Source: an uncultured Candidatus Saccharibacteria bacterium
GTDB lineage: Bacteria; Patescibacteriota; Minisyncoccia; Phycocordibacterales; UBA2100
DNA length: 64,000 nt
Assembly: GCA_964586255.1 (NCBI GenBank)
Contig: CAZPGE010000005.1
Coordinates: 12,775-76,774 of the forward strand
Direction: 5' to 3'
In this document: positions 1 to 64,000 of the stretch, piece after piece
How the letters are laid out: each line of letters starts with the position of its first letter
Numbering within the stretch: position 1 is the first letter of the stretch
Program-made: the position numbers and the translations under genes
The notes under the pieces: model-generated
Database searches by the model: none
The model's input: the letters and a program-made list of their open reading frames with translations, nothing else
Told to the model about the DNA's origin: nothing

Positions 1-716
1 TTCACCTCGTTTTGATACAACGTTATCTTCGCGTCTTTGAGCGCGACACCTGCTGCGCGCTTGCCCCACGATTCGACGGTGCGGATAGGGACCAGTGCAC
101 CGCCTTCCTCTACTACTTTGTGGCCGAGTTCGCGAAGCCATGCGTATCCGTCGCCGGTCGAACCTGTCTCCGGATGAGACTTGCCACCCGTCGCAAGAAT
201 GTAGGAGCGCGCTCGAATGGTGCGAGAGCCCTTGAGCTCCAGCTGGTCTATACGACCGTCCTTGATGATGACTTTTTTTACCGGTGCATTGAGCATTACT
301 TCGACACCACTCTCTCGCATGTAATCTACAAGCACGTCCCATACTGCATGCGCCGTGTTTGCGAGAGGAAAAACGCGCTGTCCGGCTTCCTCTTTGGTCG
401 GCATGCCGCGTGTGTGGAAAAAGTCGAGTGTGTCTTTGACCGCAAACTCCGAGAAAGGGGAGAAGAGGAATTTACCGCTCTCTTTAAATTTCGCGAGCAA
501 CATCCGGGTGTCGAGCTCCGCATTTGTTACGTTGCATCGGCCGCCACCGGTGATGAGGAGCTTGCGGCCGAGCGATGCGTTCTTCTCGAGCAGGATGACA
601 CGAGCGCCACGCTCTGCCGCGCGTCCAGCGGCCATCATACCGGCGGGGCCGCCGCCTATGACCACCACGTCCCATTCGCCGGCCGGCGAATCCTCTGGCT
701 GAGCGCTTTTTCTCAT
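1..716 (-). CDS. NAD(P)/FAD-dependent oxidoreductase, HI0933/BaiN-like flavoprotein (5'-truncated by window; start codon at 714-716)
   Basis: Minus-strand translation reads MRKSAQPEDSPAGEWDVVVIGGGPAGMMAAGRAAERGARVILLEKNASLGRKLLITGGGRCNVTN..., with a GxGxxG FAD-binding motif and the HI0933 signature TGGGRCNVTN. The listed + strand ORF 12..737 is its antisense shadow. Confidence 0.7.
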   Translation of the reverse strand, partial: MRKSAQPEDSPAGEWDVVVIGGGPAGMMAAGRAAERGARVILLEKNASLGRKLLITGGGRCNVTNAELDTRMLLAKFKESGKFLFSPFSEFAVKDTLDFFHTRGMPTKEEAGQRVFPLANTAHAVWDVLVDYMRESGVEVMLNAPVKKVIIKDGRIDQLELKGSRTIRARSYILATGGKSHPETGSTGDGYAWLRELGHKVVEEGGALVPIRTVESWGKRAAGVALKDAKITLYQNEV

Positions 717-834
717 GCGGCCATCCTAGCAGTTTGACAGGCTAATAGCTATATGCTACTATCTCTCCACCAACGTTCTCACCCGTTTTTGTCTTGAGGC
801 TTCTCAGGACCGTCCCGAAAAGTCGAAAGAAGGG

Positions 835-2157
835 ATGATGAAAGCTTCGAGACCGCTGGATTACTTAGCCCCTCTGGGGCACCAGCATATAGTCATGAAT
901 CATAGAAAGTTTAGCCCCCGTCAGGGGAGCAGGCCGTCTTCGTACGGCTCACGTCCAAGTCGCTCGGGCAGTGCGAGCGGTTATCAGTCACGCGGTAGTT
1001 CGTTTAGGCCATCCGGTCGCTCCGGCGGACGCGGAGGCCGCCCGGCACACGCCGGTCAGCGCATTGATGTGTCGCGCTTTATCAACAAAGCGGTCGTCAC
1101 CGAAGTCGAGCAGAAGTTTGTCCCGCAGCACCGCTTTGCGGACTTCCTCATCGATGAGACTCTCAAGACCAACATCATAGCGAAGGGCTATGAGACACCG
1201 ACACCGATACAAGACCGTGCGATACCGCACGCGCTTTTGGGGCAGGATGTCGTAGGCATCGCCAACACCGGTACCGGCAAGACCGCCGCATTCCTCATCC
1301 CGCTCATCAACAAGGTTTTGAACGACCGTAGTGAGCGCATACTCATCATGGTCCCGACGCGAGAACTCGCCGTACAGATTGAAGATGAGTACTGGGGCTT
1401 TGCATCGCATATGCGCATGGGCGCGGTGACATGCGTCGGTGGTGCGAACATCAATCGTCAGATTGCGACACTTCGTCGCAATCCAAACTTCGTCATCGGT
1501 ACGCCGGGGCGTCTCAAGGATCTCATGGAGCGCCGCGCGCTCGACCTCTCGAAATTCTCGACGGTCGTGCTCGACGAGGCTGACCGCATGCTCGACATGG
1601 GTTTCATCGCCGACATGCGTTTCATCTTGAGCCAGATGCGGGATGAAAAGCAAACACTCTTTTTCTCTGCGACCATGTCGCGCGACATCGAGAAGCTTAT
1701 CGGCGATTTCCTGAAAAATCCTGTGTCCATCTCGGTCAAGACAGGTGACACGGCAAAGAGTGTCGATCAGGACATTGTGCGCACTGCGGGCAAGAACAAG
1801 ATAGATGTCTTGCATGAATTGCTCACACAGCCCGATTTCTCCAAGGTTATCGTCTTCGGGCGCACCAAGCACGGCGTCGAGAAGCTCTCGAAGCTGCTCT
1901 CAGACCGCGGATTCAAAGCAGAATCTATTCACGGCAACAAGACGCAAGGGAAGCGCGAGCGTGCACTCGGTGCATTCAAGAAAAATCAGATACAAGTACT
2001 CGTCGCGACAGATGTCGCTGCGCGCGGTATAGACGTCGATGACGTATCACATGTCATCAACTACGACATCCCGATGACGTACGACGATTACGTGCACCGC
2101 ATTGGTCGTACTGGCCGCGCAGGGAAGGGAGGCAAAGCACTCACCTTCATCGACTAA
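835..2157 (+). CDS. DEAD-box ATP-dependent RNA helicase with an N-terminal RG/S-rich low-complexity region
   Basis: Q-motif and motif I (PTPIQ, ANTGTGKT), motif II VLDEADRML, SAT, and HRIGRTGRAG motif VI. Confidence 0.9.
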   Translation: MMKASRPLDYLAPLGHQHIVMNHRKFSPRQGSRPSSYGSRPSRSGSASGYQSRGSSFRPSGRSGGRGGRPAHAGQRIDVSRFINKAVVTEVEQKFVPQHRFADFLIDETLKTNIIAKGYETPTPIQDRAIPHALLGQDVVGIANTGTGKTAAFLIPLINKVLNDRSERILIMVPTRELAVQIEDEYWGFASHMRMGAVTCVGGANINRQIATLRRNPNFVIGTPGRLKDLMERRALDLSKFSTVVLDEADRMLDMGFIADMRFILSQMRDEKQTLFFSATMSRDIEKLIGDFLKNPVSISVKTGDTAKSVDQDIVRTAGKNKIDVLHELLTQPDFSKVIVFGRTKHGVEKLSKLLSDRGFKAESIHGNKTQGKRERALGAFKKNQIQVLVATDVAARGIDVDDVSHVINYDIPMTYDDYVHRIGRTGRAGKGGKALTFID

Positions 2158-2159
2158 GC

Positions 2160-2187
2160 AAAAAAGGCACCGAAAGGTGCCTTTTTG
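2160..2187. terminator. Rho-independent terminator (bidirectional-looking)
   Basis: aaaaa GGCACC gaaa GGTGCC ttttt directly after the helicase stop. Confidence 0.6.
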
Positions 2188-2300
2188 ACGGGGCTTGCGC
2201 TTTCCTGAAAGAAAGTGCATAGTATCGCCATATTAGCCCAGAGATATCGCTTGAGGTCAAGCCAAAAGCTATATTTTAAGCCGTTATTTAGCCCGATTAT

Positions 2301-3989
2301 ATGAAAAAGCTCATCGTTTCCGCAGTCGCACTCGTAAGTCTTCTCGGTGCCTCAGTCGCATCAGCACAGACGTATTACTCTACCGGTACATATGGTGCAT
2401 CCTACGGATATGCCAACTGTGCGGGACTCACGCGAGATCTCTCCGTGGGCATGCGCGGAAGCGATGTATCTTCTCTCCAGAGCTTTCTCATCAGCCGTAA
2501 CTATCCGGGCGGTGGTAACTGGATGCTCACGGGCTACTTCGGCCGCGCGACGCAAGCTGCGGTGCAGAATTTCCAGCAGGAAAGGGGATTGCCACGAACA
2601 GGAATTGCTGACGCTGCGACCCGCGCTGCGATCTGTGGCGGTTCAGTCGTGAATCCATTCCCGACCTACCCGACCTATCCTACGCCGACATATCCCACAT
2701 ACCCGACATATCCGACCTACCCTACGTATCCTACGTACCCATCGGCCGTGACCATCACGTCGCTCTCGACGAATTCTGCAGCGCAGAATTCACCGGTCAC
2801 CATCTACGGTACGGGATTCGATTACAACACCAATACGGTGTACGTCGGCTCTATACCTCTTACAAATATTTCTTCGAGCAACGGAACGTCACTGAGCTTT
2901 ACGGTACCTTCGTACCTCACGGGCTCGGTACAGGTCTACGTGTCTAACTCGCGCGGGCAGAGCAATGCAGTCGCGCTCTCGGTAGTCCCATATGCCACTC
3001 CGTGCGGCACCTACCCATATTCGACCAACTGCAACACGTGCACGTACCCATACACGAACTGCCCAAGCGGTCAGCTCTCGATTCAGTACCTTTCGCCGAC
3101 GAGCGGTGCGGTAGGTACCTCGGTGACCATCTATGGCACGGGCTTCAGCTCGACGGGCAACACCGTGCGCTTCGGCCAAGGCATTATCTCGGGTATCAGC
3201 TCATTCGATGGTCGCTCACTCTCGTTCACCGTTCCGTCGCAACTTACCGGATTTGGTACGCAGAGCATCATGCTTGCAACCTACAATGTTTCGGTCCAAA
3301 ACAGCGCAGGGTATACGAGCAATGCACTGCCGTTTACGGTGACATCGCTTGGCTCTGTCGGCGCGCCGACAATCTCGAGCGTCTCAGGTCCCTCGACACT
3401 GGGTACGGGCGTAACGGGCTCATGGACGGTCCAGATCTACAACACACCGCAGAGTTACACCAACAATGTCACCGTCTCGGTCATATGGGGCGATGAGAAT
3501 CTGTACGGCGCACAAATCTCTCCGGTCCAGACTTCATACGCGCAGGGTAGCCAGACATTCACCTTCACTCATGCGTACGTACAGTCGGGTACGTATACAG
3601 TAAGATTTACGGTCACCAATGCCTCGGGCCAGACCAACAGCACGACAGCGACCGTCGTCGTGTCCGGCTCTAGCTCGGGCTCGCTCTCGCTCTCTTCCGC
3701 GACACCGTCTTCGGGTCGCGTAGGGACTCAGATTGTCCTCACGGGAAACGGCTTCAATGCCACCGACAACACCGTGTACTTCGGTGTCGGCGGTACGCAA
3801 CACCTTCCGTCGGTAAATGGCAACGTCATCTACTACACGATTCCGCAGTATGTTTCTCCGTGCGACGTCGTCACTTCTGGTCAGGTCTGCGCACAGTACT
3901 TCCAGCAGGTCACGCCAGGTGCGTATCAGCTGTACGTAAAGAACGGCACTGGTACAACCAACGCACTCACGTTTACGGTCACCCAATAA
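2301..3989 (+). CDS. Secreted cell-surface protein: signal peptide, PG_binding_1-like domain, TYP nonapeptide repeats, multiple IPT/TIG-like domains
   Basis: MKKLIVSAVALVSLLGASVASA signal peptide; peptidoglycan-binding-like LQSFLISRNYPGG...GYFGRATQAAVQNFQ; (P)TYPTYP x9; repeated VTIYGTGF...NTV(Y/R)FG blocks typical of IPT/TIG domains. Confidence 0.75.
   Translation: MKKLIVSAVALVSLLGASVASAQTYYSTGTYGASYGYANCAGLTRDLSVGMRGSDVSSLQSFLISRNYPGGGNWMLTGYFGRATQAAVQNFQQERGLPRTGIADAATRAAICGGSVVNPFPTYPTYPTPTYPTYPTYPTYPTYPTYPSAVTITSLSTNSAAQNSPVTIYGTGFDYNTNTVYVGSIPLTNISSSNGTSLSFTVPSYLTGSVQVYVSNSRGQSNAVALSVVPYATPCGTYPYSTNCNTCTYPYTNCPSGQLSIQYLSPTSGAVGTSVTIYGTGFSSTGNTVRFGQGIISGISSFDGRSLSFTVPSQLTGFGTQSIMLATYNVSVQNSAGYTSNALPFTVTSLGSVGAPTISSVSGPSTLGTGVTGSWTVQIYNTPQSYTNNVTVSVIWGDENLYGAQISPVQTSYAQGSQTFTFTHAYVQSGTYTVRFTVTNASGQTNSTTATVVVSGSSSGSLSLSSATPSSGRVGTQIVLTGNGFNATDNTVYFGVGGTQHLPSVNGNVIYYTIPQYVSPCDVVTSGQVCAQYFQQVTPGAYQLYVKNGTGTTNALTFTVTQ
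2651..2740 (+). repeat. Tandem 9-nt coding repeat (ACNTAYCCN)n encoding (TYP)n
   Basis: Sequence read: ttcccgacctacccgacctatcctacgccgacatatcccacatacccgacatatccgacctaccctacgtatcctacgtacccatcg. Confidence 0.6.
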
Positions 3990-4005
3990 GGTTTCGCTCG
4001 GTACT

Positions 4006-4030
4006 CAGAAGAAGCCGCCCACAGGGGCGG
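4006..4030 (+). terminator. Rho-independent terminator
   Basis: GCCGCCC acag GGGCGGC ttttt after the TIG protein stop. Confidence 0.6.
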
Positions 4031-4037
4031 CTTTTTC

Positions 4038-4706
4038 ATGGTGCATACTGGTGTCATGTGGCAACGTCATGCATACATACGGTACGCAGTCATATTGGCG
4101 CTCGCAGGCATCGCGGTCGTGATTTGTATCCCTGTAAGCATTCGATTCGCCATGGAGCCGTATCTTTTTGCTTCATCGAATGATGTGCCGTACACCGAAG
4201 TAGCGGTAGTCCTCGGAGCTTCTGTGTATCGAGGGAAGCCGTCGCCCGTACTCGAGCGGCGAGCCGCAAAAGCAGTAGAGCTCTACCTCGCGGGCAAAGT
4301 GGGGAAGATACTCGTGACAGGGGACAATGGTGCGCTCACATACGACGAAGTGACACCCGTGAGGAAATACTTACTTGAGGCCGGGATTCCTGCGGGGGAT
4401 ATATTTCTCGATCATGCGGGATTCGATACGTATAGCAGCATGTACCGTGCGCGCGATGTATTTCTCGCGGACTCCATCACGGTGGTCACCCAAGATTTTC
4501 ATCTACCGCGTTCGGTTTACATCGCGCGTCACTTAGGAGTCGAAGCGTATGGCATTGTCGCCGGGGGAGACGGCTCGGAAAAAGACTACGTGCGAGAGAT
4601 TCCCGCATCGGGAAAGGCGGTGCTCGACCTGGCTCTACGCAGGGTGCCGAAATATCTCGGCGAGACCATTCCGCTCAGTGGCGATGGCTCGACTACGTGG
4701 TACTGA
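4038..4706 (+). CDS. SanA/YdcF (DUF218) family membrane-anchored protein
   Basis: N-terminal TM helix, then YdcF/SanA-like AVVLGASV...PVLERRAAKAVELYLAGKVGKILVTGDNG...DTYSSMYRA. Start may instead be 4056. Confidence 0.65.
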   Translation: MVHTGVMWQRHAYIRYAVILALAGIAVVICIPVSIRFAMEPYLFASSNDVPYTEVAVVLGASVYRGKPSPVLERRAAKAVELYLAGKVGKILVTGDNGALTYDEVTPVRKYLLEAGIPAGDIFLDHAGFDTYSSMYRARDVFLADSITVVTQDFHLPRSVYIARHLGVEAYGIVAGGDGSEKDYVREIPASGKAVLDLALRRVPKYLGETIPLSGDGSTTWY

Positions 4707-4730
4707 GGGGCTCATGGTATTCTTCTCGCC

Positions 4731-5024
4731 ATGCAATTCAAACTTCCGTTCAAGGGCTCACAAGACGAGGGTATCGCGCGCATCAAGCAGCTGCTCAAAG
4801 AGCATCGTGCGCAAATCACTGAGAAAGCCGCCGTCTCAAAGGAGGAGTGGAATGACAATGTCCTTTCCTTTGCCTTCGACCTCGAGGGCAAGCACATCGA
4901 AGGCACGGTCACAGTGCGCGATAACGAGTTTGATGTGTACGCCAAGCTTCCGCTCGCGCTGCGCCTCTTTGAAGGTACGATAGAGCGCATGATAGAGGCG
5001 GAGGCAAAGAAAATGGTCCTCTAG
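4731..5024 (+). CDS. Polyhydroxyalkanoic-acid-system family protein (TIGR02610-like), 97 aa
   Basis: C-terminal block GKHIEGTVTVRDNEFDVYAKLPLALRLFEGTIERMIE matches the family pattern G..G.V.V.D..V...LKLPLLA..F.GTIE. Confidence 0.5.
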   Translation: MQFKLPFKGSQDEGIARIKQLLKEHRAQITEKAAVSKEEWNDNVLSFAFDLEGKHIEGTVTVRDNEFDVYAKLPLALRLFEGTIERMIEAEAKKMVL

Positions 5025-5044
5025 ATACGGTATACTTTCTCCAT

Positions 5045-5215
5045 ATGAAGCAGGTGCTCATATTTGTCCCCGCACTTTTTCTTCTCGCGCTGATCTTCCT
5101 TGGCGTCATGTTGTATAGGGGTACCGAATCGAGCACCCCATGCATCGGTGAAGAATGCGCCGGCCTTTCAGACGACGAACTTGCCGACAGGGTCATCGAA
5201 GCGCGTACACGATAA
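5045..5215 (+). CDS. Small membrane protein (56 aa), hypothetical
   Basis: Translation MKQVLIFVPALFLLALIFLGVMLYRGTESSTPCIGEECAGLSDDELADRVIEARTR is one TM helix plus a C..C motif. A -10-like TATACT (5031-5036) lies 8 nt upstream of the ATG. It is below the ORF-track size cutoff. Confidence 0.3.
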   Translation: MKQVLIFVPALFLLALIFLGVMLYRGTESSTPCIGEECAGLSDDELADRVIEARTR

Positions 5216-5222
5216 GCTGCGT

Positions 5223-5864
5223 ATGCGGAAGTTTGTTCTCTTTGATTTTGATGGAGTCATCGTCGATTCCTTGTGGCTCGCGTTTGGCACGGCACAAAAA
5301 GTCCACCCGCATTTCACGCTCGAAAAATGGCTCCCCATGTTTGAGGGCAACATCTATGCGAACTACGACCACTCAGAATGCACAGAGGCATGTAAGCCCG
5401 GTCAAGAGGATTATTTTTCAATATTTTCTTCACGAATAGGAGAGCTCGTCGCTTTTCCGGGTATGCCGGAGGTTGTCGCACAGCTGAGTGCGACATATGG
5501 TCTCGCAATAGTGTCGTCCTCGGTCTCGATGGATATCATGTCTACGCTGAAGCGTCTCGGACTCGATGCTCATTTTGCGGACGTGCTTGGTAAAGATGTG
5601 CATACGAGCAAGGTGGAAAAGATTAACTCTTTACTTGCGCGGTATGAGGCGAGAGCAGATGACTGTGTTTTTGTGACCGATACCTTAGGCGACATGCTCG
5701 AAGCGGAAGAAGCAGGGCTCGTAGCGATAGGAGTGTCATGGGGATTCCTTCCGAAAGAAAAGCTTATTTTGGGAAAACCGTTTCGCATCGTTGATACACC
5801 GCAAGAGCTGCCCTTGGCTATCGATGAATATTTCACATCCACAGAGGCGCAGTACAGCTCTTGA
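5223..5864 (+). CDS. HAD-superfamily hydrolase (phosphatase)
   Basis: Motif I FVLFDFDGVIVDS sits at the N-terminus when starting at 5223, and a later DTLGD is motif IV. The 5100 start of the ORF track is an upstream extension. Confidence 0.8.
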   Translation: MRKFVLFDFDGVIVDSLWLAFGTAQKVHPHFTLEKWLPMFEGNIYANYDHSECTEACKPGQEDYFSIFSSRIGELVAFPGMPEVVAQLSATYGLAIVSSSVSMDIMSTLKRLGLDAHFADVLGKDVHTSKVEKINSLLARYEARADDCVFVTDTLGDMLEAEEAGLVAIGVSWGFLPKEKLILGKPFRIVDTPQELPLAIDEYFTSTEAQYSS

Positions 5865-5928
5865 TGTATCGAATATTCCACAACATTTCTTCATACAGGA
5901 TGTAAGAAGTGGTTGGTATACTCCGTCT

Positions 5929-7437
5929 ATGCTCTTGATGAAGTCCCTCCGCTTTTTTCTGCTCGCACTCGTCTTTGTACTCCCTACGAGTGCCTCTGCA
6001 GCTCCGCCAGCCGGCGGATTTGAGGTGACAGGCTGGATACCATACTGGCGGACTGCTACGGGTACTGCCGATGTACTTCCGCATCTCGATTCACTCACCG
6101 AAATCAACCCGTTTGTCTACACGCTGAAGCAAGACGGCACCATCGTCGACAATGGCACTCTAGACGCTGAGCCGTGGCTCACGCTCGTCGCCGAGGCAAA
6201 AAAGAAGGGCGTGCGTGTGATACCGACTATCATGTCGAGCGACCGCGAATTCCTGCACCGAATCTTGAGTGACCAGAAGTCGCGTATCGCGCTCGAAGAC
6301 GATATCGCTGCGCTTGTAAAAGAAAAAGGCTTTGATGGCATCGACATCGATTTTGAAAATAAAAGCGCTGATACGAGAGAGTACTTCTCGACGTTTCTCA
6401 AGGGGCTCTATCAAAGGATGGGGAAGAAGTGGGTGATGTGCACGATTGAGACTCGCATCCCCAACGAAGATAGATACTACGGTACCGACATCCCGGCTGA
6501 TGCCAATATCTATTCCAACGACCTCAAGGAGATAAATAAATACTGCGACCGCGTCCGCCTCATGGCCTACGACCAGCAGGGTATCGATTTAAAATTGCAG
6601 GCAGATGCGGGTACGCGACTCTATGCGCCAGTCGGCGACCCTGCGTGGGTAGAGAAAGTGGTGAAGCATATGTCGAAAGACATAGCGAAGAGCAAAATCC
6701 TCATCGGTGTGCCGACCTACGGATATGAGTATGCCGTCACGGCATATGCCAACAATCAGTATGTGTACGACATTCTCTGGACCTTCAATCCTGGCTACGC
6801 GTATCCCATAGCGGCGCAATACGGCATTACGCCGGAGCGAGCATTTTGGGGGGAGATGGCGTTTAGCTATGTACCCGTCGCTGGCTCAAGCACGCCACCG
6901 GCAGCTGGCTCCGTGCCAGCGCTCGCCGCTGCCGCCGCTGCATCGCAGATTGCGACCGCGCAAAACACTAACCTCACGTTCCGGTATCTCGTGTGGCCAG
7001 ACGCAACCTCTGTGCAGCAGCGTATCGACCTCGCCAAGAAGCTCGGCGTGCGCGGTATCTCTGTCTTTAAGTTCGATGGAGGACAGGATCCTGGCATATG
7101 GGGTGTCATCGCGGGCGCGAAGGGCGCAACTACGGCACCGTCTACGCCGACGGGCACACCGACCGCAGGTGAACTCAAGCGCGGACTGGACCTGGGCATG
7201 ACGGGCGAGGACGTGCGTACGCTCCAGAGGATACTCAACGCGGATTCCGACACGCGTGTCGCGGCAAGCGGTGTGGGCTCAAAGGGTAAGGAGTCGACAT
7301 ACTTTGGCGCAGCGACGAGTGCGGCAGTGAAGAAATTCCAGATACAATACGGCCTCGCAAAAGCGGGAGACTCGGGCTATGGATTCGTAGGTCCGAAGAC
7401 GCGCGCCAAGCTCAATCAGATACTCTCCTCGCTCTAG
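5929..7437 (+). CDS. Secreted GH18-family glycosyl hydrolase (chitinase/peptidoglycan-hydrolase-like) with C-terminal PG_binding_1 domain
   Basis: Signal peptide MKSLRFFLLALVFVLPTSASA; GH18 catalytic motif FDGIDIDFE; C-terminal LQRILNADSD...GAATSAAVKKFQIQYGL peptidoglycan-binding repeat. TGGTATACT lies 6 nt upstream of the ATG. Confidence 0.8.
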   Translation: MLLMKSLRFFLLALVFVLPTSASAAPPAGGFEVTGWIPYWRTATGTADVLPHLDSLTEINPFVYTLKQDGTIVDNGTLDAEPWLTLVAEAKKKGVRVIPTIMSSDREFLHRILSDQKSRIALEDDIAALVKEKGFDGIDIDFENKSADTREYFSTFLKGLYQRMGKKWVMCTIETRIPNEDRYYGTDIPADANIYSNDLKEINKYCDRVRLMAYDQQGIDLKLQADAGTRLYAPVGDPAWVEKVVKHMSKDIAKSKILIGVPTYGYEYAVTAYANNQYVYDILWTFNPGYAYPIAAQYGITPERAFWGEMAFSYVPVAGSSTPPAAGSVPALAAAAAASQIATAQNTNLTFRYLVWPDATSVQQRIDLAKKLGVRGISVFKFDGGQDPGIWGVIAGAKGATTAPSTPTGTPTAGELKRGLDLGMTGEDVRTLQRILNADSDTRVAASGVGSKGKESTYFGAATSAAVKKFQIQYGLAKAGDSGYGFVGPKTRAKLNQILSSL

Positions 7438-7485
7438 GAGAGTATCCACTTGCCTCCGTGATGGATAGTGTAGAATGGGCACACT

Positions 7486-8205
7486 ATGACAGAACACACA
7501 CAGAAAGATTTTAGTAATCTCTACACACCCATAGCAATCGTGCTTGCTGGCGTCATTATCGGAGCGTTTGCAATGGTGGGAATTTCAAAGACGGGCAGCG
7601 TATCATCAGGCGGAGAGCAGGCTGCGAAAGTCGATATCGCTGACGTGAATATCGAGAACGACCCGTACATCGGCGACAAGGATGCACCGGTCGTCTTGGC
7701 GTACTGGTCCGACTATCAGTGCCCATACTGTAAAGCTGTGGAGATGGGTCACCCGCAAATCCCGACGGAGCCTGCACTCCCAGTGCTCATCAAAGAATAC
7801 GTAGACACAGGCAAGCTCAGAATTGTGTTCAAAGATTACGCATTTCTCAGTGAAGATTCTACGACCGCAGCAATCTGGGGAAGGGCAGTATGGGATCTCT
7901 ATCCGACCAAGTACTTTGCATGGAGAGAAGCTATGTACACTGCGCAAGACGAAGAACATGGTGGCTTCGGCGATGAAGCATCCATATTCGCACTCACCAA
8001 GACAATCACTGGCATCGACGCAAACGCGGTGAAGACGCGCGTGGGCACGAATGCGGAGGCGTACCTCGCGCTCATCGAAGCTGACAAAGCTGAAGGCACG
8101 GGCTTTGGTGTACAGGGCACGCCCGGCTTTATCACCGGCAATACACTTATCCCTGGCGCCGTATCGCCGGAAGAGTTTAAGGCGGTGATAGAGGCACAGC
8201 TGTAA
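7486..8205 (+). CDS. DsbA-family thiol:disulfide oxidoreductase, membrane-anchored
   Basis: N-terminal TM helix; thioredoxin-fold CPYC active site (YQCPYCKA). Confidence 0.8.
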   Translation: MTEHTQKDFSNLYTPIAIVLAGVIIGAFAMVGISKTGSVSSGGEQAAKVDIADVNIENDPYIGDKDAPVVLAYWSDYQCPYCKAVEMGHPQIPTEPALPVLIKEYVDTGKLRIVFKDYAFLSEDSTTAAIWGRAVWDLYPTKYFAWREAMYTAQDEEHGGFGDEASIFALTKTITGIDANAVKTRVGTNAEAYLALIEADKAEGTGFGVQGTPGFITGNTLIPGAVSPEEFKAVIEAQL

Positions 8206-8220
8206 GGAGAAGCTTGGTAG

Positions 8221-8316
8221 TCCTAGTGTTTTCCGTCGCTGTCTGGCCTTGCTAGGCCAGCGCTCGGTCTCGCCGCCGTCGCGGCTGCGAAGACGGAAAA
8301 CACTAGGACTACACGC
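8221..8316 (+). repeat. Structured palindromic repeat element, copy 1 (21-bp outer stem enclosing two hairpins)
   Basis: gtagtcctagtgttttCCGTC-GCTGTCT-GGCCTTGCTAGGCC-AGCGCTCGGTCTC-GCCGCCGTCGCGGC-TGCGAA-GACGGaaaacactaggactac. It is homologous to copy 2 at 51510-51594, and the differences between copies fall so that stem pairing is kept. Confidence 0.7.
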
Positions 8317-8373
8317 GCGGGGGCGCGGGAAATTTGACAATTGGTCCGAAATACGCAAGAATTGAGCCACGGG

Positions 8374-8398
8374 GTGCCCGCACGGGCACTTTTCTTTT
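8374..8398 (+). terminator. Terminator-like hairpin plus U-tract ending 7 nt before the typA start codon (attenuator, or 3' end of an sRNA containing the structured repeat)
   Basis: GTGCCCG cac GGGCAC ttttctttt, then aaacct ATG. Confidence 0.45.
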
Positions 8399-8404
8399 AA
8401 ACCT

Positions 8405-10189
8405 ATGGAAATCAGAAACATCGCCATTATTGCTCACGTCGACCACGGGAAGACCACCCTTACCGACGCTATTTTGCGTCAGACCGGTGTGGCGGAAGAG
8501 GGAGTATCGATGGACAGCAACGCGCTCGAGCAGGAGCGCGGCATCACCATCTACTCAAAGAATGCGGCCGTTTTCTATAAAGACACCAAGATAAACATCG
8601 TCGATACGCCGGGTCACGCCGACTTCGGCTCTGAAGTCGAGCGCGTCCTGCGCTCTATCGATTCCGTGCTCCTCGTCGTCGATGCGCAAGAAGGTCCTAT
8701 GCCGCAGACACGCTTCGTCCTCAAGAAGTCACTCGAGCTCGGAATCCACCCGATTGTCGTCATCAACAAAATCGACAAGCCCGCTGCCGACCCAGCCCGC
8801 TGCGAAGAGCAGGTGCTGGAGCTCTTCCTCGAGCTCGGTGCGTCCGACTCTCAGGCGGATTTCCCAATAGTGTACGCAATCGGTAAGCAGGGCATCGCCA
8901 AGCGCAAACTGACCGACGAGTCGACAGACATGAATCCGCTGCTCGACTGCGTACTCGAGCACGTAAAGCCGGCAAATGCATCAGCAAGCTCGACTGCTGC
9001 ATTTCGCGCACAGCCGTTCAATCTAGGCTACGACAACTTCCTCGGTCGACTTGCTGTCGCGCGTGTCTACGAGGGTACGCTCAAAATTGGCGACACTGTC
9101 TTTGTGAAGAAACCGACGGGTGAGACACGACCAGGCAAAATCACCAAGATGTCGACCTTCAAAGGCTTGCAGAAAATCGACGCTGCCGAAATCATCGCAG
9201 GAGACATCGCGCTTATCGCGGGTCTGCCCGATATATTTATCGGTGAGACGATAACCAACGACTCTTCTGTAGAGCCGCTCCCCGCTATCGCCATCGACGA
9301 ACCAACTATCACGCTGAACTTCCTCGTGAACAATTCTCCGTTTGCCGGTCGAGAAGGCAAATATGTGACGACACGCCAAATCCGCGACCGGCTTGAGAAA
9401 GAACTCGAGATCAACGTCGGTCTTCGTGTAGATTTCTCTGGTGGCGATACCTTTAAAGTTTCGGGTCGCGGCGAACTCCACATCGCCATCTTGCTGGAAA
9501 ACATGCGACGCGAAGGCTACGAAATGCAGGTCTCTCAGCCGCAGGTCATCATCCGCGAAGAAGAAGGGAAGAAACTCGAACCGTTTGAAGAGGTCATCGT
9601 CGACACCCCGAGCGAATACCAGGGTCCCATCATCGAGCGCTTGGGTACGCGCAAATTTGTGATGAAGGACTTGAAAGTACATGAAAACAGCGTGCGCCTG
9701 ACGTTTGACGGGCCTACACGCGGACTCCTCGGCTACAAGAACCAGTTTGTCCTCGACACCAAGGGGGAAGGTATTCTCTCGAGCCGCGTCGTTGGATTCC
9801 AGCCATACGCAGGCGAAATCAAGAAGAAGCAGGTGGGCTCGATGATTTCGATGGCCGCCGGCAAAGCACTCGGATTCTCTCTGTGGAATCTTCAGGAACG
9901 CGGCGTTATCTATATCGGACCAGCCGTAGAAGTGTACGAAGGTCAGGTCATCGGCAATACTTCAAAGGGTGAGGAGATGACCGTCAATCCTACCAAGGGC
10001 AAGCAGCTCACCAACATGCGCTCCAAGGGTACCGACGAGGCGCTCAATCTCGTGCCGCCCTTTGAACTCACCATCGAACGCGGTCTCGAAGTCATGGCTG
10101 AAGATGAGTATCTCGAAATCACACCGCAATCTGTCCGCTTGCGAAAGCAGGCACTCACGGAGAACGACCGCACCAAGTCACGCCGCTAA
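8405..10189 (+). CDS. typA: Translational GTPase TypA/BipA
   Basis: NIAIIAHVDHGKTTL, DTPGHADF and NKID G-domain motifs; about 600 aa with the BipA-type C-terminus. Confidence 0.9.
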   Translation: MEIRNIAIIAHVDHGKTTLTDAILRQTGVAEEGVSMDSNALEQERGITIYSKNAAVFYKDTKINIVDTPGHADFGSEVERVLRSIDSVLLVVDAQEGPMPQTRFVLKKSLELGIHPIVVINKIDKPAADPARCEEQVLELFLELGASDSQADFPIVYAIGKQGIAKRKLTDESTDMNPLLDCVLEHVKPANASASSTAAFRAQPFNLGYDNFLGRLAVARVYEGTLKIGDTVFVKKPTGETRPGKITKMSTFKGLQKIDAAEIIAGDIALIAGLPDIFIGETITNDSSVEPLPAIAIDEPTITLNFLVNNSPFAGREGKYVTTRQIRDRLEKELEINVGLRVDFSGGDTFKVSGRGELHIAILLENMRREGYEMQVSQPQVIIREEEGKKLEPFEEVIVDTPSEYQGPIIERLGTRKFVMKDLKVHENSVRLTFDGPTRGLLGYKNQFVLDTKGEGILSSRVVGFQPYAGEIKKKQVGSMISMAAGKALGFSLWNLQERGVIYIGPAVEVYEGQVIGNTSKGEEMTVNPTKGKQLTNMRSKGTDEALNLVPPFELTIERGLEVMAEDEYLEITPQSVRLRKQALTENDRTKSRR

Positions 10190-10209
10190 CGATTCGGTAT
10201 ACTGCGGCG

Positions 10210-10857
10210 ATGAAGTTCGCGGACAGAAGTGAAGCAGGAAAGCGCCTCGGAGAGGCGCTTCTTTCGCATGCGTATCCGCATCCGCTTGTGTTCGCGATCC
10301 CTCGGGGAGGCGTCCCGGTCGGGATAGAGGCAGCACGCGCTCTGGAGGCGCCGCTCGATACACTCGTCGTCCGCAAGATAGGCGCGCCGCTCAATCCTGA
10401 GTGGGCGGTCGGTGCGCTTGCGCCACACGGCGTGCTCATCATCGACGACGATGCGCTCAAAAGCGCATCGATATCGCGCGCGTCTGTCGACGGCGTGCTT
10501 GCCAAAGAGCGCGCGGAGCTCGACCGCAGAGTTGATGCGTACAAAAGCGGCACGTACTCCGCAGGGTATATGCCGGAGACACTTGTCATCGTCGACGATG
10601 GGGTGGCTACTGGCTACACCGCGCGCGCGGCGATTATGTCTGCACGCAAGAAATATCCGAAAACCCGCATTGTCTTTGCATCTCCCGTGTGTCTCTTGGG
10701 CTCGTTTGACCTTTTGAGCGCTGACGCGGATGAGGTGGTATGCCTCGACCTTCCAGAAGGTCTGTACGCGGTGGGACAAGCGTATGAAGAGTTTGATCAG
10801 GTGAGTGATGAGGAGGTGCGGGCACTTTTACAGGGCGCTTCAGGCTCTCGTCGTTGA
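10210..10857 (+). CDS. Phosphoribosyltransferase-domain protein (type I PRTase fold)
   Basis: PRPP-binding loop VIVDDGVATGYT; TATACT 6 nt upstream of the ATG. Confidence 0.7.
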   Translation: MKFADRSEAGKRLGEALLSHAYPHPLVFAIPRGGVPVGIEAARALEAPLDTLVVRKIGAPLNPEWAVGALAPHGVLIIDDDALKSASISRASVDGVLAKERAELDRRVDAYKSGTYSAGYMPETLVIVDDGVATGYTARAAIMSARKKYPKTRIVFASPVCLLGSFDLLSADADEVVCLDLPEGLYAVGQAYEEFDQVSDEEVRALLQGASGSRR

Positions 10858-10869
10858 TATACTTTGCCT

Positions 10870-11265
10870 ATGACGAAGCGAAACATGCCAGAGAGCGATG
10901 AAGAGTGGAAGAAGATGCTCACAAGCGAGCAGTATGCGGTCTTGCGAGAGAAGGGGACGGAGGCGCCCTTTACCGGTGAGTACGTGCATGAAAAAGCTGA
11001 TGGTACCTACGGCTGCGCGGCGTGCGGCAACCCCCTTTTCGATTCCGCGGCGAAATTTGATTCGGGGACGGGTTGGCCGTCTTTTGACCAGGCATTGGAG
11101 GGTGCAATCGAGACGCACCGCGACGCTTCACACGGGATGCATCGCACCGAGATTACGTGTGCGCGCTGCGGCTCTCACCTCGGCCATGTCTTCGACGATG
11201 GCCCCACTCCTACGGGCAAGAGATATTGTATAAACTCGGTGTGCTTGGATTTGGAAGAGAAGTAG
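10870..11265 (+). CDS. msrB: Peptide-methionine (R)-S-oxide reductase MsrB
   Basis: [13 protein letters not shown]...GWPSF...[16 protein letters not shown], the SelR signature with the Zn Cys pairs. True start is ATG 10870 (the track's 10864 is a TTG); TATACT lies 6 nt upstream. Confidence 0.9.
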
Positions 11266-11339
11266 CGGTGCGACCGGCAGAGACTTGTGAAAACGGGGGA
11301 ATGCCGCTAGCATATCCACATACTAAGTAGCGGTCTTCT

Positions 11340-11834
11340 ATGAGCAAAACACTCAGCATTGGTTTGGCACTCATTATCATCGCGGGGGCGGCGTACTACT
11401 TTGGCGTCGTGAAGCCCAAAGCCTCGTCGGAGGTAGGCGAAGTCAGCTCGGCTATGCCGGCGCCAGGCTCAAATAATGTGGACGAGATGGTGGTAAGCGG
11501 AGAATACACCGAAGTAGATCCGGTGCTTGTAGGCACGTGGAAGTCAAAAGATGATGCGAAGTTTACGCGCGAGTTTAAGGCCGACGGCACGATGACCGAC
11601 CGCTACCAAGGCGATGCATCAGCCACCGAGACCGCGTCGTTTGTCACCATAAATCCAAGTGTCGTCGAAGTGCCGGGCGTACCTGCCGCAAACCTCGCAG
11701 GGATGACGGTCATCCGTGTCGACTTCTCGAGCGGACCAATGTTTTTCTCTATCAACAGCATGACGGACAAAGAGCTCTCTATGACCAACCTCTCAGGCAG
11801 GGGTAACATCCTGATGTTTACGAAGGCGAAGTAG
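11340..11834 (+). CDS. Hypothetical membrane-anchored protein
   Basis: N-terminal TM helix and no recognised domain; followed by a terminator. Confidence 0.55.
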   Translation: MSKTLSIGLALIIIAGAAYYFGVVKPKASSEVGEVSSAMPAPGSNNVDEMVVSGEYTEVDPVLVGTWKSKDDAKFTREFKADGTMTDRYQGDASATETASFVTINPSVVEVPGVPAANLAGMTVIRVDFSSGPMFFSINSMTDKELSMTNLSGRGNILMFTKAK

Positions 11835-11852
11835 ACACAGGAGCATACCGAT

Positions 11853-11882
11853 AAAAAACTCCCGAGCTCGCGGGAGTTTTTT
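11853..11882 (+). terminator. Rho-independent terminator
   Basis: aaaaaa CTCCCG agctcg CGGGAG tttttt. Confidence 0.65.
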
Positions 11883-11970
11883 GTGCCAGAGTTATCCCAA
11901 GGTCTTTCGGGACCGTGCGTTTACGCATGCAGAGCGTGATACATTGTGCGTATATCCATAAATTAGTCCT

Positions 11971-12348
11971 ATGCTCCTTGCACAACTCTTAGGCCTCTAC
12001 TTTATTATCGTCGGCGTGATAGTGCTCTATCGACGCAAGTCAATCATGCCTGCGCTTTCGCAGCTCGTCGCGAACCGCGCGCTCCTCCTCGTGATTGCAC
12101 TCGTCGAGATCCTTGCCGGTCTCTCGGTCATCCTCACGTATCCTACGATTGAGGCGAGCGTCGAAGGAGTGATTGCCGTCATCGGGTGGGTACTCGCCAT
12201 CGAAGGTGTGCTGTACCTCGCGATGCCTTTCCGTGTGGTGCAGCGTTTTGTACGCAAATTCAACAACGAGACATGGTACGGCACTGGGGGCGCGATAGCG
12301 GTGCTCCTCGGTGGGTACTTGGCCGGCATCGGTTTTGGCATTCTCTAG
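11971..12348 (+). CDS. Small integral membrane protein (3-4 TM helices), hypothetical
   Basis: Hydrophobic throughout; nested-hairpin terminator downstream. Confidence 0.55.
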   Translation: MLLAQLLGLYFIIVGVIVLYRRKSIMPALSQLVANRALLLVIALVEILAGLSVILTYPTIEASVEGVIAVIGWVLAIEGVLYLAMPFRVVQRFVRKFNNETWYGTGGAIAVLLGGYLAGIGFGIL

Positions 12349-12358
12349 GCCGTTTCCC

Positions 12359-12405
12359 CTGCAAAGCCGCGACTCCGCCTGCCGGCGGACCGGGGCTTTG
12401 CGTTT
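12359..12405 (+). terminator. Rho-independent terminator with nested hairpin
   Basis: GCAAAGCC gcgact CCGCC tgcc GGCGG accgg GGCTTTGC gtttt. Confidence 0.55.
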
Positions 12406-12431
12406 TATGAAATAGTGGCACTATAGAGGCC

Positions 12432-13295
12432 ATGATACAGAAAATAGTGATAGGTGTTATTGGCCTGGTCCTCGTGGGGGCCGCAGCGGGGTACTACTTC
12501 TATGGCGACTCCTTGCCATCGGTAGGAGAGAAGCCACTCAACTCCGCAACTTTTATTTGCGACCAGGAAAAGACTATCAAGGCCGATTTCTTCGAGAAGA
12601 AAGCCGCCCTCACACTGAGTGATGGTCGTACCCTAACGCTTCCTCAGACGATTTCCGCATCTGGCGCTCGGTATGCGACAGAAAACGAAAGCCTCGTCTT
12701 CTGGAATAAAGGCGACACCGCATTCATCACCGAGGGTTCACAGGGCGAGACGTATTCAAACTGCGAAGTAGAAGTGCCGGGCCAGGAACCTCGTTCGAGC
12801 TATGCATCCTCGACGATGGGCATCTCGATAAAATATCCAAAGAGCTATACGCTGAGTGCCGACTACCAGTACTTGGGCTTCCCGAAAAAGCCGATCAGCG
12901 GCGTGAAAGTGCTCATCCCCGCGACGATGGCCACCGGTACCAATCTCTCGAGTTTTGACACCGGCATCTCGGTGGAGCAGCTTCCCCGCGCGCAGAGCTG
13001 CACGGGCGACATCTTTATCGTGGACAACGTGAAAGCGACGAGTGTCACTGAAAACGGCGTCTCGTACTCGGTAGCGACTACGAGCGGAGCGGGTGCGGGC
13101 AATCTGTACGAAGAGATGGTCTACGCACTCTCCGGCTCGAAGCCGTGCACCGCCGTGCGCTACTTTATTCACAGTGCAAACATCGGCAACTTTGGGCCGG
13201 ATGTCGTACGCGAGTTTGACCGTACAGCACTCCTCGCTGCGTTCGACAAAATCCGCGCATCGCTCGTCCTCACCTCTACTTCGACCACTCAGTAG
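12432..13295 (+). CDS. MliC-domain protein (membrane-bound lysozyme inhibitor of C-type lysozyme family) with additional C-terminal domain
   Basis: N-terminal TM helix; FICDQEKTIKADFFEKKAALTLSDGRTLTLPQTISASGARYATENESLVFWNKGDTAFI fits the MliC pattern (conserved C, SASGARY, W.KGD). Confidence 0.6.
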   Translation: MIQKIVIGVIGLVLVGAAAGYYFYGDSLPSVGEKPLNSATFICDQEKTIKADFFEKKAALTLSDGRTLTLPQTISASGARYATENESLVFWNKGDTAFITEGSQGETYSNCEVEVPGQEPRSSYASSTMGISIKYPKSYTLSADYQYLGFPKKPISGVKVLIPATMATGTNLSSFDTGISVEQLPRAQSCTGDIFIVDNVKATSVTENGVSYSVATTSGAGAGNLYEEMVYALSGSKPCTAVRYFIHSANIGNFGPDVVREFDRTALLAAFDKIRASLVLTSTSTTQ

Positions 13296-13296
13296 T

Positions 13297-13599
13297 GTGG
13301 CTCGGGGCTACTTGTGCACAGGCAAGGTATGGCTGTGGCCCGGTGAAAGCGCTGCCTGGCATTTTGTACATATCGACAAAAAGACTTCGGAGACTCTCAA
13401 GGAGAAGTACGGGAAAGTGAAAAGGGGGTTCGGCTCGATACCGGTCGTTGCAAAGATAGGGAAGACAGAGTGGAAGACGTCTATCTTTCCTGACAAACGC
13501 TCAGGCGCATACCTCCTCCCGCTCAAGGCGATGGTGCGCCGCGCAGAAGGGATTGATAGCGGCGACGCTCTCATATTTACACTGAAGCCCTTGGTATAG
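13297..13599 (+). CDS. DUF1905-family protein (GTG start overlapping the upstream stop)
   Basis: VWLWPGESAAWHFVHID...GSIPVVAKIGKTEWKTSIFPDKRSGAYLLPLKAMVRRAEGIDSGDALIFTL fits DUF1905; the in-frame ATG at 13093 would add an implausible N-terminus. Confidence 0.55.
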   Translation: MARGYLCTGKVWLWPGESAAWHFVHIDKKTSETLKEKYGKVKRGFGSIPVVAKIGKTEWKTSIFPDKRSGAYLLPLKAMVRRAEGIDSGDALIFTLKPLV

Positions 13600-13701
13600 G
13601 CATAGGGCCCGGGCGCTTGACGACGTGGCCTATTTATTACATATTCTTGTAAGTCCATACCGGACACGCGCATCTGTGCGCTCATACGACAGGAGGGTCC
13701 C

Positions 13702-14754
13702 ATGGCCGACGCGGCCGCACGAAAGCTCTACGACATCATTGTGGTCGGTGGCGGATTCGCAGGCCTCAGTGCCGCGATGAACGCGGCCTCCGAGAACAGG
13801 ACGGTCCTCCTGCTCGAGGGGGGTGAGAGCCTGGGAGGCCAGGGCGGGAGCACCAATCGAATCCTGAACCTCTTCGGGTTCCCCGATGGCATTTCGGGCG
13901 CTGAGCTCACAAACCGCGCCATCAAGCATCTCGACAATCGCGGCGCGGACTACCGTGTGCACAAACAAGCCATCCGGCTCGAGAAGCATCCTGAAGGTCC
14001 CTTCACTGTGTTTTGCGACGACAACTCGCAGTTCCACGGACGTACGGTCATCGCGGCATGCGGTCTCAAGTACCGCGAGCTCGAGGTGCCGGGCGAGCAG
14101 CGCTACAAGGGTCGCGGCATCAGCTACGGTTTCCCGGAGATCAACAACGAGCTCTGGCGTGACCGACGAGTCGTGGTGGTCGGTGGCGGCAACAGTGGGG
14201 CGCAGGCGTGCCTGTTCCTCACGGATTGCAACAACTGCCACGTCACCTTTGTCGTGCGTGGCGGCAATCTCGCCAAGAGCATGTCGGGGATGTACCTGCC
14301 GCACTTCACTCCCGGCAAGATCCCGAACCTCGACATTCTGCTCGGCGCATCCGTCCAGGAAATCCGCGGCGACGATTCGCGGGTCTCGGAGATTCTGCTC
14401 AAACTGCCGAACGGATCGCAGTCGATCAAGATGGATCACGCGTGCGTGATGGTGGGCGGCTCGCCGCACACCGGATGGCTCAGCGAGATCGCTTCGCTGG
14501 ATAAATTCAACTTCATCCTGACCGATCGCGATCTCGCCGAAGACACGTTGCCGCTCTTCGGTCGCAAGCCGCTTCACTGCGAAACGAACGTCCCCGGCCT
14601 CTTCGCCGTGGGCGACGTCCGTGCTGGCAACGACCGGCGTCGTGCGACCAGCGCGGCCAACGAGGGGATGCAGGGCGCCGCGAGCGCCGTGCAATACCTC
14701 GACGACCTCAATCTTCTTCTCAAGCTGAAGGATAAGGTCGCCAAGGTCGCGTGA
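13702..14754 (+). CDS. FAD-dependent pyridine-nucleotide-disulfide oxidoreductase (thioredoxin-reductase-like)
   Basis: Two Rossmann motifs, DIIVVGGGFAGLSAA and RVVVVGGGNSGAQA, plus C-terminal GLFAVGDV. The antisense ORF 13630..14694 is a shadow. This stretch looks GC-richer than its neighbours. Confidence 0.8.
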   Translation: MADAAARKLYDIIVVGGGFAGLSAAMNAASENRTVLLLEGGESLGGQGGSTNRILNLFGFPDGISGAELTNRAIKHLDNRGADYRVHKQAIRLEKHPEGPFTVFCDDNSQFHGRTVIAACGLKYRELEVPGEQRYKGRGISYGFPEINNELWRDRRVVVVGGGNSGAQACLFLTDCNNCHVTFVVRGGNLAKSMSGMYLPHFTPGKIPNLDILLGASVQEIRGDDSRVSEILLKLPNGSQSIKMDHACVMVGGSPHTGWLSEIASLDKFNFILTDRDLAEDTLPLFGRKPLHCETNVPGLFAVGDVRAGNDRRRATSAANEGMQGAASAVQYLDDLNLLLKLKDKVAKVA

Positions 14755-14776
14755 GCCTGTTCTACGTTCTTGCTAT

Positions 14777-14816
14777 CTGCGGCGCGGGGCCCTTGCCCCG
14801 CGCCGCATTCTTTTTA
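14777..14816 (+). terminator. Rho-independent terminator
   Basis: CTGCGGCGCGGGGCCCTTGCCCCGCGCCGCAT tcttttta. Confidence 0.65.
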
Positions 14817-14840
14817 TACGGAGTGCGGTACAGTGTGGCG

Positions 14841-15413
14841 ATGATGTACACGGAGAAGATGCAGCAGGCCATACGCTTCATGCTCAAGACGCATGAGGTC
14901 TACCAGAAGCAAAAGCGCAAAGGCAAAGACATCCCGTACCTCGCGCATCCGCTTACGGTGGGCCTCATCCTCGCGCGGGTCGGCGCATCGGAGGACCTCA
15001 TCATCGCGGGAATCCTACACGATACGATAGAAGACAGTACCGAAGAGAAAAAAGTGACCCGCGAGATGCTTGCAGAGCGCTTCGGCGAGCGTGTCGCTGA
15101 GCTGGTGCAGAGCGTGACCGAGGCGGATAGGAGTGTGCCGTGGGACGCGCGCAAGCAGGAGGCGCTCGAGCACATCGAGACTTTCTCGCACGATTCGGTC
15201 CTGCTCAAGAGTGCCGATGTGATAGCCAACAACGCCGAGCTTCTCGAAGACTATGCACTGCACGGCGACGCGACCTTCGAGCGATTTAGCGAGTCCAAAG
15301 AAAAGACGCTCGCCCACACACAGCGCGTCCTCGCCGCGCTCCAGGCTAAGTGGCAGGGGAGCCCTCTGACGGCCGACCTGGCCAACATGAGCACCTTGCT
15401 CTCCAAAATCTAA
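14841..15413 (+). CDS. HD-domain phosphohydrolase, small (p)ppGpp-hydrolase/Mesh1-like
   Basis: YLAHPLTVGLIL...IAGILHDTIED, the H..HD metal-binding motif of the RelA/SpoT HD family. Confidence 0.7.
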   Translation: MMYTEKMQQAIRFMLKTHEVYQKQKRKGKDIPYLAHPLTVGLILARVGASEDLIIAGILHDTIEDSTEEKKVTREMLAERFGERVAELVQSVTEADRSVPWDARKQEALEHIETFSHDSVLLKSADVIANNAELLEDYALHGDATFERFSESKEKTLAHTQRVLAALQAKWQGSPLTADLANMSTLLSKI

Positions 15414-15486
15414 GTAAACAGGGCGCAACATACGGCGCAGGCCTGTTCTAAGCCGTTTCCGTTTCCACGATTTCTCTATATGTGAG

Positions 15487-15894
15487 ATGATTTCCTCTAT
15501 GGATGAAGCCGGTTGGTACTCGACACTGCTTAAGCCCGTATGGGCGCCGCCCGCGTGGCTCTTTTCGCCGGTCTGGACGGTGCTCTATGCCATTATCGCC
15601 GCCACCTTCGGATACGTCTTTTACAAAACGTATAAAAGGGAATTGCCACTTCGTGTCGCGCTTCCGTTTGCGTTCAACCTGGTATGCAATGCGGCATTTA
15701 CCCCAATCCAGTTCGGACTGCAGAACAATCTCCTGGCCGCCCTCGACATCACTCTCGTGCTCATCACACTCGTGTGGGCGCTCCTTGTCATCTATCCGCG
15801 ATACCGATGGGTCGCGCTCGCAAATATCCCGTACCTGCTCTGGGTGTCTTTTGCGACCGTTCTGCAGTTTACCGTCACGTATTTGAACTTCTAG
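15487..15894 (+). CDS. tspO: TspO/MBR (tryptophan-rich sensory protein) family membrane protein
   Basis: W..L..P.W.PP...F..VW..LY, Trp-rich with 5 TM helices. Confidence 0.8.
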   Translation: MISSMDEAGWYSTLLKPVWAPPAWLFSPVWTVLYAIIAATFGYVFYKTYKRELPLRVALPFAFNLVCNAAFTPIQFGLQNNLLAALDITLVLITLVWALLVIYPRYRWVALANIPYLLWVSFATVLQFTVTYLNF

Positions 15895-15951
15895 CTACCA
15901 CTCCGATTTTTCACAAAGAAATCGTACGCAATTAGACACAGGGAATCTGTT

Positions 15952-15977
15952 CTAGTGTTTTGCAAAAGACTGCAATA
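15952..15977 (+). repeat. 26-nt near-palindromic repeat, copy A (candidate operator; overlaps the -35-like TTGCAA of the arsR-like gene)
   Basis: ctagtgttttgcaaaagactgcaata, with core AGTGTTTTG|CAAAAGACT (8 of 9 positions palindromic). Exact copies lie at 16242-16267 and 44438-44463. Confidence 0.8.
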
Positions 15978-15992
15978 GATTAAAATATATGC

Positions 15993-16268
15993 ATGGCGGA
16001 GGTTTCGTACAGGAAACTTGAGCGCATCATCAAAGGGTTCGCCAATCACCGGCGTCTGCAAATTTTGGACTTGCTCAAGCGCGAGCCGGAGTTATCCGTG
16101 GAAGATGTCTCGGAGAGGCTGCGCATAGGATATGAGAATGCGTCTGACCACTTGCGCAAGCTGGCGGTCGCGGGGCTCGTCCTCAAGCGCAATGAGGGGA
16201 GTAGTGTACGGCACAAGCTGACCACTCGCGCCGAGTCTATACTAGTGTTTTGCAAAAGACTGCAATAA
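15993..16268 (+). CDS. ArsR/SmtB-family HTH transcriptional regulator (91 aa), possible controller of the downstream RM gene
   Basis: HRRLQILDLLKREPELSVEDVSERLRIGYENASDHLRKLAVAGLVLKRNEGSSVRHKLT is a winged-HTH ArsR pattern. Its last 9 codons and stop are encoded by repeat copy B. Confidence 0.7.
   Translation: MAEVSYRKLERIIKGFANHRRLQILDLLKREPELSVEDVSERLRIGYENASDHLRKLAVAGLVLKRNEGSSVRHKLTTRAESILVFCKRLQ
16242..16267 (+). repeat. 26-nt near-palindromic repeat, copy B (3' end of the arsR-like gene, upstream of the RM leader)
   Basis: Identical 26-mer ctagtgttttgcaaaagactgcaata. Confidence 0.8.
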
Positions 16269-16274
16269 GAAATG

Positions 16275-16309
16275 GGGGGGGGAAGTGAGAAAAAAAGACA
16301 GGGGGGGGT
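16275..16309 (+). promoter_or_regulatory. Homopolymeric G9 (16275-16283) and G8 (16302-16309) tracts separated by an A7 run, about 215 nt upstream of the RM gene; candidate slipped-strand (phase-variable) or G-quadruplex-forming region
   Basis: aaatGGGGGGGGGaagtgagAAAAAAAgacaGGGGGGGGtggtgagggtagagggaggggtagg. Confidence 0.4.
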
Positions 16310-16521
16310 GGTGAGGGTAGAGGGAGGGGTAGGAAAATGGGGGATGTGTGGGATGATTTTGCATATGATGATTATCCTCGGTATAGCCGTATTCCTCATC
16401 TTCGCCATCGGCCTGGCCTTCGTCATCTCCTGAGAGGGGAAGGATGGCAGCGACAAAAAGGAATAATCCCACCCTGGGCCCCGTTTCCCCAAAGTGAAGA
16501 TTTGTGGGATGATTTCGCCTA

Positions 16522-19347
16522 ATGGCCGTCAATTGGAAAGATATACAAGATAGGTCCGAAAAGTTCGTTGTCGACTATCGTGACGCTAGGGATGAAGACA
16601 GGGACGCGAAACCATTCTGGAAGGACCTCATGACGCTCTACGGCGTTGAAGCGCGCTCCGTTGGAGCGTTTGAAGAGCGCGTGCGTGTCCACGGCAGACC
16701 AGGTGTCGGAAAAATAGACTATTTCGCGCCGCGGCAATTCCTCATCGAGCACAAATCGCGAGGCGAAGATCTCGATAAAGCATACAAGCAAGCGCTCGAA
16801 TATTTCGACTCGCTCGCGAGTGAGCTCCGCCCGCGCTACATCGTTGTCTCCGACTTCGCGCGTATCCGCGTGCACGACCTGGAAAAAGAAGAATCAGACC
16901 GCATCTCCGAGTTTGCGTTGGAAGAACTACCCTCGCGCGTGCGCGAGCTCGCATTTTTTGCGGAAGAAGACGTGCGTATCTACAAGCCAGAAGAGCATAT
17001 AGATGTAAAAGCAGTCCGTGTGGTGGGCAAGCTGCACAAAGCTCTCAAGACCTCCAATTATCCACAAGAAGATCTGCCGCGACTCCTTACGCGACTCGTT
17101 TTCTGTTTCTTTGCCGACGACATCGGGATATTCGAGAAAAATGCGATGCGACACTATCTCGAAGAGAACACCCGCGAAGACGGCGCTGATGTGGGTGAGA
17201 AACTTCACAATATCTTCGAAGTGCTCGACACACCCGACGGCACGGCAGGTTCACGCGATGAGCGCCAAGCGGGGACGCTCGATACGCTTCGTGACCTCCC
17301 GTGGGTCAACGGCGGCATGTTCAAAGGCCCCGTACGGCTTCTCCAGGGAGATAGGGAGATACGCGACATGCTCATCGAATGCATGTCTTTTGATTGGTCG
17401 CAGGTGTCGCCCGCAATATTCGGCTCTATGTTCCAGAGCATAATGAATGAGAAAGAAAGGCATGACCTCGGTGCGCACTACACGAGCGAGACCAACATCA
17501 AGAAAGTCATCAACGGACTTTTCCTCGAAGAATTGCAGAAAGAGCTCGACGTGGCTGCGACCAACAAAGACCGACTCAATGCATTGTGGGATAAAATTGC
17601 GAGAATCACGCTGCTCGATCCTGCCTGCGGTTGCGGCAACTTCCTCGTGATTTCGTACCGCGAACTCCGCACCATAGAGAACGAAATCATCCGCCGTATT
17701 CACGGGAGGGAAGACAAGCGCAGCGCTGCACATGCGCAGAGTCATGCCCGCCTCGGCCTCGCCAATGCTGATCTCGATACCATGTCGAAGCTCTCGATAG
17801 AGAGAATGTATGGAATAGAAATAGACCAGTTTGCGGCGGAGGTAGCTAAGCTTTCGCTCTGGCTCGTGGATCACAAGATGAACATCGAACTCGGTCGCAT
17901 TTTCGACCAGACGTTTAGAAAGTTGCCGCTCAAAGAGCAGCCGCACATCGTTCAGGACAACGCGCTGCGAATAGACTGGGAGAGCGTAGTCCAAAAAGAC
18001 AAGCTCACCCACATCCTCGGCAACCCACCATTCCTCGGTAAACATATGCAAACGCTCGAACAGAAGTCGGAACTACTAGAGGTGTTCGGTGGGGTACAGA
18101 ACGCCTCTGACCTTGACTACGTTGCCGCCTGGTATCGCAAAGCGACCGAATACATCCAGGGCACGAAAATCAATTGCGCATTCGTTTCGACAAACTCGAT
18201 CACTCAAGGGGAACAGGTGAGCATTTTATGGCCGGATGTGTTGTCTCGAGGGGTTCGGATTCAGTTCGCGCACAGAACGTTTAAATGGACAAATGAGGCC
18301 ACTGGAAAAGCGGCCGTGTACTGTGTAATCATTGGCTTCGGACTAACAGATGCTAAGCAGCCAAAACTGTTCGAGTATGACGATATCAGGGGCGAGCCGC
18401 GGATGGTCTTGGTCACACACATTAATCCTTATCTCGTAGATGCATCAAATGTTGTCGTAGAGAAGCGCCAGAGACCTTTGTGCGAAGTGCCGATAATGCG
18501 ATACGGCAATAAACCAAGTGATTCAGGCGCTCTCATTCTCAGTACAATGGAAAAAGATCGCCTAATCGTCGCAGAGCCGGTCGCTAAAAAATGGCTTAGG
18601 CCATATGTTGGTGCCGAAGAATTTTTGAATGGAGGTACCCGTTGGTGCCTATGGCTTGTTGGGATAACGCCTGATGAGTTGCGCGCAATGCCCGAGGTGG
18701 TGCGTCGAGTACAAGTAGTGAAAGACTTTCGCGAACTGAGTACTGCGAAACCCACCCGCGAGGCTGCCAAGACACCGTGGCTCTTCTTCTATGTCTCACA
18801 GCCCACAACCGATTACATTCTCATTCCTGAAACATCGTCGGAAAATCGGGAATGGATTCCCTTTGGTTTTGTATCTAAAGACGTGATATCGAGCAACGCA
18901 ACGTACCACATCCCCGAGCCTAATCTCTATGTTTTTGGTGTATTGCAGTCAACCATGCATATGGCTTGGGTTCGCACTGTGGCCGGTCGGCTAAAATCGG
19001 ACTATCGATACACAGGTAGCCTCGTCTACAACACTTATCCGTGGCCGGAAAAAGTGGGCGATGCGCAGAAAAAAGCCGTCGAAGACGCAGCGCAGAATGT
19101 TCTTGATGTGCGTGCAAAGTACCCCACCTCGACTCTCGCCGACCTGTACGACCCTCTCACCATGCCGCAAGATCTCCTCGTCGCACACAAGGCTCTCGAT
19201 AAAGCCGTCGACGCCTGTTACGGAGTGAAAGGTTTCAAATCCGAACCCGAACGTCTCGAATTCCTCTTTGAGCTATACAAGAAGCTCACTGCATCCGAAT
19301 CAAAGGAAGCGCCCGCCAAGAAATTCCACAAGAAAACCCTCTCTTGA
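16522..19347 (+). CDS. Type IIL restriction-modification enzyme, MmeI family (single-chain endonuclease + N6-adenine methyltransferase + TRD)
   Basis: Collinear with MmeI along its length: N-terminal AKPFW...IDYF...LIEHKSRGEDLDKAY (PD-ExK residues D..E.K), motif I LLDPACGCGNFLVISYRELR, motif IV ILGNPPFLGK, then FVSTNSITQGEQVSILWP and the C-terminal SLVYNTYPW...LYDPLTMPQDLLVAHKALDKAVD block. Confidence 0.9.
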   Translation: MAVNWKDIQDRSEKFVVDYRDARDEDRDAKPFWKDLMTLYGVEARSVGAFEERVRVHGRPGVGKIDYFAPRQFLIEHKSRGEDLDKAYKQALEYFDSLASELRPRYIVVSDFARIRVHDLEKEESDRISEFALEELPSRVRELAFFAEEDVRIYKPEEHIDVKAVRVVGKLHKALKTSNYPQEDLPRLLTRLVFCFFADDIGIFEKNAMRHYLEENTREDGADVGEKLHNIFEVLDTPDGTAGSRDERQAGTLDTLRDLPWVNGGMFKGPVRLLQGDREIRDMLIECMSFDWSQVSPAIFGSMFQSIMNEKERHDLGAHYTSETNIKKVINGLFLEELQKELDVAATNKDRLNALWDKIARITLLDPACGCGNFLVISYRELRTIENEIIRRIHGREDKRSAAHAQSHARLGLANADLDTMSKLSIERMYGIEIDQFAAEVAKLSLWLVDHKMNIELGRIFDQTFRKLPLKEQPHIVQDNALRIDWESVVQKDKLTHILGNPPFLGKHMQTLEQKSELLEVFGGVQNASDLDYVAAWYRKATEYIQGTKINCAFVSTNSITQGEQVSILWPDVLSRGVRIQFAHRTFKWTNEATGKAAVYCVIIGFGLTDAKQPKLFEYDDIRGEPRMVLVTHINPYLVDASNVVVEKRQRPLCEVPIMRYGNKPSDSGALILSTMEKDRLIVAEPVAKKWLRPYVGAEEFLNGGTRWCLWLVGITPDELRAMPEVVRRVQVVKDFRELSTAKPTREAAKTPWLFFYVSQPTTDYILIPETSSENREWIPFGFVSKDVISSNATYHIPEPNLYVFGVLQSTMHMAWVRTVAGRLKSDYRYTGSLVYNTYPWPEKVGDAQKKAVEDAAQNVLDVRAKYPTSTLADLYDPLTMPQDLLVAHKALDKAVDACYGVKGFKSEPERLEFLFELYKKLTASESKEAPAKKFHKKTLS

Positions 19348-19400
19348 GACCCCTTCGTTATAAGAACGCATTCTATGCAATAATATCTGTACCTGGACTT

Positions 19401-19751
19401 ATGCTTTTAGTCAGAACTAAAATTGCGAAGAGTTCCATACATGGGAATGGACTTTTTGCGGACGAAGACATTGCAAAGGGAACAATTGTTTGGTCGTTCA
19501 ATCCGCTTATCGATAAGATCTTGACAGATGAACAGATTCAGAGTCTCCCCGCGCATATTCGCGAGCATATTGATACCTATAGTTTCATTGATGACGGAAT
19601 GCATATACTGTGCGGCGACTTCGGGATCTTTGTTAACCATTCGGATACTCCGAACCTTGGATCAGCTGGGGACGACAGTGTTGCAATTCGCGACATCAAA
19701 AGGGGCGAGGAAATCACTGATGATTATGATTCCTATGGTGAAGAGATTTAG
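19401..19751 (+). CDS. SET-domain protein (putative protein-lysine N-methyltransferase), 116 aa
   Basis: SSIHGNGLFA...IAKGTIV...FVNHSDTPN...AIRDIKRGEEITDDY fits the SET pattern G.G.FA / NHSC.PN / RDI..GEE.T.DY. It starts 54 nt after the RM stop; the track's TTG at 19344 overlaps that stop. Confidence 0.7.
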   Translation: MLLVRTKIAKSSIHGNGLFADEDIAKGTIVWSFNPLIDKILTDEQIQSLPAHIREHIDTYSFIDDGMHILCGDFGIFVNHSDTPNLGSAGDDSVAIRDIKRGEEITDDYDSYGEEI

Positions 19752-19754
19752 CTT

Positions 19755-20297
19755 ATGGTGAGAACGCTCTACAACCTCTTAATACCAATTCTTATTGCTG
19801 CTATGGGAATGTTCCTGGGCTCCTGGTTGCTACTTCAGTATTCGCAGGCGCAATTAGTGATGTATACGGACGGGTATTATCAAAATATGGATGAGGTGGC
19901 CATCGGCGAGTTCTATATAGTGAACGAGGGTAGAGAGGTTGATGAGAACGTGACCGTGGCAATAAACAAAGAAATTGAGAAGGACGAATTGACCATCAAT
20001 TATACTCGCTCGAATTGGAATGTTGAAACGAAAGACGGCCTGACCTATATCAATTTTGAGCAGATCAATCCCGCGGAAGGGATAGAAGTGCTATTTAAAC
20101 TTGCCGCGGGTGATGCAAGCTTTAAAGTCGAGGACTTTACCAGCAAGTCTGGAAACACCTATATCAGACCGTGGATTGAGCCTTGGTGGTATTTCACAAG
20201 ATTACAGCTGGCGCTCATTTTCTTTTTCCTTACGATTGCGTTCGGCTTCGGATTTGTCATAGGACTATGGAAGAATGACGTACTTAGAATTCGCTGA
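19755..20297 (+). CDS. Hypothetical membrane protein (N- and C-terminal TM helices, central soluble domain)
   Basis: Hydrophobic termini; 3-nt gap after the SET gene. Confidence 0.5.
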   Translation: MVRTLYNLLIPILIAAMGMFLGSWLLLQYSQAQLVMYTDGYYQNMDEVAIGEFYIVNEGREVDENVTVAINKEIEKDELTINYTRSNWNVETKDGLTYINFEQINPAEGIEVLFKLAAGDASFKVEDFTSKSGNTYIRPWIEPWWYFTRLQLALIFFFLTIAFGFGFVIGLWKNDVLRIR

Positions 20298-21490
20298 TGC
20301 AAACGGACTTTCTGATTCTGGGAGCCGATGGAATGCAGGGCTCGACCATCAGTCGCTTTCTCTGCAAGAGAGGATACAGGGTATCATGTGCAGATCTTGT
20401 CGATACCCGTTTGGCTACGCTAGATTTCAAATATGTCTTCCATAAATTGGATGTTGCTGACCCAGCGGCCCTGGCGCAACGAATCCGTTTTGATAACCCA
20501 AGGATCGTCATCAATTGCGTCGAGGGAGATTTAAATCTGGACGTATATCGAGTCTGTTTACGCGAAAGAGTGAATGTCATCGACCTAGGTTCCAGCATCC
20601 TTCTTACTAAGAAACAACTTGCCCTGAATCGGCAATTCAAAGAATCAGCGATAATTGGTATCACTGGTTGTGGATCGACTCCGGGTATTAATAACGTAAT
20701 GTTCCGGCATGCGTTAGAAGATTTTGATGAAATTACTGACCTTGATCTGGGCTTTGCTTGGGATTCGAATCTCAAGGAATTCGTTGCTCCTTTTTCTATG
20801 GGTAGCGTCCTATATGAATTGTCCGAACCTGCACACTTCATAGAAGGAAAGGAGCTAAAGAAGACATCTCCACTCAAATCTGGGCGGAGTAGATGGATCG
20901 ATCCCATCGGAAAACAAGAACTGTTTCTAGTCCATCATCCAGAAATCTATTCTTTTAACAGATTTTGCAAGAAAAAAGGAAAGCAACCGCAGAATGTTTA
21001 TTTTTATGCAGGTTTTCCGGAGCACAGTCTTGCTACTCTTAAATCCCTTGTCCAGTTGGGATTTTCTCATTCCGAAAAGCCTGTCACTCTCGACGAGGTT
21101 GCCATATACCCAACAGATTTCCTGACAATGATGTTAAAGAACATTGATCTGCCTGATTCTTATGTCGAGACAGAGGTATTGTGGGTAAGTATTAAGGGAC
21201 TGAGGGCGGGAAAGCCAAAAGTAGTAAAAATGGTATGCATCGTAGATTCGTTACCAGATTGGCGGATGGCAGGGTGTAATATCGATACTGCATTCCCGGC
21301 GGCATTAATTGCTGAAATGATTTACCGGGGTGAAATCAGTTCAAAGGGGAGTTTTTCTCCAGAGGAAGTTGTGCCTGAACAGCGATTCTTCAACGAGATC
21401 GCTAAATTTGGGATGCGAATATACAAAAACGGAGAGCTTATCAATGGGCTTGATCTGGTGGTCCGCAATGCGGCGGTGCGAAGCGGATAA
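20297..21490 (+). CDS. Saccharopine-dehydrogenase-like NAD(P)-binding protein (SDH / carboxynorspermidine-dehydrogenase superfamily)
   Basis: N-terminal Rossmann FLILGADGMQGSTISRFL; about 400 aa, the size and architecture of Sacchrp_dh proteins; ATGA overlap with the upstream gene. Confidence 0.6.
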   Translation: MQTDFLILGADGMQGSTISRFLCKRGYRVSCADLVDTRLATLDFKYVFHKLDVADPAALAQRIRFDNPRIVINCVEGDLNLDVYRVCLRERVNVIDLGSSILLTKKQLALNRQFKESAIIGITGCGSTPGINNVMFRHALEDFDEITDLDLGFAWDSNLKEFVAPFSMGSVLYELSEPAHFIEGKELKKTSPLKSGRSRWIDPIGKQELFLVHHPEIYSFNRFCKKKGKQPQNVYFYAGFPEHSLATLKSLVQLGFSHSEKPVTLDEVAIYPTDFLTMMLKNIDLPDSYVETEVLWVSIKGLRAGKPKVVKMVCIVDSLPDWRMAGCNIDTAFPAALIAEMIYRGEISSKGSFSPEEVVPEQRFFNEIAKFGMRIYKNGELINGLDLVVRNAAVRSG

Positions 21491-21511
21491 ATTTTTGAAT
21501 CCACATGATCT

Positions 21512-22342
21512 CTATAGGAACCTGTCGGATGACGTCCCTGACTTAATGAGCGAGCGATAGAGGAAGGGGAATCGAAGTCGGTCGAGCTCAAGAAAATATA
21601 CTTCCGCAGGTTTTTCGGGTGAGCCACCGACACCGAAAGCGACGTAGACAGGGATACCTGTTTGTTTCTGGTAGTCCTCGTAGCGCATTTGCTGTCCCAT
21701 ATTCCACCAAATACCCTGGCCACCGTTTGGCTGCCACGCCCATTTCCCGCGCCACTTACATTCAATGGCAAATACCTTACCGCTTTGCACGGAACGAAAT
21801 ACAAAATCAGGATGGCCGTCCGATTCCACTCGGCGCTTGATATGCTTCCCCGTGTCGCGCGTTCGGTCCTGTATGGTGAAATCTGATTCAGGAAATAGCG
21901 TCACGATATAATCCTCAAACCGAGTGCCTTTTTTGTATGAATCTGTCGCCCAGTATGTCGCATAAACAACGCCCGCGATGGTCAGAATATCCAATATCAC
22001 CCAAATCTCACGAGGGAGTGAAAAATAGGCAAAAGGATTAAACAGCGCAGCCGTGAGTGCGCTCGCGAGCGCGATTTTCTTGTTGCCAAGTTGTAGAAAG
22101 AGAATCGATAGAGCGCCAAAGATGCCGAAGGCGGCTAATCGGAGAGCGTAGAAGTTCTCGCTTATACCAGTAGCGGCAATGAAGAGAACGATCGCAACGC
22201 AGCCTGCGCCTATACGCACGCTATAGATTAGATTTTGCGTCGCAAACATGAAGAAATCATACCACCGGCAAATAGACCAAAATAGGAGAGAAAGGTCATT
22301 TGTGCTAGGATGGTCCGGAAGGTCGTTCCCCTTAGTAGCCAC
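21512..22342 (-). CDS. Membrane protein with C-terminal PD-(D/E)xK nuclease-like motif (NERD/restriction-endonuclease-like fold), GTG start
   Basis: Three or four N-terminal TM helices; C-terminal GHPDFVFRSVQSGKVFAIECKWRG (PD...E.K). Confidence 0.5.
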   Translation of the reverse strand: MATKGNDLPDHPSTNDLSLLFWSICRWYDFFMFATQNLIYSVRIGAGCVAIVLFIAATGISENFYALRLAAFGIFGALSILFLQLGNKKIALASALTAALFNPFAYFSLPREIWVILDILTIAGVVYATYWATDSYKKGTRFEDYIVTLFPESDFTIQDRTRDTGKHIKRRVESDGHPDFVFRSVQSGKVFAIECKWRGKWAWQPNGGQGIWWNMGQQMRYEDYQKQTGIPVYVAFGVGGSPEKPAEVYFLELDRLRFPFLYRSLIKSGTSSDRFL

Positions 22343-22356
22343 CTAGAACTCTTCCC

Positions 22357-22473
22357 ATGTCCGACGAAACGAACCCGGTAACCCCGGAAACTGCCCCTGA
22401 GACTCCAGTGACGCCAGAGGAAGTTGCGACTCCCGCAGCTCCTGAGGCTCCTGAAGCGACACCTGCAGCATAG
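22357..22473 (+). CDS. Small acidic Pro/Glu/Thr-rich protein (38 aa), hypothetical
   Basis: MSDETNPVTPETAPETPVTPEEVATPAAPEAPEATPAA, followed immediately by a terminator. Below the ORF-track cutoff. Confidence 0.3.
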   Translation: MSDETNPVTPETAPETPVTPEEVATPAAPEAPEATPAA

Positions 22474-22500
22474 ATTGCGCCGGCCTTGTGCCGGCGTTTT
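22474..22500 (+). terminator. Rho-independent terminator
   Basis: GCGCCGGC cttgt GCCGGCG tttt. Confidence 0.55.
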
Positions 22501-22513
22501 CAATACCAAACCT

Positions 22514-22663
22514 ATGGCAAAAACATTTTTCAAAGACGGCAAATGGACCGACTCCACCAAGGAAGTGGTGGTCGTCGTGTGCACGTGCGGCAATAAATAT
22601 ATTAAGACGAGGGAAGGGCAGAGCGAATGCCTCTCGTGCGTGGGGGTGAGACTGCGCGGCTAA
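22514..22663 (+). CDS. Small zinc-ribbon-like protein (49 aa), hypothetical
   Basis: MAKTFFKDGKWTDSTKEVVVVVCTCGNKYIKTREGQSECLSCVGVRLRG with a C.C...C..C pattern; its TAA stop overlaps the next gene's ATG (TAATG). Confidence 0.4.
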   Translation: MAKTFFKDGKWTDSTKEVVVVVCTCGNKYIKTREGQSECLSCVGVRLRG

Positions 22664-22944
22664 TGGCTTCGGAAAAAACAAAGCGAAAGAAGTTTGATTA
22701 CGCGCGACTCAAATCGATTGCGACAAGCTCAAACCGTGAAGAGAGAAAGACGATTTTCGTCGAGTACTTCGAGGACTTCCACGAGTTTCCCTCGTACCTC
22801 TTCGACAACGAGCGAGAGATAGACCTCGCGCTCTTTGAGACCATGCAAGACCTCCTCAAAGACCCGACGACGGGCAAGGACATGCGCAAAGGAGTGGAGG
22901 AGCTTCTCAATCGACTTCCGTCGAGGCAAGACGCCCGCATGTAA
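22663..22944 (+). CDS. Hypothetical protein (93 aa)
   Basis: Translationally coupled to the upstream small ORF; no domain recognised. Confidence 0.45.
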   Translation: MASEKTKRKKFDYARLKSIATSSNREERKTIFVEYFEDFHEFPSYLFDNEREIDLALFETMQDLLKDPTTGKDMRKGVEELLNRLPSRQDARM

Positions 22945-22953
22945 CGAGGTAGA

Positions 22954-23472
22954 ATGACCGGCATGCAAACCGGTGGATTTGTGCGCACAGATATCTGGCG
23001 CGAAGGGAAGTGGCTCGACCTCTGGAGTGTCGTGCACCTTCTTTCTGGCACCTGTCTGGCACTTGTCATATACCTGCTGAGATTCGAAGCCTCGGCGGCG
23101 CTCATCATCGCGACACTTCTTCTCGTCGCGTACGAACTATGGGAGGCGATGGTGAAGATAGAGGAGGCGCGTACCAATCGTGTGATGGACGTGGTCGTGG
23201 GCTTGGTAAGCTTTGTGCCGACCTACTTTGTGCTCGCCCCCATACTCTCTGCCGAACAAATCTATGCAGTGTTTGCGCTCGTCCTGACAGTCAATATCGT
23301 CATGAGCACCTTTGGATGGATGGCGTCGCGCAAGGCGGCTGTCTTCGAAGAGAATATGCGCCTCGAGTACCGAAAGGAGCGCGAGCGGGTACAGCGTGGC
23401 ATCAAGCGCCTCAAGGAGCGTCGTGCGAAGAGGCGCGCCCGCTCACTTACCCCAGACGGGGTCGGCCGCTGA
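22954..23472 (+). CDS. Hypothetical membrane protein (4 TM helices, basic C-terminal tail)
   Basis: Hydrophobic profile; alternative start at 22963. Confidence 0.5.
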   Translation: MTGMQTGGFVRTDIWREGKWLDLWSVVHLLSGTCLALVIYLLRFEASAALIIATLLLVAYELWEAMVKIEEARTNRVMDVVVGLVSFVPTYFVLAPILSAEQIYAVFALVLTVNIVMSTFGWMASRKAAVFEENMRLEYRKERERVQRGIKRLKERRAKRRARSLTPDGVGR

Positions 23473-23487
23473 GGTATACTTTCCTCT

Positions 23488-24021
23488 ATGAACACGAAAA
23501 TAGTAGTAGGGCTCTTAGCAGCTGTCGCCCTCGTAGGCGGCGGATATTATTACATGCAAAATTCGGAGGGAGCATCAAGCGGGGACTCTATGGAGGCCGA
23601 CTCTGCGAAGATGGAGGGGGGCGCATTTGCAGGCTCGTTCAGCGATCTCTCGAAACGCGGCGGGAATTGGAAGTGCACCATAGACGCAGAGGCGAGTACG
23701 GGCGCAGGAAGTGTCGTGTCGAGCGGGACTGTGTATGTCGGGGGCAATAAGGTCCGCGCCGACTATACGAGCAATGTGCCGAGCGTCGGCTCCGTCGAGA
23801 CGCACATGATTGCCGACGGCACCGATGTGTATTCGTGGAGCTCTATGATGCCAAGCGGATTTAAAATGAAGCAGACAGAGGGTGGGATGGGGGCAGGATC
23901 AGGAGCGACCTCCGGTGAGGGAGCGGATGCCAATCAGAGTTACTCATACGATTGCGACCCGTGGACGGGAGACCAGTCAGTCTTTACACCGCCTTCGGAT
24001 ATCTCGTTTACGACAATCTAG
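23488..24021 (+). CDS. Hypothetical secreted/membrane-anchored protein
   Basis: N-terminal TM or signal anchor, then a Gly/Ser-rich region; AGGTATACT lies 7 nt upstream of the ATG. Confidence 0.55.
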   Translation: MNTKIVVGLLAAVALVGGGYYYMQNSEGASSGDSMEADSAKMEGGAFAGSFSDLSKRGGNWKCTIDAEASTGAGSVVSSGTVYVGGNKVRADYTSNVPSVGSVETHMIADGTDVYSWSSMMPSGFKMKQTEGGMGAGSGATSGEGADANQSYSYDCDPWTGDQSVFTPPSDISFTTI

Positions 24022-24083
24022 CGCCAGAGACAGGACGCGCAAAAGGATGACGCCGGCCGCATGGAGCGACCGGCGTCTTGTTG

Positions 24084-24680
24084 TCAGGGGACATGTCGCA
24101 GTCCAAACGTGGTACGGCGTGTCCGCACGTCGTCGACGAAGTGCATCGGCTGGATGTCCTCGCCGCGAAAACCTGCCGCCCGCATCAGCACGAGATCGCC
24201 TGCCGACATTTGAAGAATCCGTGCGTTGACGGGCTTCTTTGCTTTCGTCCTGCCATCGCAGAGCCCAAAGCGTCCGCCGCCTTCGAGGACATAGAGGGCG
24301 ATAATTTGCCTGTAGCACAGCCCATCTCGGTGCGGTGTGATGCCGCGAGAATCTGCGTCGTACCGTTGGAGCCGCATCTCGTTGTACCGCAGCCATGACC
24401 AGCCGGTAGTGAGGCTGCCCCAGCTGTTGACCCACTCGGCCGTCTTCTCGGCGAGTAGGTGGAAGAGGCTCTCGCGATGGAATGCCTCCACGACGGTGTA
24501 GTCCTGCTCGACCTGGCTCGTGCCGACGACGCTCTCGGCCCTTTTCCACCTTTCAAGCTCGGCCAAAGCGAGAAGCTCATTCACCGTACTCGAAGAGAGG
24601 GCGCCGGGTAGTACCACCGCACCCTCCGCAGCGATACGCGACGCTAGGTCTGTCGTGTCGATTGGCTCTATGAAGCGCAT
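24084..24680 (-). CDS. 2OG-Fe(II)-oxygenase-superfamily protein (putative)
   Basis: HRD (H.D) ...QPMHFVDDV (second His) ...R..FGLR is the His-x-Asp...His / Arg arrangement of 2OG dioxygenases. Confidence 0.45.
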   Translation of the reverse strand: MRFIEPIDTTDLASRIAAEGAVVLPGALSSSTVNELLALAELERWKRAESVVGTSQVEQDYTVVEAFHRESLFHLLAEKTAEWVNSWGSLTTGWSWLRYNEMRLQRYDADSRGITPHRDGLCYRQIIALYVLEGGGRFGLCDGRTKAKKPVNARILQMSAGDLVLMRAAGFRGEDIQPMHFVDDVRTRRTTFGLRHVP

Positions 24681-24762
24681 GTCATTCCTCCCATTGCTGG
24701 CGGTACTCTAGCCTCGGGGGCTCGCTCCGTCAATCGATATGCGTCTGGTATACTCGCCGCAT

Positions 24763-25239
24763 ATGAACGCAACAATGCATACAAATAAGGGAGATATAGA
24801 AATAGAATTGATGGAGCATGATGCGCCGAATACGGTCGCCAATTTCGTGAAGCTCGCGAAGAGCGGCTTTTACGACGGGACCAAATTCCATCGCGTCATC
24901 CGCGACTTCATGATTCAGGGCGGCGACCCGCAGACCAAGGATGATTCACTTCAATCTCGCTGGGGCATGGGCGGGCCGGGCTACCAGTTTGAAGATGAGA
25001 TACACCTCAACAACATGAACATCATCGGTACGATATCGATGGCGAATGCAGGACCGGACACCAACGGAAGCCAATTTTTCATCAACACCGCTGACAACAG
25101 CTTCCTCGACGACAAGCACACGGTCTTCGGCAAAGTGGTGAAGGGGATAGAAGTCGTGCACGATATCGAACATACCGAGACAGGTCCGCAGGACCGTCCT
25201 CTGAGCCCTGTCATCATCCAAAGCGTGAGCGTCGCATAA
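24763..25239 (+). CDS. ppiB: Peptidyl-prolyl cis-trans isomerase, cyclophilin type
   Basis: FHRVIRDFMIQGGDP...SMANAGPDTNGSQFFI...HTVFGKV; TGGTATACT 8 nt upstream of ATG 24763. Confidence 0.9.
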   Translation: MNATMHTNKGDIEIELMEHDAPNTVANFVKLAKSGFYDGTKFHRVIRDFMIQGGDPQTKDDSLQSRWGMGGPGYQFEDEIHLNNMNIIGTISMANAGPDTNGSQFFINTADNSFLDDKHTVFGKVVKGIEVVHDIEHTETGPQDRPLSPVIIQSVSVA

Positions 25240-25766
25240 TGCACTACGAAGTCAGAAAGAGCGCGCGAGCGCGGTACATGCGTCTCTCGGTGCATGCCGA
25301 TGGTGCGGTCGTCGTGACCGTGCCCCGTATCTTTCGCGGAGGGAATATCGATCACTTCGTAGCGATGCACGACGCGTGGATACAGCGTGCGCTCGCTCGT
25401 GTGCGAGGGAAGCGCGTCATACGTATCGCGCGCGCCGATATCGCGCGCTTGAAGCGCGAAGCGCACACGCTCACTGAGAGGCTCAGTGCAGAGTATGCGG
25501 CGCGCTATGGACTCACGCATGCCGCCATTTCTGTGCGTGCACAAAAGTCACGATGGGGGAGCTGCTCTAAGAAAGGGAACCTGAGTTTCAACTACAAAAT
25601 AGCAGCACTCCCACGCCATCTTGCGGAGTATGTAGTGGTCCACGAAGTGTGCCACCTTTCGGCGTTTGACCATTCAAAAAGATTCTGGGACCTTGTCGCG
25701 CGCGAAGTGCCCGACCACAAAGCGCGCAGAAAAGAGTTGCGTGCTCTTACCTTCGCTTTTTATTGA
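25239..25766 (+). CDS. YgjP-like metal-dependent hydrolase (DUF45/M48-like)
   Basis: HEVCH metal-binding motif (VVHEVCHLSAFDHS) and a YgjP-like N-terminus; TAATG overlap with ppiB. Confidence 0.7.
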   Translation: MHYEVRKSARARYMRLSVHADGAVVVTVPRIFRGGNIDHFVAMHDAWIQRALARVRGKRVIRIARADIARLKREAHTLTERLSAEYAARYGLTHAAISVRAQKSRWGSCSKKGNLSFNYKIAALPRHLAEYVVVHEVCHLSAFDHSKRFWDLVAREVPDHKARRKELRALTFAFY

Positions 25767-26371
25767 AGCGCTTCGAGCCACTCTCGCGCACGCTCGATAT
25801 CTTCGCTCACGAGGCTGTGCCCAGCGGGGCTCACGCGCATTTCCACCCAGGCGCCGGCCGCGCGCAGTACCGATTCAAGCTGCTTCGCTTCGCGCAGCGG
25901 CACCATCTCGTCTTCCTCTCCTGCCGCGATAAACGCGGGGAATCCTGCAAGGTCCGCTGTCGCATCAGGGAGCGCCGCTGACATCGGCCGAAAGAGGATT
26001 GCGCCGCGCAAAAGCGATGGATTGGTCGCGATGAGGTGTACCAAGATGTTGGCGCCGTTGGAGAATCCCACGCCCACGATTTCACTGAGGCCGTGCTTCT
26101 CGCGAATGGCTTCGATGAAGAGCGCGAGCTCACCGCTGCGCTTCTTGAGATCCGCGCGGTCGAGGACACCTTCAGCATGGCGCTTGAAAAAGCGCAGCAT
26201 TCCGCTTTCATTTACATTGCCACGGAGCGCCACGAGGGGAGCTGCACCATCGAGCTTCTCCGCGAGTGGGAGCATCTGCGTCTCGTCGCCGCCGGTGCCA
26301 TGCAAGAGGATGAGCGCGCGCGACCCTGCGCCCTCTTTAAATTCGTATTCGTATTCGTGAAGTTTATGCAT
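25760..26371 (-). CDS. Alpha/beta-hydrolase, phospholipase/carboxylesterase family
   Basis: HGTGGDE...GFSNGA (GxSxG nucleophile elbow)...DEMVP...AGH; start ATG at 26369-26371 overlaps the end of the upstream minus-strand gene. Confidence 0.75.
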   Translation of the reverse strand: MHKLHEYEYEFKEGAGSRALILLHGTGGDETQMLPLAEKLDGAAPLVALRGNVNESGMLRFFKRHAEGVLDRADLKKRSGELALFIEAIREKHGLSEIVGVGFSNGANILVHLIATNPSLLRGAILFRPMSAALPDATADLAGFPAFIAAGEEDEMVPLREAKQLESVLRAAGAWVEMRVSPAGHSLVSEDIERAREWLEALQ

Positions 26372-27317
26372 GAGGAAGTGTGAGGGGTGGGAGCGCGCGG
26401 AGGATCTCCTCGCGGTGCGGCTCATATTGTGGAGGGAGCTTGAGGCTCGTGCCAAGCGATTCGAGCGGTTCGTCTACTGTGAAGCCCGGGCTATCGGTCG
26501 CAATCTCAAAGAGGGCTCCGCCCGGCTCGCGGAAATAGACCGAGCGAAAATACATGCGCTCGATGACCGGTGTCGCATCCATGCCCACCGTGAGCATCTC
26601 CTCGCGCATGGCGGCTTCATCGGCGTCGCTCGCAGCGCGAAACGCGACATGGTGCATCGTGCCAGCGCCCATCTGGCCTCCCTGGAGGTCGGGGACCACG
26701 CGTGTGTAGAGGTATCTGCCGGCCGCATCGCCCTCAGTCTTGAAGCGCGTGAGTGCGCCGTCTTCGCCGTCTTGGGCATACCCAAAACTTTTCGTGAGAA
26801 AGTCGCGCGTACGTGCGAAGCCATCTTCGCTCATTGTGATCGCATGAAATCCGCGTATCGCGCTCTCCTCCGGTACGCCGCCTTTGCCCCAGGGCGCGAG
26901 CGGTGTCTCGTCCGGCACGAGCTCAAGCTCGAGTCCGTCGGGATCTCGCAATGAGAGGAGGGGAGAGCCGAAGCGTACGACTTCCGTATAGGGCGTCGCT
27001 TTCTCAGCGAAGTGTTGTTTCCAGAAATCGAGTGAAGAGGCCGGCACGGCAAACGCAATCGATGTGATCTCTCCGGTCCCAACAAGGCCCGGGCGGACCT
27101 GCGGCCACGCAAAGAAGGTGAGTGCGGTGCCGGGCTCGCCTGACTCATTGCCGAAGTAGAGATGGTACGCGCGTGGATCATCGAAATTGACTGTGAGTTT
27201 TACAAAACGAAGACCAAGAACCTGGGTATAAAAGTCGATGCATTTTTGCGCGTCGCCCGTGATGCCCGTGATGTGGTGGATACCGCGTGTATGCATCGGG
27301 ATAGTATACCTACTCAT
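26364..27317 (-). CDS. VOC-family ring-cleaving dioxygenase / glyoxalase-like (two VOC modules)
   Basis: IHHITGITGDAQKCIDFYTQVLGLRFV and a second GTMHHVAFRA module. Confidence 0.7.
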   Translation of the reverse strand: MSRYTIPMHTRGIHHITGITGDAQKCIDFYTQVLGLRFVKLTVNFDDPRAYHLYFGNESGEPGTALTFFAWPQVRPGLVGTGEITSIAFAVPASSLDFWKQHFAEKATPYTEVVRFGSPLLSLRDPDGLELELVPDETPLAPWGKGGVPEESAIRGFHAITMSEDGFARTRDFLTKSFGYAQDGEDGALTRFKTEGDAAGRYLYTRVVPDLQGGQMGAGTMHHVAFRAASDADEAAMREEMLTVGMDATPVIERMYFRSVYFREPGGALFEIATDSPGFTVDEPLESLGTSLKLPPQYEPHREEILRALPPLTLPHA

Positions 27318-27918
27318 GAGTGAAATAGCGCGTGAAGAACTTTGCTATGATTCGCTCATGACCGCACGCGCATGGCTTTCCCTCGGCGCCCTCTTCATCG
27401 TGGCGCAGGCGGGCATCCTGTACCTCTTAGGGCAACCGACCATCTGTGAATGCGGCATAGTGAAGGTGTGGGAGAGTGCGGTGCTCTCCGTGGGCAACTC
27501 ACAGCATCTTTCTGACTGGTATTCCTTTTCCCACATCATTCACGGCGTCATTTTCTATGCGCTGCTCACGTATTTCTTCCCGCGTATGCCGCTTTTTGCG
27601 CGCTTTGCATTTGCGGTAGGTATCGAAGTGGCGTGGGAGATACTCGAAAATACCCCGATGGTCATAGAGCACTATCGTCAGCAGGCGCTCGCGCAGGGGT
27701 ATGTAGGCGACTCAATACTCAATTCTGTATCCGACACGCTCATGATGGTGGGCGGTTTCTTCCTTGCGTGGCGACTCCCGACGTGGACGAGTGTGGCGCT
27801 CTGCATCCTTCTGGAAGTGTTTGTGATGTACATGATTCGAGATGGCCTCGCGCTCAATATACTGGGATTCGTGTACACACCGGAATTCATCGCATCGTGG
27901 CAGAATAGTGCGCAGTGA
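27316..27918 (+). CDS. Hypothetical integral membrane protein
   Basis: Five or six TM helices; TATACC 5 nt upstream of the ATG. Confidence 0.5.
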   Translation: MSEIAREELCYDSLMTARAWLSLGALFIVAQAGILYLLGQPTICECGIVKVWESAVLSVGNSQHLSDWYSFSHIIHGVIFYALLTYFFPRMPLFARFAFAVGIEVAWEILENTPMVIEHYRQQALAQGYVGDSILNSVSDTLMMVGGFFLAWRLPTWTSVALCILLEVFVMYMIRDGLALNILGFVYTPEFIASWQNSAQ

Positions 27919-27919
27919 C

Positions 27920-28612
27920 ATGGAAAATACCTCTGCACGAGAAATCATCTTTAAGCTGCTGGCGCTTGCAGGCGTACTCGCCGCGCTCTACTTTTTCTTT
28001 CGCGTCGTCGATATAGGGGAGATACAGTCGCACATCAAAGAGGCCGGTGTCTGGGCGCCGCTTCTCCTCATCGCAGCAAAAGCATCCACCATCGTCATCG
28101 CACCACTTACGGGCTCGCCGCTCTATCCGATTGCGGGCGCGCTCTTTGGCTTTTGGAAGGGTTTTTTCCTGCTCATCGTGGGTGACATGGTGGGTGGAAG
28201 CATCGCCTTCTGGCTGAGCCGCTTTTTTGGGCGGGGGCTTGCTGAGCGCCTCCTCGGAAGCGGCAACGAAGGCCTCATGTCAAAAGCGCTTGAGATGACG
28301 GGCTCAGTGCGAGGCTTTTTCCTCGCACGCCTCGGCTTTATCACCTTTCCGGAGGTACCAGCGTATGCGGCGGGGCTCTCCCGCATCCCATTCATTCCGT
28401 TTCTCCTCATCTATACCGTGGTAGGTGCACTCCCGACTGCGGTGACGACCGGCATCGGCGCGTTCCTCACCCAAGACAATAATTCACTGGTATTTACCGG
28501 CGTGCTTATCTTCGGCGCCGTCGTGAGCGGGGTTTCCATCCTGACCTTTATGAACCATGTGCAAAAAGAAGTGGATAAGTCGGCTACAAAAGAGCCCGGG
28601 GCGATAGACTAA
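27920..28612 (+). CDS. TVP38/TMEM64 (DedA/SNARE-associated) family membrane protein
   Basis: IAPLTGSPLYPIAGALFGFWKGFFLLIVGDMVGGSIAFWLSRFFGR. Confidence 0.75.
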   Translation: MENTSAREIIFKLLALAGVLAALYFFFRVVDIGEIQSHIKEAGVWAPLLLIAAKASTIVIAPLTGSPLYPIAGALFGFWKGFFLLIVGDMVGGSIAFWLSRFFGRGLAERLLGSGNEGLMSKALEMTGSVRGFFLARLGFITFPEVPAYAAGLSRIPFIPFLLIYTVVGALPTAVTTGIGAFLTQDNNSLVFTGVLIFGAVVSGVSILTFMNHVQKEVDKSATKEPGAID

Positions 28613-28618
28613 GCCTAT

Positions 28619-28789
28619 ATGGCGAAGAACGGTGTAAAGGGCAAGGGCCGGACAGGTACGGTCAAGGGTCGCACGCAAGTCCTCTCGTCGCGCAATAAGC
28701 GCTGGACGAAAGTGGATGCTGCATCGGGGCGCTTCACCGACCAGATGAAGAAGAAGGGTCGAGCCTTCAAGGGCGTCAAGATGAAGTAG
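28619..28789 (+). CDS. Small Lys/Arg-rich basic protein (56 aa), hypothetical
   Basis: MAKNGVKGKGRTGTVKGRTQVLSSRNKRWTKVDAASGRFTDQMKKKGRAFKGVKMK; a 6-nt gap after the upstream stop. Below the ORF-track cutoff. Confidence 0.35.
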   Translation: MAKNGVKGKGRTGTVKGRTQVLSSRNKRWTKVDAASGRFTDQMKKKGRAFKGVKMK

Positions 28790-28843
28790 CTCCCTCGGGG
28801 CATAGGAAAGCACGCCGCAATCGTGTATTCTGTACGCGACGGT

Positions 28844-29125
28844 ATGGATGACTTCTTGAAGATGGATATATTCTTTGTGGTCGCCACGATAGCGGTCACT
28901 GTCGTGGGAGTGCTCATCGCGTACGCATTGGTGCGTATCTTGCGTATCTTGCGCAACGTCGAGAAGCTCTCCGAGACAGTCTCGACCGAGGCTCAGTTTA
29001 TCCGGGCGGACATCGATGATATGCGCACGAACATTCGTGCCGAGGGTTTCAAGTGGGCTCATCTTGCGCGTTTTGCACGTGCAAGTGCGAAGCGGTTTAT
29101 GGGCGGTGACGTTAATAAAAAGTAA
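28844..29125 (+). CDS. Hypothetical membrane protein (TM helix plus coiled-coil, DUF948-like architecture)
   Basis: MDDFLKMDIFFVVATIAVTVVGVLIAYALVRIL followed by a charged helix. Confidence 0.45.
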   Translation: MDDFLKMDIFFVVATIAVTVVGVLIAYALVRILRILRNVEKLSETVSTEAQFIRADIDDMRTNIRAEGFKWAHLARFARASAKRFMGGDVNKK

Positions 29126-29138
29126 TCGAATATATAGT

Positions 29139-29549
29139 ATGGCAACAAAAAAAACGCAGAAGAAGGGAGGAAAGGGTCTCGCGATAGGGGCACTCGCCGC
29201 GGGAGCAGCCGCTGCAGCGGCGGCGGGATACTTCTTCTACGCAAGTCCTGACGCAAAGAAGAATCGCAAAATAGCCGCGAAGTGGGCGGGTGATATGAAG
29301 AAGGATGTGGTGCGCGAGGCAAAGAAGCTCAAGAATATCGACAAGGCACAGCTCGCGGGCATCGTCGATGAAGCCGCCGCTGCATACGCCTCAGTAAAGA
29401 ATGTCGACAAGAAAGACATCATAAAGGCGGCCAAAGAACTCAAGGCCAACTGGAAGATGCTTGCCGCGGAGCTTCCGCGGGTCTCGGTAAAGAAGGCGGT
29501 CAAATCGGCAGCAAAGAAGTCGACTAAGAAGACTGCGCGCAAGAGCTAG
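29139..29549 (+). CDS. Hypothetical Lys/Ala-rich membrane-anchored protein
   Basis: MATKKTQKKGGKGLAIGALAAGAAAAAAAGYFFY followed by a K-rich helical region. Confidence 0.45.
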   Translation: MATKKTQKKGGKGLAIGALAAGAAAAAAAGYFFYASPDAKKNRKIAAKWAGDMKKDVVREAKKLKNIDKAQLAGIVDEAAAAYASVKNVDKKDIIKAAKELKANWKMLAAELPRVSVKKAVKSAAKKSTKKTARKS

Positions 29550-29615
29550 CGAAGAGTGCGTTGTCCCGGTGTAGGCGCCCCTTGATTTTCTATCTCAAGG
29601 GGTATACTTGCCTCT

Positions 29616-29894
29616 ATGACATCAAACACATCACTTATCACGGCTGCGATACTGCTCGTCGTGCTCCTTGCGGCATATGGCTACGTATCCGTGAGTCGCT
29701 TTGAAGTACCCGCAGCAAAGACGGTACAGCTCGCAAATCCTGCGTCGACGCACTGCGCAGATATAGGTGGCACACTCGAGATTCGCGAAGACGCAGTCGG
29801 TGCGCAGACAGGATATTGCGTACTTCAAGATGGTCGCGTCTGTGAAGAGTGGACGCTTTTCCGAGACAACACCTGTACGCAGCCGCAGCAATAA
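29616..29894 (+). CDS. DUF333-domain protein (putative hemolysin-like, Cys-rich)
   Basis: HCADIGGTLEIREDAVGAQTGYCVLQDGRVCEEWTLFRDNTC; GGTATACT 6 nt upstream. Confidence 0.6.
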   Translation: MTSNTSLITAAILLVVLLAAYGYVSVSRFEVPAAKTVQLANPASTHCADIGGTLEIREDAVGAQTGYCVLQDGRVCEEWTLFRDNTCTQPQQ

Positions 29895-29901
29895 CACGCA
29901 T

Positions 29902-30534
29902 ATGAGCGAATCGACAAAAATACTCGTAGGCCTCGTAGCACTTTTTCTCCTATGCGGTGCCACCTATTTCCTCGTGCGGAACAACGAGCTGAAAGCGGCT
30001 CCCCAGAGCCCGGCTGCTACCACGTACACAAATACAGAGTACGGCTACTCCTTCTCACATGATCCGGCACTCACACTCATCGAATTCACTCCGGAGTACG
30101 TGACACTCGAGGACCAAGGGGCTGCGGAGCCCAACGAGGTCGTTCAGGTCGCCGTAGAGAATGCCGACATCTCCGAATCGTTTGAAAGCGCAGAGGAATA
30201 CGCGAGGACGCGCGCACTTGTTTTCTGTGCGGCCGATGGTCCCACCGCATCGATGAGGTGCACACGCACGACTCGTACGGAACCTTTCACCACCGCGACA
30301 GGTATCACGGGGGAGGTTTTCTATCTTGAGTTTGTCGAGACGCGCGGAGAGGAGGTGGCCACGCGCGAGGCGGGACCTTTCTTTGCATTCAATGTGTCAA
30401 TGGATACGCCGGGGAGCGGATACAGTGCGCTCATATTCCGACCCGCGCGTTTTCATGAGGAGAGTGCAGCGTACGACAGGGGAGCACAGGCGACGCTCGA
30501 TGTCGTCAACACACTGAAGATTTTCGCACGATAG
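29902..30534 (+). CDS. Hypothetical secreted protein
   Basis: TM or signal anchor KILVGLVALFLLCGATYFLV; no domain recognised. Confidence 0.5.
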   Translation: MSESTKILVGLVALFLLCGATYFLVRNNELKAAPQSPAATTYTNTEYGYSFSHDPALTLIEFTPEYVTLEDQGAAEPNEVVQVAVENADISESFESAEEYARTRALVFCAADGPTASMRCTRTTRTEPFTTATGITGEVFYLEFVETRGEEVATREAGPFFAFNVSMDTPGSGYSALIFRPARFHEESAAYDRGAQATLDVVNTLKIFAR

Positions 30535-30589
30535 TGTTCACGAGGTGTTCATCATCTCCGTGGTGTAATGGGCATGCGTCCGTACTCCC

Positions 30590-31183
30590 ATGAAACGAAA
30601 ACTTGTCTTTCTCATAACACTCGTCGCGCTTGTCGCTTTTGGCGGTACGCTCGTGAGTGCGACATGGTATGCGCCCGAGAGCGAGGTGCTGGTGCCTCTT
30701 TTTGAAGAGGGAACGTCGATCGATCGTGTATCGACGACAAGTCAACCGGCGCGACTCATTGTGCCGTCGCTTGAAGTCGACGCGGATATCCAGTACGTCG
30801 GGGTTACCAAAGATGGAAACATGGGCGTACCGTCCAACTTTGCCGACGTGGGCTGGTACAAATATGGCACAATACCCGGCCGGCAAGGGAGCGCGGTCAT
30901 TGATGGGCATGTCGACAACGCGATTGGTCTCGCGGGTGTGTTTAAGAACTTGAGCACGATGAAAGTCGGAGAGAGCGTCTATGTGCAGACAAAGGGCGGC
31001 GAGAAGCTCCGCTTCATCGTCACCGACGTGGTGACATACGGGTACAAAGATGTGCCGGTGGAGACTCTCTTCAACCGCAAAGATGCGCGGAGGCTCAACC
31101 TTGTCACGTGCGGAGGCTCCTGGATTCAGACCGAAAAGACCTACGACGAGCGTACGGTGGTCTATACCGTCCTTGCACCCTGA
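30590..31183 (+). CDS. Sortase-family transpeptidase (class E/F-like)
   Basis: N-terminal TM anchor; catalytic His (AVIDGHVD), TLxTC motif (NLVTCGG) and conserved Arg (ERTVVY). Confidence 0.8.
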   Translation: MKRKLVFLITLVALVAFGGTLVSATWYAPESEVLVPLFEEGTSIDRVSTTSQPARLIVPSLEVDADIQYVGVTKDGNMGVPSNFADVGWYKYGTIPGRQGSAVIDGHVDNAIGLAGVFKNLSTMKVGESVYVQTKGGEKLRFIVTDVVTYGYKDVPVETLFNRKDARRLNLVTCGGSWIQTEKTYDERTVVYTVLAP

Positions 31184-31199
31184 TGCTATGATATGAGCC

Positions 31200-32288
31200 A
31201 TGCTTAAAGCGCCATTTTTTGACCCGAATAAGACGTATACAGAGAATTGGGAGCAGGGACCTTTTAATGATTTTGCCGACGGTGTCGTCGTAGAGAGCCC
31301 CCCAGAGAGCGGAAGCGAGCCACGATTTACATTTCTCGGACAGAAACTCAACTACCCACTCGGTATTCCCGCAGGACCTCTGCTCAACGGTGCGTACGTA
31401 AAGGCCGCGCTCGATAAGGGTTTTGATGTGCCCGTGCACAAGACGGTTCGTTCGAGAGTGCGCGAATCGAATCTCTGGCCCAATGTGCTCGGCGCGGATA
31501 TCCCGGGTGACCTCACGCTTGAGATGGCGCAGAAACCTATCGTGGTGCGCAATGAATACACAGAGCCGCTCTCTATCACCAATTCCTTTGGCAATCCATC
31601 GTACGAGCCTGCGGTGTGGCAAAAGGATTTGCGCGAGTGCATCGCTCACGCGAAGCCGGGTCAACTGGTCATGTGCAGCTTCGAAGGCACGAAGTGGGAA
31701 GAAAGCTTTACACCGGAGGATTACATACAAGACTGGGCCGACGGCATGCAGCTCCTTAAAGACGCGGGAGTGAAAGTCGTGGAGGCAAATTTCTCGTGTC
31801 CCAACGAGGGAGCGGCACAACTGCTCTGCTTTGACATACCGAAAGTGAAGAAAGTGTCACAAGCTATAAAAGACAAAATAGGCGACACGCCGCTCGTCAT
31901 AAAAATCGCGTACTTCGGCGAGGCGGAATTGCGCGAGCTTGTGAAAGAAGTCGGTAGTGTCGTCGATGGATTTTCGGCAATCAATACCATCCCAGCTCCT
32001 GTCGTACATCCCGATGGTTCTCAGGCACTCCCGGGTGCGCATCGCGTGAAGAGTGGCATCTGCGGGCATGCGGTCAAATGGGCTGGACTCGATATGGTGC
32101 GCCGCCTCAAATCGCTTCGTGAAGAGTACGGCATGCACTATGGAATTATCGGATGTGGCGGGGTCACCGTACCTGCCGATTTCAAAGAATACCGCGATGC
32201 CGGAGCCGATGTGGTCATGACAGCGACGGGCGCCATGTGGAACGGGTACCTCGCAAAAGATATTCGAGCCGCATACCCTGATGCGTGA
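31200..32288 (+). CDS. Dihydroorotate-dehydrogenase-family flavoprotein (PyrD/PreA-like)
   Basis: NYPLGIPAGP..., active-site NFSCPN and IIGCGGV FMN-binding motifs. Confidence 0.6.
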   Translation: MLKAPFFDPNKTYTENWEQGPFNDFADGVVVESPPESGSEPRFTFLGQKLNYPLGIPAGPLLNGAYVKAALDKGFDVPVHKTVRSRVRESNLWPNVLGADIPGDLTLEMAQKPIVVRNEYTEPLSITNSFGNPSYEPAVWQKDLRECIAHAKPGQLVMCSFEGTKWEESFTPEDYIQDWADGMQLLKDAGVKVVEANFSCPNEGAAQLLCFDIPKVKKVSQAIKDKIGDTPLVIKIAYFGEAELRELVKEVGSVVDGFSAINTIPAPVVHPDGSQALPGAHRVKSGICGHAVKWAGLDMVRRLKSLREEYGMHYGIIGCGGVTVPADFKEYRDAGADVVMTATGAMWNGYLAKDIRAAYPDA

Positions 32289-33270
32289 GGCAATCCGTGC
32301 GTGCGCGGAGGCGGCTCTCAGCGCGCACGTCTTTCCTGGTTGCGCGGTGGGTATCGTGACGCAAGATGGCGCGACCGAGGTGGTGTCAGTGGGCACACAT
32401 ACGTATGAAGTGAATGCTCGTGCGGTGAACGCGGCAACGCTCTACGATGTCGCATCGATTACGAAGTCTATTCCCACTGCATCTCTCGCACTTGTTCTCG
32501 TCGAAGAGGGAGTCCTGTCGCTCGACGAATTGGTAAAGACCTCTCTACCAGAATTGCAGAACGACTTCGGAGCAAGGATACGCGACCTGCTCACCTACAC
32601 GGTAGCCGGCCCACGACTCTCCGAACTCAAAGAGCTTCCCGCAGAGAAGATGCTCGCTACAATTTTTGAGCGCGGTTTCGAAGGGCCGCCAGCCGAATCG
32701 AAATACACCAATCTTCCGGCACTTCTCTTGGGAATAATCCTCGAGCGTCGCATGAATACCACACTCGATATTCTTGCGAGACGCTATTTCTTTGACCCGC
32801 TAAAAATGCACGATACGGCTTTTTATGCCGGCGCGGCCTTTGTGCGCGCAGCACCGACGGAGTTGGAGGACTGGCGCGGCATGGTCTCCGGAGTCACGCA
32901 CGACGAAAGTGCATATACCCTCGCCAAGGCCGGACGCGCAGCAGGTCATGCGGGGCTTTTCTCCACAACAAACGATATCCTCGTATATCTGCACGCTCTT
33001 TTAGAAGAAAAAGACGCGCGTATGCGTGCGATTGTCCGCGGCGCTGAACAGGGTCTGGGTTGGCAGGTAGGGCAGGCCGCATGGATGGGCAACCTCGCGA
33101 GCCCCACGACTTTTGGGAAGACCGGCTTTACGGGTACGAGCGTCGTGGTCGACAGAGAACGTGGTGTCGCATTCTCCATCCTTTCCAACAGGACGTACCC
33201 GAAGCGACCGCCTATTGATGATGCGATTTACGCTTTCCGAGAAGACATTGCCAACATCATCCTTACCTGA
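32281..33270 (+). CDS. Serine hydrolase, beta-lactamase/PBP4*-like family
   Basis: SxxK active site (ASITKS) and a later YAL/GHAGLF region. Confidence 0.7.
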   Translation: MREAIRACAEAALSAHVFPGCAVGIVTQDGATEVVSVGTHTYEVNARAVNAATLYDVASITKSIPTASLALVLVEEGVLSLDELVKTSLPELQNDFGARIRDLLTYTVAGPRLSELKELPAEKMLATIFERGFEGPPAESKYTNLPALLLGIILERRMNTTLDILARRYFFDPLKMHDTAFYAGAAFVRAAPTELEDWRGMVSGVTHDESAYTLAKAGRAAGHAGLFSTTNDILVYLHALLEEKDARMRAIVRGAEQGLGWQVGQAAWMGNLASPTTFGKTGFTGTSVVVDRERGVAFSILSNRTYPKRPPIDDAIYAFREDIANIILT

Positions 33271-35029
33271 CAGTGACACTCTTCGCGATATTTCGCGGTT
33301 TGTCGACGTTGTGCTTTAGGGTGACCGCCATGAAATACGCGAGGAGCTGGAGGGGGATTACGTTCACGATTGCGGTCGTCTCTCCGCTGTCGGGCACCGG
33401 TAGGTAGTGACTGAAACTCTTCTCTGACTCAGGCGCGATACCAAATACACTGGCGCCGCGCGCATGTACCTCGTGTACGGCATTGAGTGTGTCGTTCTTT
33501 ACGGCGTCGTTGGATACGGTAACTATCACATTCACGCCCGGCTCCATAAGCGTAATGGCGTAGTGCTTGAGATCGCCCGCAGCGATTGCGTGCGCGTGCA
33601 CATACGCACCTTCAATCATCTTGACCATGCCTTCCTTGATGATTTGGAGATTTTGACCTTTTCCAAGGAGGAATATGTCTTTGCTTTTTGAGAGTCGCTT
33701 TGCATGTTCCTCTATACGTGACATGTACTTCTTGTCGCGAAGCATGTTCTCGATCGTGAGGGCTGTACGCTTGAGATTCCGTTTGCCCGCGGGAAGCGTG
33801 CCCTCTACAGCCTTCGCAAGGAGATACCCCCACGCAATCTGGGAGACAAATATCTTTGTCGACATGACGCAAATTTCGGGACCGGCGTGTGCCATGAATG
33901 CATAGTCGGAGAGGCGCGTCATCATGCTGCCCGGCATGTTTACAAACGACGCTATCTTTGCGCCGCGCTTCTTTGCTATCTCGAGTACCTCGAGCACGTC
34001 GGCTGTCTCGCCGCTTTGCGACGGCGCTATGAGCAGGTCCTTTGGACCTATGAGATCCCGATAGTCAGATGCTTCAGCGCCGATAAGTGAAATCGCGGGG
34101 ATGCCGCCGTACACGCGGAGGTAGTACGCGATTTGTGCTGCTGCGGCGCCCGCCGTGCCGGAGCCGATGCAATACACGGCTCGCGCTTTTTTGATGGCGC
34201 GGGCAAGAGCCATGTAGGTGTCCTCGGATTCGTGGGTCACCTGTCGCAATACGAAAGGTGCTTCGTGGATCTCTTTGAGCATGAAGTGCGGATACGTACC
34301 CTTGTCGACCGCGACGTCTTTGAGCAGATTCTTCTCGCGCTTTGCGCGGATCGCCTTGCCGGAAGCTATGTCGTACACGGCAAATGTGCCCGCCTGGTAC
34401 ACGGCCATCTGGCCGTTGTCGAGTACGAGTGTCTCTTTGACGTGGGGCGCAAATGAGAATATGTCGGAAGAGAAGTACACTTCCGAATCTTTTGCTCCGA
34501 ACCCGACGACAAGGGGGGAGCCGTTGCGTGCGGCGATAATGTCGCCGTTTTTCGCAAGCACGATGATGGTGTTGCGACCCGTGAGTTCTTTAAACGCAGC
34601 ACGCACGGCGTCTTTCAGCGGGAGTCGTTTGGAGAGCTTCTTCTCGACGAGGCGCACAATCGACTCGGTGTCGGTCTCCGTGATGAATCGGTAGCCTTCT
34701 TTGATGAGCGCACTTTTTATCACATCGGCATTCTCAGCGATGCCGTTGTGCGCCAGGATAAATGATTTGTCAGAAGAGAAATGCGGATGCGCGTTGATTT
34801 CTGTGACTGCGCCGTGCGTCGCCCAGCGGGTATGTCCGATACCAACCGAGCTCTGGGGGAGTGACTGCGTCTTTCCGACGATGCCGACTTTCTTCCCGAC
34901 ATGGAGACCGTCGTGCACCACGCCGATACCCCAACTGTCGTACCCGCGGTAATCAAGCCTTTGCAGTCCTTCCAAGACCGCACCCGCGGCGTCTCGCTTT
35001 ACGCCGGTATACCCAAATATTCCACACAT
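33263..35029 (-). CDS. glmS: Glutamine--fructose-6-phosphate aminotransferase
   Basis: MCGIFGYTG N-terminal nucleophile, SIS domains, C-terminal ...KSVTV(E/R). The true start is the Met of MCGIF at 35027-35029; the upstream MRAIALIR extension in the ORF track is spurious. Confidence 0.9.
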   Translation of the reverse strand: MCGIFGYTGVKRDAAGAVLEGLQRLDYRGYDSWGIGVVHDGLHVGKKVGIVGKTQSLPQSSVGIGHTRWATHGAVTEINAHPHFSSDKSFILAHNGIAENADVIKSALIKEGYRFITETDTESIVRLVEKKLSKRLPLKDAVRAAFKELTGRNTIIVLAKNGDIIAARNGSPLVVGFGAKDSEVYFSSDIFSFAPHVKETLVLDNGQMAVYQAGTFAVYDIASGKAIRAKREKNLLKDVAVDKGTYPHFMLKEIHEAPFVLRQVTHESEDTYMALARAIKKARAVYCIGSGTAGAAAAQIAYYLRVYGGIPAISLIGAEASDYRDLIGPKDLLIAPSQSGETADVLEVLEIAKKRGAKIASFVNMPGSMMTRLSDYAFMAHAGPEICVMSTKIFVSQIAWGYLLAKAVEGTLPAGKRNLKRTALTIENMLRDKKYMSRIEEHAKRLSKSKDIFLLGKGQNLQIIKEGMVKMIEGAYVHAHAIAAGDLKHYAITLMEPGVNVIVTVSNDAVKNDTLNAVHEVHARGASVFGIAPESEKSFSHYLPVPDSGETTAIVNVIPLQLLAYFMAVTLKHNVDKPRNIAKSVTVR

Positions 35030-35483
35030 ACGTATGAGTGCGATTGCTCGCAATTATGGAAAAGCGACTCCCGTCATTTTTTCTTTGTGCCCGCCGTTAC
35101 CGACGGGATTTCAAAAAAATGTTTCGGTAGGGAGACTACCGGAGGGTTTCCGCAGATACTATGCGCCGCTTCGCATGTCCGATTGTCGTCCGCCATTCGC
35201 CATCCGGCGAAGGCGGACCGACCCCTCTCCTCGTATCCCCAAATATGGGGCCACACGCTCTAAGAAACACATTCGCTTTCCGTTTTCTAATCACCGTCCC
35301 TGGGACGGCTCTCCACACAATACATCCGGTACGGAGGTGTGCAATGCACCCTTGCGCGATTCTCATGGTGTGCTAATTTCGAGATATGGCCCAGCGACGT
35401 CATATGATGAAGCGTCCTACGACCTCCCCTGAGGCGGCTGTTGCCATGCACGAGTAAACACATCATCCCGAGCAAGACAATCA

Positions 35484-35512
35484 AGACCCCGCCTCCTCAG
35501 GCGGGGTCTTTT
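35484..35512 (+). terminator. Terminator-like hairpin on the + strand inside the long ORF-free region upstream of glmS and upstream of gene 35610
   Basis: CCCCGCCTCCTCAGGCGGGG tcttttg. Confidence 0.35.
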
Positions 35513-35609
35513 GCGTAAAGCGGAAGCATGCGGTCGTCATGCCGGTGGGGTCTAGAAACCGCCGGCATGGTGCCCACAGAGGCACTGTGATCCTTGAAAG
35601 GAGAATGCA

Positions 35610-36866
35610 ATGAGACTGTTCTTTACCGCGCATGCGCACGATAGTGTCGCTTTACGCGCGCTCAAGCTGCTCGGAGGCGATGGGCACGATATCTCCGTGC
35701 TTCAGCCAGGAGCAATGGCTACGAAGAGCTCTATCGCGCTCTTCAGTGTCGAGCAGGAGGTTCGCAACAGATTTTTGCGACTCTCCCCGTACCGTATGGC
35801 GCAAGAGGGCGTCGCGGTGCCACCGTGGGCGAGCGAGACTCCGTTTGTCGTCGCCATCAGCTCGGTCAGTGCCGTGCGGTATCCCGATGGTTTTCGTAGC
35901 GCGCTGCGAGACATGGCAAAAGTCTATGGCACTTGGGAGCCGTGGATGAAACGGCCGGTCGCGCCGTGGAATCCGGCGTGGCACACAAGTGCGCACGATG
36001 GATTCGCGCAGTGGATTGGGAGGGCACGGGACGCCTTCCCGAATGAATCCTGCGCGAAGAGGCTGGGATACCGACTTGCGCCCATCTTCCCAGTCAAGGA
36101 AGAGCGGGAGATACGGAAACTTGTCGTGACCGGCTGCGCGCTCTTCAACAAGCCGCACACCGACGTCGTGGATACCATGAGCCCGGAAAAAAGGCTTGAA
36201 GTGGTGCGGGGCCTCGAATCGATTGTGTCCGACTCCGGCGTGAACGACGTACGGTTTGTTGTGCCGCGTAGCGACTTGCTCCGGAGTGAGTTCAGAGAGC
36301 ACTTTCACCCGTTCATCTTCATGGACGTCGCGGACGTGTCGGCTCATCTCGGGAGCGGTCTCGTGGGTACCGCGCGGCTGCTTGGTGCTTCACACTTTCA
36401 CGCACGCAGTGATGCGGAAGTGGCACTCGCACTCAATCGATCGGGCGATGCACTCGTGCGCGATGTCGTCGTACCGCTCGCCGAGAGCACCGGTGTCCCA
36501 ATCGTACCGGTATCGTGGTCGGATTACATCGGGAAATACGTCGTTGATGCGATGGGGATAGTCTCCAAACATCGTGCGGTAGCAGAGGAAATCTACCTCG
36601 AACGGGTAAGGACGAGGCCATCGTACGCCTCGTTGCACAGCCTGGATCCCGAGCGGGGCCTCAAGCGAACTCTATCCAACAACGTGTTCTACGTCGCAGA
36701 GGCAATGTTCCTGAGGGACAATCCTGATGTCGCCGTAGTGAACTGCGAATTCGCAGACACATTCTGGAAAGGGCTCGAAGATGTCCTCAGTCGTGAAGTC
36801 TGGGGTGACTTCAGGCCGTATATCGGAATGGTCCCGGAACCGGTGAGGCAGCCCTGGGGCTACTGA
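35610..36866 (+). CDS. Hypothetical protein (418 aa), no family recognised
   Basis: Strong RBS (gaaAGGAGAatgcaATG); followed by a bidirectional terminator. Confidence 0.55.
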   Translation: MRLFFTAHAHDSVALRALKLLGGDGHDISVLQPGAMATKSSIALFSVEQEVRNRFLRLSPYRMAQEGVAVPPWASETPFVVAISSVSAVRYPDGFRSALRDMAKVYGTWEPWMKRPVAPWNPAWHTSAHDGFAQWIGRARDAFPNESCAKRLGYRLAPIFPVKEEREIRKLVVTGCALFNKPHTDVVDTMSPEKRLEVVRGLESIVSDSGVNDVRFVVPRSDLLRSEFREHFHPFIFMDVADVSAHLGSGLVGTARLLGASHFHARSDAEVALALNRSGDALVRDVVVPLAESTGVPIVPVSWSDYIGKYVVDAMGIVSKHRAVAEEIYLERVRTRPSYASLHSLDPERGLKRTLSNNVFYVAEAMFLRDNPDVAVVNCEFADTFWKGLEDVLSREVWGDFRPYIGMVPEPVRQPWGY

Positions 36867-36867
36867 T

Positions 36868-36910
36868 CAAAAAAGCCGCGCGGAGTTATCCGCGCGGCTC
36901 AATCTTTTTG
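36868..36910. terminator. Bidirectional rho-independent terminator between convergent genes
   Basis: aaaaa AGCCGCGCGG agttat CCGCGCGGCT caatcttttt. Confidence 0.6.
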
Positions 36911-36923
36911 AGTATTCGGTGGC

Positions 36924-37979
36924 TTAGATTTTTACAGTCTCTTCCCATGGGCGACCTGCGACGCCGAAGTGACCGTACGCTGCAGTCTCCTGGAAGATGG
37001 GGCGAGTGAGCCCGAGACGCTCGATGATGGCGCGAGGACGAAAGTCGAAGTTTTTGGTGACGAGCTCGGTGAGATTTTTACCTTCACCATCGAATGCTTC
37101 TATCATCACCGGCTCGATGCGCCCGATAGCGTAGGCTACCGATACGAGTGCCTTTTTGGCATGACCGTTTGCGACGAGGCTCTTTGCGGCAAAGCGGCAC
37201 ATGTACGCTGCCGAGCGGTCTACTTTGGTCGCATCTTTGCCGGAGAATGCACCGCCGCCATGCGGCATGAGTCCGCCGTACGTGTCGACCATGATTTTGC
37301 GGCCGGTGAGCCCGGCATCTGCAGTGAATCCGCCGAGGACGAATTTGCCGGTCGGGTTGACCAAGATTTCTATGTTGGAGACATCACCAAGAATTGGTGT
37401 GAAGAGGTGTTCGATAAGTGCTGCGCGGATGTCTTCCTGCGAGACCTCTTCGGCGTGCTGAGTAGAGGTAAGTGCCGTGACTACGGTGCCGCCGTTGGTG
37501 ATGGTGACCTGTGTCTTGCCGTCGGGCTTTACCCACGGAAGCGTGCCGTCGCGTCGAAGCTTCTCGAGCCTACGTGCGAGCGCGTGCGCGAGCACCACAC
37601 CTTTGGGGAGCATCTCCGGTGTCTCGTCGGTCGCGTAGCCGTACATGATGCCCTGGTCGCCGGCGCCGCCGGTGTCGACTCCCTGCGCGATGTCAGGTGA
37701 TTGTGCCTGGATAGTGTTGAGAATCTTGAGCTCGTCGGTGTAGCCGATCTGTGTGTATACATCTCGAGCAATCTTCTCAGCATCAATCTTGGCAGCAGTC
37801 TTTATTTCGCCGCCGAGCATTAAGGTGCCGTGGCTTCCGAAGCTCTCGACGGCGACGCGCGAGGCAGGGTCCTGCGTGAGGCACGCATCGAGTATTGCAT
37901 CGGATATCTGGTCGCATACTTTGTCGGGATGACCCGATGTGACGCTCTCTGTGGTGTACCTCTCAAGTAAATGGAACAT
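36924..37979 (-). CDS. metK: S-adenosylmethionine synthetase (short form, 351 aa)
   Basis: SESVTSGHPDKVCDQISDAILDA, GAGDQG and DTYGG motifs. Confidence 0.9.
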   Translation of the reverse strand: MFHLLERYTTESVTSGHPDKVCDQISDAILDACLTQDPASRVAVESFGSHGTLMLGGEIKTAAKIDAEKIARDVYTQIGYTDELKILNTIQAQSPDIAQGVDTGGAGDQGIMYGYATDETPEMLPKGVVLAHALARRLEKLRRDGTLPWVKPDGKTQVTITNGGTVVTALTSTQHAEEVSQEDIRAALIEHLFTPILGDVSNIEILVNPTGKFVLGGFTADAGLTGRKIMVDTYGGLMPHGGGAFSGKDATKVDRSAAYMCRFAAKSLVANGHAKKALVSVAYAIGRIEPVMIEAFDGEGKNLTELVTKNFDFRPRAIIERLGLTRPIFQETAAYGHFGVAGRPWEETVKI

Positions 37980-37990
37980 GTTATATCTCT

Positions 37991-38125
37991 AAACGATTAA
38001 TCTCCCCGTAAGGGAGATTCCGCGAATGAGGCATCTTCCCGTAAGGGCTGGATGGGGCACCACGTTTTTTAGGACAGGTTGCCGGCGGGTCGTAGAGCCA
38101 GAACTCTTACCGCACTCTTGATGTA
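37991..38125 (-). promoter_or_regulatory. Candidate SAM-I-type (S-box) riboswitch plus terminator in the metK 5' leader
   Basis: Minus-strand leader ACAUCAAGAG-UGCGGUAAGAGUUCUGGCUCUACGACCCGC-CGGCAACC-...-GGUGCCCCAUCCAGCCCUUACGGGAAGAUG reproduces the SAM-I blocks AUCAAGAG / CGGCAACC / GGUGC..AUCCAGC / GAAGAUG with a CAUC/GAUG P1. It is followed by the hairpin AAUCUCCC uuac GGGGAGAUU aaucguuu, 20 nt before the ATG. Confidence 0.55.
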
Positions 38126-38218
38126 TGGGGGGAGTCACGCAATCCTAACAGTGAATATGTTTCGCGCAAGTGCAAAGCTTTCGCATCACGACGCCCTGGT
38201 GTACGCTAAGTCGGAATT

Positions 38219-39163
38219 ATGAAAAAAGTGGTCACCATAGGGGGAGGGTCCGGAAGCTATACGATCCTGCAGGGTCTCAAGGAATTCCCGCTCGATATCA
38301 CGGCGGTCGTGACCATGTTCGACTCGGGTGGCTCGTCGGGAATCTTGCGCGACGAGATGGGTATCTTGCCGCCGGGAGATGTGCGCCGTTGTCTTGTGGC
38401 GCTCTCCGACGAGACACAACAGAAAATTCTCCGTGACCTTTTCAACTTTCGTTTCGAGGAAAACGGCTCGATGAGCGGGCATAGTTTTGGCAATCTTTTT
38501 CTCGCGGCGCTCTCGTCTATTTATGGTAGTGACATCGCCGCGATACAACGTGCGTCCGAACTCCTCGATCTCAAAGGCAGGGTACTCCCGGTCTCAGTCG
38601 ACAAATCGCATCTGCACGCCGAACTCGAGGATGGCACGAAGATTGTCGGTGAGACTAACATCGACATCCCTCAGCACGACGGCAATTTACGCATAAAGAA
38701 TGTTTTCCTGGAGCCGCCAGCGCATATCTACGAGGAGACAGACGCTGCTATCCGCGAAGCCGACCTAATCGTTATCGGCCCAGGGGATTTGTATACGTCG
38801 CTCGTCCCGAACCTCCTCGTCGATGGGATGTCTGAGGCGCTCAAATCGAGGAAAGGAAAAGTCGTAGTGGTGTGCAACCTCATGACAAAGTGGGGAGAGA
38901 CCGCAGGATTCGCAGCGTCAGACTTTGTGCGGGAGCTTCTGAAATACAGTGGTCTTCCAAAATTCGACTACGTGCTCTGCAATACGGCACCGATGGATGA
39001 GAGCCTCGTAAAGGCGTATGAAGCAGAGAAAAAGCAGCCACTCATGTACGACGCTGCGCTGAGTGCGCTCGCCGATAAAGTGATTACAGGAGGGTACTTT
39101 TCGGAAGCAGACATAGCGCGCCATGATTCAGAGAAAGTGGCACGTACGATTTCGGAGCTCTAA
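38219..39163 (+). CDS. yvcK: Gluconeogenesis factor / UPF0052 (YvcK, CofD-like) family protein
   Basis: TIGGGSGSYT...MFDSGGSSG and the 2-phospho-L-lactate-transferase-like fold signature. Confidence 0.85.
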   Translation: MKKVVTIGGGSGSYTILQGLKEFPLDITAVVTMFDSGGSSGILRDEMGILPPGDVRRCLVALSDETQQKILRDLFNFRFEENGSMSGHSFGNLFLAALSSIYGSDIAAIQRASELLDLKGRVLPVSVDKSHLHAELEDGTKIVGETNIDIPQHDGNLRIKNVFLEPPAHIYEETDAAIREADLIVIGPGDLYTSLVPNLLVDGMSEALKSRKGKVVVVCNLMTKWGETAGFAASDFVRELLKYSGLPKFDYVLCNTAPMDESLVKAYEAEKKQPLMYDAALSALADKVITGGYFSEADIARHDSEKVARTISEL

Positions 39164-39216
39164 GTAAGATTTAGGTGCACCTTTCGTCTTGGGTGTATAC
39201 GACGTAGAATGCACAT

Positions 39217-39696
39217 ATGAAATCTAATGCTTTTTGGGGCATCGCTTTACTCATCCTTATTATTGCAGGTGTGGCGGTATGGGCGTTTGTGGGTGAGCCG
39301 GTACTCGCTCCTACAGTCGCGACCTCGACTCCGCAGCAAAACGGTGGAGATACTTCGCAGTCGACTGTCGATCAGCTCAAGGCTCGTGTCGTCATCGATG
39401 CGCCGAAATCAGGCGCACAGGTGCCGAAGACCTTTACGGTGACGGGCAAGGCGCCAGGACCTTGGTACTTTGAGGCATCTTTCGGAATAGAGGTACGCGG
39501 TGCCGGCGACGAGCTCCTCGTGCAGACTTATGCATCGGCGCTCAGTGATTGGATGACGATAGACGACGTCCCATTTAAGGCTGATATAACAGTGCCAAAT
39601 TATTCAGGACCGGCGACGCTCGTCCTTAAGCGCGACAATCCATCGGGCCTCCCGGAAAATGATGCGTCGGTCTCGATACCGATAGTGATTCAATAG
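39217..39696 (+). CDS. Secreted Ig-like (Gmad2/GerMN-like) domain protein
   Basis: Signal anchor, then a beta-rich domain; TAGAAT 6 nt upstream. Confidence 0.5.
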   Translation: MKSNAFWGIALLILIIAGVAVWAFVGEPVLAPTVATSTPQQNGGDTSQSTVDQLKARVVIDAPKSGAQVPKTFTVTGKAPGPWYFEASFGIEVRGAGDELLVQTYASALSDWMTIDDVPFKADITVPNYSGPATLVLKRDNPSGLPENDASVSIPIVIQ

Positions 39697-39711
39697 CAAT
39701 CTAAAAAATGT

Positions 39712-39752
39712 GCGACCCGCGCCCCTCTTGTGGGGCGCGGGTCCTTTGTGCG
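39712..39752. terminator. Bidirectional rho-independent terminator
   Basis: aaaaaa...GACCCGCGCCCC tcttgt GGGGCGCGGGTC ctttgtg. Confidence 0.6.
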
Positions 39753-39761
39753 CACATGGCG

Positions 39762-39938
39762 CTACTTGTTCTGCCAGTCGTGGTCGTGCGTGTTGATGCC
39801 TGCGTGACCGACCGTGTCCGACCTCAACGGCTTACCGGTGTGATCGATGATGATCACCTGCTGCTCACACCGCGGACGTTCGTCCGTGGGCTTCGTGCCG
39901 ACCTGCTGAGGCGGCACATGCTTGCGTTCCGTGTCCAT
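39762..39938 (-). CDS. Small hypothetical protein (58 aa) with strong RBS
   Basis: Minus strand: GGGAGGAAGucaucAUG...MDTERKHVPPQQVGTKPTDERPRCEQQVIIIDHTGKPLRSDTVGHAGINTHDHDWQNK; it ends at the bidirectional terminator. The overlapping + strand ORF 39708..40082 looks spurious. Confidence 0.45.
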   Translation of the reverse strand: MDTERKHVPPQQVGTKPTDERPRCEQQVIIIDHTGKPLRSDTVGHAGINTHDHDWQNK

Positions 39939-39999
39939 GATGACTTCCTCCCTGCTGCAAAGTTTATAACCATTTGGTGCTGCGTGCTAGCATGCCACC

Positions 40000-40677
40000 A
40001 TGGTGAAAACGACAGAGAGAAAAGCGCGCGCGAAGCGCATGGTGGCGTACCTCAAAAAGGCCTACCCCAAACCAGAAACTGAGCTTCACTACAAAACGCC
40101 TTTCCAGCTGGTCGTGGCGGTGATGCTCTCCGCACAGTGCACAGACAAGGCCGTCAACAAAGTGACGGATGTGATTTTCAAGAAGTACAAAGGCCCCAAA
40201 GATTTTGCAGGAGCCAATCTCAAGACTCTGACCAAGGAAATTTCTTCACTCTCGTTTTTTCGCAACAAAGCAAAAGCAGTGATTGCAGCAGCAAAGATTA
40301 TAGAGAAGAGTCCGCCGGCCGGCGGATTCGGTGGGAAGGTGCCGCGCACCGTGGGAGAGCTTACGCGACTCCCCGGCGTCGCATATAAGACGGCCAATGT
40401 GGTGCTCGGTGAGCTCTATGAGATATGGGAGGGGATACCGACGGATACACACGTGAAGCGTTTTGCACATCGCTTCGACCTAGTCGACAGTACCGACCTC
40501 ACCAAGATTTCTAAGGAGCTCGAAGCGCTCGTACCAAAGAAAGATTGGATGTATGTAAACAACGGACTCGTCTTGTATGGCAGGTATGTGTGCACCGCTC
40601 GCCCGCATGCATGCGAGGAGCATCCGCTGACGAAGCTGTGGCCCGAAGCCGCAGGTAAGTGGCCAAAAGCGAAATAG
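40000..40677 (+). CDS. nth: Endonuclease-III-family HhH-GPD DNA glycosylase lacking the 4Fe-4S cysteine cluster
   Basis: HhH-GPD core ...LTRLPGVAYKTANVVL... and a Lys/Asp catalytic region; the C-terminus has only C-x6-C (CTARPHAC) instead of C-x6-C-x2-C-x5-C. Confidence 0.75.
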   Translation: MVKTTERKARAKRMVAYLKKAYPKPETELHYKTPFQLVVAVMLSAQCTDKAVNKVTDVIFKKYKGPKDFAGANLKTLTKEISSLSFFRNKAKAVIAAAKIIEKSPPAGGFGGKVPRTVGELTRLPGVAYKTANVVLGELYEIWEGIPTDTHVKRFAHRFDLVDSTDLTKISKELEALVPKKDWMYVNNGLVLYGRYVCTARPHACEEHPLTKLWPEAAGKWPKAK

Positions 40678-41586
40678 CTATCGGTTGAGTGACGCGTCTT
40701 CAATCATCCAGGTCACAAGCTGAGAAAATGAGAGTCCCGCATGCGCCGCGAGTTCAGGGACGAGGGAAGTCGGTGTCATGCCCGGCTGCGTATTGGTCTC
40801 AAGACACACGAGCTCGCCGGTCGCATCGTCATATCGGAAATCGCTCCGGCTCACGCCGCGGCAACCGAGTGCTTGGTGGGCTTTGAGAGCAAGCTCTTGT
40901 ACGCGTGCGTATACATCTTTAGGCAAAGGAGCGGGGAGCAGATGCTTTGAACCGCCAGGTGCGTACTTTGCGGTGTAGTCATAAAAAGGGAGGTCGGAGG
41001 TGATTTCAATAACGTCGAGTGCGCGGTCTCCCATGACGGCGCATGTGAGCTCTTTGCCTGCCACGTATTTTTCCACGAGCACATGTTCGCCGAAAGCCCA
41101 GTCGTCTGCGGCGAGCTCCTTGAGCGGAGACTGTGCATCGTCTCGTACAATATAGACACCGACACTCGAGCCGTTGGCTATCGGTTTGACGACGTACGGA
41201 GGCTTCATGGGATGTGCGGACGCTGCGTCTTTCCTATCGACAGAGCGACCGTCCGCTACAGGTATGCCGGCCCGCTGAAAGATGTCTCGTGCCTTCTCTT
41301 TGTTCATGGCGAGTGCTGAGGTAAGAACGCCGGAGTGAGAATAGGGGATTTGCATGATTTCCAAAAGACCCTGTACGCACCCGTCCTCCCCATACGGGCC
41401 ATGCAGCATATTGAGTGCCACATCAGGCTGTATCTCCACAAGTTTTTGAGCGAGCGCACGATCGACATCGATGCCGGTCACTTTGTAGTCGGAATCTCTC
41501 AGCGCATCGATGCTCGCCGCACCAGAACGAAGACTCACTTCGCGTTCCGCAGACCATCCGCCCATCAACACCGCTACATGCTTCAT
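40678..41586 (-). CDS. ddl: D-alanine--D-alanine ligase
   Basis: VLMGGWSAEREVSLRSG...HGPYGEDG...ATP-grasp motifs...ETNTQPGMT. Confidence 0.9.
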   Translation of the reverse strand: MKHVAVLMGGWSAEREVSLRSGAASIDALRDSDYKVTGIDVDRALAQKLVEIQPDVALNMLHGPYGEDGCVQGLLEIMQIPYSHSGVLTSALAMNKEKARDIFQRAGIPVADGRSVDRKDAASAHPMKPPYVVKPIANGSSVGVYIVRDDAQSPLKELAADDWAFGEHVLVEKYVAGKELTCAVMGDRALDVIEITSDLPFYDYTAKYAPGGSKHLLPAPLPKDVYARVQELALKAHQALGCRGVSRSDFRYDDATGELVCLETNTQPGMTPTSLVPELAAHAGLSFSQLVTWMIEDASLNR

Positions 41587-41607
41587 GACTCCAGAATACC
41601 ACCAAAT

Positions 41608-41640
41608 GAAAAGGGCGGCTCGATGGCCGCCCCCTTGAAC
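41608..41640 (-). terminator. Rho-independent terminator (minus strand)
   Basis: Minus strand: GGGGGCGGCC aucga GCCGCCC uuuucauuugg. Confidence 0.5.
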
Positions 41641-41653
41641 TTTTCTTGCTGAC

Positions 41654-41818
41654 CTACGACTGCTGCGCTTTCGGCCGCATTTCGTTGGCGTGTCCAGGCT
41701 CGTTCGAGTACTGCCTCGCGTTCTTCTCGGCTTCGCACTTGAGGCAGACGTCGAGCTGACCTCGCTTGATGCAGTGACAATTGTGCCTGGGACAGATGAC
41801 CTCGGACTTCTGCGTCAT
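41654..41818 (-). CDS. Small Cys-rich (zinc-ribbon-like) protein, 54 aa, translationally coupled (ATGA) to the upstream gene
   Basis: MTQKSEVICPRHNCHCIKRGQLDVCLKCEAEKNARQYSNEPGHANEMRPKAQQS; a terminator follows directly. Confidence 0.35.
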   Translation of the reverse strand: MTQKSEVICPRHNCHCIKRGQLDVCLKCEAEKNARQYSNEPGHANEMRPKAQQS

Positions 41819-42192
41819 GCCGCTTTCCAGATCTCGTCAGCAGCCGACGGCGTCGAGATGATTTCGCGCGCCACGTCGTGCACGGACTTCTTGCAGGACG
41901 AGGCACGATGTCCGAGCAGGTAGAACATGAACAGCTCGACCATTCCGGGATCGGCCGGACCGGGTTTCGGTGTGGCGTCCGGCGGCGAGCACTTCCGCTT
42001 GACCCAATCGAAGAACTCGTTCCGCCGATGTCCAGGAATCACCTTCAGCACCTCGCGGCTCAGCCGGGCGCGCTCTGCCCCGTGGATGTCGCCGTACGCG
42101 GCTTCGAGCTCCCTTGGGGAGCATGTGCCCCCTTTGGGGAGCTTGAGTGCCGCACGATGTTCAGTCCTGATGTTCTCGATTCTTCCGCACAT
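41815..42192 (-). CDS. Hypothetical protein (125 aa)
   Basis: Good RBS (ACGGAGGcgauacgcAUG); no family recognised. Confidence 0.45.
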   Translation of the reverse strand: MCGRIENIRTEHRAALKLPKGGTCSPRELEAAYGDIHGAERARLSREVLKVIPGHRRNEFFDWVKRKCSPPDATPKPGPADPGMVELFMFYLLGHRASSCKKSVHDVAREIISTPSAADEIWKAA

Positions 42193-42311
42193 GCGTATCG
42201 CCTCCGTTGTTTCCTCAGTCCGGTTTGCCCATCTGGTGCACCTTGACTCTGTCCACTCTAATGGTCTGGAGGCATTCTCGCAAGTCCGCCGCTTTGGGGT
42301 AGGATGGGGAT

Positions 42312-43001
42312 ATGAAAGAGCGGCGTGTAGCGGTGTTTGATGTAGATGGGACTATCTTCCGCTCGAGCCTCCTTATACAGCTTGTCGAGAAGCTCATAGC
42401 GCGCGGGGCATTCCCCGAGGACGCTCAAAAAGTGTACGAGAAGGAGCAGCTTAAGTGGCTCGACAGGGAAGGTGATTATCAGGAGTATATCGAAGCCGTT
42501 GTGAGAGCATTTCGCACGCACCTCAAGGGTGTGCACTATGGAGACTTGGCCGACGCGGCAAAAGAAATGGTCGATACGCAATGGAAACGCACGTATCGGT
42601 ACACACGCGACCTCATAAAGGAGTTGAAGGAAAAAGATTACTTTCTCCTCGCAGTGTCGCACTCTCCAAAGACGGTGCTCGATAAGTTCTGCCCGAAAAT
42701 TGGATTCGATAAATCCTACGGTATCGTCTACGAGATTGGGCCTCAGGATCTTTTTACGGGCGTTATTCTGGATGAACACTTGATATACAACAAGGCCAAT
42801 GTGCTGAAGCGCGCGATAGAAAAAGAGGGTCTTACACTCACACACTCCATCGGTGTGGGGGATACCGAATCCGACATCTCTTTCCTCGAAATGGTCGCGA
42901 AGCCGATATGTTTCAATCCGAATGCCAAGCTTCTTCGAGAGGCAAAGCGACAGAAATGGGATGTGGTGGTAGAGAGGAAAGACGTCGTTTACAAGCTGTA
43001 G
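42312..43001 (+). CDS. HAD-IB family hydrolase (phosphoserine-phosphatase-like)
   Basis: AVFDVDGTI motif I, ...SHSP..., GDTESD motif IV. Confidence 0.75.
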   Translation: MKERRVAVFDVDGTIFRSSLLIQLVEKLIARGAFPEDAQKVYEKEQLKWLDREGDYQEYIEAVVRAFRTHLKGVHYGDLADAAKEMVDTQWKRTYRYTRDLIKELKEKDYFLLAVSHSPKTVLDKFCPKIGFDKSYGIVYEIGPQDLFTGVILDEHLIYNKANVLKRAIEKEGLTLTHSIGVGDTESDISFLEMVAKPICFNPNAKLLREAKRQKWDVVVERKDVVYKL

Positions 43002-43031
43002 TCAAGCGGTCACTCTTGGTATACTTCGTAC

Positions 43032-43259
43032 ATGAAAACACTCAAACGCATCCCGCAAAAAGGTATTGTCGCCGGCGTGATTGCCGGATTTGCCGAGTAC
43101 TTCCTTATCGACGTGACTGTGCTCCGCGTGCTCTTTGTCTTCTTTGTACTCTGCACGGGACTTTTCCCGGGTGTCATCGGGTACTTCATAGCGATACTCA
43201 TCATGCCAGTGGAGGCACCGGTCGTTCACGAGCATAAAGAGGCCGCTCCAAGCGCGTAG
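43032..43259 (+). CDS. PspC-domain membrane protein
   Basis: LKRIPQKGIVAGVIAGFAEYFLIDVTVLRVLFV; TGGTATACT 6 nt upstream. Confidence 0.7.
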   Translation: MKTLKRIPQKGIVAGVIAGFAEYFLIDVTVLRVLFVFFVLCTGLFPGVIGYFIAILIMPVEAPVVHEHKEAAPSA

Positions 43260-43262
43260 AAA

Positions 43263-43991
43263 TTGACCATGAAATACATGGCCGTCGCGGTCGCGCTCGT
43301 TCTTGCAGCGTACGCGGTGTACGAGTACGCCCGCATATCTAGACTCATAGAGACGAGTCGTCAGCTCGTCAAAGAGGCGAGACCATTCTCTCGTGAAGAG
43401 GGAAAGATTCATATTCTGGTTGTCGGTGATAGCACGGCCGTCGGAGTGGGTTCGAATGCTGAAAGCACTGTCGCAGGAAGGCTCTCCAGAGCTCTGGATG
43501 CCTCCGTTGAAAACTATGCGGTGAGCGGTGCGAGGACGCGAGATATAGGTACGCAATTTGCGCTCAAGCAGCGCACAGAGTACGACATGGTGCTCATACA
43601 TATAGGTGCCAATGACATCATTCGCTTCTCCGCTCTTGAGAAGCTCCGTGATGATATATCTCTTGTGCTCAAAGATGCGAAAGGCGTTTCGGATAGAGTG
43701 GTGCTTCTCACCGCGGGAAGAGTAGGGGACGCGCCATTCTTTCCGCGTGCGCTCGGATGGCTGTGGAATTACCGCTCATCTCAGGTCCGAAGTCACTTCA
43801 AGGCATCCGCGGAAAAGTATGAGATAGCGTATGTCGACTTGTATGAAGCAAAAGACCCCTTTAGCTCGAATCCGACTCGTTTTTATGCACCGGACGGTCT
43901 CCATCTCACCGATGATGGATATGAATTTTGGTACGAGGAGGTGGCGAAGGTCATAGAGACGACGTGGCCGGGCAATCTCTATGACCAGTAA
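43263..43991 (+). CDS. SGNH/GDSL-family hydrolase, membrane-anchored
   Basis: GDSTAVG (block I) and DGLHLT (block V, DxxH). Confidence 0.75.
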   Translation: MTMKYMAVAVALVLAAYAVYEYARISRLIETSRQLVKEARPFSREEGKIHILVVGDSTAVGVGSNAESTVAGRLSRALDASVENYAVSGARTRDIGTQFALKQRTEYDMVLIHIGANDIIRFSALEKLRDDISLVLKDAKGVSDRVVLLTAGRVGDAPFFPRALGWLWNYRSSQVRSHFKASAEKYEIAYVDLYEAKDPFSSNPTRFYAPDGLHLTDDGYEFWYEEVAKVIETTWPGNLYDQ

Positions 43992-44784
43992 AAAGACACG
44001 CGCATTTCGAATCACGGTTTGGGAATACTATAAGAAACACGCGCGACATGAGTTGCCGTGGCGCAAGACACGCGACCCATACAAGATACTTGTCTCAGAA
44101 GTTATGCTGCAGCAGACGCAGGTTCCACGCGTTGTGGATAAGTACAAAGAATTTCTCATAGCATTTCCGACTATCTATGTACTTGCACAAGCGTCGCTCG
44201 CCGATGTGCTCAGGGTCTGGAGCGGGCTTGGGTATAATCGGCGGGCAAAGTATCTCCACGACGCGGCAAAGGTGATTGCCAATGAGTACAGAGGCGACAT
44301 AGAGGCCGCCACAAAGGCTAAGAAGCTTCCCGGCGTGGGACCATACACGAAATCTGCGGTACGTGTCTTTGCATTCAATGAGCCCCATGTACTGATTGAG
44401 ACCAATGTCCGCGCCGCATTTATCCATCACTTCTATTCTAGTGTTTTGCAAAAGACTGCAATAACGGATAAGGAGCTTATGCCGATTATAGAAAAAGCTG
44501 CGGAAAGCCAAGACCCGAGGGAATGGCACTGGGCACTTATGGACTATGGCTCGCATGTAAAGAAGGCGCATAGTAATCCGGCGCGACGCAGTGCTTCCCA
44601 CATCCGTCAGTCGAAATTTGAGGGGAGTCTTCGCCAAGTGCGCGGCGCGATACTGCGTGCATTGCACGAAGGCGTGTCGTTGAAGACATTGCCGTACGAA
44701 CAGGCGCGACTAAAAATCGCCCTCGCATTACTGCAAAAGGACGGTCTGTTGGCAAAAGAGGGGAAGACCTGGCGTATCGCCTAG
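43981..44784 (+). CDS. MutY/EndoIII-like HhH-GPD DNA glycosylase lacking Fe-S cysteines; contains a copy of the 26-nt repeat in frame
   Basis: LPWRKTRDPYKILVSEVMLQQTQV...VLIETNVRA... is MutY-like; there are no Cys in the usual cluster region. Repeat copy C encodes SSVLQKTAIT. Confidence 0.7.
   Translation: MTSKKTRAFRITVWEYYKKHARHELPWRKTRDPYKILVSEVMLQQTQVPRVVDKYKEFLIAFPTIYVLAQASLADVLRVWSGLGYNRRAKYLHDAAKVIANEYRGDIEAATKAKKLPGVGPYTKSAVRVFAFNEPHVLIETNVRAAFIHHFYSSVLQKTAITDKELMPIIEKAAESQDPREWHWALMDYGSHVKKAHSNPARRSASHIRQSKFEGSLRQVRGAILRALHEGVSLKTLPYEQARLKIALALLQKDGLLAKEGKTWRIA
44438..44463 (+). repeat. 26-nt near-palindromic repeat, copy C (inside the mutY-like CDS)
   Basis: Identical 26-mer ctagtgttttgcaaaagactgcaata; the flanks ttctattCTAG resemble copy A's tctgttCTAG. 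Confidence 0.8.
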
Positions 44785-44835
44785 AATTATCAAGGGGAAC
44801 CCTTGATAGTGGCGCCCCGTGATAATCTAGGTTGC

Positions 44836-45285
44836 ATGACCAAGTACCGCAGTATTGACCCTGAATACGTACCGCAGATTATCAAGGAATACCGGTATTG
44901 GACGCTCTCGATACACGATGACCAGAGGTACCTCGGTCGCGCCTACGTATGGCTCGTGCGAGAGGGCGGCATGCAGCGGTTTTCAGAGATAACTGACGAA
45001 GAAATGGCGGAGCTGCGAATTATCCTGAAGGAGTACGAAGCGGCGGCGGCAATGCTCTGGCGACCGGATTTTATGAACTACGCCTGGCTGGCCAATCTCT
45101 TTTCAGAGCATGGCGGTCATGGGCATATGCATCTCATTCCGCGATACAAAGAAGCGCGCCAATTTGCCGACACTGAATTCGTTGATGGTCGATGGGGTAA
45201 GAACTTTTCTCCGAGCGAGCCATTTGAAGTCGAAGAAGAAATTCTTGTGCAGATTCGTGACGCGCTGAAATCAGAACTGGCGTAG
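44836..45285 (+). CDS. HIT-family (histidine triad) protein
   Basis: HGGHGHMHLIPR histidine-triad motif. Confidence 0.65.
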   Translation: MTKYRSIDPEYVPQIIKEYRYWTLSIHDDQRYLGRAYVWLVREGGMQRFSEITDEEMAELRIILKEYEAAAAMLWRPDFMNYAWLANLFSEHGGHGHMHLIPRYKEARQFADTEFVDGRWGKNFSPSEPFEVEEEILVQIRDALKSELA

Positions 45286-45286
45286 C

Positions 45287-47239
45287 CTAGATAGAAACGA
45301 TAACGGGGATTACTATCGGGCGCTTCATCGTGCGCTGCAAGAGGAAGCGTGATACCGCTTCGGCGAGGTCTTCGCGGGCGTTGTCGAGGTCGGCCGCGCG
45401 CGGATTGCGAAGCGAACCTTCTACTGATTTGCGGATGATGAGACGTGTCTGGTCCATGAGGTCCTTGTTGTCGCGCAGATACACGAATCCGCGCGAGATG
45501 ATGTCGGGGGACTTGTGGAGCTTCCCGGTGCGCCTGTCCACGGTCGCGACGACGACACAGAAACCTTCCTGACCGAGTGCTTTACGGTCACGCATAAGGA
45601 CATCGGAGAGTTCACTGACTGTCTGACCTTCGACGACGCGCAATTCTGCAGGTGCTTTGATTGCATGTTTGTGCGCTTTTTCGCCACCGCGAATGTCGAT
45701 GACCGAGCTGTTGTCCGGGATTATCACGTTTTCTTTTTTAACGCCCATCTCAACTGCGAGGTCGCCGTGGACGCGGAGCATGTAGTGATAACCGTGTACG
45801 GGGACAAAGAATTTCGGGCGAATCTGCTTGTGAATCCAGACTGCTTCTTCGCGGTTGCCGTGGCCCGATGCATGCACATCGGATGCGTGGTATGTGATGA
45901 TGTGTGCGCCCTGGCGGGAAAGATTGTCTTTGAGCTTTTGCACCGCACGCTCGTTGCCCGGAATGACTGACGATGAGAGAACCACCGTGTCCTCCGGCGT
46001 GAGGCGGATGTATTTGTGTGTCTTGTTGCCGATGCGAGCGAGCGAAGCGAATTCGTCTCCCTGCGCGCCGGTCGCGAGGATGATGATTCTCTCCGGTGGA
46101 TACTGATTCATATTTTCTACCGGGATGACCGTATCGTCTTTGTATTTGATGAGACCAAGCTCGCGCGCAATCTCGATGTTGGTGCGCATAGAGCGGCCGT
46201 CGATGACGATCTTTTTTCCATACTGCTCGGCAAAGTGTACGATGCGGATGAGTCGCTCGAGGTGCGAAGCAAACATTGCGATGACGAGACGACTTTTTGA
46301 TGCTCTGATTATTTCCTCAAGCGTCTTGTAGACGACTGACTCGGGAATCGAGAAGCCGGGCTGCCAGACGTTGGTCGAGTCCATGAGGAGTGCGAGTACG
46401 TTGCGGTCTTTGAAGATGCCAAACTCACGCTTTTCTTCATCGGACGGGTCGCCGTTTTCGTGGTTGAGCTTGATGTCTCCCGTGAAGACGACGTCGCCCC
46501 ACTGAGTCTCAATGATGATGCCCATCGAATCCGGTACGGTGTGGGTCACGCCGAAGAAGCGGATAGTGTGCTTTCCGAGCTTCACCACTTCATCCTTCTC
46601 GACTTCTCGAATCACGACCGGTTGACCGGCAAATTCTTCCTGGCGCTTTTGAATCATCTTGCCCGTGAGTCTGCGTGTATAGATGGGCGGATTGCCGATG
46701 CGGTCCATGATGTAGGGGATACCGCCGATGTGATCGAGGTGACCGTGCGAAATGAGGAGTCCGCGTATTTTGTCGCGACGCTCTTCGAGATACCCCGTGT
46801 TGGGCAAGATGTAATCGATACCCGGCGTCTCTCCCTCTGAGAAAGAGAATCCGGCGTCGAGAATAAAGATATCGTCGCCGATTTCAATCACCGTCATGTT
46901 GCGGCCGATTTCTTCGACTCCACCGAGCGGGATTATGCGGACCGCATCTTTCTCCGGCGGCGGCACCTGTGTGTTCGGCTTTCTGTCGCGCGGAGATGGT
47001 GTCGCGTGTTCGACGCGCTGACGGCCTCGTGGGGGGCGTGCAGGTCTATTGTGAAAGCTGCCGCGACGCGTTCTTGCGGGTTTATCACCGGGGCGTCCAC
47101 GGCTCGGTCCTCCGGGTTGCGGAGGTCTTGCGTGTCGCCCTGGCTGCGCCGGCTGTGAGGGCGCTGCTTTATCGGTGCGAGGGCCGCTTGAGGGCACGTA
47201 CGCGCCGCCGACATTCGAGAATTCTGGTTTGGGTTCCAT
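45287..47239 (-). CDS. rnj: Ribonuclease J (beta-CASP metallo-beta-lactamase) with an N-terminal Pro/Arg-rich extension of about 90 aa
   Basis: HGHLDHIGG, beta-CASP motifs, ...GHASxxE... and an RNase J C-terminal domain; N-terminal MEPKPEFSNVGG...PPPEKD is low complexity. Confidence 0.85.
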   Translation of the reverse strand: MEPKPEFSNVGGAYVPSSGPRTDKAAPSQPAQPGRHARPPQPGGPSRGRPGDKPARTRRGSFHNRPARPPRGRQRVEHATPSPRDRKPNTQVPPPEKDAVRIIPLGGVEEIGRNMTVIEIGDDIFILDAGFSFSEGETPGIDYILPNTGYLEERRDKIRGLLISHGHLDHIGGIPYIMDRIGNPPIYTRRLTGKMIQKRQEEFAGQPVVIREVEKDEVVKLGKHTIRFFGVTHTVPDSMGIIIETQWGDVVFTGDIKLNHENGDPSDEEKREFGIFKDRNVLALLMDSTNVWQPGFSIPESVVYKTLEEIIRASKSRLVIAMFASHLERLIRIVHFAEQYGKKIVIDGRSMRTNIEIARELGLIKYKDDTVIPVENMNQYPPERIIILATGAQGDEFASLARIGNKTHKYIRLTPEDTVVLSSSVIPGNERAVQKLKDNLSRQGAHIITYHASDVHASGHGNREEAVWIHKQIRPKFFVPVHGYHYMLRVHGDLAVEMGVKKENVIIPDNSSVIDIRGGEKAHKHAIKAPAELRVVEGQTVSELSDVLMRDRKALGQEGFCVVVATVDRRTGKLHKSPDIISRGFVYLRDNKDLMDQTRLIIRKSVEGSLRNPRAADLDNAREDLAEAVSRFLLQRTMKRPIVIPVIVSI

Positions 47240-47257
47240 ACGGTAGTTCTGTGTTTG

Positions 47258-49069
47258 TTAAATGTTTTCCTGACTTTGGTTTGTAAATATGCTCCAGACT
47301 TTTTCAGTGTCGGTGTACCACGCGTGCGCAGAGAGAAATCTTTCTGCGGGCGTTGTGAGTGCTCCAAGCCTCACTCCCTCAAGCTCATCGGGGACTGCGT
47401 AGATGAATTCCGGAGAATACAGGAATACCGCCGGGACATCGTCTTTCACGAGTTCGGCGAATTCCAGGTAGAGACTTTCGCGATCCTCCGGCTTCGTCGT
47501 CGCGCGCGCTTGTGAGAGGAGTGTATCAGCACGAGAGCTTGTGTACAAGGAGAGGTTGAGTCCGGGGTCGTTGCGCTGCGAGCTGTGCCAGAAAGCGAAA
47601 AGATCGAGCTCGCGCCCCACGACCTCGCCAAAGAGGAGGGCATCGTACTCGCGCGGTCGGATGACCGCTGTATTGAGCTCGGATATGGGGTACACCTGCA
47701 CCTGTATGCGCACGCCGAGCTCTTGCCATGCAGCCGCAACGGCGTTCGCCGTAGCGACGAGTTCGGGTGCGTCGGCAGTGGCGAGCGTAAAGCCGAGCTC
47801 CTGTTTTTTGGCGTTGGTCCACGTGGCACTCGCTTCGTCGTACGACCATCCGCCTTTCTCGAGTATGGCGCGTGCAGACGCGAGAGAGTCATCAGTGAAT
47901 GCGGTATGTACCACGGCAAGCTCGGGTCTCGCGCGGGCTCCTTCAAGAGAGAGTATGTGTGGAGGGACGGGACTATCAATCGATACGCCGTATCCGCGGA
48001 GGACCATCTGCACCACACGCTCTTTCACGACTGCTTCGTTGAGCGCCTTGCGCACGCCCGCGTCTGCGAGTACAGGCGACCTCCCCTGATTGAAGAAGAC
48101 GCCGAAAATACGGGGCAGAGGGACCGTGAGAACATCGATGTCGGTGCGTTCGATGGAGCCAAGCTGTTCGGGTGATATGCCAGCCACTGAGTCGATATCG
48201 CCTTTGTTGAACGCGCGCAAAAGCGCTTCTTCGTTGGCAAAGAACACAAACGAGATGCTACGAAGATACGGCATACCGAGCGCAAAATTCTTAAATGGCT
48301 CGAGTTCAAAGCGTGTCACGCTTCCGGTCGATGAAGTCTCAACATGTGCGACCTTGTATGGGCCGCTGCCTATCGGATGCATGTTGATTGGGCTGAAAGG
48401 GAACTCCTCAGGAGTGACCGATGCCCAGAGGTGCTTGGGCAAGATGCCCATCGTCGTGTTCTGGATGAATGGTGCGTACGCTCTTGGAAGTTTGAATATG
48501 ACGGTCCTCTCGTCGGGCGTTGAGACGGAGACCCCCTCCCAGTCAGCACGATGGATACTTTTTATATCGGGATTCTGTGCCTGCTGTACCGTGAAGAGAA
48601 CATCGGCAGATGTGACCGGTGTGCCATCGTGGAATGTAGAACCCTCGCGGATGGTAAACGTGTACGAGGTGCCATCGTCGGATATCTCATAGCTCGACGC
48701 GAGGTCAGCGATTATAGAGCCGTCGGGTAATGATCGTGTGAGCCCGGAGTACACGAGCGCAGCAATGTCGGAATCGGCCTGCGACATGGGGATAAGCGGG
48801 TTGATGAAACGAGCAGGGCCAAGCTCACCCTCGACAATCGCCCCGCCTTGAGAGGGGATGGTGACGGACACGGCGGAATTTGCGCCCGCGAGGAGTGCGA
48901 GCGTACTTGCACCAAGAAGCAATGTGAACACGTAGAGCGCGAGACGCTCAAAGGGAGAGAAGGAGCGCACCATCTTCTCGAGGGCTGAAAAGCGAGAAAG
49001 ACTGCGTGGTCGAATCATCGCCGTCCGCATTGACTCAATTTTTTGTGGGGAATCTGTATCTAAATCCAT
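47258..49069 (-). CDS. ABC transporter substrate-binding protein, family 5 (oligopeptide/dipeptide OppA/DppA-like), membrane-anchored
   Basis: SBP_bac_5-like LVYSGLTR...YTFTIREGSTFHDGTPVTSADVLFT; N-terminal TM helix. Confidence 0.75.
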   Translation of the reverse strand: MDLDTDSPQKIESMRTAMIRPRSLSRFSALEKMVRSFSPFERLALYVFTLLLGASTLALLAGANSAVSVTIPSQGGAIVEGELGPARFINPLIPMSQADSDIAALVYSGLTRSLPDGSIIADLASSYEISDDGTSYTFTIREGSTFHDGTPVTSADVLFTVQQAQNPDIKSIHRADWEGVSVSTPDERTVIFKLPRAYAPFIQNTTMGILPKHLWASVTPEEFPFSPINMHPIGSGPYKVAHVETSSTGSVTRFELEPFKNFALGMPYLRSISFVFFANEEALLRAFNKGDIDSVAGISPEQLGSIERTDIDVLTVPLPRIFGVFFNQGRSPVLADAGVRKALNEAVVKERVVQMVLRGYGVSIDSPVPPHILSLEGARARPELAVVHTAFTDDSLASARAILEKGGWSYDEASATWTNAKKQELGFTLATADAPELVATANAVAAAWQELGVRIQVQVYPISELNTAVIRPREYDALLFGEVVGRELDLFAFWHSSQRNDPGLNLSLYTSSRADTLLSQARATTKPEDRESLYLEFAELVKDDVPAVFLYSPEFIYAVPDELEGVRLGALTTPAERFLSAHAWYTDTEKVWSIFTNQSQENI

Positions 49070-49136
49070 GGCGCGTGAAGCGCGAGCCCAAACCGCGAAG
49101 CGTGCCTCTCGGCGTGCCGGGCGGAGGCGAGTGCTT

Positions 49137-49406
49137 TTAGCTAATGAGTAAGCTTATGAATGCCGAGAGCGCAAACAGGATGCCGAGCGTTATGGTCGCA
49201 TAGAAGAGGGTGCGCTCGAGTCCGCGGCGGGTGTGGAAACCCGACGAGAAGTTGTCCGCTCCGAAGGCGCCGCCAAGCGATGAGCCGGTGCGCTGCAAAA
49301 TCACTGCAACTATGAGCAGTGCGGAGAGCACCATCTGCACGTACGGCAGTATTCCTTGGAGGAAAACCATCGGCGCCATAGTAGCAAGGGCCGTCGGGGA
49401 TGTCAA
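49137..49406 (-). CDS. secG: Preprotein translocase subunit SecG
   Basis: LLIVAVILQRTGSSLGGAFGA...RRGLERTLFYATITLGILF; the start may be an internal Met (49379 or 49370). Confidence 0.7.
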   Translation of the reverse strand: MTSPTALATMAPMVFLQGILPYVQMVLSALLIVAVILQRTGSSLGGAFGADNFSSGFHTRRGLERTLFYATITLGILFALSAFISLLIS

Positions 49407-49421
49407 AGGCGTATCTCTGTC

Positions 49422-49449
49422 TTGACCCCCTACTTGGTATTCATATATA
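49422..49449 (+). promoter_or_regulatory. Sigma70-like promoter for groES-groEL (TTGACC-N16-TATATA)
   Basis: cTTGACCccctacttggtattcaTATATAg, then an inverted repeat AGTGTGCG...CGCACTCT downstream. Confidence 0.4.
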
Positions 49450-49514
49450 GTGTGCGCGTCGCGTCCCCTGATTGGCGGACCGCACTCTCAGTTATTAGAT
49501 AGAAATATCAGCGT

Positions 49515-49838
49515 ATGAAGAAACCGGTACAAAAATCTAATACATCCAAATTCACATTTAAGCCTGCGGGTGACCGTGTGCTCGTGAAGCCTGAATCGGT
49601 CGAGGAAAAGACTGCCTCCGGCATCATCATTCCCGACACAGCTCGCAAGGAAAAGCCGGAGACGGGAGTCGTAGTGGCCGTAGGCGAAGGTAAGCGCAAT
49701 GAGAAGGGCGATGTGCTCCCTATGCGTTACAAGGTTGGGGACAAGGTCATGTTCTCGAAATACGGATACGACGAAGTGACCATTGAAGACGAGGAGTACT
49801 ACGTCGTCTCTGAATCAAATATCCTCGGCACGTTTTAA
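49515..49838 (+). CDS. groES: Co-chaperonin GroES (with a 12-aa N-terminal extension)
   Basis: FKPAGDRVLVKP...ASGIIIPDTA...GVVVAVGEG...GDKVMFSKYG. Confidence 0.9.
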   Translation: MKKPVQKSNTSKFTFKPAGDRVLVKPESVEEKTASGIIIPDTARKEKPETGVVVAVGEGKRNEKGDVLPMRYKVGDKVMFSKYGYDEVTIEDEEYYVVSESNILGTF

Positions 49839-49856
49839 TCTTTAATTTCTAACACC

Positions 49857-51497
49857 ATGGCAAAACAGGTAATTTTCGACCAGGAAGTCAGGCAGCGCCT
49901 CAAGCGAGGTGTCGATATCGTCGCAGGGGCAGTAAAGGTAACGCTCGGTCCCAAGGGCCGAAATGTTGCGCTCTCAAAGTCGTGGGGCGGACCGACAATA
50001 ACCAACGACGGCGTGTCTATCGCCAAAGACATCACACTTGCCGACAAGTTTGAGGACATGGGCGCGTCTATCGTGAAAGAAGTTGCGACCAAGACCAACG
50101 ACAAAGCGGGCGATGGTACTACGACCGCTGTCATCCTCACGCAGGCAATCATCCACGAGGGTATGAAGAAGACCGCGATGGGCGCCAACGCGATGATGAT
50201 TCGCCGCGGCATCGAATCTGCTGCAAAAGATGCGGTGGAAGAGCTCAAGAAGATTGCCAAGCCGGTGAAGGGTAAGAGTGATATCCGCCAGGTAGCGACA
50301 ATCTCGGCCGAGAGCGATGAGCTTGGTAAGACGATTGCAGATATCGTGGAGAAAGTCGGAAAAGACGGTGTTGTCACCGTAGAGGAGTCGCAGTCTTTCG
50401 GCATCGAGAGTGATTTCGTCGAGGGCATGGAGTTCGACAAGGGATATGTCTCGGCATATATGATGACGAACCCTGAGCGCATGGAAGCCGAGGTGAAAGA
50501 CGCTGTGATACTCATCACCGACAAAAAGATTTCCGCGGTCAAAGATATTCTCCCGATTCTTGAGAAAGTAGCGCAGACCGGCAAGAAAGATCTCGTCATC
50601 ATCGCAGACGACGTTGATGGGGAAGCGCTCACCACATTTGTGCTCAACAAGCTCCGCGGCATATTCAACGTACTCGCAGTGAAGGCGCCCGGATACGGCG
50701 ACAGAAAGAAAGAGATTCTCAGCGACATTGCCATCACGGTCGGCGGTCAGGTCATCTCCGATGATCTCGGACTCTCTCTTGAAAAGGCCGAGCTCACGAT
50801 GCTTGGCCGCGCCAATCGCATCGTCGCCACGAAAGACTCGACGACCATCGTCGGGGGCAAGGGAAAGAAAAGCGATATCGAGAAGCGTGTCGCGCAATTG
50901 CAAGTGCAGCTCGAAAATACAGACTCAAAATTCGACAAAGAGAAGTTGCAGGAGAGAATCGCAAAACTCACGGGAGGCGTGGCGGTCATTCGCGTCGGTG
51001 CTGCCACTGAGACAGAGATGAAGTACCTCAAGGACAAAATAGAAGATGCAGTCAATGCGACGAAGGCGGCTATCTCGGAAGGTATCGTACCCGGCGGCGG
51101 AGCGACGCTCGCCAAAGTGTCGGCCAAACTTCAGAAGAATATGGAGAAGGTCTCCAAGGAAAGCGGCGATGAGTTTGCGGCAGGTTACAGCATTCTCGTC
51201 GGCGCACTCACGGCACCGTTTAAACAAATCGTGCGCAACGCGGGACGAGAAGACGAAATGGTCTTGCTCGCAGAAATCTCTGGCAACAACATGAAGGGAT
51301 TCAATGCGGCGACGGAAGAAGTGGTGGACATGATAGAAGCCGGCATCATCGACCCGGTGAAAGTGACCCGCAGTGGTGTGGAAAACGCCGCGTCTGCCGC
51401 AGCGGTACTTCTCACAACTGAGGCTGCGGTCGCAGATATTCCTGAAGAAAAGAAGGATGCAGGACAAGGTGGCATGTCGGGTGGCATGGATATGTAG
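49857..51497 (+). CDS. groEL: Chaperonin GroEL
   Basis: MAKQVIFDQEVR...AGDGTTTA...; C-terminal GGMSGGMDM. Confidence 0.95.
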   Translation: MAKQVIFDQEVRQRLKRGVDIVAGAVKVTLGPKGRNVALSKSWGGPTITNDGVSIAKDITLADKFEDMGASIVKEVATKTNDKAGDGTTTAVILTQAIIHEGMKKTAMGANAMMIRRGIESAAKDAVEELKKIAKPVKGKSDIRQVATISAESDELGKTIADIVEKVGKDGVVTVEESQSFGIESDFVEGMEFDKGYVSAYMMTNPERMEAEVKDAVILITDKKISAVKDILPILEKVAQTGKKDLVIIADDVDGEALTTFVLNKLRGIFNVLAVKAPGYGDRKKEILSDIAITVGGQVISDDLGLSLEKAELTMLGRANRIVATKDSTTIVGGKGKKSDIEKRVAQLQVQLENTDSKFDKEKLQERIAKLTGGVAVIRVGAATETEMKYLKDKIEDAVNATKAAISEGIVPGGGATLAKVSAKLQKNMEKVSKESGDEFAAGYSILVGALTAPFKQIVRNAGREDEMVLLAEISGNNMKGFNAATEEVVDMIEAGIIDPVKVTRSGVENAASAAAVLLTTEAAVADIPEEKKDAGQGGMSGGMDM

Positions 51498-51509
51498 CTC
51501 GCCGAGTGC

Positions 51510-51594
51510 TGATATTTTGCCGTCGCTATCTGGCGCTGCTGCGCCAGCGCTCAGTCTCGGGCCCGTCGGCCCTACGAAGACGGCAAAATATCAC
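51510..51594 (+). repeat. Structured palindromic repeat element, copy 2 (homolog of 8221-8316)
   Basis: tgatattttGCCGTC-GCTATCT-GGCGCTGCTGCGCC-AGCGCTCAGTCTC-GGGCCCGTCGGCCC-TACGAA-GACGGCaaaatatca. Against copy 1, the core CCGTCGCT.TCTGG...CCAGCGCTC.GTCTCG...CGAAGACGG is conserved while both inner hairpins change with pairing preserved. Confidence 0.7.
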
Positions 51595-51676
51595 ACTGCG
51601 GCTCGCAGTCGATAAAGGAGGAGGAAATCAACAGGCGGCGCCCTCATGGGGCGCCGCCTTGGTACAATAGATACAC

Positions 51677-52702
51677 ATGAAGAGGCGCAGGAACATACAG
51701 TCTCCTCTTTCGCGTCCCGGTGTCCCTGTAGTGCTCGCTGTCGCGGCGTTTATGCTACTCGTTGGCACAGCGAGTGTATACGGCGTGCAGTCGCGCGGCT
51801 CCATGCTTGCTGCAGCGGCGGGCGGTGGTCAGTGCGAACCAAAATTTAAACAGTGCATGCAGCAGGATGTGCCGAAGAAAAAAAAGACTGCAGCGCAGTG
51901 CGAACAAGAATTCCAAAAGTGTGTTCTTGTCGACAATAAATGTAAAGACAAGACGGGGATTTCTGGAGGGCAGACCTGCAACAAAGCGCCGGACTGCCAG
52001 ACGCATTGCACTGAATCGGCGACCGGCAAGGGTGCAATACTTGATTGTTGCAAGGGAGGCGCAAAGCATGTGAATTCATGCCCGGATGAAGTAGATGGAA
52101 AGTGTAATCCGCAAAAAAAGGAACTGGGCAAGGAAGGTGAACAGAAAGGAGGGATGCCGGAACTTCCCAAGCCACCTGAATCAAAAGATGGGGGAGGAGG
52201 TCAGCCGCAACAGCAGCCGTGCGGCACAGACTCAAAGACTCCTGGAGTAGCCCCCGCTGAGGGTGGCGAGAAGAGAAAGGATTGCCCACCGGAGACAAAA
52301 TCGGGAGTCTCGGGTTTGTTCGACATGTTTTCTCCGAGCGGAGAGGGGGGCGCATCTTCGCCGAGAGATACGGTATCCTCGGCACTGAGCAAAATTAGCT
52401 CCTTTTTTGGCGGCTCGCAGTCCAGTTCTGAATCCGCTACCAGCAATGAAAACACATCGTCCTCTGGGACCGCAAACACGGGAGGTACAACTGACAATAG
52501 CAGTGTAGTTTCAAGATTGAGTGCACAAGAATCGACGCAAGGCCAGTCTGGGTCGGGCACGGGAGGAAGTACTCAGCAAAACTCTCTTACGACAGGATTT
52601 ACCAATGCGGGGGCAGGGCAGAGCTCGCCACAGTCTACGACGATTCTCAGCTCGGTTGTCACTCGATTGAAATCGGCCCTCTCGTGGCTCAGCGGGCTCT
52701 AA
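51677..52702 (+). CDS. Secreted cysteine-rich protein with Ser/Thr/Gly-rich C-terminal half, hypothetical
   Basis: Signal anchor; about 16 Cys in CEPKFKQCMQQ...CKDK...CNKAPDCQTHC...CCKGG...; TACAAT 8 nt upstream; AT-richer than its surroundings. Confidence 0.55.
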   Translation: MKRRRNIQSPLSRPGVPVVLAVAAFMLLVGTASVYGVQSRGSMLAAAAGGGQCEPKFKQCMQQDVPKKKKTAAQCEQEFQKCVLVDNKCKDKTGISGGQTCNKAPDCQTHCTESATGKGAILDCCKGGAKHVNSCPDEVDGKCNPQKKELGKEGEQKGGMPELPKPPESKDGGGGQPQQQPCGTDSKTPGVAPAEGGEKRKDCPPETKSGVSGLFDMFSPSGEGGASSPRDTVSSALSKISSFFGGSQSSSESATSNENTSSSGTANTGGTTDNSSVVSRLSAQESTQGQSGSGTGGSTQQNSLTTGFTNAGAGQSSPQSTTILSSVVTRLKSALSWLSGL

Positions 52703-52765
52703 GTTTTTCTAAAGCATTCCACATGCGGCGCCACGAATGTGGCGCCGCGCTGGTATGATTGGGCT

Positions 52766-55700
52766 ATGTCGAGCCTCGCAAGGCTATTCTTTCTTGTACT
52801 CATCAGTACATCTTTTTCGCTCCCGGGAAATGTGGCTGCGCTTTCGGCTGAGGCGAATGCGATGTGCAAGCCATACATCGCGGAGTGCCCGTGCAATCAG
52901 GTGCTGAATAAATGGAGGTTCATGCCCGGTCAGCCGAAGTGTAAGGCGGGTGGAGAGAAAAACGGCGCGGGATATAGCAATACACATGCGTGCAAGGTGG
53001 GTGTATGTAAAGACGTCACAAACGAACACGTGACACAGGGAGTGTGCATTGCGGCCGGGAAATGTGAGGGGAAGCTTGCAGACGACAAACCGGTACAAAA
53101 GACTGACGTGCCGGTGAAAGACGGCGATAAGCCGGTGACCGCTGAGCCGCCGCCTCCGCCATCGGTATCAGACACGGGTGATGTGACAGGTGGCATGCCG
53201 CAGAAACCGGAGGTGCCTGAGACGACTGTGCAAGACCCGACAAAGGACCTCCAGGAGACACCTGACACCGAAACCCCCATCCCGTCCGGCTCTGCGAAGA
53301 GTGTCGAAGATCAGTTGAAGGAAGCGGCAGGCGAGCCGAGTCTCTGGGAAAGGTGGTTTGGAGGTGAAACTACGCCGAAGCCGGAGACTCCTGCACAACC
53401 GGATGCTCCAGTGGGGCTCGACGGGCAGCCAGTGCAGACACTCCAGCCCGACGCAGTAGCCGACCCGCAATTGTCAGACACGGGAGTCGTTCAGACTCAG
53501 CCGGGAGAATCTACTCACACATTTGGTCAGCCTGAGGAGACCAAAACTGTCCCCGCGGAAGATGCTACGTGGTGGGGTGCGGTAAAAGATACTGCTTCTA
53601 ATGTTTGGGAGGGGGCGAAAGATATTGCGGCGAACGTGCGCGACACAGTGGCGGGCGCGTTTACATCGGATACACCATCGACTCCAAGTATCGGTGAGAT
53701 AGAGATGCCACCGCCGCCGGCGGAAGTGCCGACGTTAGCAGACACGACAACCGGTGGAACACCAGAGCCGGTACCCGCAGGCGCCAGCGCGGAGCCATCC
53801 GCGACGCAACTCAATACACCGGGAAATGTGGGACCAGTGCCGTATGCAGAAGAGCTTTCGAAACTTGGCTTCGGCAATGACTTGCTGGGAAGCAGGCTCA
53901 AAGAATTGAATGGACTTATTCAAAATGGCAATGATCGGATTGAAGCGGGAAATGCGGACCTCACAACGCGAAAAGAGTCGCTCGATGCGCAGTATGCGCA
54001 GCTGAAGAGCGCGTGTGCTGCGAATACGTGCACACAGTCACAAATAGACACATACAAAGAACGAGCAGCTGCGTACGACCGAGATGCAGCAACGCATAAA
54101 AAACTCGCAGAACAAACGAGGGAATACGTCGACTCCGCGAAAGCGATAGCCTCTGCATTGAACAAGCCAACAGACCTCTCTGCGTATACGGGACGCGTGC
54201 CTGATACACCGGAAAATAAGTTTGTGAGCGATGTATCGCGCGCGGCGCTCGGAGAAATATCGAGGCAAGAGGTGAATGCATTCTGGAACGATACGCCCGC
54301 AAGTGACCTGGTGACAGAGAGATCTCGAATCGCGGGGAATGCTTTTGAGGCGGCGACACACAATGTCACTCCATCACAAGTTGCCGACGCGTTTGGAGAT
54401 TCTGCGCGGCTCTCGGATATTCGGAATCAGACTGCAATTACAGCGGCACAGGAGCAGCTTCGACAAATAGAAACGATTCGTTCGGATACGCCGATTAGCC
54501 AGCTCACACCCGAGCAAGCGGACCTCCTCTATAGAGAGCCGCTCATACGCGAGGAGCTCACTCGACTCGAAAGTGAGTCGCAGTCTCGTGCAGAGAGGAC
54601 TGAGAATATCCAACACGCTCTCCGCAACAGTCAGTATGGAGAGCAGCTGGCGCGCGCGCTGACTACCGAACCAAAAACGCCAGTTGAGCGACTTATACAA
54701 GAGCAGCTCTATTTGAAAGCGGCGGAATTATCGCGCAACAACTTCGCCGCCGAATTGCTTAGGAATACGGAGCAAGCACCGACGGGGCTTACGCCGGAAG
54801 ATTATTACATCCCGGTGGATACCGGGAAAAATGTGTACACGGATGGGGCAGCACAAGCGGATAGGCATATCGGAGAATTGACGGGTGCTCTCAAGCCGTC
54901 ACCGGAAACACAGAGTCTCTTAGACCGCGTAAATGGCAACGAATCATTCGGCCGATATGCTCCGCGAGCGCTCGCTGATGCGACAAATTTCATCGCGGAC
55001 TTGCCCGCAAAAGGATTGGAAGCATTGGGTGTGAACAGCACGGTAGCACATGTGGCCAACGGCATTCTCAACCCGGTCAAATGGGGAGCGGCTGCCTATG
55101 ATGCGTACCTCACGCTTTCGGGCAACCCAAGTACAGAGAGAATGCTCAGCGAGTATGGCATGTCGTCTGGAGAGAGGACATTCGCGCGAGTGATGGATTA
55201 CGCGTCGATAGCTGGTGCGGTCGCCCCATCGCGTGCCCTCATGGGTCTTGGGTCGACCAATGAAATCGGTGTTGTGGCCGAATCGTCGCGCGCATTTACA
55301 TTGAGTGATTCGGTCGCGACGAATGCAGCACGTGTAGAATTGCCGGCGCGAGATTTCGGAGCGGGCGCGTATAAGCATGTCGGCGATACGCCGCTTGGTC
55401 CTGTCTATGCGGCCGACACGCTCCCGTCTGTAGCATCGAGGGTTTCAAACACGGAACGGCAAGCCATCGAAGCGCTTAGCGGCAGGTCGCTCACATCTGC
55501 CGACCGCACGATACTCTCGCAAGTGGGACTTGAAGCGCGGCCATACGGAACCGTACAGGCGGAAATAACGAGAGGTGCGGGCGTGGCGCAGATTACCGAA
55601 AGTGTAAACATCCAGCGAACGGCGCTGGTTAACGGCAATGGGGAAGTAGTGGCTGTCCAAAGCCGCGTCCTCGGCTCTGGCGCGGCAAATTTCGATGCAA

Positions 55701-58700
55701 TGGAAAGATTTGCAATCGTTGCAACTCCGGAAAACACAGGAGTATTCGCATCGCTGCGCCAGCAATTCGACAATTGGTTTGGCCGTTCGGAGCCGACTCC
55801 GAGCGCGCGGCCAACGACGGCAGATGCGACACCGTCTTCCGCTGGTGATACGACACCTTCGGCACGCCCCGCCGATACTCCGGCGCTCCTAGAGTCTCCT
55901 CGAGGCACGACTCCATCTCGTACCGCAGACGTGCCTGATGGTGCGGTGCCGACAACTCCTCGAACAGCTGCAACAGACGGGCAAATCAGCGAAATCGGTC
56001 GTCCACAAAATCTCCCAGATGCACCCGCTGCTCCTCGTGATGTCACGCCAGCGAATACGCCTGATGTCCCTGTGGTCCAGACACCCGACGCGCCTCTTGT
56101 ACCCGACGGAGCGCCAGGAGTGATTCCTGCAGAACCTCTTGCCTCTACTTTGCCGACTACTGGATGGAACCCGAGTGAGTCGCTTGCGAGATTCGCGAAA
56201 GCGAGTGTCGTAGCATTTGGTCTTCTTCACAGCCCAGTGTCTCCGCTTGTCGATACGGCCGTAGCCAGAGGTGTATCAGGCGTGCCGGGCACCGTCTCAG
56301 TAAAAGCCTGTCTTTCAGACTGGACGTGTCTTACGCCGGAGACGGGACTCGGTAAGCGATACGAATTGAACAACGTAGGGTCCAATGGCGGGAACAGGAC
56401 CGCATCTGGCTACCAGCCAGGGCCAAAGGACATGCTCATCGCTTCGCAGACATATCCACTCGGCACATATGGAGAGCTATGCAACGGCGGCAGATGCACG
56501 AAGGTATTTGTAGGCGACACAGGCAATTTCAATCAGGCAAAATATCGCTACGCCAAATTTGACCTGCTCCCACAAGTGTCTTCGGTCGTAGGTCCGACGG
56601 CTGCACAGGGGAGGACGACGATGACGTTTACGCCGTATGGAATAGCAAAGGTAGAAGATGCCGCGGCAATTACGCGAGCAATGAACGCGGGGACTGCATA
56701 CCCCGATGCGGTCGCGCAGATACAGAACAAAGTAATTGCATACGCGCCGGGGAAGAGCGTCGAGCCGACAGCTGTAGCACAGGCTGCGCCGCCCGTCCCG
56801 CAAACACCGACGAGAGTCGCAGATATATCGCCCGCAGTACCCGCAAGCCAGCCAGCGGCAGCGGGGGAGCCGCGGTCTGCTGGGCCTCGTACAGCACTTC
56901 CGGCAGAGCTCGACACTTCGACTTGGACCACGAGGCGCATAGTCGATTCTTTTGTGCCGACGAAGACACCGGTACAGGTCGTCGCTGCAGAGCTCGCGAA
57001 TCCTACGGCAGAAATAAATGCGCTTTCATCGGCGCTCGTCGCAGACGGAATCATCCCTCGAGGCTCGACGGTCACTGCGGCCGCGGATGGGACGACGAAT
57101 GTACGAATTCCGAGCGGGGAGGTGCAGACACTCAAGGTAGTGGTTCCCGAAGCACCTGCCAATCTCAATATCACAGCACCGCGTGTCAGTGTCGGCGAGC
57201 TCAGAAAAGTGTACGCGCAGACAAAGAGTCCCGACATAGGCCGGGTGCTCAGGGCAATTGATGAGCGCGGATTCAATACCGTCCCTGACCGCGCATTTTT
57301 GAACAACGACACTCTCAAACAGCTCGTCGGAGTCTTGCGCGACTACGACAGAATGTTCCCCGGTCAGGTGCCTATCATCAATGAATTGAGCGACACTATC
57401 GGGCGCCCCTTCTCTAGCACTCACACATTTGGTCAAGCTATCGACTTCCGTGCGCGCGAGTGGAGCCCGCAAGTGAAAGCGTTGCAGAATATCTTGCTCT
57501 CACATGGGATGGCGACCCCATATTCGCTCTTCCACGGTACCGGCCCGCACTTGCATGCGGACGGGGGAGAAGTGAAAGCCGCGGATGCCTCGAATCTCAA
57601 CATCTCATACAAGACCGCACCGCAATACGCGCTGCACGATGCAGAGGGTGCGCAGGTGGGGAAACAATTCGCGCTCGGTGGACCGAAAGCTGCGCCAGTA
57701 CCGCCGACAAAGGTGGCAACCGCCCCGCTCCCGAAGCCGTCTCCAGCCCAAGTCGCAATCGGTACATTTGAACCACCGGCGCCGACAAGACCCGGCCCCG
57801 CATTTACTGCGGACAATGTGCCGGCCGAATGGAAGCAGTCGCCAATCACTGTGGCGGAAGCGAAGCCTCCCGTTACAGCCCCTGAGCCTGCGGCAGTGAC
57901 CGTGCCTCCTGCGCCAAAGGCGCCTATCGCTAAACCCGCGCCGATTCAGGCTGCGGAGATTGTTCCTGTCCCGAAGCCACGACCAACTGTATCCTCGACG
58001 AAAGTACCTACAGTCACAAAAGCTGCGACTCGCAATGTTCAGCCGAAAGCAAAGAATCAGGTTGCAGTCACGAAGCAGTTGCCCCCTGTAGATACGCGGT
58101 CAGCCGATGAAATCGCAGCGCAGATGCTCGCACTCAACAACAAAGTAGCTGCACAACTGAAGGTTCCGCCCGCCGAAGCGATGCCGAAGCTTCTAGAGAG
58201 AAATACTAAAATTGGCCAGTCTCTGAAGTCCGTGCAGGCTATAAAGAGCGAGCTCGATGAGCTGGCTAATAAAGTAGTGAGTACGTCTTTGAAGTCTCAG
58301 ACACTCTATGACCAGGGCAACACCGCCGCTTCTAAGGTTGAAGGAAACAAAGTCCAACCTCTTTTCCAGCAACTCGTGGCGCATACAAAGCAACTTTCCA
58401 CGGAAGCTCTTACTGAGGCTGATATTAAAGCGGTGCAAGCAGCGGCCGGTCGTGCTAACTCGGCAGCAAATGTACTCGAGGACACCATTCATCCAGACAA
58501 GGTTGTGGGTATCTATATGAACTCGAAAAATCCCGACGGCACGGCAAAGTTTGCGGACCAAGCTGCATTCGTGAAGTACGTAAAGGGGCTGGCGGGGAAT
58601 TTCCGTGGCAGTGTGGCGCAAGTTTCGTCACCTTTGTCTACCAAGATCAAGTCGTATCAAGTGGAGATTGCTTCCAATGACGCTCTCCTCAATCAATCAA

Positions 58701-61700
58701 AGCAGTTGATGGCCGCAAAACTCAATGCGGATAGCTTGGGTGCCAAGTACGCGCTCGAGCAACTTGAAGGACAGAAAGCGACCGACGAGGCGAATGCGAG
58801 AATAGCGGCCCTCCCTCCTATTGCGGGCCTCGAGGACCTCCTCCAGTCGCCGATTGTTTCGCGAGAAGCTCGTGATGTACCGCTTTCAGAACTTTTTTCC
58901 GAGCTGAAGAATGACGTGTTGGCATTTGCACGGGAAGAGCTCGGCTTGTTTGGCGGTCCGGGTTCTGGGGGACGCACTGTCACCGTAGAGGTCGCGCCAT
59001 CGGTAAAAACTCCTGAAGTCGCCCCGGCGAAAGTTGCCGCGGTTGAAGTGCCCCCTGCTAAGAGTGCTCAAGTGCGGCCGGGGAGTGCCGCACCTACATC
59101 CGCCGTACCATCCTATGTGCCGCGCATCGCGCGATTTGGCACGGAACCTGGCACGGGACCAGTCGTGTATTCTACGCCGGCGAATATTCCTGTATTGCAG
59201 GCGCGCATGAATGTGGCGATTAGGCCTCGCAAGCCTGAAATACAAGCGGGAAGCGGAGGGCAAATATCCCCGACGCCGCGGCTCGAACCACTTCCACCGG
59301 TGCCGAGCGCAGAAGCTGCTGCGCTCGCGAGAGAGCAAGCCTTGCGTAACCCAATCGTAGGTACCGATGATTTTGCGAATTTCCCACGGCAAAAACTCGA
59401 GGGAGAGGATGCACTGCTGCAAGAGGCCGCGATTGCCAAATATGTATCAAACAAAGAGCAATTGCTCGATACGTATGAAGCCCATTTTGGTACGAAGGTC
59501 GTCAATCCCGACCTCGCGAGGCTGCTCTTCAGGGATATGGGCTATACGGGAGTCAATTCGGCCGCAGTACAAAAAGTTGTCGCCGACATGACCGACGAGC
59601 TATGGAAACGTGCGCTCGCAAACAACCCTGAAGATTATGTTGTCCTCTACACAGGTTCGGCTGGCTCGGGTAAATCAAGCTCGATAAACAACGTACTTCC
59701 TGAGATGGAGGCACGGGCCGCCGTGATTATGGATGGCACTCTCTCCAACAAGGTGCTCGCCGAGCAGAGAATTGCGGAAGCGCTCGCGGCAGGGAAGCAA
59801 GTTGAAGTCATTAATGTGTATCGCGATCCAGTAGACGCATGGAACAACGGCGTCATCGCTCGTATGAAAGATGCGCAGTCGATTGATGCTGGAAGAGTCG
59901 TACCCATATCGGTATTCGTAATGGGATATAAGCGTTCGATGGAAGTTGTGAATTCATTGCTTACCAATCCGCGTGAGGGTGTGCATGTGAGTTTGATAGA
60001 AAACGTGATTCCCGGCTCACCGAGTGAGATGAGTCCGGAGCGTTTCCAAAGCATCCGGTACTCATCGAGTATAGAGCGAACGATTCGCAACAACACCGCT
60101 GATCTTCTTGGGCGTGGAGAAATCACACCACGGCAGTACGAGGCAATCACGGGTGCGGAAGCGCCAGGCAAGCTCGCGCTCGTCGCCGACGAGCCGATCG
60201 TGCCGGTGGATAGAGAGATTCCATCTCTTACCGAGCCGGTAGCGACTGCTCCGGAGGGCCCTGTCGCGGCACTTTGGACAGGGGATGGTGTCGAGGAAAG
60301 GCTCGCATGGATACGCGGGGTGCCAGAGAGAGTCACATTAGGTCTGCAAAACTCAGTGAACAAAATTCGTGATCTAATTCCAAGCGTACAAGAGCAGACG
60401 TATCTTCCGCCTGCCGTGACACAAGCGGAGGCCGAGAGCCTTGCGCGGATAGAAGGGGCACTTCTCGATATAGACGCACGATTTCCACGGGAAGTACCCG
60501 ACGATGTGCTCGCCACACTTGAGAGAGAGCTGCAGCAGCAGGTGGCGGGGCTGAGACCATCTGAGATTGACACCATCGCGCAAAAAAGTCTCTGGCAGCG
60601 TACGAAAGAATTCTTCTCACCGAGTAAAGAATCGACCGGTGCCGCGGTGCGAGAGCCCGAGCAGCTCCAACTGCCGCTCGATGAGCCCGTACAATCGGGA
60701 CGACCGCAGGTCGATGCTACTCCCGAGCAGGTGCCAACCTCGCGCCAAGGGGAGCTCTTCCCCGAAGAGCAGCTAGAACTGCAATTCCCGACGACGGGGG
60801 ATTATGTTCAGGCGAATCTGCCGCTCGATGAGCCAGCGCAGCCGACTCGAATTCCTGACACACCAATCCAGCGTGAGCTTCCCCTCGAGTCGCCGCTTAC
60901 GGAGACGCAGCTCGAGCTCCCGCTCACTCAGAGACAGCCCGGTCTGATAGAAAGAATTCGCAATCGTATTGTAGGTACGTCGAAACCATCCGTCACCGAA
61001 CCCGTATCAGGTACAAACTATCGATACAATCCCGTCACCGACCGCTTGGAGCCAATCGCTGTCGCGCCATCGCCGGCATCGACACCGAGCCCGGCGCCAG
61101 CCGCGGAATCACGGTCGCTCACCGTGGGAAGTACCGAGGCATTCGGCGGGGCTCTACCGCCAGCAAGCGGGAAAACGCTCGCAGGGAAATTTGGCAGCGC
61201 TTCGTGGGGCACCGCAAAATTCCTGTGTGGTGGATGGAGGCGTGCAGCGTTTTGTGGCGCCGTGGGGACAGGAGTATATCTGACTGCTTCGGGGTCATCG
61301 GACCCAACATCGCCCGCAGCACCTACTGGGGGCAGTCAGCCAGGCACGGTGAGGCCGACGACTGCAGGTACTCAGACACCTACTGCGCCTTCCGCTCCAG
61401 GCACGACCCCTGCCGGCTCCGTATCGAGTCCAGTGACGCCTATACCAACACCGACTCCGACACCGACTCCGACTCCGACACCCGTCCCAACTCCTACGCC
61501 GACGCCGGCACCAGCTCCAAAACCAGGGAATCAACCAGCTCCTTCTCCTGCGCCGGTTCCGACGCCCGTGCCACTACCGAAGCCAAGACCGGACGGAGCA
61601 CCTGCGCCTGTGCCCGCACCGCAGCCTCAGCCGCAACCTGCTCCGGTCCCATCTCCTGCACCGGCACCGTCACCCGAACAGCCAACAAAGTCTGGCTCAG

Positions 61701-62095
61701 GAAGCTCGGCAGGCAGTATCGGGAGCCTGCTTGGCTCGCTCATGAACTATCTCGGTCTTGGAAACAATAGTCAGCCGAAGCCTGCGCAGCAGCCGACGAC
61801 GCCGACCCGAACTCCGACATCAACATCGACACCGACAACGGTAAAGCCGATTGTGTCGCTTGTGCCAAATCCTGCCCGTGTGAAAGCGGGATCGACCGCA
61901 GTGCTCTGGTGGGCAAGCATCGGTACGACAGAGTGCTCCGTATCGGATTCTGAAGGCACTGTGCTTGTGAAAGGTTCTTCGACTGGAAAGGCCACGACAG
62001 CAGCAATACAAGCAACATCAAAATTCACCGTGACCTGCAAAGCTCGTTCTGGCGAAGACGTCCGCGCGGAGACGACCGTCTCGCTCGCTGAGTAG
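52766..62095 (+). CDS. Giant secreted multidomain protein (about 3110 aa): Cys-rich N-domain, coiled coils, 3D domain, LAS-type Zn-metallopeptidase domain, zeta-toxin/CPT-like P-loop kinase domain, PT-repeat linker, C-terminal Ig-like domain
   Basis: One uninterrupted ORF. Signal peptide MSSLARLFFLVLISTSFSLPGNVAA starts at 52766, with TATGAT 6 nt upstream. The 3D-domain motif YGELCNGGRCTKVFVGDTGNF...FDLL is near 56.45 kb. The LAS motif STHTFGQAIDF (H-x6-D) ...HGTGPHLHADGG (H-x-H) is near 57.4-57.56 kb. Walker A VLYTGSAGSGKSS then AVIMDGTL is near 59.65 kb. (PT)n runs 61.44-61.52 kb. Confidence 0.8.
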   Translation: MSSLARLFFLVLISTSFSLPGNVAALSAEANAMCKPYIAECPCNQVLNKWRFMPGQPKCKAGGEKNGAGYSNTHACKVGVCKDVTNEHVTQGVCIAAGKCEGKLADDKPVQKTDVPVKDGDKPVTAEPPPPPSVSDTGDVTGGMPQKPEVPETTVQDPTKDLQETPDTETPIPSGSAKSVEDQLKEAAGEPSLWERWFGGETTPKPETPAQPDAPVGLDGQPVQTLQPDAVADPQLSDTGVVQTQPGESTHTFGQPEETKTVPAEDATWWGAVKDTASNVWEGAKDIAANVRDTVAGAFTSDTPSTPSIGEIEMPPPPAEVPTLADTTTGGTPEPVPAGASAEPSATQLNTPGNVGPVPYAEELSKLGFGNDLLGSRLKELNGLIQNGNDRIEAGNADLTTRKESLDAQYAQLKSACAANTCTQSQIDTYKERAAAYDRDAATHKKLAEQTREYVDSAKAIASALNKPTDLSAYTGRVPDTPENKFVSDVSRAALGEISRQEVNAFWNDTPASDLVTERSRIAGNAFEAATHNVTPSQVADAFGDSARLSDIRNQTAITAAQEQLRQIETIRSDTPISQLTPEQADLLYREPLIREELTRLESESQSRAERTENIQHALRNSQYGEQLARALTTEPKTPVERLIQEQLYLKAAELSRNNFAAELLRNTEQAPTGLTPEDYYIPVDTGKNVYTDGAAQADRHIGELTGALKPSPETQSLLDRVNGNESFGRYAPRALADATNFIADLPAKGLEALGVNSTVAHVANGILNPVKWGAAAYDAYLTLSGNPSTERMLSEYGMSSGERTFARVMDYASIAGAVAPSRALMGLGSTNEIGVVAESSRAFTLSDSVATNAARVELPARDFGAGAYKHVGDTPLGPVYAADTLPSVASRVSNTERQAIEALSGRSLTSADRTILSQVGLEARPYGTVQAEITRGAGVAQITESVNIQRTALVNGNGEVVAVQSRVLGSGAANFDAMERFAIVATPENTGVFASLRQQFDNWFGRSEPTPSARPTTADATPSSAGDTTPSARPADTPALLESPRGTTPSRTADVPDGAVPTTPRTAATDGQISEIGRPQNLPDAPAAPRDVTPANTPDVPVVQTPDAPLVPDGAPGVIPAEPLASTLPTTGWNPSESLARFAKASVVAFGLLHSPVSPLVDTAVARGVSGVPGTVSVKACLSDWTCLTPETGLGKRYELNNVGSNGGNRTASGYQPGPKDMLIASQTYPLGTYGELCNGGRCTKVFVGDTGNFNQAKYRYAKFDLLPQVSSVVGPTAAQGRTTMTFTPYGIAKVEDAAAITRAMNAGTAYPDAVAQIQNKVIAYAPGKSVEPTAVAQAAPPVPQTPTRVADISPAVPASQPAAAGEPRSAGPRTALPAELDTSTWTTRRIVDSFVPTKTPVQVVAAELANPTAEINALSSALVADGIIPRGSTVTAAADGTTNVRIPSGEVQTLKVVVPEAPANLNITAPRVSVGELRKVYAQTKSPDIGRVLRAIDERGFNTVPDRAFLNNDTLKQLVGVLRDYDRMFPGQVPIINELSDTIGRPFSSTHTFGQAIDFRAREWSPQVKALQNILLSHGMATPYSLFHGTGPHLHADGGEVKAADASNLNISYKTAPQYALHDAEGAQVGKQFALGGPKAAPVPPTKVATAPLPKPSPAQVAIGTFEPPAPTRPGPAFTADNVPAEWKQSPITVAEAKPPVTAPEPAAVTVPPAPKAPIAKPAPIQAAEIVPVPKPRPTVSSTKVPTVTKAATRNVQPKAKNQVAVTKQLPPVDTRSADEIAAQMLALNNKVAAQLKVPPAEAMPKLLERNTKIGQSLKSVQAIKSELDELANKVVSTSLKSQTLYDQGNTAASKVEGNKVQPLFQQLVAHTKQLSTEALTEADIKAVQAAAGRANSAANVLEDTIHPDKVVGIYMNSKNPDGTAKFADQAAFVKYVKGLAGNFRGSVAQVSSPLSTKIKSYQVEIASNDALLNQSKQLMAAKLNADSLGAKYALEQLEGQKATDEANARIAALPPIAGLEDLLQSPIVSREARDVPLSELFSELKNDVLAFAREELGLFGGPGSGGRTVTVEVAPSVKTPEVAPAKVAAVEVPPAKSAQVRPGSAAPTSAVPSYVPRIARFGTEPGTGPVVYSTPANIPVLQARMNVAIRPRKPEIQAGSGGQISPTPRLEPLPPVPSAEAAALAREQALRNPIVGTDDFANFPRQKLEGEDALLQEAAIAKYVSNKEQLLDTYEAHFGTKVVNPDLARLLFRDMGYTGVNSAAVQKVVADMTDELWKRALANNPEDYVVLYTGSAGSGKSSSINNVLPEMEARAAVIMDGTLSNKVLAEQRIAEALAAGKQVEVINVYRDPVDAWNNGVIARMKDAQSIDAGRVVPISVFVMGYKRSMEVVNSLLTNPREGVHVSLIENVIPGSPSEMSPERFQSIRYSSSIERTIRNNTADLLGRGEITPRQYEAITGAEAPGKLALVADEPIVPVDREIPSLTEPVATAPEGPVAALWTGDGVEERLAWIRGVPERVTLGLQNSVNKIRDLIPSVQEQTYLPPAVTQAEAESLARIEGALLDIDARFPREVPDDVLATLERELQQQVAGLRPSEIDTIAQKSLWQRTKEFFSPSKESTGAAVREPEQLQLPLDEPVQSGRPQVDATPEQVPTSRQGELFPEEQLELQFPTTGDYVQANLPLDEPAQPTRIPDTPIQRELPLESPLTETQLELPLTQRQPGLIERIRNRIVGTSKPSVTEPVSGTNYRYNPVTDRLEPIAVAPSPASTPSPAPAAESRSLTVGSTEAFGGALPPASGKTLAGKFGSASWGTAKFLCGGWRRAAFCGAVGTGVYLTASGSSDPTSPAAPTGGSQPGTVRPTTAGTQTPTAPSAPGTTPAGSVSSPVTPIPTPTPTPTPTPTPVPTPTPTPAPAPKPGNQPAPSPAPVPTPVPLPKPRPDGAPAPVPAPQPQPQPAPVPSPAPAPSPEQPTKSGSGSSAGSIGSLLGSLMNYLGLGNNSQPKPAQQPTTPTRTPTSTSTPTTVKPIVSLVPNPARVKAGSTAVLWWASIGTTECSVSDSEGTVLVKGSSTGKATTAAIQATSKFTVTCKARSGEDVRAETTVSLAE

Positions 62096-62124
62096 CGTAT
62101 GGGGAGAAATGATATAATCGCCAC

Positions 62125-62316
62125 ATGGATGGGTATATGAGAAAGTTTGGTGAGGGAGAACGTCGACACCCCAGAAGGAAGCCTCCAGAGGCGCCAAAGC
62201 CGCCCAATTTTGGGAATATGGCTATAGAGGGGCTCAGGAGGGAGGCAGAGAAGAAAAAGTCTGCCGAGGATGGCGAAGATACAGAGAAGAATCCAGACCA
62301 GGAAAAGGATTCGTAA
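62125..62316 (+). CDS. Small charged hypothetical protein (63 aa)
   Basis: TATAAT (62113-62118) 6 nt upstream; disordered composition. Confidence 0.25.
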   Translation: MDGYMRKFGEGERRHPRRKPPEAPKPPNFGNMAIEGLRREAEKKKSAEDGEDTEKNPDQEKDS

Positions 62317-62318
62317 AT

Positions 62319-62897
62319 GTGTTACTATTTTCGTATATGACAGGAATCTACATTCTTATAGGCGCAGTCGCAGTAGCGGCTCTGTTTCTCGTCTGGGCGT
62401 ACAACAGATTTGTACGGCTCACAAATCGTACCGAGGAGGCATGGTCGGACATTGATGTACAGCTCAAGCGCCGCTATGACCTCATTCCGAATCTCGTCGA
62501 GACGGTAAAGGGATACGCATCGCACGAAGCGGGCACACTGCAAAAGGTGACTGAAGCTCGCACAAAGGCAATGGGTGCACAGACAGTCGCTGAACACGCA
62601 GAGGCAGAGAATATGCTCACAGGAGCACTCAAGTCACTCTTCGCGGTGTCCGAAGCATACCCAGACCTCAAGGCCAATTCCAACTTCGTTGAGCTTCAGC
62701 GCGAACTTTCCGATACGGAGAACAAGATTCAGGCTGCGCGTCGCTTCTACAACAGTGTCGTCATCGAGCTTCAAAATGCACTTGAGTCATTCCCGACCAA
62801 TATTGTTGGCAAGATGTTTGGATTCACGACTCGTGAGTTCTTCGAGCTCGGAGAAGGTGAGCAGGAAGCTCGCAATCCTGTGAAGGTCAGCTTCTAA
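62319..62897 (+). CDS. lemA: LemA-family protein
   Basis: GIYILIGAVAVAALFLVWAYNRFVRLTNRTEEAWSDIDVQLKRRYDLIPNLVETVKGYASHE... Confidence 0.85.
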   Translation: MLLFSYMTGIYILIGAVAVAALFLVWAYNRFVRLTNRTEEAWSDIDVQLKRRYDLIPNLVETVKGYASHEAGTLQKVTEARTKAMGAQTVAEHAEAENMLTGALKSLFAVSEAYPDLKANSNFVELQRELSDTENKIQAARRFYNSVVIELQNALESFPTNIVGKMFGFTTREFFELGEGEQEARNPVKVSF

Positions 62898-62908
62898 CTC
62901 TTTACCCT

Positions 62909-63715
62909 GTGGGAGAAGTTCTCGGCAGATGGTTTGGTAAAAAGAGAGAGCGAGCGTCAGAAGCGCCGCAAGTCGGCCCAGAAGAAATATCTCGAGCTCC
63001 AATTGTTGCGTGTGTCGGTCCAGTAGAGATGTATTCTGCAGAGGACTTGGCTGCACTGCGTGAGCTCAAAAATCATGCCGAAAATGTTGACTACTCGGCG
63101 TATGAGACCGAACATAGAAGTCGAGGTCAGAAGAGTGAAGGGTATCAAACCTACGTCGTCTCTTCAGTCAATGAGTCGCCAAAATACTCTGAAAAGTACA
63201 AGAATTGCACGGGTGTACTCGGTGTTGGAATCGACATGACGACCGGGAGAAACATTTCTTTTCTTACTCACCAGGACCCGAGGCAGATTATGGCTTCGCA
63301 GAGAAGGTGGCTCGGATTCCTTGCCGACTTGCGGCATGCTCTCAGCGACCTACGGGATAGAGCAGATAAAACGAGCATTGATATCGTCGTATTTGCAGGG
63401 GACTTTGACTTTGATAGAACCAGTGTAGTAGATGCACGCTCGAATGATGGCAAGACAAGGACAGACGACTACCACGATGTCGTGGCGAGTGTAGGAGAGC
63501 TGGTGAGAGATGTCCTCGGTGTTGATCCACGAGTGGTCGTGGGCCCAAAGGAAGTATCCAACGAGGGGGTCAACGTAATTTTTGACACACAGAGGAGGCG
63601 CCTATTCATGACTCGCCCTGAGCAAGAGGGATTCGACAACAATACTGATTTTCGCTCCAAGGAGGTTGCAGCCCATCTGGATACCCTTCAGAATGGAAGA
63701 AACAGAGACGCGTAG
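62909..63715 (+). CDS. Hypothetical protein (GTG start; alternative ATG at 63029)
   Basis: Sits between lemA and htpX where a TPM/YgcG protein is often found; no TPM motifs seen. Confidence 0.45.
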   Translation: MGEVLGRWFGKKRERASEAPQVGPEEISRAPIVACVGPVEMYSAEDLAALRELKNHAENVDYSAYETEHRSRGQKSEGYQTYVVSSVNESPKYSEKYKNCTGVLGVGIDMTTGRNISFLTHQDPRQIMASQRRWLGFLADLRHALSDLRDRADKTSIDIVVFAGDFDFDRTSVVDARSNDGKTRTDDYHDVVASVGELVRDVLGVDPRVVVGPKEVSNEGVNVIFDTQRRRLFMTRPEQEGFDNNTDFRSKEVAAHLDTLQNGRNRDA

Positions 63716-63725
63716 TATAGTAGGA

Positions 63726-64000
63726 ATATGGCATCACTCTACACACATCAAAGCAGTAACGTCGCAAAGACATGGGCCCTCATGATTGGGTTTTTTGTGC
63801 TTGTCATGGCGGTGGGATGGTTTGTCTCGATGTACTTCGGCGAGCCGCTCTACCTTTATGTAGCAGTCGCGTTCTCTATAGTCATGAATGTCACGGCGTA
63901 TTGGTTCTCCGACAAGATTGCACTCTCTTCAGCGCACGCAAAGGAAGCCGACTCCGTGAAGTATCTCGAGCTGCACCGCATCGTGGAAAATCTTGCCATC
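63726..64000 (+). CDS. htpX: Protease HtpX (M48 zinc metalloprotease), 3'-truncated by the window end
   Basis: MASLYTHQSSNVAKTWALMIGFFVLVMAVGWFVSMYFGEP...AKEADSVKYLELHRIVENLAI matches the HtpX N-terminus; TATAGT 6 nt upstream. Confidence 0.75.

Follow-up and report, generated by a model that had tools for sequence, protein, structure and literature searches.

A multi-copy palindromic repeat of Paceibacteria/Kaiserbacteria (CPR) with a conserved branched core and strand-specific constraint

The structured sequence immediately downstream of dsbA in the window (the whole 64,000-nt stretch of DNA analysed here) belongs to a family of palindromic repeats, non-coding and non-autonomous, that occurs in multiple copies in Paceibacteria/Kaiserbacteria (CPR). 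The repeat is present or absent at orthologous sites, occurs inverted at one site, and is found both between genes and, in frame, inside them. It is not a dedicated small RNA of the dsbA-typA locus. We consider it probable that the repeat is a non-autonomous element similar in kind to the Rickettsia palindromic elements (RPE) and that its single-strand fold is recognised by a putative factor.

Two copies of the repeat lie in the window (Table 1). Copy 1 follows the open reading frame of a DsbA-like thioredoxin (7486-8205) and precedes that of TypA/BipA (8405-10189); copy 2 lies directly 3' of the groEL stop codon (TAG, 51495-51497; GroEL ORF, 49857-51497) and upstream of the groEL terminator hairpin at 51633-51659. 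An earlier note, made from the sequence alone, had described nested hairpins inside a perfect 21-bp stem beginning at 8221 and a homologous copy after groEL; we confirmed both structures, the first of which starts 4 nt before that position. On the plus strand of copy 1, the P1 arm beside the dsbA stop (8217-8237) reads gtagtcctagtgttttccgtc and the two inner hairpins read CTGGCCT-TGCT-AGGCCAG (8243-8260) and GCCGC-CGTC-GCGGC (8272-8285); the string described as a linker between them is CGCTCGGTCTC (8261-8271), and a GC hairpin, CGCGCGGGGGCGCG, is located 3' of the outer stem at 8314-8327. In variant A of the core, positions 8236-8237 may alternatively lengthen P1. The outer stem of copy 2 consists of 18 bp with one bulged C, and the outer stem and both inner stems differ in sequence between the two copies, with pairing retained.

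Table 1. Coordinates of the repeat and its parts in the window
Feature	Position	Strand	Basis or detail
Copy 1, whole element, variant A	8217..8312	minus (constrained strand)	sequence and CM match
Copy 1, outer stem P1, arm beside the dsbA stop	8217..8237	minus	perfect 21 bp with 8292-8312
Copy 1, outer stem P1, second arm	8292..8312	minus	sequence, fold, family covariation
Copy 1, hairpin P2	8243..8260	minus	7 bp; loop AGCA on minus, TGCT on plus
Copy 1, arm P3	8264..8293	minus	P3a irregular helix and hairpin P3b (8272-8285, loop GACG); coordinates hand-mapped from sequence
Copy 1, P3a	 	minus	U25-A56, C26-G55, U29-A52, C30-G51, G31.A50, C32-G49, bulged A33
Copy 1, junction strand GCG (invariant G57 C58 G59)	8261..8263	minus	column counts
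Copy 1, junction strand A-Y-A-G-C-G-A	8236..8242	minus	columns 78-84, invariant except Y79
Copy 2, variant A	51501..51603 (about)	minus	sequence, fold, CM match

The core pattern common to both copies occurred twice in the window, against 0.00 occurrences expected from shuffled sequences, and the fold z-scores relative to shuffles for copies 1 and 2 were -7.1 and -5.7 on the plus strand and -8.9 and -6.8 on the minus strand, respectively. A home-made covariance model (CM) trained on 41 copies matched copy 1 at 8215-8314 (minus strand, 108.8 bits, E = 7e-26, CM E-values being rough) and copy 2 at 51502-51600 (minus strand, 95.3 bits). A full-model CM search of the window with all filters off gave no third copy.

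Terminator scans of both strands at both copies detected no terminator formed by the long outer stem, and a U tract 3' of P1 was absent at both. Copy 2 has two terminator-like sites, 51633-51659 and a 6-bp flank hairpin at 51595-51609 (minus strand) whose T tail falls within a P1 arm; at copy 1, the sole terminator-like site was mapped to 8371-8392. The earlier note had taken this last site as the end of a roughly 175-nt small RNA. However, a sigma70-like promoter (8334-8362) is located between the element and the hairpin, so that such an RNA would cross the typA promoter. The promoter is found before typA in all three genomes compared, as TTGAC(A/T/G)-17-(AAGAAT/CACAAT), and both it and the downstream hairpin persist in L031, an orthologous locus that lacks the element. 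What lies at 8371-8392 is therefore the leader of typA, not a small-RNA terminator. The third, GC-rich hairpin is indeed present at 8314-8327; however, it is not conserved, being specific to the window and absent from the orthologous copy in L011. No conserved motif 3' of the outer stem was found across the family.

An exact-core-pattern scan of one genome per species detected 46 loci in 20 assemblies, all CPR and mostly Candidatus Kaiserbacteria or Paceibacterota. A looser core pattern yielded at least 120 metagenome loci and no copies in viral contigs, and the CM found 169 distinct copies in the 1.26 Mb searched (Kaiserbacteria/Paceibacteria assemblies and metagenome loci), so that the further copies for which the note had proposed a search exist in quantity. 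The comparison data are MAG or metagenome contigs throughout, with many loci from the groundwater of the Hainich wells; the window's own contig was also recovered from the public run ERR3094292. At least 17 distinct copies are carried by the MAG JACRFI01 alone, where a subfamily has a common P1 and loop motif. These copies show that the repeat has multiplied within genomes, with a burst in JACRFI01. Two variants of the core were distinguished, A in the window copies and B, which predominates in the metagenome set. Since exact patterns of the core served to find most copies, the half that they cover looks more invariant than it is; genuine conservation of the core is nevertheless indicated by the remaining half and by the copies recovered as by-catch.

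The Rfam scan that the note had recommended returned no family for the element: with Rfam 15 at gathering thresholds, only glmS passed in the window, and local Rfam E-value scans of both window copies and one variant-B locus gave chance-level matches or none. A tRNA/tmRNA scan found none. We found no description of the element in the literature searched on repeats, non-coding RNAs and ribozymes of CPR, Patescibacteria, Kaiserbacteria and Parcubacteria.

The proposal that pairing rather than sequence is conserved was borne out across 109 distinct aligned copies. In this alignment, 93.1% of the cells were paired and double-sided changes occurred in 30 of the 38 pairs; the covariation score was 0.639, compared with 0.162 for shuffled alignments (none of 500 reached the observed score) and at most 0.114 when the partners were slid. 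The element forms one long hairpin of about 100-170 nt. Its outer stem, P1, has a median of 22 pairs (10th-90th percentile, 17-30) and is essentially free in sequence, the columns of its arms being about 40-60% conserved with pairing alone kept, and it encloses a three-way junction with two arms, P2 and P3, and about 30 near-invariant junction and loop bases. P2 is a 7-bp helix with the loop AGCA, the columns of which (60-66/71-77) were 99.1% paired with double changes in five of seven pairs. P3 consists of an irregular helix, P3a, with a G.A pair, a bulged A and a U.G/U.U position, and on top of it a 4-5-bp hairpin, P3b, with the loop GACG and covarying pairs. Almost no variation was seen in either loop or in the junction strands GCG and AYAGCGA. 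A mutual-information scan revealed a new covarying pair between columns 26 and 55 (C-G in 55 copies, G-C in 45; MI 0.88), which indicates that part of the supposed linker pairs with the 5' side of the core and is not single-stranded, P3 being longer than the note had described.

In a large subfamily, CGAG-type words flank P1 (5'-AGCGAG / CGAGCG-3' at its base) and can also be taken to prolong the stem through tandem G.A pairs; the possible target word GCTCGCT was not enriched in the window. A purine-rich internal loop with tandem G.A is often present, and some subfamilies have a further stem outside P1, whose sequence again merely covaries. We also compared the junction strands by eye with the cores of the hammerhead, hairpin, twister-sister, pistol and hatchet ribozymes and found no match; efficient self-cleavage would be incompatible with the sense copies that lie within essential genes.

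The structural constraint is strand-specific and acts on the minus strand of the window, antisense to dsbA and groEL, that is, on the reverse complement of the strand on which the note had read the fold. In the orientation of that reading, the mismatches in P1 comprised 10 G.U and 35 A.C. When only isolated non-Watson-Crick P1 positions flanked by Watson-Crick pairs were considered and each event was counted once, the opposite strand, to which we refer as the model strand, had 47 unique G.U and 12 A.C (p = 5e-6). Two other features likewise make sense on the model strand only, namely the U.G of P3a and the tandem G.A at the foot of P1. The ratio of G.U to A.C was 50:9 in intergenic copies, 7:1 in intragenic antisense copies and 5:2 in intragenic sense copies, and the bias was also seen in spacers without a gene directed into the model strand. 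Since the same bias occurs in every class of context, the strand asymmetry is a property of the element and not of local transcription. We judged mutation bias an unlikely source of the excess of G.U: on average, the model strand is antisense and rich in C, and deamination would therefore predict the opposite asymmetry.

Of the 169 copies, 123 were intergenic and 46 (27%) were located inside long open frames, with gene contexts assigned by a crude longest-ORF caller. The 60 intergenic copies with near neighbours on either side fell, viewed from the model strand, into all four configurations of flanking genes (24, 17, 13 and 6, the last being divergent genes). The genes beside the copies are housekeeping genes, including valS, rsmA, typA/lepA, prfA-rpmE, rnc, thrS and groEL. 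Clustering of the flanking ORFs in the window and loci L001-L127 gave clusters of orthologous housekeeping genes only, and no transposase, RAYT, reverse transcriptase or integrase was enriched beside the copies (about 8-15 kb per locus). Of two inverted pairs of copies, that in L087 encloses a SAM-methyltransferase-like ORF and that in L001 encloses nothing.

The intragenic copies were 24 sense and 22 antisense relative to the model strand. Pfam domains were recognised on either side of copies in UvrD (two copies), UvrB, RecG, LeuRS, UvrC, IleRS, Tgt and TsaD. The insert L126:1842 lies within a UvrD/PcrA helicase ORF that carries a second copy in the same frame. Sense copies invariably read ...GVSQADGPRGSAPRARGDSDP... 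and antisense copies invariably read ...GSLSPRARGALPLGSSACETP...; a single reading frame is thus used in each orientation, even though none of the six frames of the variant-B core contains a stop. A profile of the insert peptide gave two matches in 5.8 billion proteins, drawn from only 48 word-index candidates.

Orthologous sites with and without the element were found repeatedly. The dsbA-typA spacer is filled in the window and in L011 and empty, with a length of only 66 nt, in L031 and L090. Further filled and empty counterparts were L078/L111, L028/L067, L021 and L033/L051, and L041/L006, and the helicase insert L126:1842 was compared with four empty orthologues. The flanks of these pairs were 67-88% identical, too diverged to fix the junctions, and even in the best pair (88%) a target duplication was ambiguous. 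L107 and L073 have colinear flanks at the TsaD site (identity, 0.80 and 0.78), whereas the elements matched better as reverse complements (0.89) than directly (0.73), which indicates that the whole element was flipped in place. The second UvrD site also has copies in opposite orientations, with a core identity of 0.83 versus 0.62 and different stems; an independent insertion in the other orientation is possible there.

Copies that share a site have evolved in place with their fold maintained. Compensated changes occurred in P1, P2 and P3b among orthologous copies of different species, including the deletion of one whole base pair (orthologue pairs L036/L014, L023/L027 and L072/L015). In intragenic copies, identity was 0.86-0.91 for the core half on which ascertainment had not relied, compared with 0.69-0.77 for the flanking coding DNA and 0.61-0.77 for the arms of the element.

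These properties resemble those of Correia, ERIC and REPIN-type repeats loosely and, most closely, those of RPE, which are small (about 100-150 bp) palindromic repeats with a long stem-loop that occur between genes and, in frame, inside them, encode a characteristic peptide, have no known transposase and occupy orthologous sites common to species (PMC10969869, PMC2229807). The repeat described here is likewise a long stem-loop palindrome (fold z, -5.7 to -8.9; 93% paired) with 123 intergenic and 46 intragenic copies, one frame per orientation and Pfam-confirmed host genes. The likeness is one of behaviour, RPE having been compared by description only, and the host is a CPR bacterium and not Rickettsia. 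In addition, a near-invariant three-way junction forms the centre of the palindrome here and the arms are unconstrained in sequence; the constraint falls on one strand, in-frame copies are found in both orientations, and the element has been seen turned round at a fixed site.

REP/REPIN sequences are dispersed, non-autonomous hairpin repeats that are located mostly at gene 3' ends and persist vertically; they are believed to function as single-stranded hairpins formed by one of the two strands, and the gene for their RAYT, a Y1 HUH enzyme, usually has such repeats on both sides. REPs are extragenic and have a conserved sequence including a 5' GTAG-type word. The present repeat is also dispersed and hairpin-forming and is found mostly at gene 3' ends. 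However, its arms only pair, its conserved bases are central, 27% of its copies are inside ORFs, and no RAYT gene was found among the genes flanking copies (window and L001-L127). Of the candidates listed in the note, a REP/BIME-like element came closest, without the conserved arms or the exclusively extragenic location of a REP.

Other families share single traits with the repeat. Integron attC sites, in which the fold of one strand matters and structure is conserved far more than sequence, lie just after stop codons. Function through the fold of one DNA strand and conservation of structure over sequence would be common to both, but no R''/R' core sites (GTTRRRY) flank the stems here, there is no cassette array or integrase, and the neighbours are housekeeping genes; moreover, the terminal branched structure is the most conserved part here and the variable part in attC. 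The ends of IS200/IS605 elements also work through the fold of one particular strand; in the repeat, a subterminal pair of hairpins is lacking, the CGAG-type words beside P1 in a large subfamily may be either a target word or part of the stem, and no TnpA was found among the flanking genes. The bacterial MITEs Correia/NEMIS (Neisseria) and ERIC (enterobacteria) are repeats of 100-200 bp that form long hairpins in transcripts, are sometimes intragenic and affect neighbouring mRNAs via RNase III or RNase E, and Correia elements invert in place (PMC10969869, PMC2229807). They differ in having conserved terminal inverted repeats and TA duplications, with promoters and an IHF site in Correia; the present repeat has no conserved ends or promoters, and its branched core has no counterpart there. 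The CIR of Caulobacter/Brucella are about 110 bp long and have a conserved branched two-arm fold with a conserved exposed motif (PMC2229807). Unlike our repeat, however, CIR are strictly intergenic, contain stops in all frames and a GANTC methylation site, and are without a long closing stem.

In the RPE-like interpretation that we favour, the constrained object would be the single-stranded form of the element, either ssDNA or a transcript of the element. A putative trans-acting factor, responsible for copying, moving or maintaining the element, would recognise it by the three-way-junction core, and the stems would need only to pair. The window copies would then be passengers in the dsbA-typA spacer and in the spacer downstream of groEL. 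The complementary hairpins at the 3' ends of the dsbA and groEL mRNAs (predicted folds of -73.6 and -63.2 kcal/mol, respectively) may incidentally protect these RNAs or expose them to RNase III, in the manner of REP and Correia elements, and an incidental effect on mRNA 3'-end stability is plausible. Points against this interpretation are that no mobility gene is enriched beside the copies (about 8-15 kb per locus) and that conserved terminal inverted repeats are absent. What counts most against it is that copies have kept their fold where they stand, genes included: a purely selfish repeat that is dead on arrival does not predict a core that is better kept than its flanks. Such maintenance needs continuing selection, gene conversion or hairpin-templated quasi-palindrome repair, and continuing selection would mean a host function or the continued activity of each copy.

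A host function is central to an alternative that we regard as rather unlikely, namely that the copies constitute a host-beneficial family of structured RNAs. From the model strand of each copy would come an RNA of about 100-130 nt, cut out of a longer transcript at the 20-bp stem by an enzyme such as RNase III. A protein or ligand would bind to the three-way junction of this RNA, which would thus be a multi-copy sRNA or an RNP component. Strong covariation in three helices around nearly invariant junction and loop bases, the constrained length of P1 and the tolerance of G.U and tandem G.A on one strand only are consistent with such a family, as are the compensated evolution at orthologous sites and the higher conservation of the core than of the flanks. 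On the other hand, no promoter is directed into the element, sigma70-like sites being no commoner than in outward controls on either side, and about one in two intergenic loci lacks a neighbouring gene directed into the model strand; the strand bias is unchanged where only the other strand can be reached by read-through. With 22 antisense and 24 sense copies within essential genes, processing of the latter would destroy the mRNA, and the presence/absence polymorphism and inversion are a better fit to a mobile repeat.

That the strand asymmetry is independent of transcription would also be explained by a chromosomal site acting at the DNA level, at which the palindrome is extruded on one strand as a hairpin or cruciform and bound by a host protein for replication, repair or chromosome organisation, with its orientation tied to replication and not to genes. 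In 91 of 142 copies (p = 0.001), it was the model strand that was locally rich in C, although this skew bias is modest (64%) and confounded with gene orientation, and the local 10-kb skew is a poor proxy of replication direction. Copies are tolerated and kept inside genes, and their orientation can flip at one site, both of which a DNA site would allow; on the other hand, the presence or absence of the element at orthologous sites shows that individual copies are dispensable, and no partner protein is known. We consider this explanation quite unlikely.

A classical MITE, that is, a deletion derivative of an IS with a DDE transposase (e.g., of the IS630 type) that moves by way of conserved terminal inverted repeats and duplicates a TA target, is very unlikely to account for the repeat, even though empty and filled sites exist and a burst occurred within one genome. 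The family has no conserved terminal inverted repeats: the ends differ among copies and covary. TA-compatible ends were found in one subfamily only, which ends TAGAGCATGTTTGAAA...TTTCAAACATGCTCTA; elsewhere the ends vary between subfamilies and even within JACRFI01, where a compensated terminal variant, TAGTGCTTG/CAAGCACTA, shows that they need only pair. Conservation is found at the centre of the palindrome and not at its ends, cut-and-paste transposition of dsDNA predicts no strand-specific G.U bias, and no parent IS was found among the genes flanking copies.

Finally, the original suggestion of a plus-strand, cis-acting 3'-UTR structure of dsbA and groEL, or of an sRNA of about 175 nt extending to 8371-8392, is hardly tenable: both window copies do lie 3' of a plus-strand stop codon, in 41 of the 60 intergenic loci that side of the element faces the end of a gene, and the plus-strand fold is very stable, but the constraint is on the opposite strand, the family is not bound to 3' UTRs (it occurs in every intergenic configuration and, for 27% of copies, in frame within genes in either orientation), the third hairpin is not conserved, and a conserved typA promoter intervenes that survives with its hairpin in the element-less L031.

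CPR bacteria have tiny genomes, and the repeat makes up a visible part of their intergenic DNA and is also written in frame into essential enzymes. For gene calling, this means that the inserts lengthen proteins and that copies could be mistaken for small RNA genes or terminators; for protein evolution, the same site can be compared with the insert, without it, and with it inverted. RPE-like repeats were already known, and what is new and notable here is the conserved branched core, the strand asymmetry and the in-frame copies in both orientations. To our knowledge, the mechanism by which RPE spread has been unknown since 2000. The conserved core and strand asymmetry, which distinguish this repeat from those of Rickettsia, lead to testable predictions, namely a single-stranded intermediate and a trans-acting partner. 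It is conceivable, though we would not expect it, that the core is the working part of an undescribed single-strand-specific CPR system, intact at every locus, also within essential genes and in either orientation; a new hairpin-dependent enzyme of mobility or maintenance might then act on it, or it might be an RNA or RNP module, even a catalytic one. If such a single-strand-specific system exists, it would provide the first mechanistic handle on the spread of RPE-like 'protein-coding palindromes'.

The GC hairpin that immediately follows the repeat copy between dsbA and typA is missing in the orthologous copy of L011, a comparison locus with a filled dsbA-typA spacer, and in other copies of the repeat. 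A second GC hairpin with a T run lies immediately 3' of the sigma70-like promoter, approximately 12 nt upstream of the typA start codon in the window. Conservation across all three genomes compared (the window, L011, and L031, whose spacer is without the element) covers the promoter as well as the initial portion of this hairpin; the T run is also found in L031, and the L011 stretch compared ends within the hairpin. The hairpin and T run may constitute a 5' leader or an attenuator of typA.

Features of the window and of the comparison loci (L-numbers, own coordinates)
Feature	Location	Strand	Remarks
GC hairpin CGCGCGGGGGCGCG	window 8314-8327		immediately after copy 1
Promoter TTGACA-17-AAGAAT, GC hairpin, T run	window 8334-8392	+	sigma70-like
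glmS ribozyme/riboswitch	window 35065-35270	-	Rfam RF00234, 65.5 bits vs gathering score 37
Very large ORF	window 52739-62095	+	3118 aa; downstream of groEL
Degenerate repeat copies	L066 8385-8482; L066 7209-7308; L116 835-934
Oppositely oriented copies	L087 11702-12694
Oppositely oriented copies	L001 68-1000
LeuRS	L121 3903-7370	-	NUDIX domain, residues 567-684
IleRS	L075 6571-10302	-	histidine-phosphatase domain, residues 575-734
IleRS	L100 6517-8976	+	L075 ortholog; similar extra stretch (domain scan is of the L075 protein)

Elsewhere in the window, one loop of the glmS element holds a 67-nt insertion, and the ORF preceding the 3118-aa ORF (51677-52702) had no Pfam match.

Among the degenerate copies, the core is decayed in one, and its 5' half is replaced (AAGUACCCUUGG) in two. 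The UvrB site of L156 carries a 156-nt insert that the covariance model of the repeat did not recognize; this insert and the degenerate copies may be old, decaying members of the repeat. In addition to their repeat insert, the LeuRS and IleRS proteins of CPR bacteria listed above have entire extra domains, seen in the L100 IleRS as a stretch similar to that of L075.

Two loci contain inverted pairs of copies spaced approximately 730-800 bp apart. The L087 pair encloses a SAM-methyltransferase-like ORF (11840-12583); no clear ORF lies between the L001 copies. The empty site of L111 (approximately 535-616) is a small A/T palindrome with a stop codon at its center (CAAAAAATCTAGTTTTTG). Since the L078 element (5164-5262) occupies the center of this palindrome, the site sequences hint that the repeat may preferentially insert into palindromic or hairpin targets.

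What the first reader, a model, noticed from the sequence alone, without database searches (positions are those of the whole stretch)
15952..19347. MmeI-family type IIL RM enzyme preceded by an ArsR-type mini-regulator bracketed by identical 26-nt near-palindromic repeats
The 941-aa ORF is collinear with MmeI, with its catalytic D...E.K, DPACGCGNFLV and NPPF motifs and the MmeI C-terminal block. It therefore appears to be a complete single-chain restriction-modification enzyme, probably acquired horizontally, since the island is AT-richer than its surroundings. The 91-aa ArsR/SmtB HTH gene immediately upstream is unusual for RM systems, which normally use Xre-type C proteins. It is flanked by two exact copies of ctagtgttttgcaaaagactgcaata, a 9+9 imperfect palindrome. 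The upstream copy overlaps a -35/-10-like TTGCAA...TAAAAT only 5 nt from the ATG, suggesting autoregulation and a leaderless transcript. The downstream copy overlaps the regulator's stop and a second TTGCAA, and could act as an operator controlling RM expression. A third exact copy lies 28 kb away inside the mutY-like gene.
Basis: partly seen in the sequence, partly recalled or inferred. Interest (0 to 1): 0.7.

Follow-up and report, generated by a model that had tools for sequence, protein, structure and literature searches.

The report
Conserved regulator palindrome beside a swappable restriction gene
The repeat is the probable binding site of a small regulator conserved across a large group of uncultured bacteria; the restriction enzyme next to it is intact but is interchangeable cargo, not the regulator's dedicated partner.

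Summary
The window holds three exact 26-mers, a 91-aa ArsR/SmtB-fold gene and an intact 941-aa MmeI-family enzyme. From published specificity residues I predict that the enzyme recognises ..CRAG, probably TCCRAG.

The 26-mer is the core of a 32-bp near-palindrome ('pal', half-site CTATnCTAGTnTTTTG). The unit pal-regulator-pal is a conserved chromosomal feature of Patescibacteria. About 100 other loci carry one copy over the -35 of a leaderless promoter and a second copy over the stop codon. In 76 loci whose retrieval was independent of synonymous codon choice, the codons under the second copy are frozen (Leu CTA 75/76; TTT, TGC and AAA 76/76). Equally invariant residues elsewhere use all synonymous codons.

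MmeI accompanies none of the other 96 regulator loci. The closest relative has an Mrr-like nuclease in the same slot. The slot is nevertheless a restriction-modification hotspot: 10 of 102 downstream ORFs are DNA methylases, against none detected upstream.

Best reading: an autoregulated, non-metal ArsR-type repressor with its operator, and MmeI as independent cargo. Control specific to the restriction enzyme is not supported.

Unexplained: in-frame pal copies in mutY, tsaC-like and purN-like genes, a patchy distribution across the mutY tree, and strict co-orientation of the copies.

The parts
15947..15978 (+). pal1: the 32-bp near-palindrome CTGTTCTAGTGTTTTGCAAAAGACTGCAATAG. It covers -46 to -15 relative to the regulator's ATG and is the candidate operator.
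   Evidence: A pal was found at this position in 72 of 77 loci whose retrieval was independent of synonymous codon choice. The commonest layout is pal end, 2 nt, TAnnAT, 6 nt, ATG.
15959..15986 (+). Promoter-like TTTGCA, 16 nt, TAAAAT. It ends 6 nt before the ATG, which implies a leaderless mRNA.
   Evidence: The same -10 hexamer followed by 6 nt and ATG recurs in L014, L033, L051 and L058-L060, and in 26 of 74 loci with exactly this spacing. The TANNNT-6/7 nt-ATG layout is common in the window and Shine-Dalgarno motifs are rare.
15993..16268 (+). 91-aa ArsR/SmtB-fold winged-helix protein closest to HlyU and SqrR. It has no canonical metal site and a single Cys, C87.
   Evidence: Pfam HTH_5. 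PDB sequence matches to HlyU at 1.9e-7. AlphaFold model with pLDDT 82 and topology a1-a4, two-strand wing, a5. Foldseek matches to HlyU, SqrR, CadC and AspA at TM 0.74-0.81. The family has 1163 cluster representatives.
16237..16268 (+). pal2: CTATACTAGTGTTTTGCAAAAGACTGCAATAA. It encodes the last nine residues, ILVFCKRLQ, plus the stop codon.
   Evidence: Found in 69 of 78 loci. Codons under it are frozen (Leu CTA 75/76; Phe TTT, Cys TGC and Lys AAA 76/76), while invariant residues elsewhere use all synonymous codons.
16269..16342 (+). Purine-rich tract with G9 (16274-16282), A7 (16290-16296) and G8 (16301-16308) runs.
   Evidence: Similar G/A-rich tails follow pal2 and solo pals in many loci. 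Function unknown.
16343..16365 (+). First copy of GATGTGTGGGATGATTTTGCATA, lying before a small hydrophobic ORF. Reading its TGTGGGATGAT core as an extended -10 is my inference.
   Evidence: repeat D10.
16272..16433 (+). Small ORF (53 aa as listed) that ends in a transmembrane-like segment, MMIILGIAVFLIFAIGLAFVIS. It is shared with L033.
   Evidence: No Pfam or PADLOC match. Whether it is a real gene is uncertain.
16499..16521 (+). Second copy of the TGTGGGATGAT motif, ending just before the MmeI ATG. It is a candidate MmeI promoter. Homology with L033 resumes here, where L033 has its Mrr-like gene.
16522..19347 (+). MmeI-family type IIL restriction-modification enzyme, 941 aa, intact. Predicted recognition sequence ..CRAG (TCCRAG if positions 1-2 match MmeI).
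   Evidence: Specificity rules come from PMC2731914: E770/N792 give C at position 3, A793/R829 give R at position 4, K825/D827 give G at position 6.
44433..44464 (+). Solo pal copy in frame inside the MutY-like gene (43981-44784). It encodes YSSVLQKTAI in a surface loop.
15487..15894 (+). TspO/MBR gene immediately upstream of pal1. It is a recurrent neighbour of the unit.
   Evidence: TspO lies within 5 kb of the regulator in 12 of 84 loci and near the regulator gene or a pal copy in 6 of the 51 earlier loci. A solo pal lies 55 nt before TspO in L090 and L093.

Best explanation
There are two separate things side by side.

(1) A small ArsR/SmtB-fold repressor, closest to HlyU and SqrR, that is conserved across Paceibacteria-type Patescibacteria. 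As a dimer it probably binds the 32-bp palindrome pal.
- One copy (pal1) covers the -35 region of the gene's own leaderless promoter, which would give negative autoregulation.
- A second copy (pal2) is written into the last nine codons and the stop codon. I infer that it acts as a second operator or roadblock. That would couple or insulate whatever lies downstream.
- Further copies lie before or inside a few housekeeping and stress genes: TspO, HD hydrolase, NUDIX, MazG, a purN-like gene and mutY. This suggests a small regulon, possibly redox-related.

(2) An intact MmeI-family type IIL enzyme. It sits behind a conserved motif that may be its own promoter, in a variable slot downstream of pal2. 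Related genomes hold other RM or defence genes in that slot, or unrelated genes. MmeI is therefore interchangeable cargo.

What is shown: the anatomy, its conservation, the DNA-level constraint on pal2, and the absence of MmeI linkage.
What is inferred: binding of the protein to pal, repression, the effector signal and the role of pal2.
For: Distribution of the repeat:
- The 22-nt core occurs in 51 contig stretches from about 40 Patescibacteria MAGs and in no viral contig.

The unit is universal:
- It is seen in all 4 loci fetched by protein identity. In 80 loci fetched with degenerate peptide patterns, pal1 is found in 72/77 and pal2 in 69/78.

DNA-level selection on pal2:
- Leu is CTA in 75/76 loci; TTT, TGC and AAA are each 76/76.
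- The invariant peptide KGFANHRR uses all synonymous codons, for example Gly GGG 31, GGA 26, GGT 12, GGC 7.

Promoter geometry:
- The commonest layout is pal1, 2 nt, TAnnAT, 6 nt, ATG.
- Leaderless-type starts are common in the window.

The protein:
- ArsR/SmtB fold.
- The two alignment columns that covary most with pal position 11 are the wing-tip residues S70 and S71 (mutual information 0.62 and 0.42). Position 11 of pal1 and the synonymous Val codon position in pal2 agree in 51 of 67 distinct loci.

The site is read as double-stranded DNA:
- The window's pal1 and pal2 fold poorly as RNA (-5.9 and -3.9 kcal/mol; z -1.0 and -0.4).

MmeI is independent:
- It is absent from all 96 other regulator loci.
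- L033 has an Mrr-like gene behind the same TGTGGGATGAT..ATGGCC junction.
- L142 has neither TspO nor MmeI.
- The nearest MmeI homologue is 69% identical and lies elsewhere in its genome.

Gene neighbourhood:
- Upstream are redox and stress genes: MsrB and TrxR in the window; AhpC, FMN reductase, TspO and HD in other loci.
- Downstream, DNA methylases and RM genes are enriched: 10/102 ORFs against none detected in 101 upstream, Fisher p = 0.0015.
Against: - No binding data exist.
- A symmetric dimeric repressor explains neither why all 14 asymmetric extra copies are co-oriented with the regulator gene (p = 1e-4), nor why the window's three copies share the same asymmetric right arm.
- Operators do not normally arise as 30-nt in-frame replacements inside conserved genes. 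Yet pal occupies one loop of mutY in 35 of 120 orthologues, scattered across the tree. It also occupies fixed sites in tsaC-like and purN-like genes.
- pal2 has no -10 element after it, so its role is a guess.
- The covariation of wing residues with pal position 11 is not corrected for phylogeny.
- The RM enrichment downstream leaves room for some functional tie between the unit and RM genes.
Confidence: 0.6

Rival explanations
1. The ArsR-like protein is the dedicated controller of the MmeI gene, as a C protein would be, and pal2 is the operator that times RM expression.
For: - The regulator lies immediately upstream of MmeI and on the same strand. pal2 lies between them.
- RM genes of several types recur just downstream of the unit in other genomes.
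Against: - None of the other 96 regulator loci has MmeI.
- The regulator is 77-100% conserved while the downstream gene changes: Mrr-like, type I, type ISP, C5 methylase, NUDIX, TspO, YdeI-like, MscL.
- The nearest MmeI homologue is not adjacent to its genome's regulator.
- MmeI follows a conserved candidate promoter motif 230 nt past pal2, with a G-rich tract and a small ORF in between.
- The protein is not an Xre-type C protein.
Confidence: 0.08
2. pal is a miniature mobile or self-propagating palindromic element, comparable to REP elements or Rickettsia RPEs. It would spread by single-strand transposition or by homing-like gene conversion. Its master copy is embedded in the 3' end of the gene for its binding protein, in the way REP elements flank their RAYT transposase gene.
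For: - Copies with identical sequence occur in unrelated contexts, including in-frame 10-aa inserts in mutY, tsaC-like, purN-like and ksgA-like genes.
- The filled state is scattered across the mutY tree among empty orthologues.
- All 14 asymmetric extra copies share the regulator gene's orientation. Single-strand DNA transposons show such a bias (my knowledge).
- Many pal1 copies are perfect palindromes with covarying arms. Some solo copies extend to 44-46 nt hairpins.
- The same mutY loop carries unrelated palindromes in other lineages.
Against: - Only 1-4 exact copies per genome.
- No target-site duplication. The mutY copy replaces about 23 nt with 32 nt rather than making a clean insertion.
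- No transposase or recombinase lies nearby. A 91-aa winged-helix protein has no catalytic motif.
- The unit sits in conserved synteny, not at random sites.
- The window's own copies fold weakly as hairpins.
Confidence: 0.17
3. pal is a site-specific recombination site, of the lox, dif or attC kind, that bounds gene cassettes. The slot next to pal2 would capture RM and defence genes through it.
For: - All three synteny breakpoints between the window and its closest relative L033 coincide with pal copies. L033 has an extra ORF (166 aa) exactly between pal2 and a further pal.
- Runs of three or four pals spaced 80-700 nt apart occur in several loci.
- RM genes are enriched downstream.
- The site can be read as two 13-bp arms around an 8-bp spacer, and the arms are of hybrid types.
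Against: - No recombinase gene in the window's neighbourhood. Pfam was scanned only for the two ORFs flanking the unit on each side in other loci, and only the 25 commonest families are listed; none of them is a recombinase.
- The RM inserts are not bracketed by a distal pal within the sequence held: the window, L059, L065, L071, L075 and L080.
- The central spacer is itself palindromic, so it gives no direction to recombination.
- The window/L033 gene swap begins after a conserved TGTGGGATGAT motif and ATGGCC, not at a pal.
Confidence: 0.08
4. pal is a polar chromosomal landmark, such as a Ter-like fork barrier or a centromere-like site. The winged-helix protein would then be the counterpart of RTP, Tus or AspA. 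(From my knowledge: rtp and tus each lie next to one of their sites and are autoregulated through it. AspA is an ArsR-like protein of 92 aa.)
For: - Low copy number, a 32-bp asymmetric site and strict co-orientation, 14 of 14.
- The window lies on a single replichore by GC skew.
- AspA is among the sequence and fold matches.
- Some sites lie inside genes. From my knowledge, some parS sites do as well.
Against: - pal1 is often a perfect palindrome and therefore not polar.
- Exact copies lie on several different contigs of one MAG, so they are not obviously clustered.
- HlyU, SqrR and CadC match better than AspA, and RTP is not among the matches.
- Co-orientation is confounded with gene strand bias.
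Confidence: 0.06

Closest known systems
MmeI (type IIL/IIG restriction-modification enzyme; PDB 5HR4)
   Same: It aligns with MmeI end to end (1-934 against 1-914, E = 3.6e-297). All five MmeI Pfam domains, the D..ExK nuclease motif, DPACGCGNF and NPPF are present.
   Different: The specificity pair at MmeI positions 806/808 is K/D instead of E/R. That pair was shown to switch position 6 of the site from C to G (PMC2731914). The predicted site is therefore ..CRAG, not TCCRAC. The host is a Patescibacterium, and the nearest database relative is 69% identical.
Non-metal ArsR/SmtB regulators: HlyU, SqrR and BigR (thiol or persulfide sensors)
   Same: These are the best sequence and fold matches (HlyU 1.9e-7; TM 0.74-0.81). 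The topology is the same, a1-a4, wing, a5. A palindromic site overlaps the gene's own promoter. A Cys lies in helix a5.
   Different: - Only one Cys (C87). From my knowledge, SqrR and HlyU have a partner Cys in a2; the helix a2 stretch of the window protein (residues 19-30) contains no Cys.
- The Cys codon is the centre of pal2, so its conservation may reflect the DNA site.
- A second operator copy is written into the last nine codons and the stop codon. I know of no ArsR-family precedent for that.
- The effector is unknown.
C-protein-controlled RM systems (C.PvuII, C.AhdI and others)
   Same: A small helix-turn-helix gene with a palindromic site at its own promoter lies just upstream of a restriction gene on the same strand.
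   Different: From my knowledge, C proteins are Xre-type, are inherited together with their RM genes and are co-transcribed with the nuclease gene. Here the regulator has an ArsR fold, is conserved independently of the RM gene, and is separated from MmeI by 253 bp that contain another candidate promoter.
CIRCE/HrcA, and parS inside spo0J (highly conserved palindromic protein-binding sites; my knowledge)
   Same: A long palindromic site conserved at the nucleotide level across deep lineages, present in few copies per genome. As with parS, one copy lies inside the gene for the binding protein.
   Different: pal2 coincides with the stop codon and the C-terminal helix. Other copies occur as in-frame replacements in unrelated genes, scattered across the gene tree.
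REP elements with their RAYT transposase, and Rickettsia palindromic elements (my knowledge)
   Same: Short palindromes flank the associated gene, and copies are tolerated in frame inside protein-coding genes.
   Different: - The copy number is tiny.
- No transposase was found.
- There is no clean insertion or target duplication.
- The flanking copies are direct rather than inverted repeats.
Defence-island or RM integration hotspots flanked by core genes (my knowledge)
   Same: Related genomes hold different RM or defence genes in the same slot next to a conserved marker gene.
   Different: The marker here is a tiny regulator unit bounded by palindromes. In the window/L033 pair, the swap begins right after a shared TGTGGGATGAT motif and ATGGCC.

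Membership tests
MmeI family (type IIL RM) | Five-domain single-chain architecture: N-terminal nuclease, helical spacer, methyltransferase, target recognition domain, C-terminal domain | tested here: met
   Pfam MmeI_N, MmeI_hel, MmeI_Mtase, MmeI_TRD and MmeI_C, each far above its cut-off. Full-length alignment to 5HR4.
MmeI family (type IIL RM) | Catalytic D-x(n)-E-x-K nuclease motif, plus methyltransferase motifs I (DPACGCGNF) and IV (NPPF) | tested here: met
   D66..E76-H-K78, DPACGCGNF at 366, NPPF at 501. The residues align with those of MmeI.
MmeI family (type IIL RM) | Cleavage about 20/18 nt from the site and m6A methylation of one strand only | not testable with these tools
   Needs an enzyme assay or a SMRT/nanopore methylome. 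The prediction is m6A at the A of ..CRAG.
ArsR/SmtB transcription regulators | Winged helix-turn-helix fold a1-a2-a3-a4-b1-b2-a5 and a match to the family profile | tested here: met
   HTH_5 at 30.7 bits against a cut-off of 22. HlyU at 1.9e-7. Model pLDDT 82 with that topology. Foldseek to HlyU, SqrR, CadC and SmtB at TM 0.74-0.81.
ArsR/SmtB transcription regulators | Canonical metal sites: a3N Cys-x-Cys, or the a5 Asp/His/Glu site | tested here: not met
   Helix a3 reads ELSVEDV with no Cys. Helix a5 reads RAESILVFCKRLQ with no His or Asp ligands. This is a feature of the metal-sensing subset only, so the protein belongs with the non-metal members.
ArsR/SmtB transcription regulators | Dimer binds an inverted repeat overlapping its own promoter (autoregulation) | tested here: inconclusive
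   The position is conserved: pal1 in 72/77 loci, commonest gap to the ATG 14 nt. Wing residues covary with pal position 11.
C-protein-controlled RM system | The controller is inherited together with its RM genes | tested here: not met
   MmeI is absent from all 96 other regulator loci. The nearest MmeI homologue lies elsewhere in its genome.
C-protein-controlled RM system | Xre-type helix-turn-helix C protein with a C-box, co-transcribed with the nuclease gene | tested here: not met
   The fold is ArsR/SmtB. A 253-bp gap with a G-rich tract, a small ORF and a separate candidate promoter lies before MmeI.
Miniature mobile palindromic elements (REP, RPE, MITE) | Many dispersed copies per genome | tested here: not met
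   3 copies in 64 kb. 1-4 exact copies per MAG across 185,579 representative genomes. Variant copies would add a few more.
Miniature mobile palindromic elements (REP, RPE, MITE) | Clean insertion relative to empty sites, with target duplication or an associated transposase | tested here: not met
   In mutY, 11 codons replace 8 with no duplication. No transposase or recombinase nearby.
Miniature mobile palindromic elements (REP, RPE, MITE) | Presence or absence at one site does not follow the host gene tree | tested here: met
   Of 120 mutY orthologues, 35 are filled, 61 empty and 24 carry other inserts. They are interleaved on a neighbour-joining tree built without the loop. The tree is approximate.

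The most novel reading that the evidence does not exclude
pal is a self-propagating site resembling an operator. Its master copy is encoded in the 3' end of the gene for the protein that binds it. It copies itself in one orientation into conserved housekeeping genes, by homing-like gene conversion or a single-strand mechanism. Its copies mark a chromosomal slot that repeatedly captures RM and defence genes. That would make the regulator and its site a new kind of selfish or domesticated module in Patescibacteria.
Probability: 0.18. Interest if true: 0.85.

Novelty: new variant of a known kind. Interest (0 to 1): 0.6.

Why it matters
- Regulation in Patescibacteria is almost unknown. This gives a concrete and widely conserved pairing of a transcription factor with a candidate site, in more than 1000 protein clusters, that can be tested in vitro. 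It comes with a leaderless promoter layout and a candidate stress regulon.
- It is a clear case of a DNA site constraining the synonymous codons of the gene that encodes its presumed binding protein.
- It identifies a hotspot for restriction-modification and defence genes next to a tiny marker gene. That is useful for mining defence systems in these genomes.
- It gives a predicted recognition motif for a new MmeI-family enzyme, which can be checked against methylome data.
- The in-frame, scattered and co-oriented copies inside housekeeping genes are unexplained. They may point to a new way in which short sequences spread.

Tried and rejected
- **Chance or assembly artefact:** rejected. No 26-mer match is expected by chance. 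The same arrangement occurs in independent MAGs from many studies.
- **Known RNA family:** no Rfam match in 15800-16600 at E <= 1. The only match in the whole window is a glmS ribozyme. There are no tRNA genes, so this is not a tRNA-linked attachment site.
- **Hairpin or terminator function for the window's copies:** weak folding, z -1.0 and -0.4. The terminator scan found nothing at the pal copies.
- **Phage origin:** no match in viral contigs.
- **General excess of in-gene palindromes in this genome:** not seen. Only 15 strong hairpins were found, several of them terminator-like stems followed by T runs.
- **Recombinase or transposase next to the unit:** none among the 28 window ORFs scanned.
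- **RM inserts bracketed by a second pal:** not seen within the sequence held.
- **The other palindromes in the mutY loop as repeated elements:** no further copies in the sequence held.
- **Literature:** nothing on this motif or on ArsR-linked palindromes in Patescibacteria.
- **Breakpoint test:** the all-against-all comparison of alignment ends with pal positions (289 observed, 18 expected) is dominated by the regulator unit itself. I do not use it as independent evidence.
- **Right edge of the MmeI insertion:** could not be located, because the contigs of close relatives end too early.

Full report
**1. Checking the observation**

The 26-mer CTAGTGTTTTGCAAAAGACTGCAATA occurs exactly three times, at 15952, 16242 and 44438, all on the + strand. 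None is expected by chance.

- a 91-aa ORF at 15993-16268;
- a 941-aa ORF at 16522-19347;
- the third copy in frame inside a 267-aa MutY-like gene at 43981-44784.

Pfam places the 91-aa protein in the ArsR family (HTH_5, 30.7 bits against a cut-off of 22). It finds all five MmeI domains in the large ORF.

The large protein aligns end to end with MmeI (5HR4; 1-934 against 1-914, E = 3.6e-297). It keeps D66..E76-x-K78, DPACGCGNF and NPPF.

GC content is only slightly low for MmeI, 0.519 against 0.55 for the window. The SET-domain gene, orf180 and the saccharopine-dehydrogenase-like gene that follow are at 0.43-0.44.

**2. The repeat is much more than a local repeat**

A scan of one genome per species for the 22-nt core found 51 contig stretches in about 40 MAGs. 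All but one are labelled as Patescibacteria: Kaiserbacteria, Paceibacterota, 'Saccharibacteria', Nomura-, Doudna- and Vogelbacteria. Each genome has 1-4 exact copies. Viral contigs gave nothing.

Lining up the copies and allowing mismatches shows a 32-bp near-palindrome, which I call pal. Its half-site consensus is CTATnCTAGTnTTTTG.

The contexts recur:
- the 3' end of the ArsR-like gene;
- about 14-20 nt before its ATG;
- in frame inside mutY, tsaC/sua5-like, purN-like and ksgA-like genes;
- intergenic, just before other genes.

**3. The pal-regulator-pal unit is universal**

The ArsR-like protein defines a family of 1163 cluster representatives. Members are about 90-93 aa long. The top 120 are 76-100% identical to the window protein, and all end in ..LVFCK[RK]L[QEVAK].

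To avoid circularity I fetched loci through the protein rather than through the repeat.
- Four loci came by exact protein identity.
- Eighty came from metagenomes through degenerate peptide patterns.
- All four of the first set carry both copies.
- In the 80, a strict parse finds pal1 in 72 of 77 and pal2 in 69 of 78. Most of the apparent misses are proteins with variant C-termini.

**4. DNA-level constraint on pal2**

Across 76 loci the invariant peptide KGFANHRR uses every synonymous codon:
- Gly GGG 31, GGA 26, GGT 12, GGC 7;
- Phe TTC 40, TTT 33;
- Arg, six codons.

The codons under pal2 are frozen: Leu CTA 75/76, Phe TTT 76/76, Cys TGC 76/76, Lys AAA 76/76. Variation is confined to pal positions 5, 11, 22 and 26-28.

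So the last nine codons and the stop are constrained as a DNA site as well as a peptide. The window's right arm (..GACTGCAATA, Leu-Gln-stop) is one common variant. The symmetric variants give Leu-Glu, Leu-Val or Leu-Ala followed by stop.

**5. pal1 sits on a leaderless promoter**

The window has TTTGCA, 16 nt, TAAAAT at 15959-15986. It ends 6 nt before the ATG.

Across loci the commonest layout is pal1 end, 2 nt, TAnnAT, 6 nt, ATG. The gap from pal1 to the ATG is 14 nt in 26 of 74 loci. The hexamers include TAGAAT 9, TAAAAT 8 and TACAAT 5.

pal1 therefore spans -46 to -15, where a repressor would block RNA polymerase. The same layout of a -10 hexamer, 6-7 nt and ATG is common for other genes in the window, and Shine-Dalgarno motifs are rare.

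**6. The protein**

- The AlphaFold model (pLDDT 82) has the ArsR/SmtB topology.
- The best fold and sequence matches are HlyU, SqrR, CadC, CzrA, SmtB and the centromere-binding protein AspA.
- There is no a3 Cys-x-Cys and no a5 His/Asp metal site. The only Cys is C87 in helix a5, and its codon is the centre of pal2.
- pal position 11 in pal1 and the synonymous Val codon position in pal2 agree in 51 of 67 distinct loci.
- The two protein columns that covary most with that position are the wing-tip residues S70 and S71 (mutual information 0.62 and 0.42). This suggests direct readout, but it is not corrected for phylogeny.
- The window's pal1 and pal2 fold poorly as RNA. That fits recognition as double-stranded DNA rather than as a hairpin.

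**7. MmeI is not the regulator's partner**

- tblastn finds MmeI next to the regulator in none of the 96 other regulator loci: none of the 51 core-repeat loci, 19 of which carry the gene, and none of the 84 loci fetched through the protein.
- The closest relative is L033 from Parcubacteria bacterium Athens0416_74, with a regulator 98.9% identical. Its order is pal, HD, pal, regulator, pal, an extra 166-aa ORF, pal, G-rich tract, small hydrophobic ORF, then an Mrr-like type IV nuclease.
- Homology between the window and L033 continues through the G-rich tract and the small ORF. It resumes at a shared motif just before each defence gene's ATG: TTTGTGGGATGAT, 8 nt, ATGGCC. Beyond that the genes differ.
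- This motif, first seen as repeat D10, occurs twice in the window, before the small ORF and before MmeI. I read it as a possible extended -10 element; that is an inference.
- A second close relative, L142 (regulator 98% identical), also lacks MmeI and TspO.
- The nearest MmeI homologue in 5.8 billion proteins is 69% identical. By locus tags it lies about 200 genes from that genome's regulator.

**8. The slot is an RM and defence hotspot**

I took the first two ORFs downstream of pal2 in about 55 loci, 102 ORFs in all. DNA methylase and RM families head the Pfam list: N6_Mtase 4, N6_N4_Mtase 3, C5 methylase 2, D12 class 1, Eco57I 3, HsdM_N 2, Type_ISP_C 1. PADLOC reports 200 matching defence models.

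The 101 upstream ORFs serve as a control. No methylase family appears in their list. DUF1905, TspO, AhpC/Redoxin, FMN reductases and HD domains appear instead. PADLOC finds 40 models there, all singletons.

Ten of 102 against none of 101 gives Fisher p = 0.0015. The upstream count could hide a weak singleton.

Examples downstream of the unit: type ISP (L065), type IIG-like (L071), type I (L059, L080), C5 methylase (L075), and a Schlafen-helicase, M78 peptidase and DUF4411 island (L060). These inserts are not bracketed by a distal pal within the sequence held.

**9. Other genes associated with pal**

TspO lies within 5 kb of the regulator in 12 of 84 loci, and near the regulator gene or a pal copy in 6 of the 51 earlier ones. 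It is sometimes directly behind a pal.

A pal lies 7-35 nt before the starts of an HD hydrolase (L033), YdeI-like genes (L001, L051), MazG (L023), a purN-like gene (L010), TspO (L030) and ArgS (L003). It lies 57 and 67 nt before the called starts of MscL (L036) and NUDIX genes (L048, L058).

In the window the unit is preceded by MsrB, thioredoxin reductase, an HD hydrolase and TspO. A regulon concerned with redox or nucleotide-pool stress is plausible but is inferred.

**10. What the operator model does not explain**

- **mutY.** Among 120 mutY orthologues the loop after ..FIHHF takes three forms. It is empty in 61 (F[PA]DKExV, as in non-Patescibacteria MutY). It is filled with the pal-encoded Y[SA]SVLQ[KN]T[AS]I in 35. 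It carries other inserts in 24.
- **Replacement, not insertion.** At the DNA level, 11 codons replace 8 and there is no target duplication.
- **Scattered distribution.** On a neighbour-joining tree built without the loop, the filled state is scattered among empties.
- **Other palindromes.** Two of the other inserts are unrelated palindromes: CTTGTGCAAGTCAGACCTGCACAAG and GCTTCCGGCAAGGCCGGAAGC.
- **Other genes.** pal also sits at fixed in-frame sites in tsaC-like and purN-like genes.
- **Orientation.** All 14 asymmetric extra copies found on contigs that carry the regulator share the regulator gene's orientation (p = 1.2e-4).
- **Breakpoints.** All three synteny breakpoints between the window and L033 fall at pal copies.

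These points keep three other readings alive: a mobile or homing element, a recombination site, and a polar chromosomal site. Each lacks a key feature. I found no transposase or recombinase, copy number is low, and many pal1 copies are perfectly symmetric.

**11. MmeI specificity**

Published mutagenesis assigns MmeI residues to positions of the recognition site: E751/N773 to position 3, A774/R810 to position 4, and E806/R808 to position 6. The double change E806K/R808D switches position 6 from C to G (PMC2731914).

The window enzyme has E770/N792, A793/R829 and K825/D827 at the aligned positions. I therefore predict ..CRAG, which is TCCRAG if positions 1-2 match MmeI. TCCRAG occurs 53 times in the window against about 62 expected, so the site is not avoided.

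**12. Verdict**

The RM enzyme is intact and was probably acquired horizontally. The regulator has a leaderless, probably autoregulated promoter.

The central claim, an RM-specific controller, is not supported. The finding that matters is the conserved pal-regulator-pal unit. Its operator is written into its own stop codon, in-frame copies lie in housekeeping genes, and an RM hotspot lies beside it.

Noticed in passing
window 35065-35270 (-): A glmS ribozyme/riboswitch (Rfam RF00234, 65.5 bits against a gathering score of 37). It is the only Rfam match in the window.
   Followed up: no
window 8217-8312 and 8373-8398: A perfect 21-bp inverted repeat (GTAGTCCTAGTGTTTTCCGTC / GACGGAAAACACTAGGACTAC) encloses a 54-nt segment that contains a further hairpin. 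A terminator-like GC hairpin with a T run follows, just upstream of the typA/bipA gene (8405). It may be a structured leader or a small RNA. No Rfam match.
   Followed up: partly
L056:5459-5483 and L057:5490-5510 (mutY orthologues): In other lineages, the mutY loop that holds pal in the window carries unrelated palindromes: CTTGTGCAAGTCAGACCTGCACAAG and GCTTCCGGCAAGGCCGGAAGC. Longer inserts occur in still other orthologues. This one loop appears to be a hotspot for palindromic inserts.
   Followed up: partly
window 16274-16282, 16290-16296, 16301-16308: G9, A7 and G8 homopolymer runs lie in the purine-rich tract after pal2, inside the listed small ORF 16272-16433. Similar G/A-rich tails follow pal copies in many loci. 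The function is unknown, and such runs are prone to slippage or sequencing error.
   Followed up: partly
L033:1558-2270: The closest relative carries an extra 166-aa ORF on the reverse strand, with no Pfam or PADLOC match. It lies exactly between pal2 and a further pal copy and is absent from the window.
   Followed up: partly
window 10210, 11971, 20297, 31200, 39217, 40678, 51677 (gene starts): Many genes have a TANNNT hexamer ending 6-7 nt before the ATG and lack a Shine-Dalgarno motif. Leaderless mRNAs appear to be common in this organism.
   Followed up: partly
window 52739-62095 (+): A very long ORF of 3118 aa. I did not examine it.
   Followed up: no
window 19344-21490: Three genes follow directly after MmeI: a SET-domain protein, an unknown 180-aa membrane-like ORF and a saccharopine-dehydrogenase-like protein. 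At GC 0.43-0.44 they are far more AT-rich than MmeI and may belong to the same island or to a separate one. The SET gene start overlaps the MmeI stop.
   Followed up: partly
window 14777-14808: A 14-bp GC-rich hairpin (CTGCGGCGCGGGGCCCTTGCCCCGCGCCGCAT) lies between the thioredoxin reductase stop and the likely true start of the HD hydrolase gene. By comparison with L033 that start is about 14842, not 14751.
   Followed up: no
L068:3702, L072:5342, L082:661 and 1546: Some solo pal copies extend to 44-46-nt perfect hairpins (CTTTTCC-pal-GGAAAG; -21.7 kcal/mol as RNA). They often lie 80-110 nt downstream of pal2.
   Followed up: partly

Follow-up and report, generated by a model that had tools for sequence, protein, structure and literature searches.

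In Neisseria the poly-C/G tracts of opc and porA, and in Haemophilus the TA repeats of hif, are promoter-spacer repeats that phase-vary transcription, and in each case the repeats sit between the -35 and -10 hexamers or overlap them. In Campylobacter jejuni the tract of cj0031 is inside the reading frame. A G-quadruplex (G4) motif lies upstream of pilE in Neisseria gonorrhoeae, a gene whose content is exchanged by recombination, and in mitochondria the CSBII element (G5-6AG7-8) is a transcription-termination and primer element with length heteroplasmy and a G4-dependent transcription block. The Rickettsia palindromic elements and the REP sequences, the latter with a flanked RAYT gene, are dispersed short palindromic repeats. 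CPR organisms are largely uncultured, and almost no regulatory elements have been mapped in them experimentally. The cj0031 gene encodes a Type IIG restriction-modification (RM) enzyme with a poly-G tract and is phase-variable (PMC4889913). PhasomeIt uses a cut-off of at least 7 for poly-G/C, and counts tracts in a reading frame or putative promoter region (PMC6321876).

The locus discussed here lies in a stretch of 64 kb (the window) from a CPR/Patescibacteria genome. A sequence-only reading had drawn attention to G9 and G8 homopolymer tracts ahead of an RM gene, and had proposed them as a candidate phase-variation switch for that gene or as a possible G-quadruplex. A true phase switch would have been the first contingency locus to be put forward in any genome of the CPR/Patescibacteria. 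The locus is like cj0031 in that a Type IIG RM enzyme stands beside G runs of at least 7, with slipped-strand mispairing as the mechanism, but unlike cj0031 the tracts are outside the gene and its -10 box, 214-248 nt upstream, and are absent from the homologues of the RM gene. It is like opc, porA and hif in having an intergenic homopolymer near an operator or promoter, but no -10 follows the adjacent palindrome copy (copy B below) and from the G8 run it is 44 nt to the start of the nearest -10 box. As at pilE there is a G4 motif upstream of exchanged gene content, with the G-rich strand as the sense strand, but here it is whole unrelated genes that are exchanged, and the likeness is an analogy only. 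Two G runs split by an A, as in CSBII, are found in related loci (G4AG4 in L004 and G4AG8 in L097), but CSBII belongs to another domain of life and another polymerase, and no replication origin is evident here.

On balance we favour reading the locus as a hypermutable, G4-capable spacer on a conserved operator palindrome, with at most an indirect influence on the downstream genes. The G9 and G8 tracts would be the longest runs in a spacer of about 100 nt that is almost C-free, G/A-rich, cryptically repetitive and non-coding, that fills the gap from the palindrome to the next leaderless promoter, and that is changed by replication slippage and short tandem duplication. Transcription of the RM gene would start from an extended -10 box of its own that lies 8 nt ahead of the ATG, and tract length could therefore not turn the gene on or off through a frameshift or through a change of -35/-10 spacing. 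The tract would act indirectly, if at all, perhaps by hindering read-through from the ArsR-family gene upstream as non-B DNA or a G-rich obstacle, or alternatively as a spacer of variable length between the operator and the downstream promoter. The promoters and transcription start sites of the locus are those that we infer from the sequence. The features of the tract are as follows.

16264-16361, plus strand: C-depleted G/A-rich spacer, with 1 C in 98 nt, containing G9, A7 and G8
16264-16315, plus strand: degenerate 26-nt tandem duplication from a repeat search, 73% identity (AATAAGAAATG9AAGTGAG / AAAAAAAGACAG8TGGTGAG)
16274-16282, plus strand: G9 run by sequence count, its first G being the G of the ATG at 16272
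16290-16296, plus strand: A7 run by sequence count
16301-16308, plus strand: G8 run by sequence count
16301-16329, plus strand: canonical G-quadruplex motif GGGGGGGGTGGTGAGGGTAGAGGGAGGGG by regex, with four G runs of at least 3 and loops of 1-7 nt

Both tracts are present as quoted in the sequence-only reading, apart from the first coordinate which is off by one (16275 reported, 16274 exact), and the locus reads aaatG9aagtgagA7gacaG8tggtgagggtagagggaggggtagg. The remark that such tracts are rare in the window also holds, as these two, 19 nt apart, are the sole G/C runs longer than 6 in the 64 kb; of the shorter runs there are seven G6 and one C6, and none of length 7. By our own arithmetic an i.i.d. 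model with G at 0.285 would give about 17 G6, about 5 G7 and about 2 runs of at least 8, so long runs are generally avoided in the window and G9 and G8 are exceptions. Among related loci a G run of at least 7 is present in 0.11% of 16,916 background segments of 120 nt. The spacer at 16264-16361 is the longest C-poor stretch of the window, and its 78-nt core is made up of 44 G, 25 A, 8 T and 1 C. When this core was shuffled, at least one run of at least 8 appeared in 25% of trials and two in 1.4%, so that local composition accounts for the G9 and G8 runs in part but not in full. An Rfam scan of 15300-17000 gave a chance snoRNA (E = 0.49) as its sole match, leaving the region without a known RNA family, and the RNA fold of 16262-16535 was no better than that of shuffles (z = -1.0), on which ground a long hairpin between the G-rich and C-rich sequences was dropped.

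The way in which the tract changes can be seen from orthologs. In a related species (L004, L173 and L036) the HD-domain gene is 85-88% identical and the cassette with the ArsR-family gene 95% identical to those of the window. The homology of this cassette ends at window positions 16280-16282, in the last bases of the G run, and at the cassette end there is G4AG4 in L004 and L173 and G7 in L036, beyond which come a hairpin and a convergently oriented gene. L036 has a further copy of the palindromic element about 630 nt downstream, followed by AAATG-G8, and in the module that begins there the 90 nt that were scored beyond the element are free of C, as are about 105 nt when read by eye. The module shares with the window an identical segment of about 33 nt (...GGGGTAGGAAAATGGGGGATGTGTGGGATGA) that ends in a -10-like box and is followed by the ortholog of the small membrane ORF, and the gene after that is a Mrr-type restriction gene with its own TATGGGATGAT box. 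From the window to L036 the G9 run corresponds to G8 and the G8 run to G5, and the middle of the tract cannot be aligned, yet is C-free. Elsewhere L113 and L043 differ by a (GA)n indel, and in L032 aaaagggggttga is repeated three times.

The varied run lengths of the orthologs, the 26-nt tandem unit, the (GA)n indel and the L032 repeats together point to divergence of the slippage and duplication type, and indicate that the spacer is a cryptically simple sequence diverging in this way, with the run-length differences attributable to replication slippage and short tandem duplication. The proposal that the tract is a substrate for slippage is in this respect well founded, as orthologous positions carry G9, G8, G7 or G4AG4. 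Against its being a mere spacer, the C-freeness kept in orthologs despite the unalignable middle hints at constraint. Slippage alone can preserve composition without selection, and selection on C-freeness or on G4 potential could also be acting.

The spacer follows a palindromic element that has three exact copies in the window, two of them around a small regulatory gene.

15952-15977, plus strand: palindromic element copy A CTAGTGTTTTGCAAAAGACTGCAATA, an exact repeat that overlaps the ArsR promoter
15959-15986, plus strand: putative ArsR promoter TTTGCA-16-TAAAAT from a promoter scan, with TAAAAT 6 nt before the ATG, a leaderless layout
15993-16268, plus strand: ArsR/SmtB-family winged-helix regulator of 91 aa (Pfam HTH_5/HTH_20)
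16242-16267, plus strand: palindromic element copy B, encoding the last ArsR codons and part of the stop codon
44438-44463, plus strand: third exact copy of the palindromic element, in frame (YSSVLQKTAIT) inside a HhH-GPD glycosylase gene

The repeated element is 26 nt, for which 0 copies would be expected by chance, and the full palindrome is about 32 bp. Its 21-nt core was found in 53 contig stretches of a genome collection that represents each GTDB species by a single genome, and also in more than 120 metagenome contigs, and is identical across many Kaiserbacteria/Paceibacteria genomes; in many other genomes pairs of the element, 287-302 bp apart, bracket ArsR-like homologues much as copies A and B bracket the ArsR-family gene here. 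A literature search found neither the palindrome sequence nor a link between CPR, palindromes and ArsR, and the palindrome is apparently undescribed. Scans of viral contigs, one for the palindrome and one for the conserved promoter segment, gave 0 matches. The palindrome is like the Rickettsia elements and REP sequences in being dispersed, in occurring in frame in a housekeeping gene and in having two copies that flank a small gene, but is unlike them in being only about 32 bp and identical across many Patescibacteria lineages, and unlike the REP/RAYT case the flanked gene is for a DNA-binding regulator and not a transposase. A weak AspA similarity, together with a minimum of the GC skew near 4 kb, had suggested a role as an origin-proximal parS-like site; this was dropped because the eight large ORFs that were scanned across that minimum, within about the first 10 kb, include neither DnaA nor another replication gene.

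The ArsR-family protein scores 30.7 bits with Pfam HTH_5 (cut-off 22) and 54.7 bits with NCBIfam HTH_metalloreg, for which the cut-off is 55, and its nearest solved structures are HlyU, CadC and CzrA. The neighbours upstream of copy A are the HD-domain gene and a TspO gene. As copy A lies over the ArsR promoter and the pairing of gene and palindrome is constant, the palindrome is presumed to be the operator of the adjacent ArsR/SmtB-like regulator. There is a resemblance to the RM systems regulated by a controller (C) protein in that a small, presumably autoregulated HTH gene with a palindromic operator is upstream of, and co-oriented with, a restriction gene, but the regulator is of ArsR/SmtB type and not Xre type, the RM homologues lack it, and it is mostly found beside non-RM genes, its homologues preceding many different genes. 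Copy B was considered as the RM promoter and rejected, the position of TAAAAT in copy A reading AATGGG in copy B.

The G-rich tract appears to go with the palindrome rather than with any one downstream gene. Of 173 unique copies of the element, 13 have a right flank (90 nt, in the orientation of the element) with at most 7% C; by the same criterion the share is 0.38% among background segments, and none of 175 left flanks qualifies. Downstream of copy B, G4 motifs are present in 4 of 36 loci as against a background of 0.19% (about 58-fold), and G runs of at least 7 likewise in 4 of 36 against the background of 0.11% given above. The layout of palindrome and G-rich tract recurs in other genomes upstream of unrelated genes, and an alignment of ten loci has a common plan: the element is followed by 60-110 nt of G/A-rich, C-poor sequence, often by a short C-rich piece, and then by (T)GTGGGATGAT, 6-9 nt and the ATG of a variable gene. 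Many copies of the element have no G-rich flank. Our inclination, from the arrangement of these sequences, is to see the tract as belonging to the palindrome, as its directional 3' companion. A hypermutable, G4-capable and directional purine tract tied to a widely identical palindrome is what remains of interest in the tract itself.

Between the tract and the RM gene, and including the latter, we recognise the following.

16337-16522, plus strand: alternative ORF of 61 aa, with an SD-like GGGAGGGG 7 nt upstream and a stop that overlaps the RM ATG (TAATG)
16347-16357, plus strand: TGTGGGATGAT, extended -10-like box of the small ORF, 7 nt before the ATG at 16365
16365-16433, plus strand: small hydrophobic ORF MMIILGIAVFLIFAIGLAFVIS of 22 aa, with the ortholog MIILAVVLFLAFAIGLAIVMSREGQDSSNDKKTP in L036
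16466-16492, plus strand: C-rich tract CCCACCCTGGGCCCCGTTTCCCC, partly complementary to 16332-16358
16503-16513, plus strand: TGTGGGATGAT, extended -10-like box of the RM gene, 8 nt before the RM ATG
16522-19347, plus strand: MmeI-family Type IIG restriction-modification enzyme of 941 aa, with all five MmeI Pfam domains

The RM enzyme is identified by PADLOC as REase_MTase_IIG at full length (E = 0). The core of its box, TGnGATGAT, is at 16505-16513. Boxes that fit TGn(T/G)A(T/G)(G/A)AT, with an ATG 6-8 nt further on, recur in the window: they stand before the TspO gene, the RM gene and the small ORF, before the genes that begin at 27358, 31200, 52766 and 62125, and before a minus-strand gene that begins at 22248. 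In many other genes the hexamer found at this distance is of the TAnnAT type, and classical SD sites are in the minority. An extended -10 box 6-8 nt before the ATG is the layout of a leaderless mRNA, and we infer that this layout is common in the genome; the sequence would then be evidence that most genes here lack a leader and carry an extended -10 box that can be recognised. In a literature search, papers that name both Patescibacteria and leaderless genes showed no link between the two, and one of them speaks of leaderless mRNA only in regard to YchF. The description of the tracts as being in the leader of the RM gene does not fit this layout, as a TGnGATGAT box stands 8 nt ahead of the RM ATG itself, just as in other putatively leaderless genes. 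The tracts do lie between copy B and the RM start in the literal sense, but a small ORF and two promoter-like boxes intervene.

The homologues of the RM gene tell a similar story. L178-L182, at 67-69% identity, are in unrelated neighbourhoods, with no ArsR gene upstream and no G/C run of at least 6 in the 330 nt upstream. L180 (67% identical) nevertheless retains a proximal gaagattcgTGcGATGATttccgctaATG, close to the gaagatttgTGgGATGATttcgcctaATG of the window, so that what moves with the RM gene as its expression signals would be the 30 nt or so before the ATG. The genome of the window is Kaiserbacteria-like, the nearest RM homologue and most of the related loci being from Kaiserbacteria or Paceibacteria MAGs. 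A motif CCCC(A/G)TTTCCCC like the C-rich tract is found in L036, L113 and L043; TTTCCCC was considered as the -35 of the RM promoter and rejected, as about 75 nt separate it from the -10 box in L036. The 61-aa ORF is a doubtful gene. In L036 its ATG opens the frame of the membrane ORF, and a likeness of the 61-aa peptide (APFPQ..WDDF) to the upstream regions of L113, L043 and L162 was set aside, as stop and frame are not conserved, the similarity being accounted for by promoter conservation at the DNA level.

Of the other explanations, one is that functional non-B DNA, either a G-quadruplex or a purine mirror-repeat triplex, has been selected, and acts as a block or attenuator of ArsR read-through, or else starts recombination at the left border, which stays fixed, of a slot where restriction or defence genes are swapped. 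The window has two regex G4 motifs on the plus strand, including that at 16301-16329, the criteria being four G runs of at least 3 with loops of 1-7 nt, and for G4Hunter a score of at least 1.5. The G4Hunter peak of 2.24 at 16300 is the maximum of the window, and G4-aware folding of the isolated tract by ViennaRNA gave -26.2 kcal/mol as against -3.5 without the G4 terms. The sense strand of the spacer is thus predicted to be able to fold as a G-quadruplex, and the earlier suggestion of a G4 structure is borne out to the extent that there is a canonical motif with this score, with folding predicted only. Selection for such a structure would also suit the 58-fold enrichment of G4 motifs downstream of copy B, the C-freeness of the diverged orthologs and the finding of the same module ahead of different genes, where homology breaks off at the -10 box. 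However, while the motif is present in L023, L061 and L113 as well as the window, none was found in L015 and none with short loops was visible by eye, no regex being applied, in the L036 ortholog; many element copies lack a G-rich flank, and slippage alone can keep a tract C-free. We consider selection for non-B DNA unlikely.

Translational phase variation of a small membrane protein is a less probable explanation again. The ATG at 16272, 3 nt after the ArsR stop, opens a frame of 53 aa through G9 and G8 that ends with the hydrophobic helix; this is the form of the small ORF called by the public annotation, and slippage would remove a Gly/Lys/Arg/Glu-rich N-extension. L036 similarly has an open frame of 68 aa from ATG and G8, the net difference in length between the window and L036 is 6 nt despite several indels, and given the composition the probability of an open frame is about 0.11 in each species. 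A protein search with the 53-aa ORF found itself alone, on this contig, with no homologues and no length variants. The sequence of the N-extension is not conserved, and the identical segment of about 33 nt is read in different frames in the two species, so its conservation is at the DNA (promoter) level. Furthermore the -10 box 7-9 nt before the membrane ORF would supply it with its own start, the corresponding ATGGGG frames at other loci stop after 5-23 codons, and T-poor sequence is expected to be open by chance, two of three frames being open in L036.

That tract length tunes or switches RM transcription in the manner of a phasevarion, by operator-promoter phasing or by ArsR read-through, we regard as highly improbable. 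Runs of 8-9 G do exceed the cut-off of at least 7 (PMC6321876), there is a known phase-variable Type IIG enzyme with a poly-G tract (PMC4889913), no terminator was detected in a scan between the ArsR and RM genes, and the 61-aa ORF, with its SD-like site and TAATG on the RM start, could couple translation on a read-through RNA. Contigs also break at the tract: L003, a short-read contig of the same strain, stops at 16283, L001 and L002, from two different runs of that strain, both start at 16349, and none of the assemblies of this strain has a short-read contig that crosses 16284-16348. Contig ends at the tract edges fit either loss of coverage at G4-prone DNA or real length heterogeneity. However the tracts are outside the reading frame and any -35/-10 spacer, and the two classic mechanisms of RM phase variation are therefore inapplicable; the RM gene has its own conserved -10 box, and the operator-promoter distance varies among modules (about 97, 103 and 135 nt by our own counts), so phasing is not constrained. 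The suggestion that the tracts turn the RM system on and off is at odds with their placement and with the RM homologues that have no tract, and an RM phase switch is unsupported.

It is barely credible that the tract lengths are artefacts of assembly or sequencing, for although poly-G and G4-prone DNA is error-prone in sequencing and only one assembly crosses the whole tract, the G9 run, alone of the two, is reproduced in the independent assembly L003, the assembly of another species (L036) has G8 at the place orthologous to G9, and the tract is internal to a 326-kb contig.

Under the preferred reading of a hypermutable spacer with at most an indirect influence, the palindrome and the variable restriction-gene slot that it borders are a more interesting find than the G runs. 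Behind one module, 95-97% identical, the gene is of three kinds, namely a Type ISP-like RM gene in L113, a gene for a 311-aa protein like that of L162 in L156, and DpnI in L043 and L149; the homology ends at the -10 box and synteny returns downstream. The module shared by the window and L036 likewise precedes MmeI here and Mrr in L036, and 4 of the 8 clearly G-rich modules are before restriction enzymes (MmeI, Mrr, DpnI and Type ISP-like), which makes a functional tie of G-rich modules to restriction genes possible. At the L113/L043 site one genome has element, ArsR gene and element, and the other a single element. It is conceivable, but we think improbable, that the palindrome, C-free tract and -10 box form a portable landing pad at the border of a slot for restriction or defence genes, with the tract as a recombination initiator comparable to the pilE G4, or as an ArsR-gated barrier, or both. 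A conserved module upstream of interchangeable restriction genes is of significance in its own right, and its operator, promoters and possible recombination border offer handles on regulation and on the turnover of defence genes.

The 19-22 kb region of the window has a GC content of 0.44-0.47, as against about 0.55. This lower GC suggests an acquired island that begins at the module.

One kind of upstream module, made up of the palindromic element, a C-poor G/A-rich tract and an extended -10-like box, is found ahead of quite different genes. In the related loci L113, L156 and L043/L149 it is 95-97% identical and is followed by genes for a Type ISP-like RM protein, a 311-aa unknown protein and DpnI respectively. 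A module of this kind is also shared by the window and L036, a related species' locus with an orthologous HD-domain gene and ArsR cassette, and there the next gene is for the MmeI-family enzyme in the window and for Mrr in L036 (356-1246). In both comparisons the homology stops at the -10 box, and this, with the differing downstream genes, suggests a variable restriction-gene slot behind a conserved module. The window features concerned are:

15418-15941, TspO gene with its promoter
15952-15977, 16242-16267 and 44438-44463, palindrome copies
15993-16268, ArsR/SmtB-family gene
16365-16433, conserved small membrane-protein ORF
16522-19347 (+), MmeI-family Type IIG gene
19000-22000, low-GC genes: SET-domain, unknown 180-aa, saccharopine-dehydrogenase-like and an opposite-strand gene (20284-20907)
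43981-44784, HhH-GPD gene
52739-62095, giant ORF (3,118 aa)
15483, 16505, 27343, 31184, 52751, 62110 (+) and 22264 (-), examples of the extended -10-like box

The element is an imperfect palindrome of about 32 bp, TCTATnCTAGTGTTTTGCAAAAGACTGCAATAg, present also in loci L005-L177. Its 21-nt core was found at 100% identity in 53 contig stretches of the genome collection, most of them from Kaiserbacteria/Paceibacteria and further Patescibacteria; more than 120 metagenome contigs also carry it. The viral contigs scanned gave no match, and the sequence was not found in the literature searched.

At one syntenic site L113 has element-ArsR-element (element at rc 5619) and L043 a single element (2883), and the ArsR gene plus one repeat thus behaves as an insertion/deletion unit of about 290 bp. 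Solo copies lie in frame within unrelated housekeeping genes of many genomes, encoding the peptide Y[AS]SVLQKTAI, as in the HhH-GPD gene of the window. Other host genes include those for glycosylases (L024, L101, L146), PurN-like (L016, L044) and Sua5/YrdC (L027, L145) proteins, a GNAT protein (L138), alanine racemase (L022) and an amidohydrolase-family protein that we take to be dihydroorotase-like (L070). The positions within host genes are fixed across genomes. The core is unchanged even though the codons on either side of it differ, a pattern reminiscent of Rickettsia palindromic elements.

The TspO gene and promoter are missing from the orthologous HD-ArsR junction in the relatives L004, L036 and L173. 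The TspO promoter region (15459-15499) has 71% identity to that of the RM gene (16481-16521). In the small membrane-protein ORF the window has TGA where the L036 ortholog (1348-1452, -) has CGT, and so lacks the charged C-terminal tail, REGQDSSNDKKTP. Downstream of the RM gene, GC falls to 0.44-0.47 over 19000-22000, against about 0.55 elsewhere, which suggests a horizontally acquired island.

Many window genes have the extended -10-like box (TGnTAtgAT) 6-8 nt 5' of their ATG, a placement implying that leaderless mRNAs would be widespread in the genome. For the giant ORF, which is listed with GTG 52739 as its first codon, the probable start is ATG 52766.
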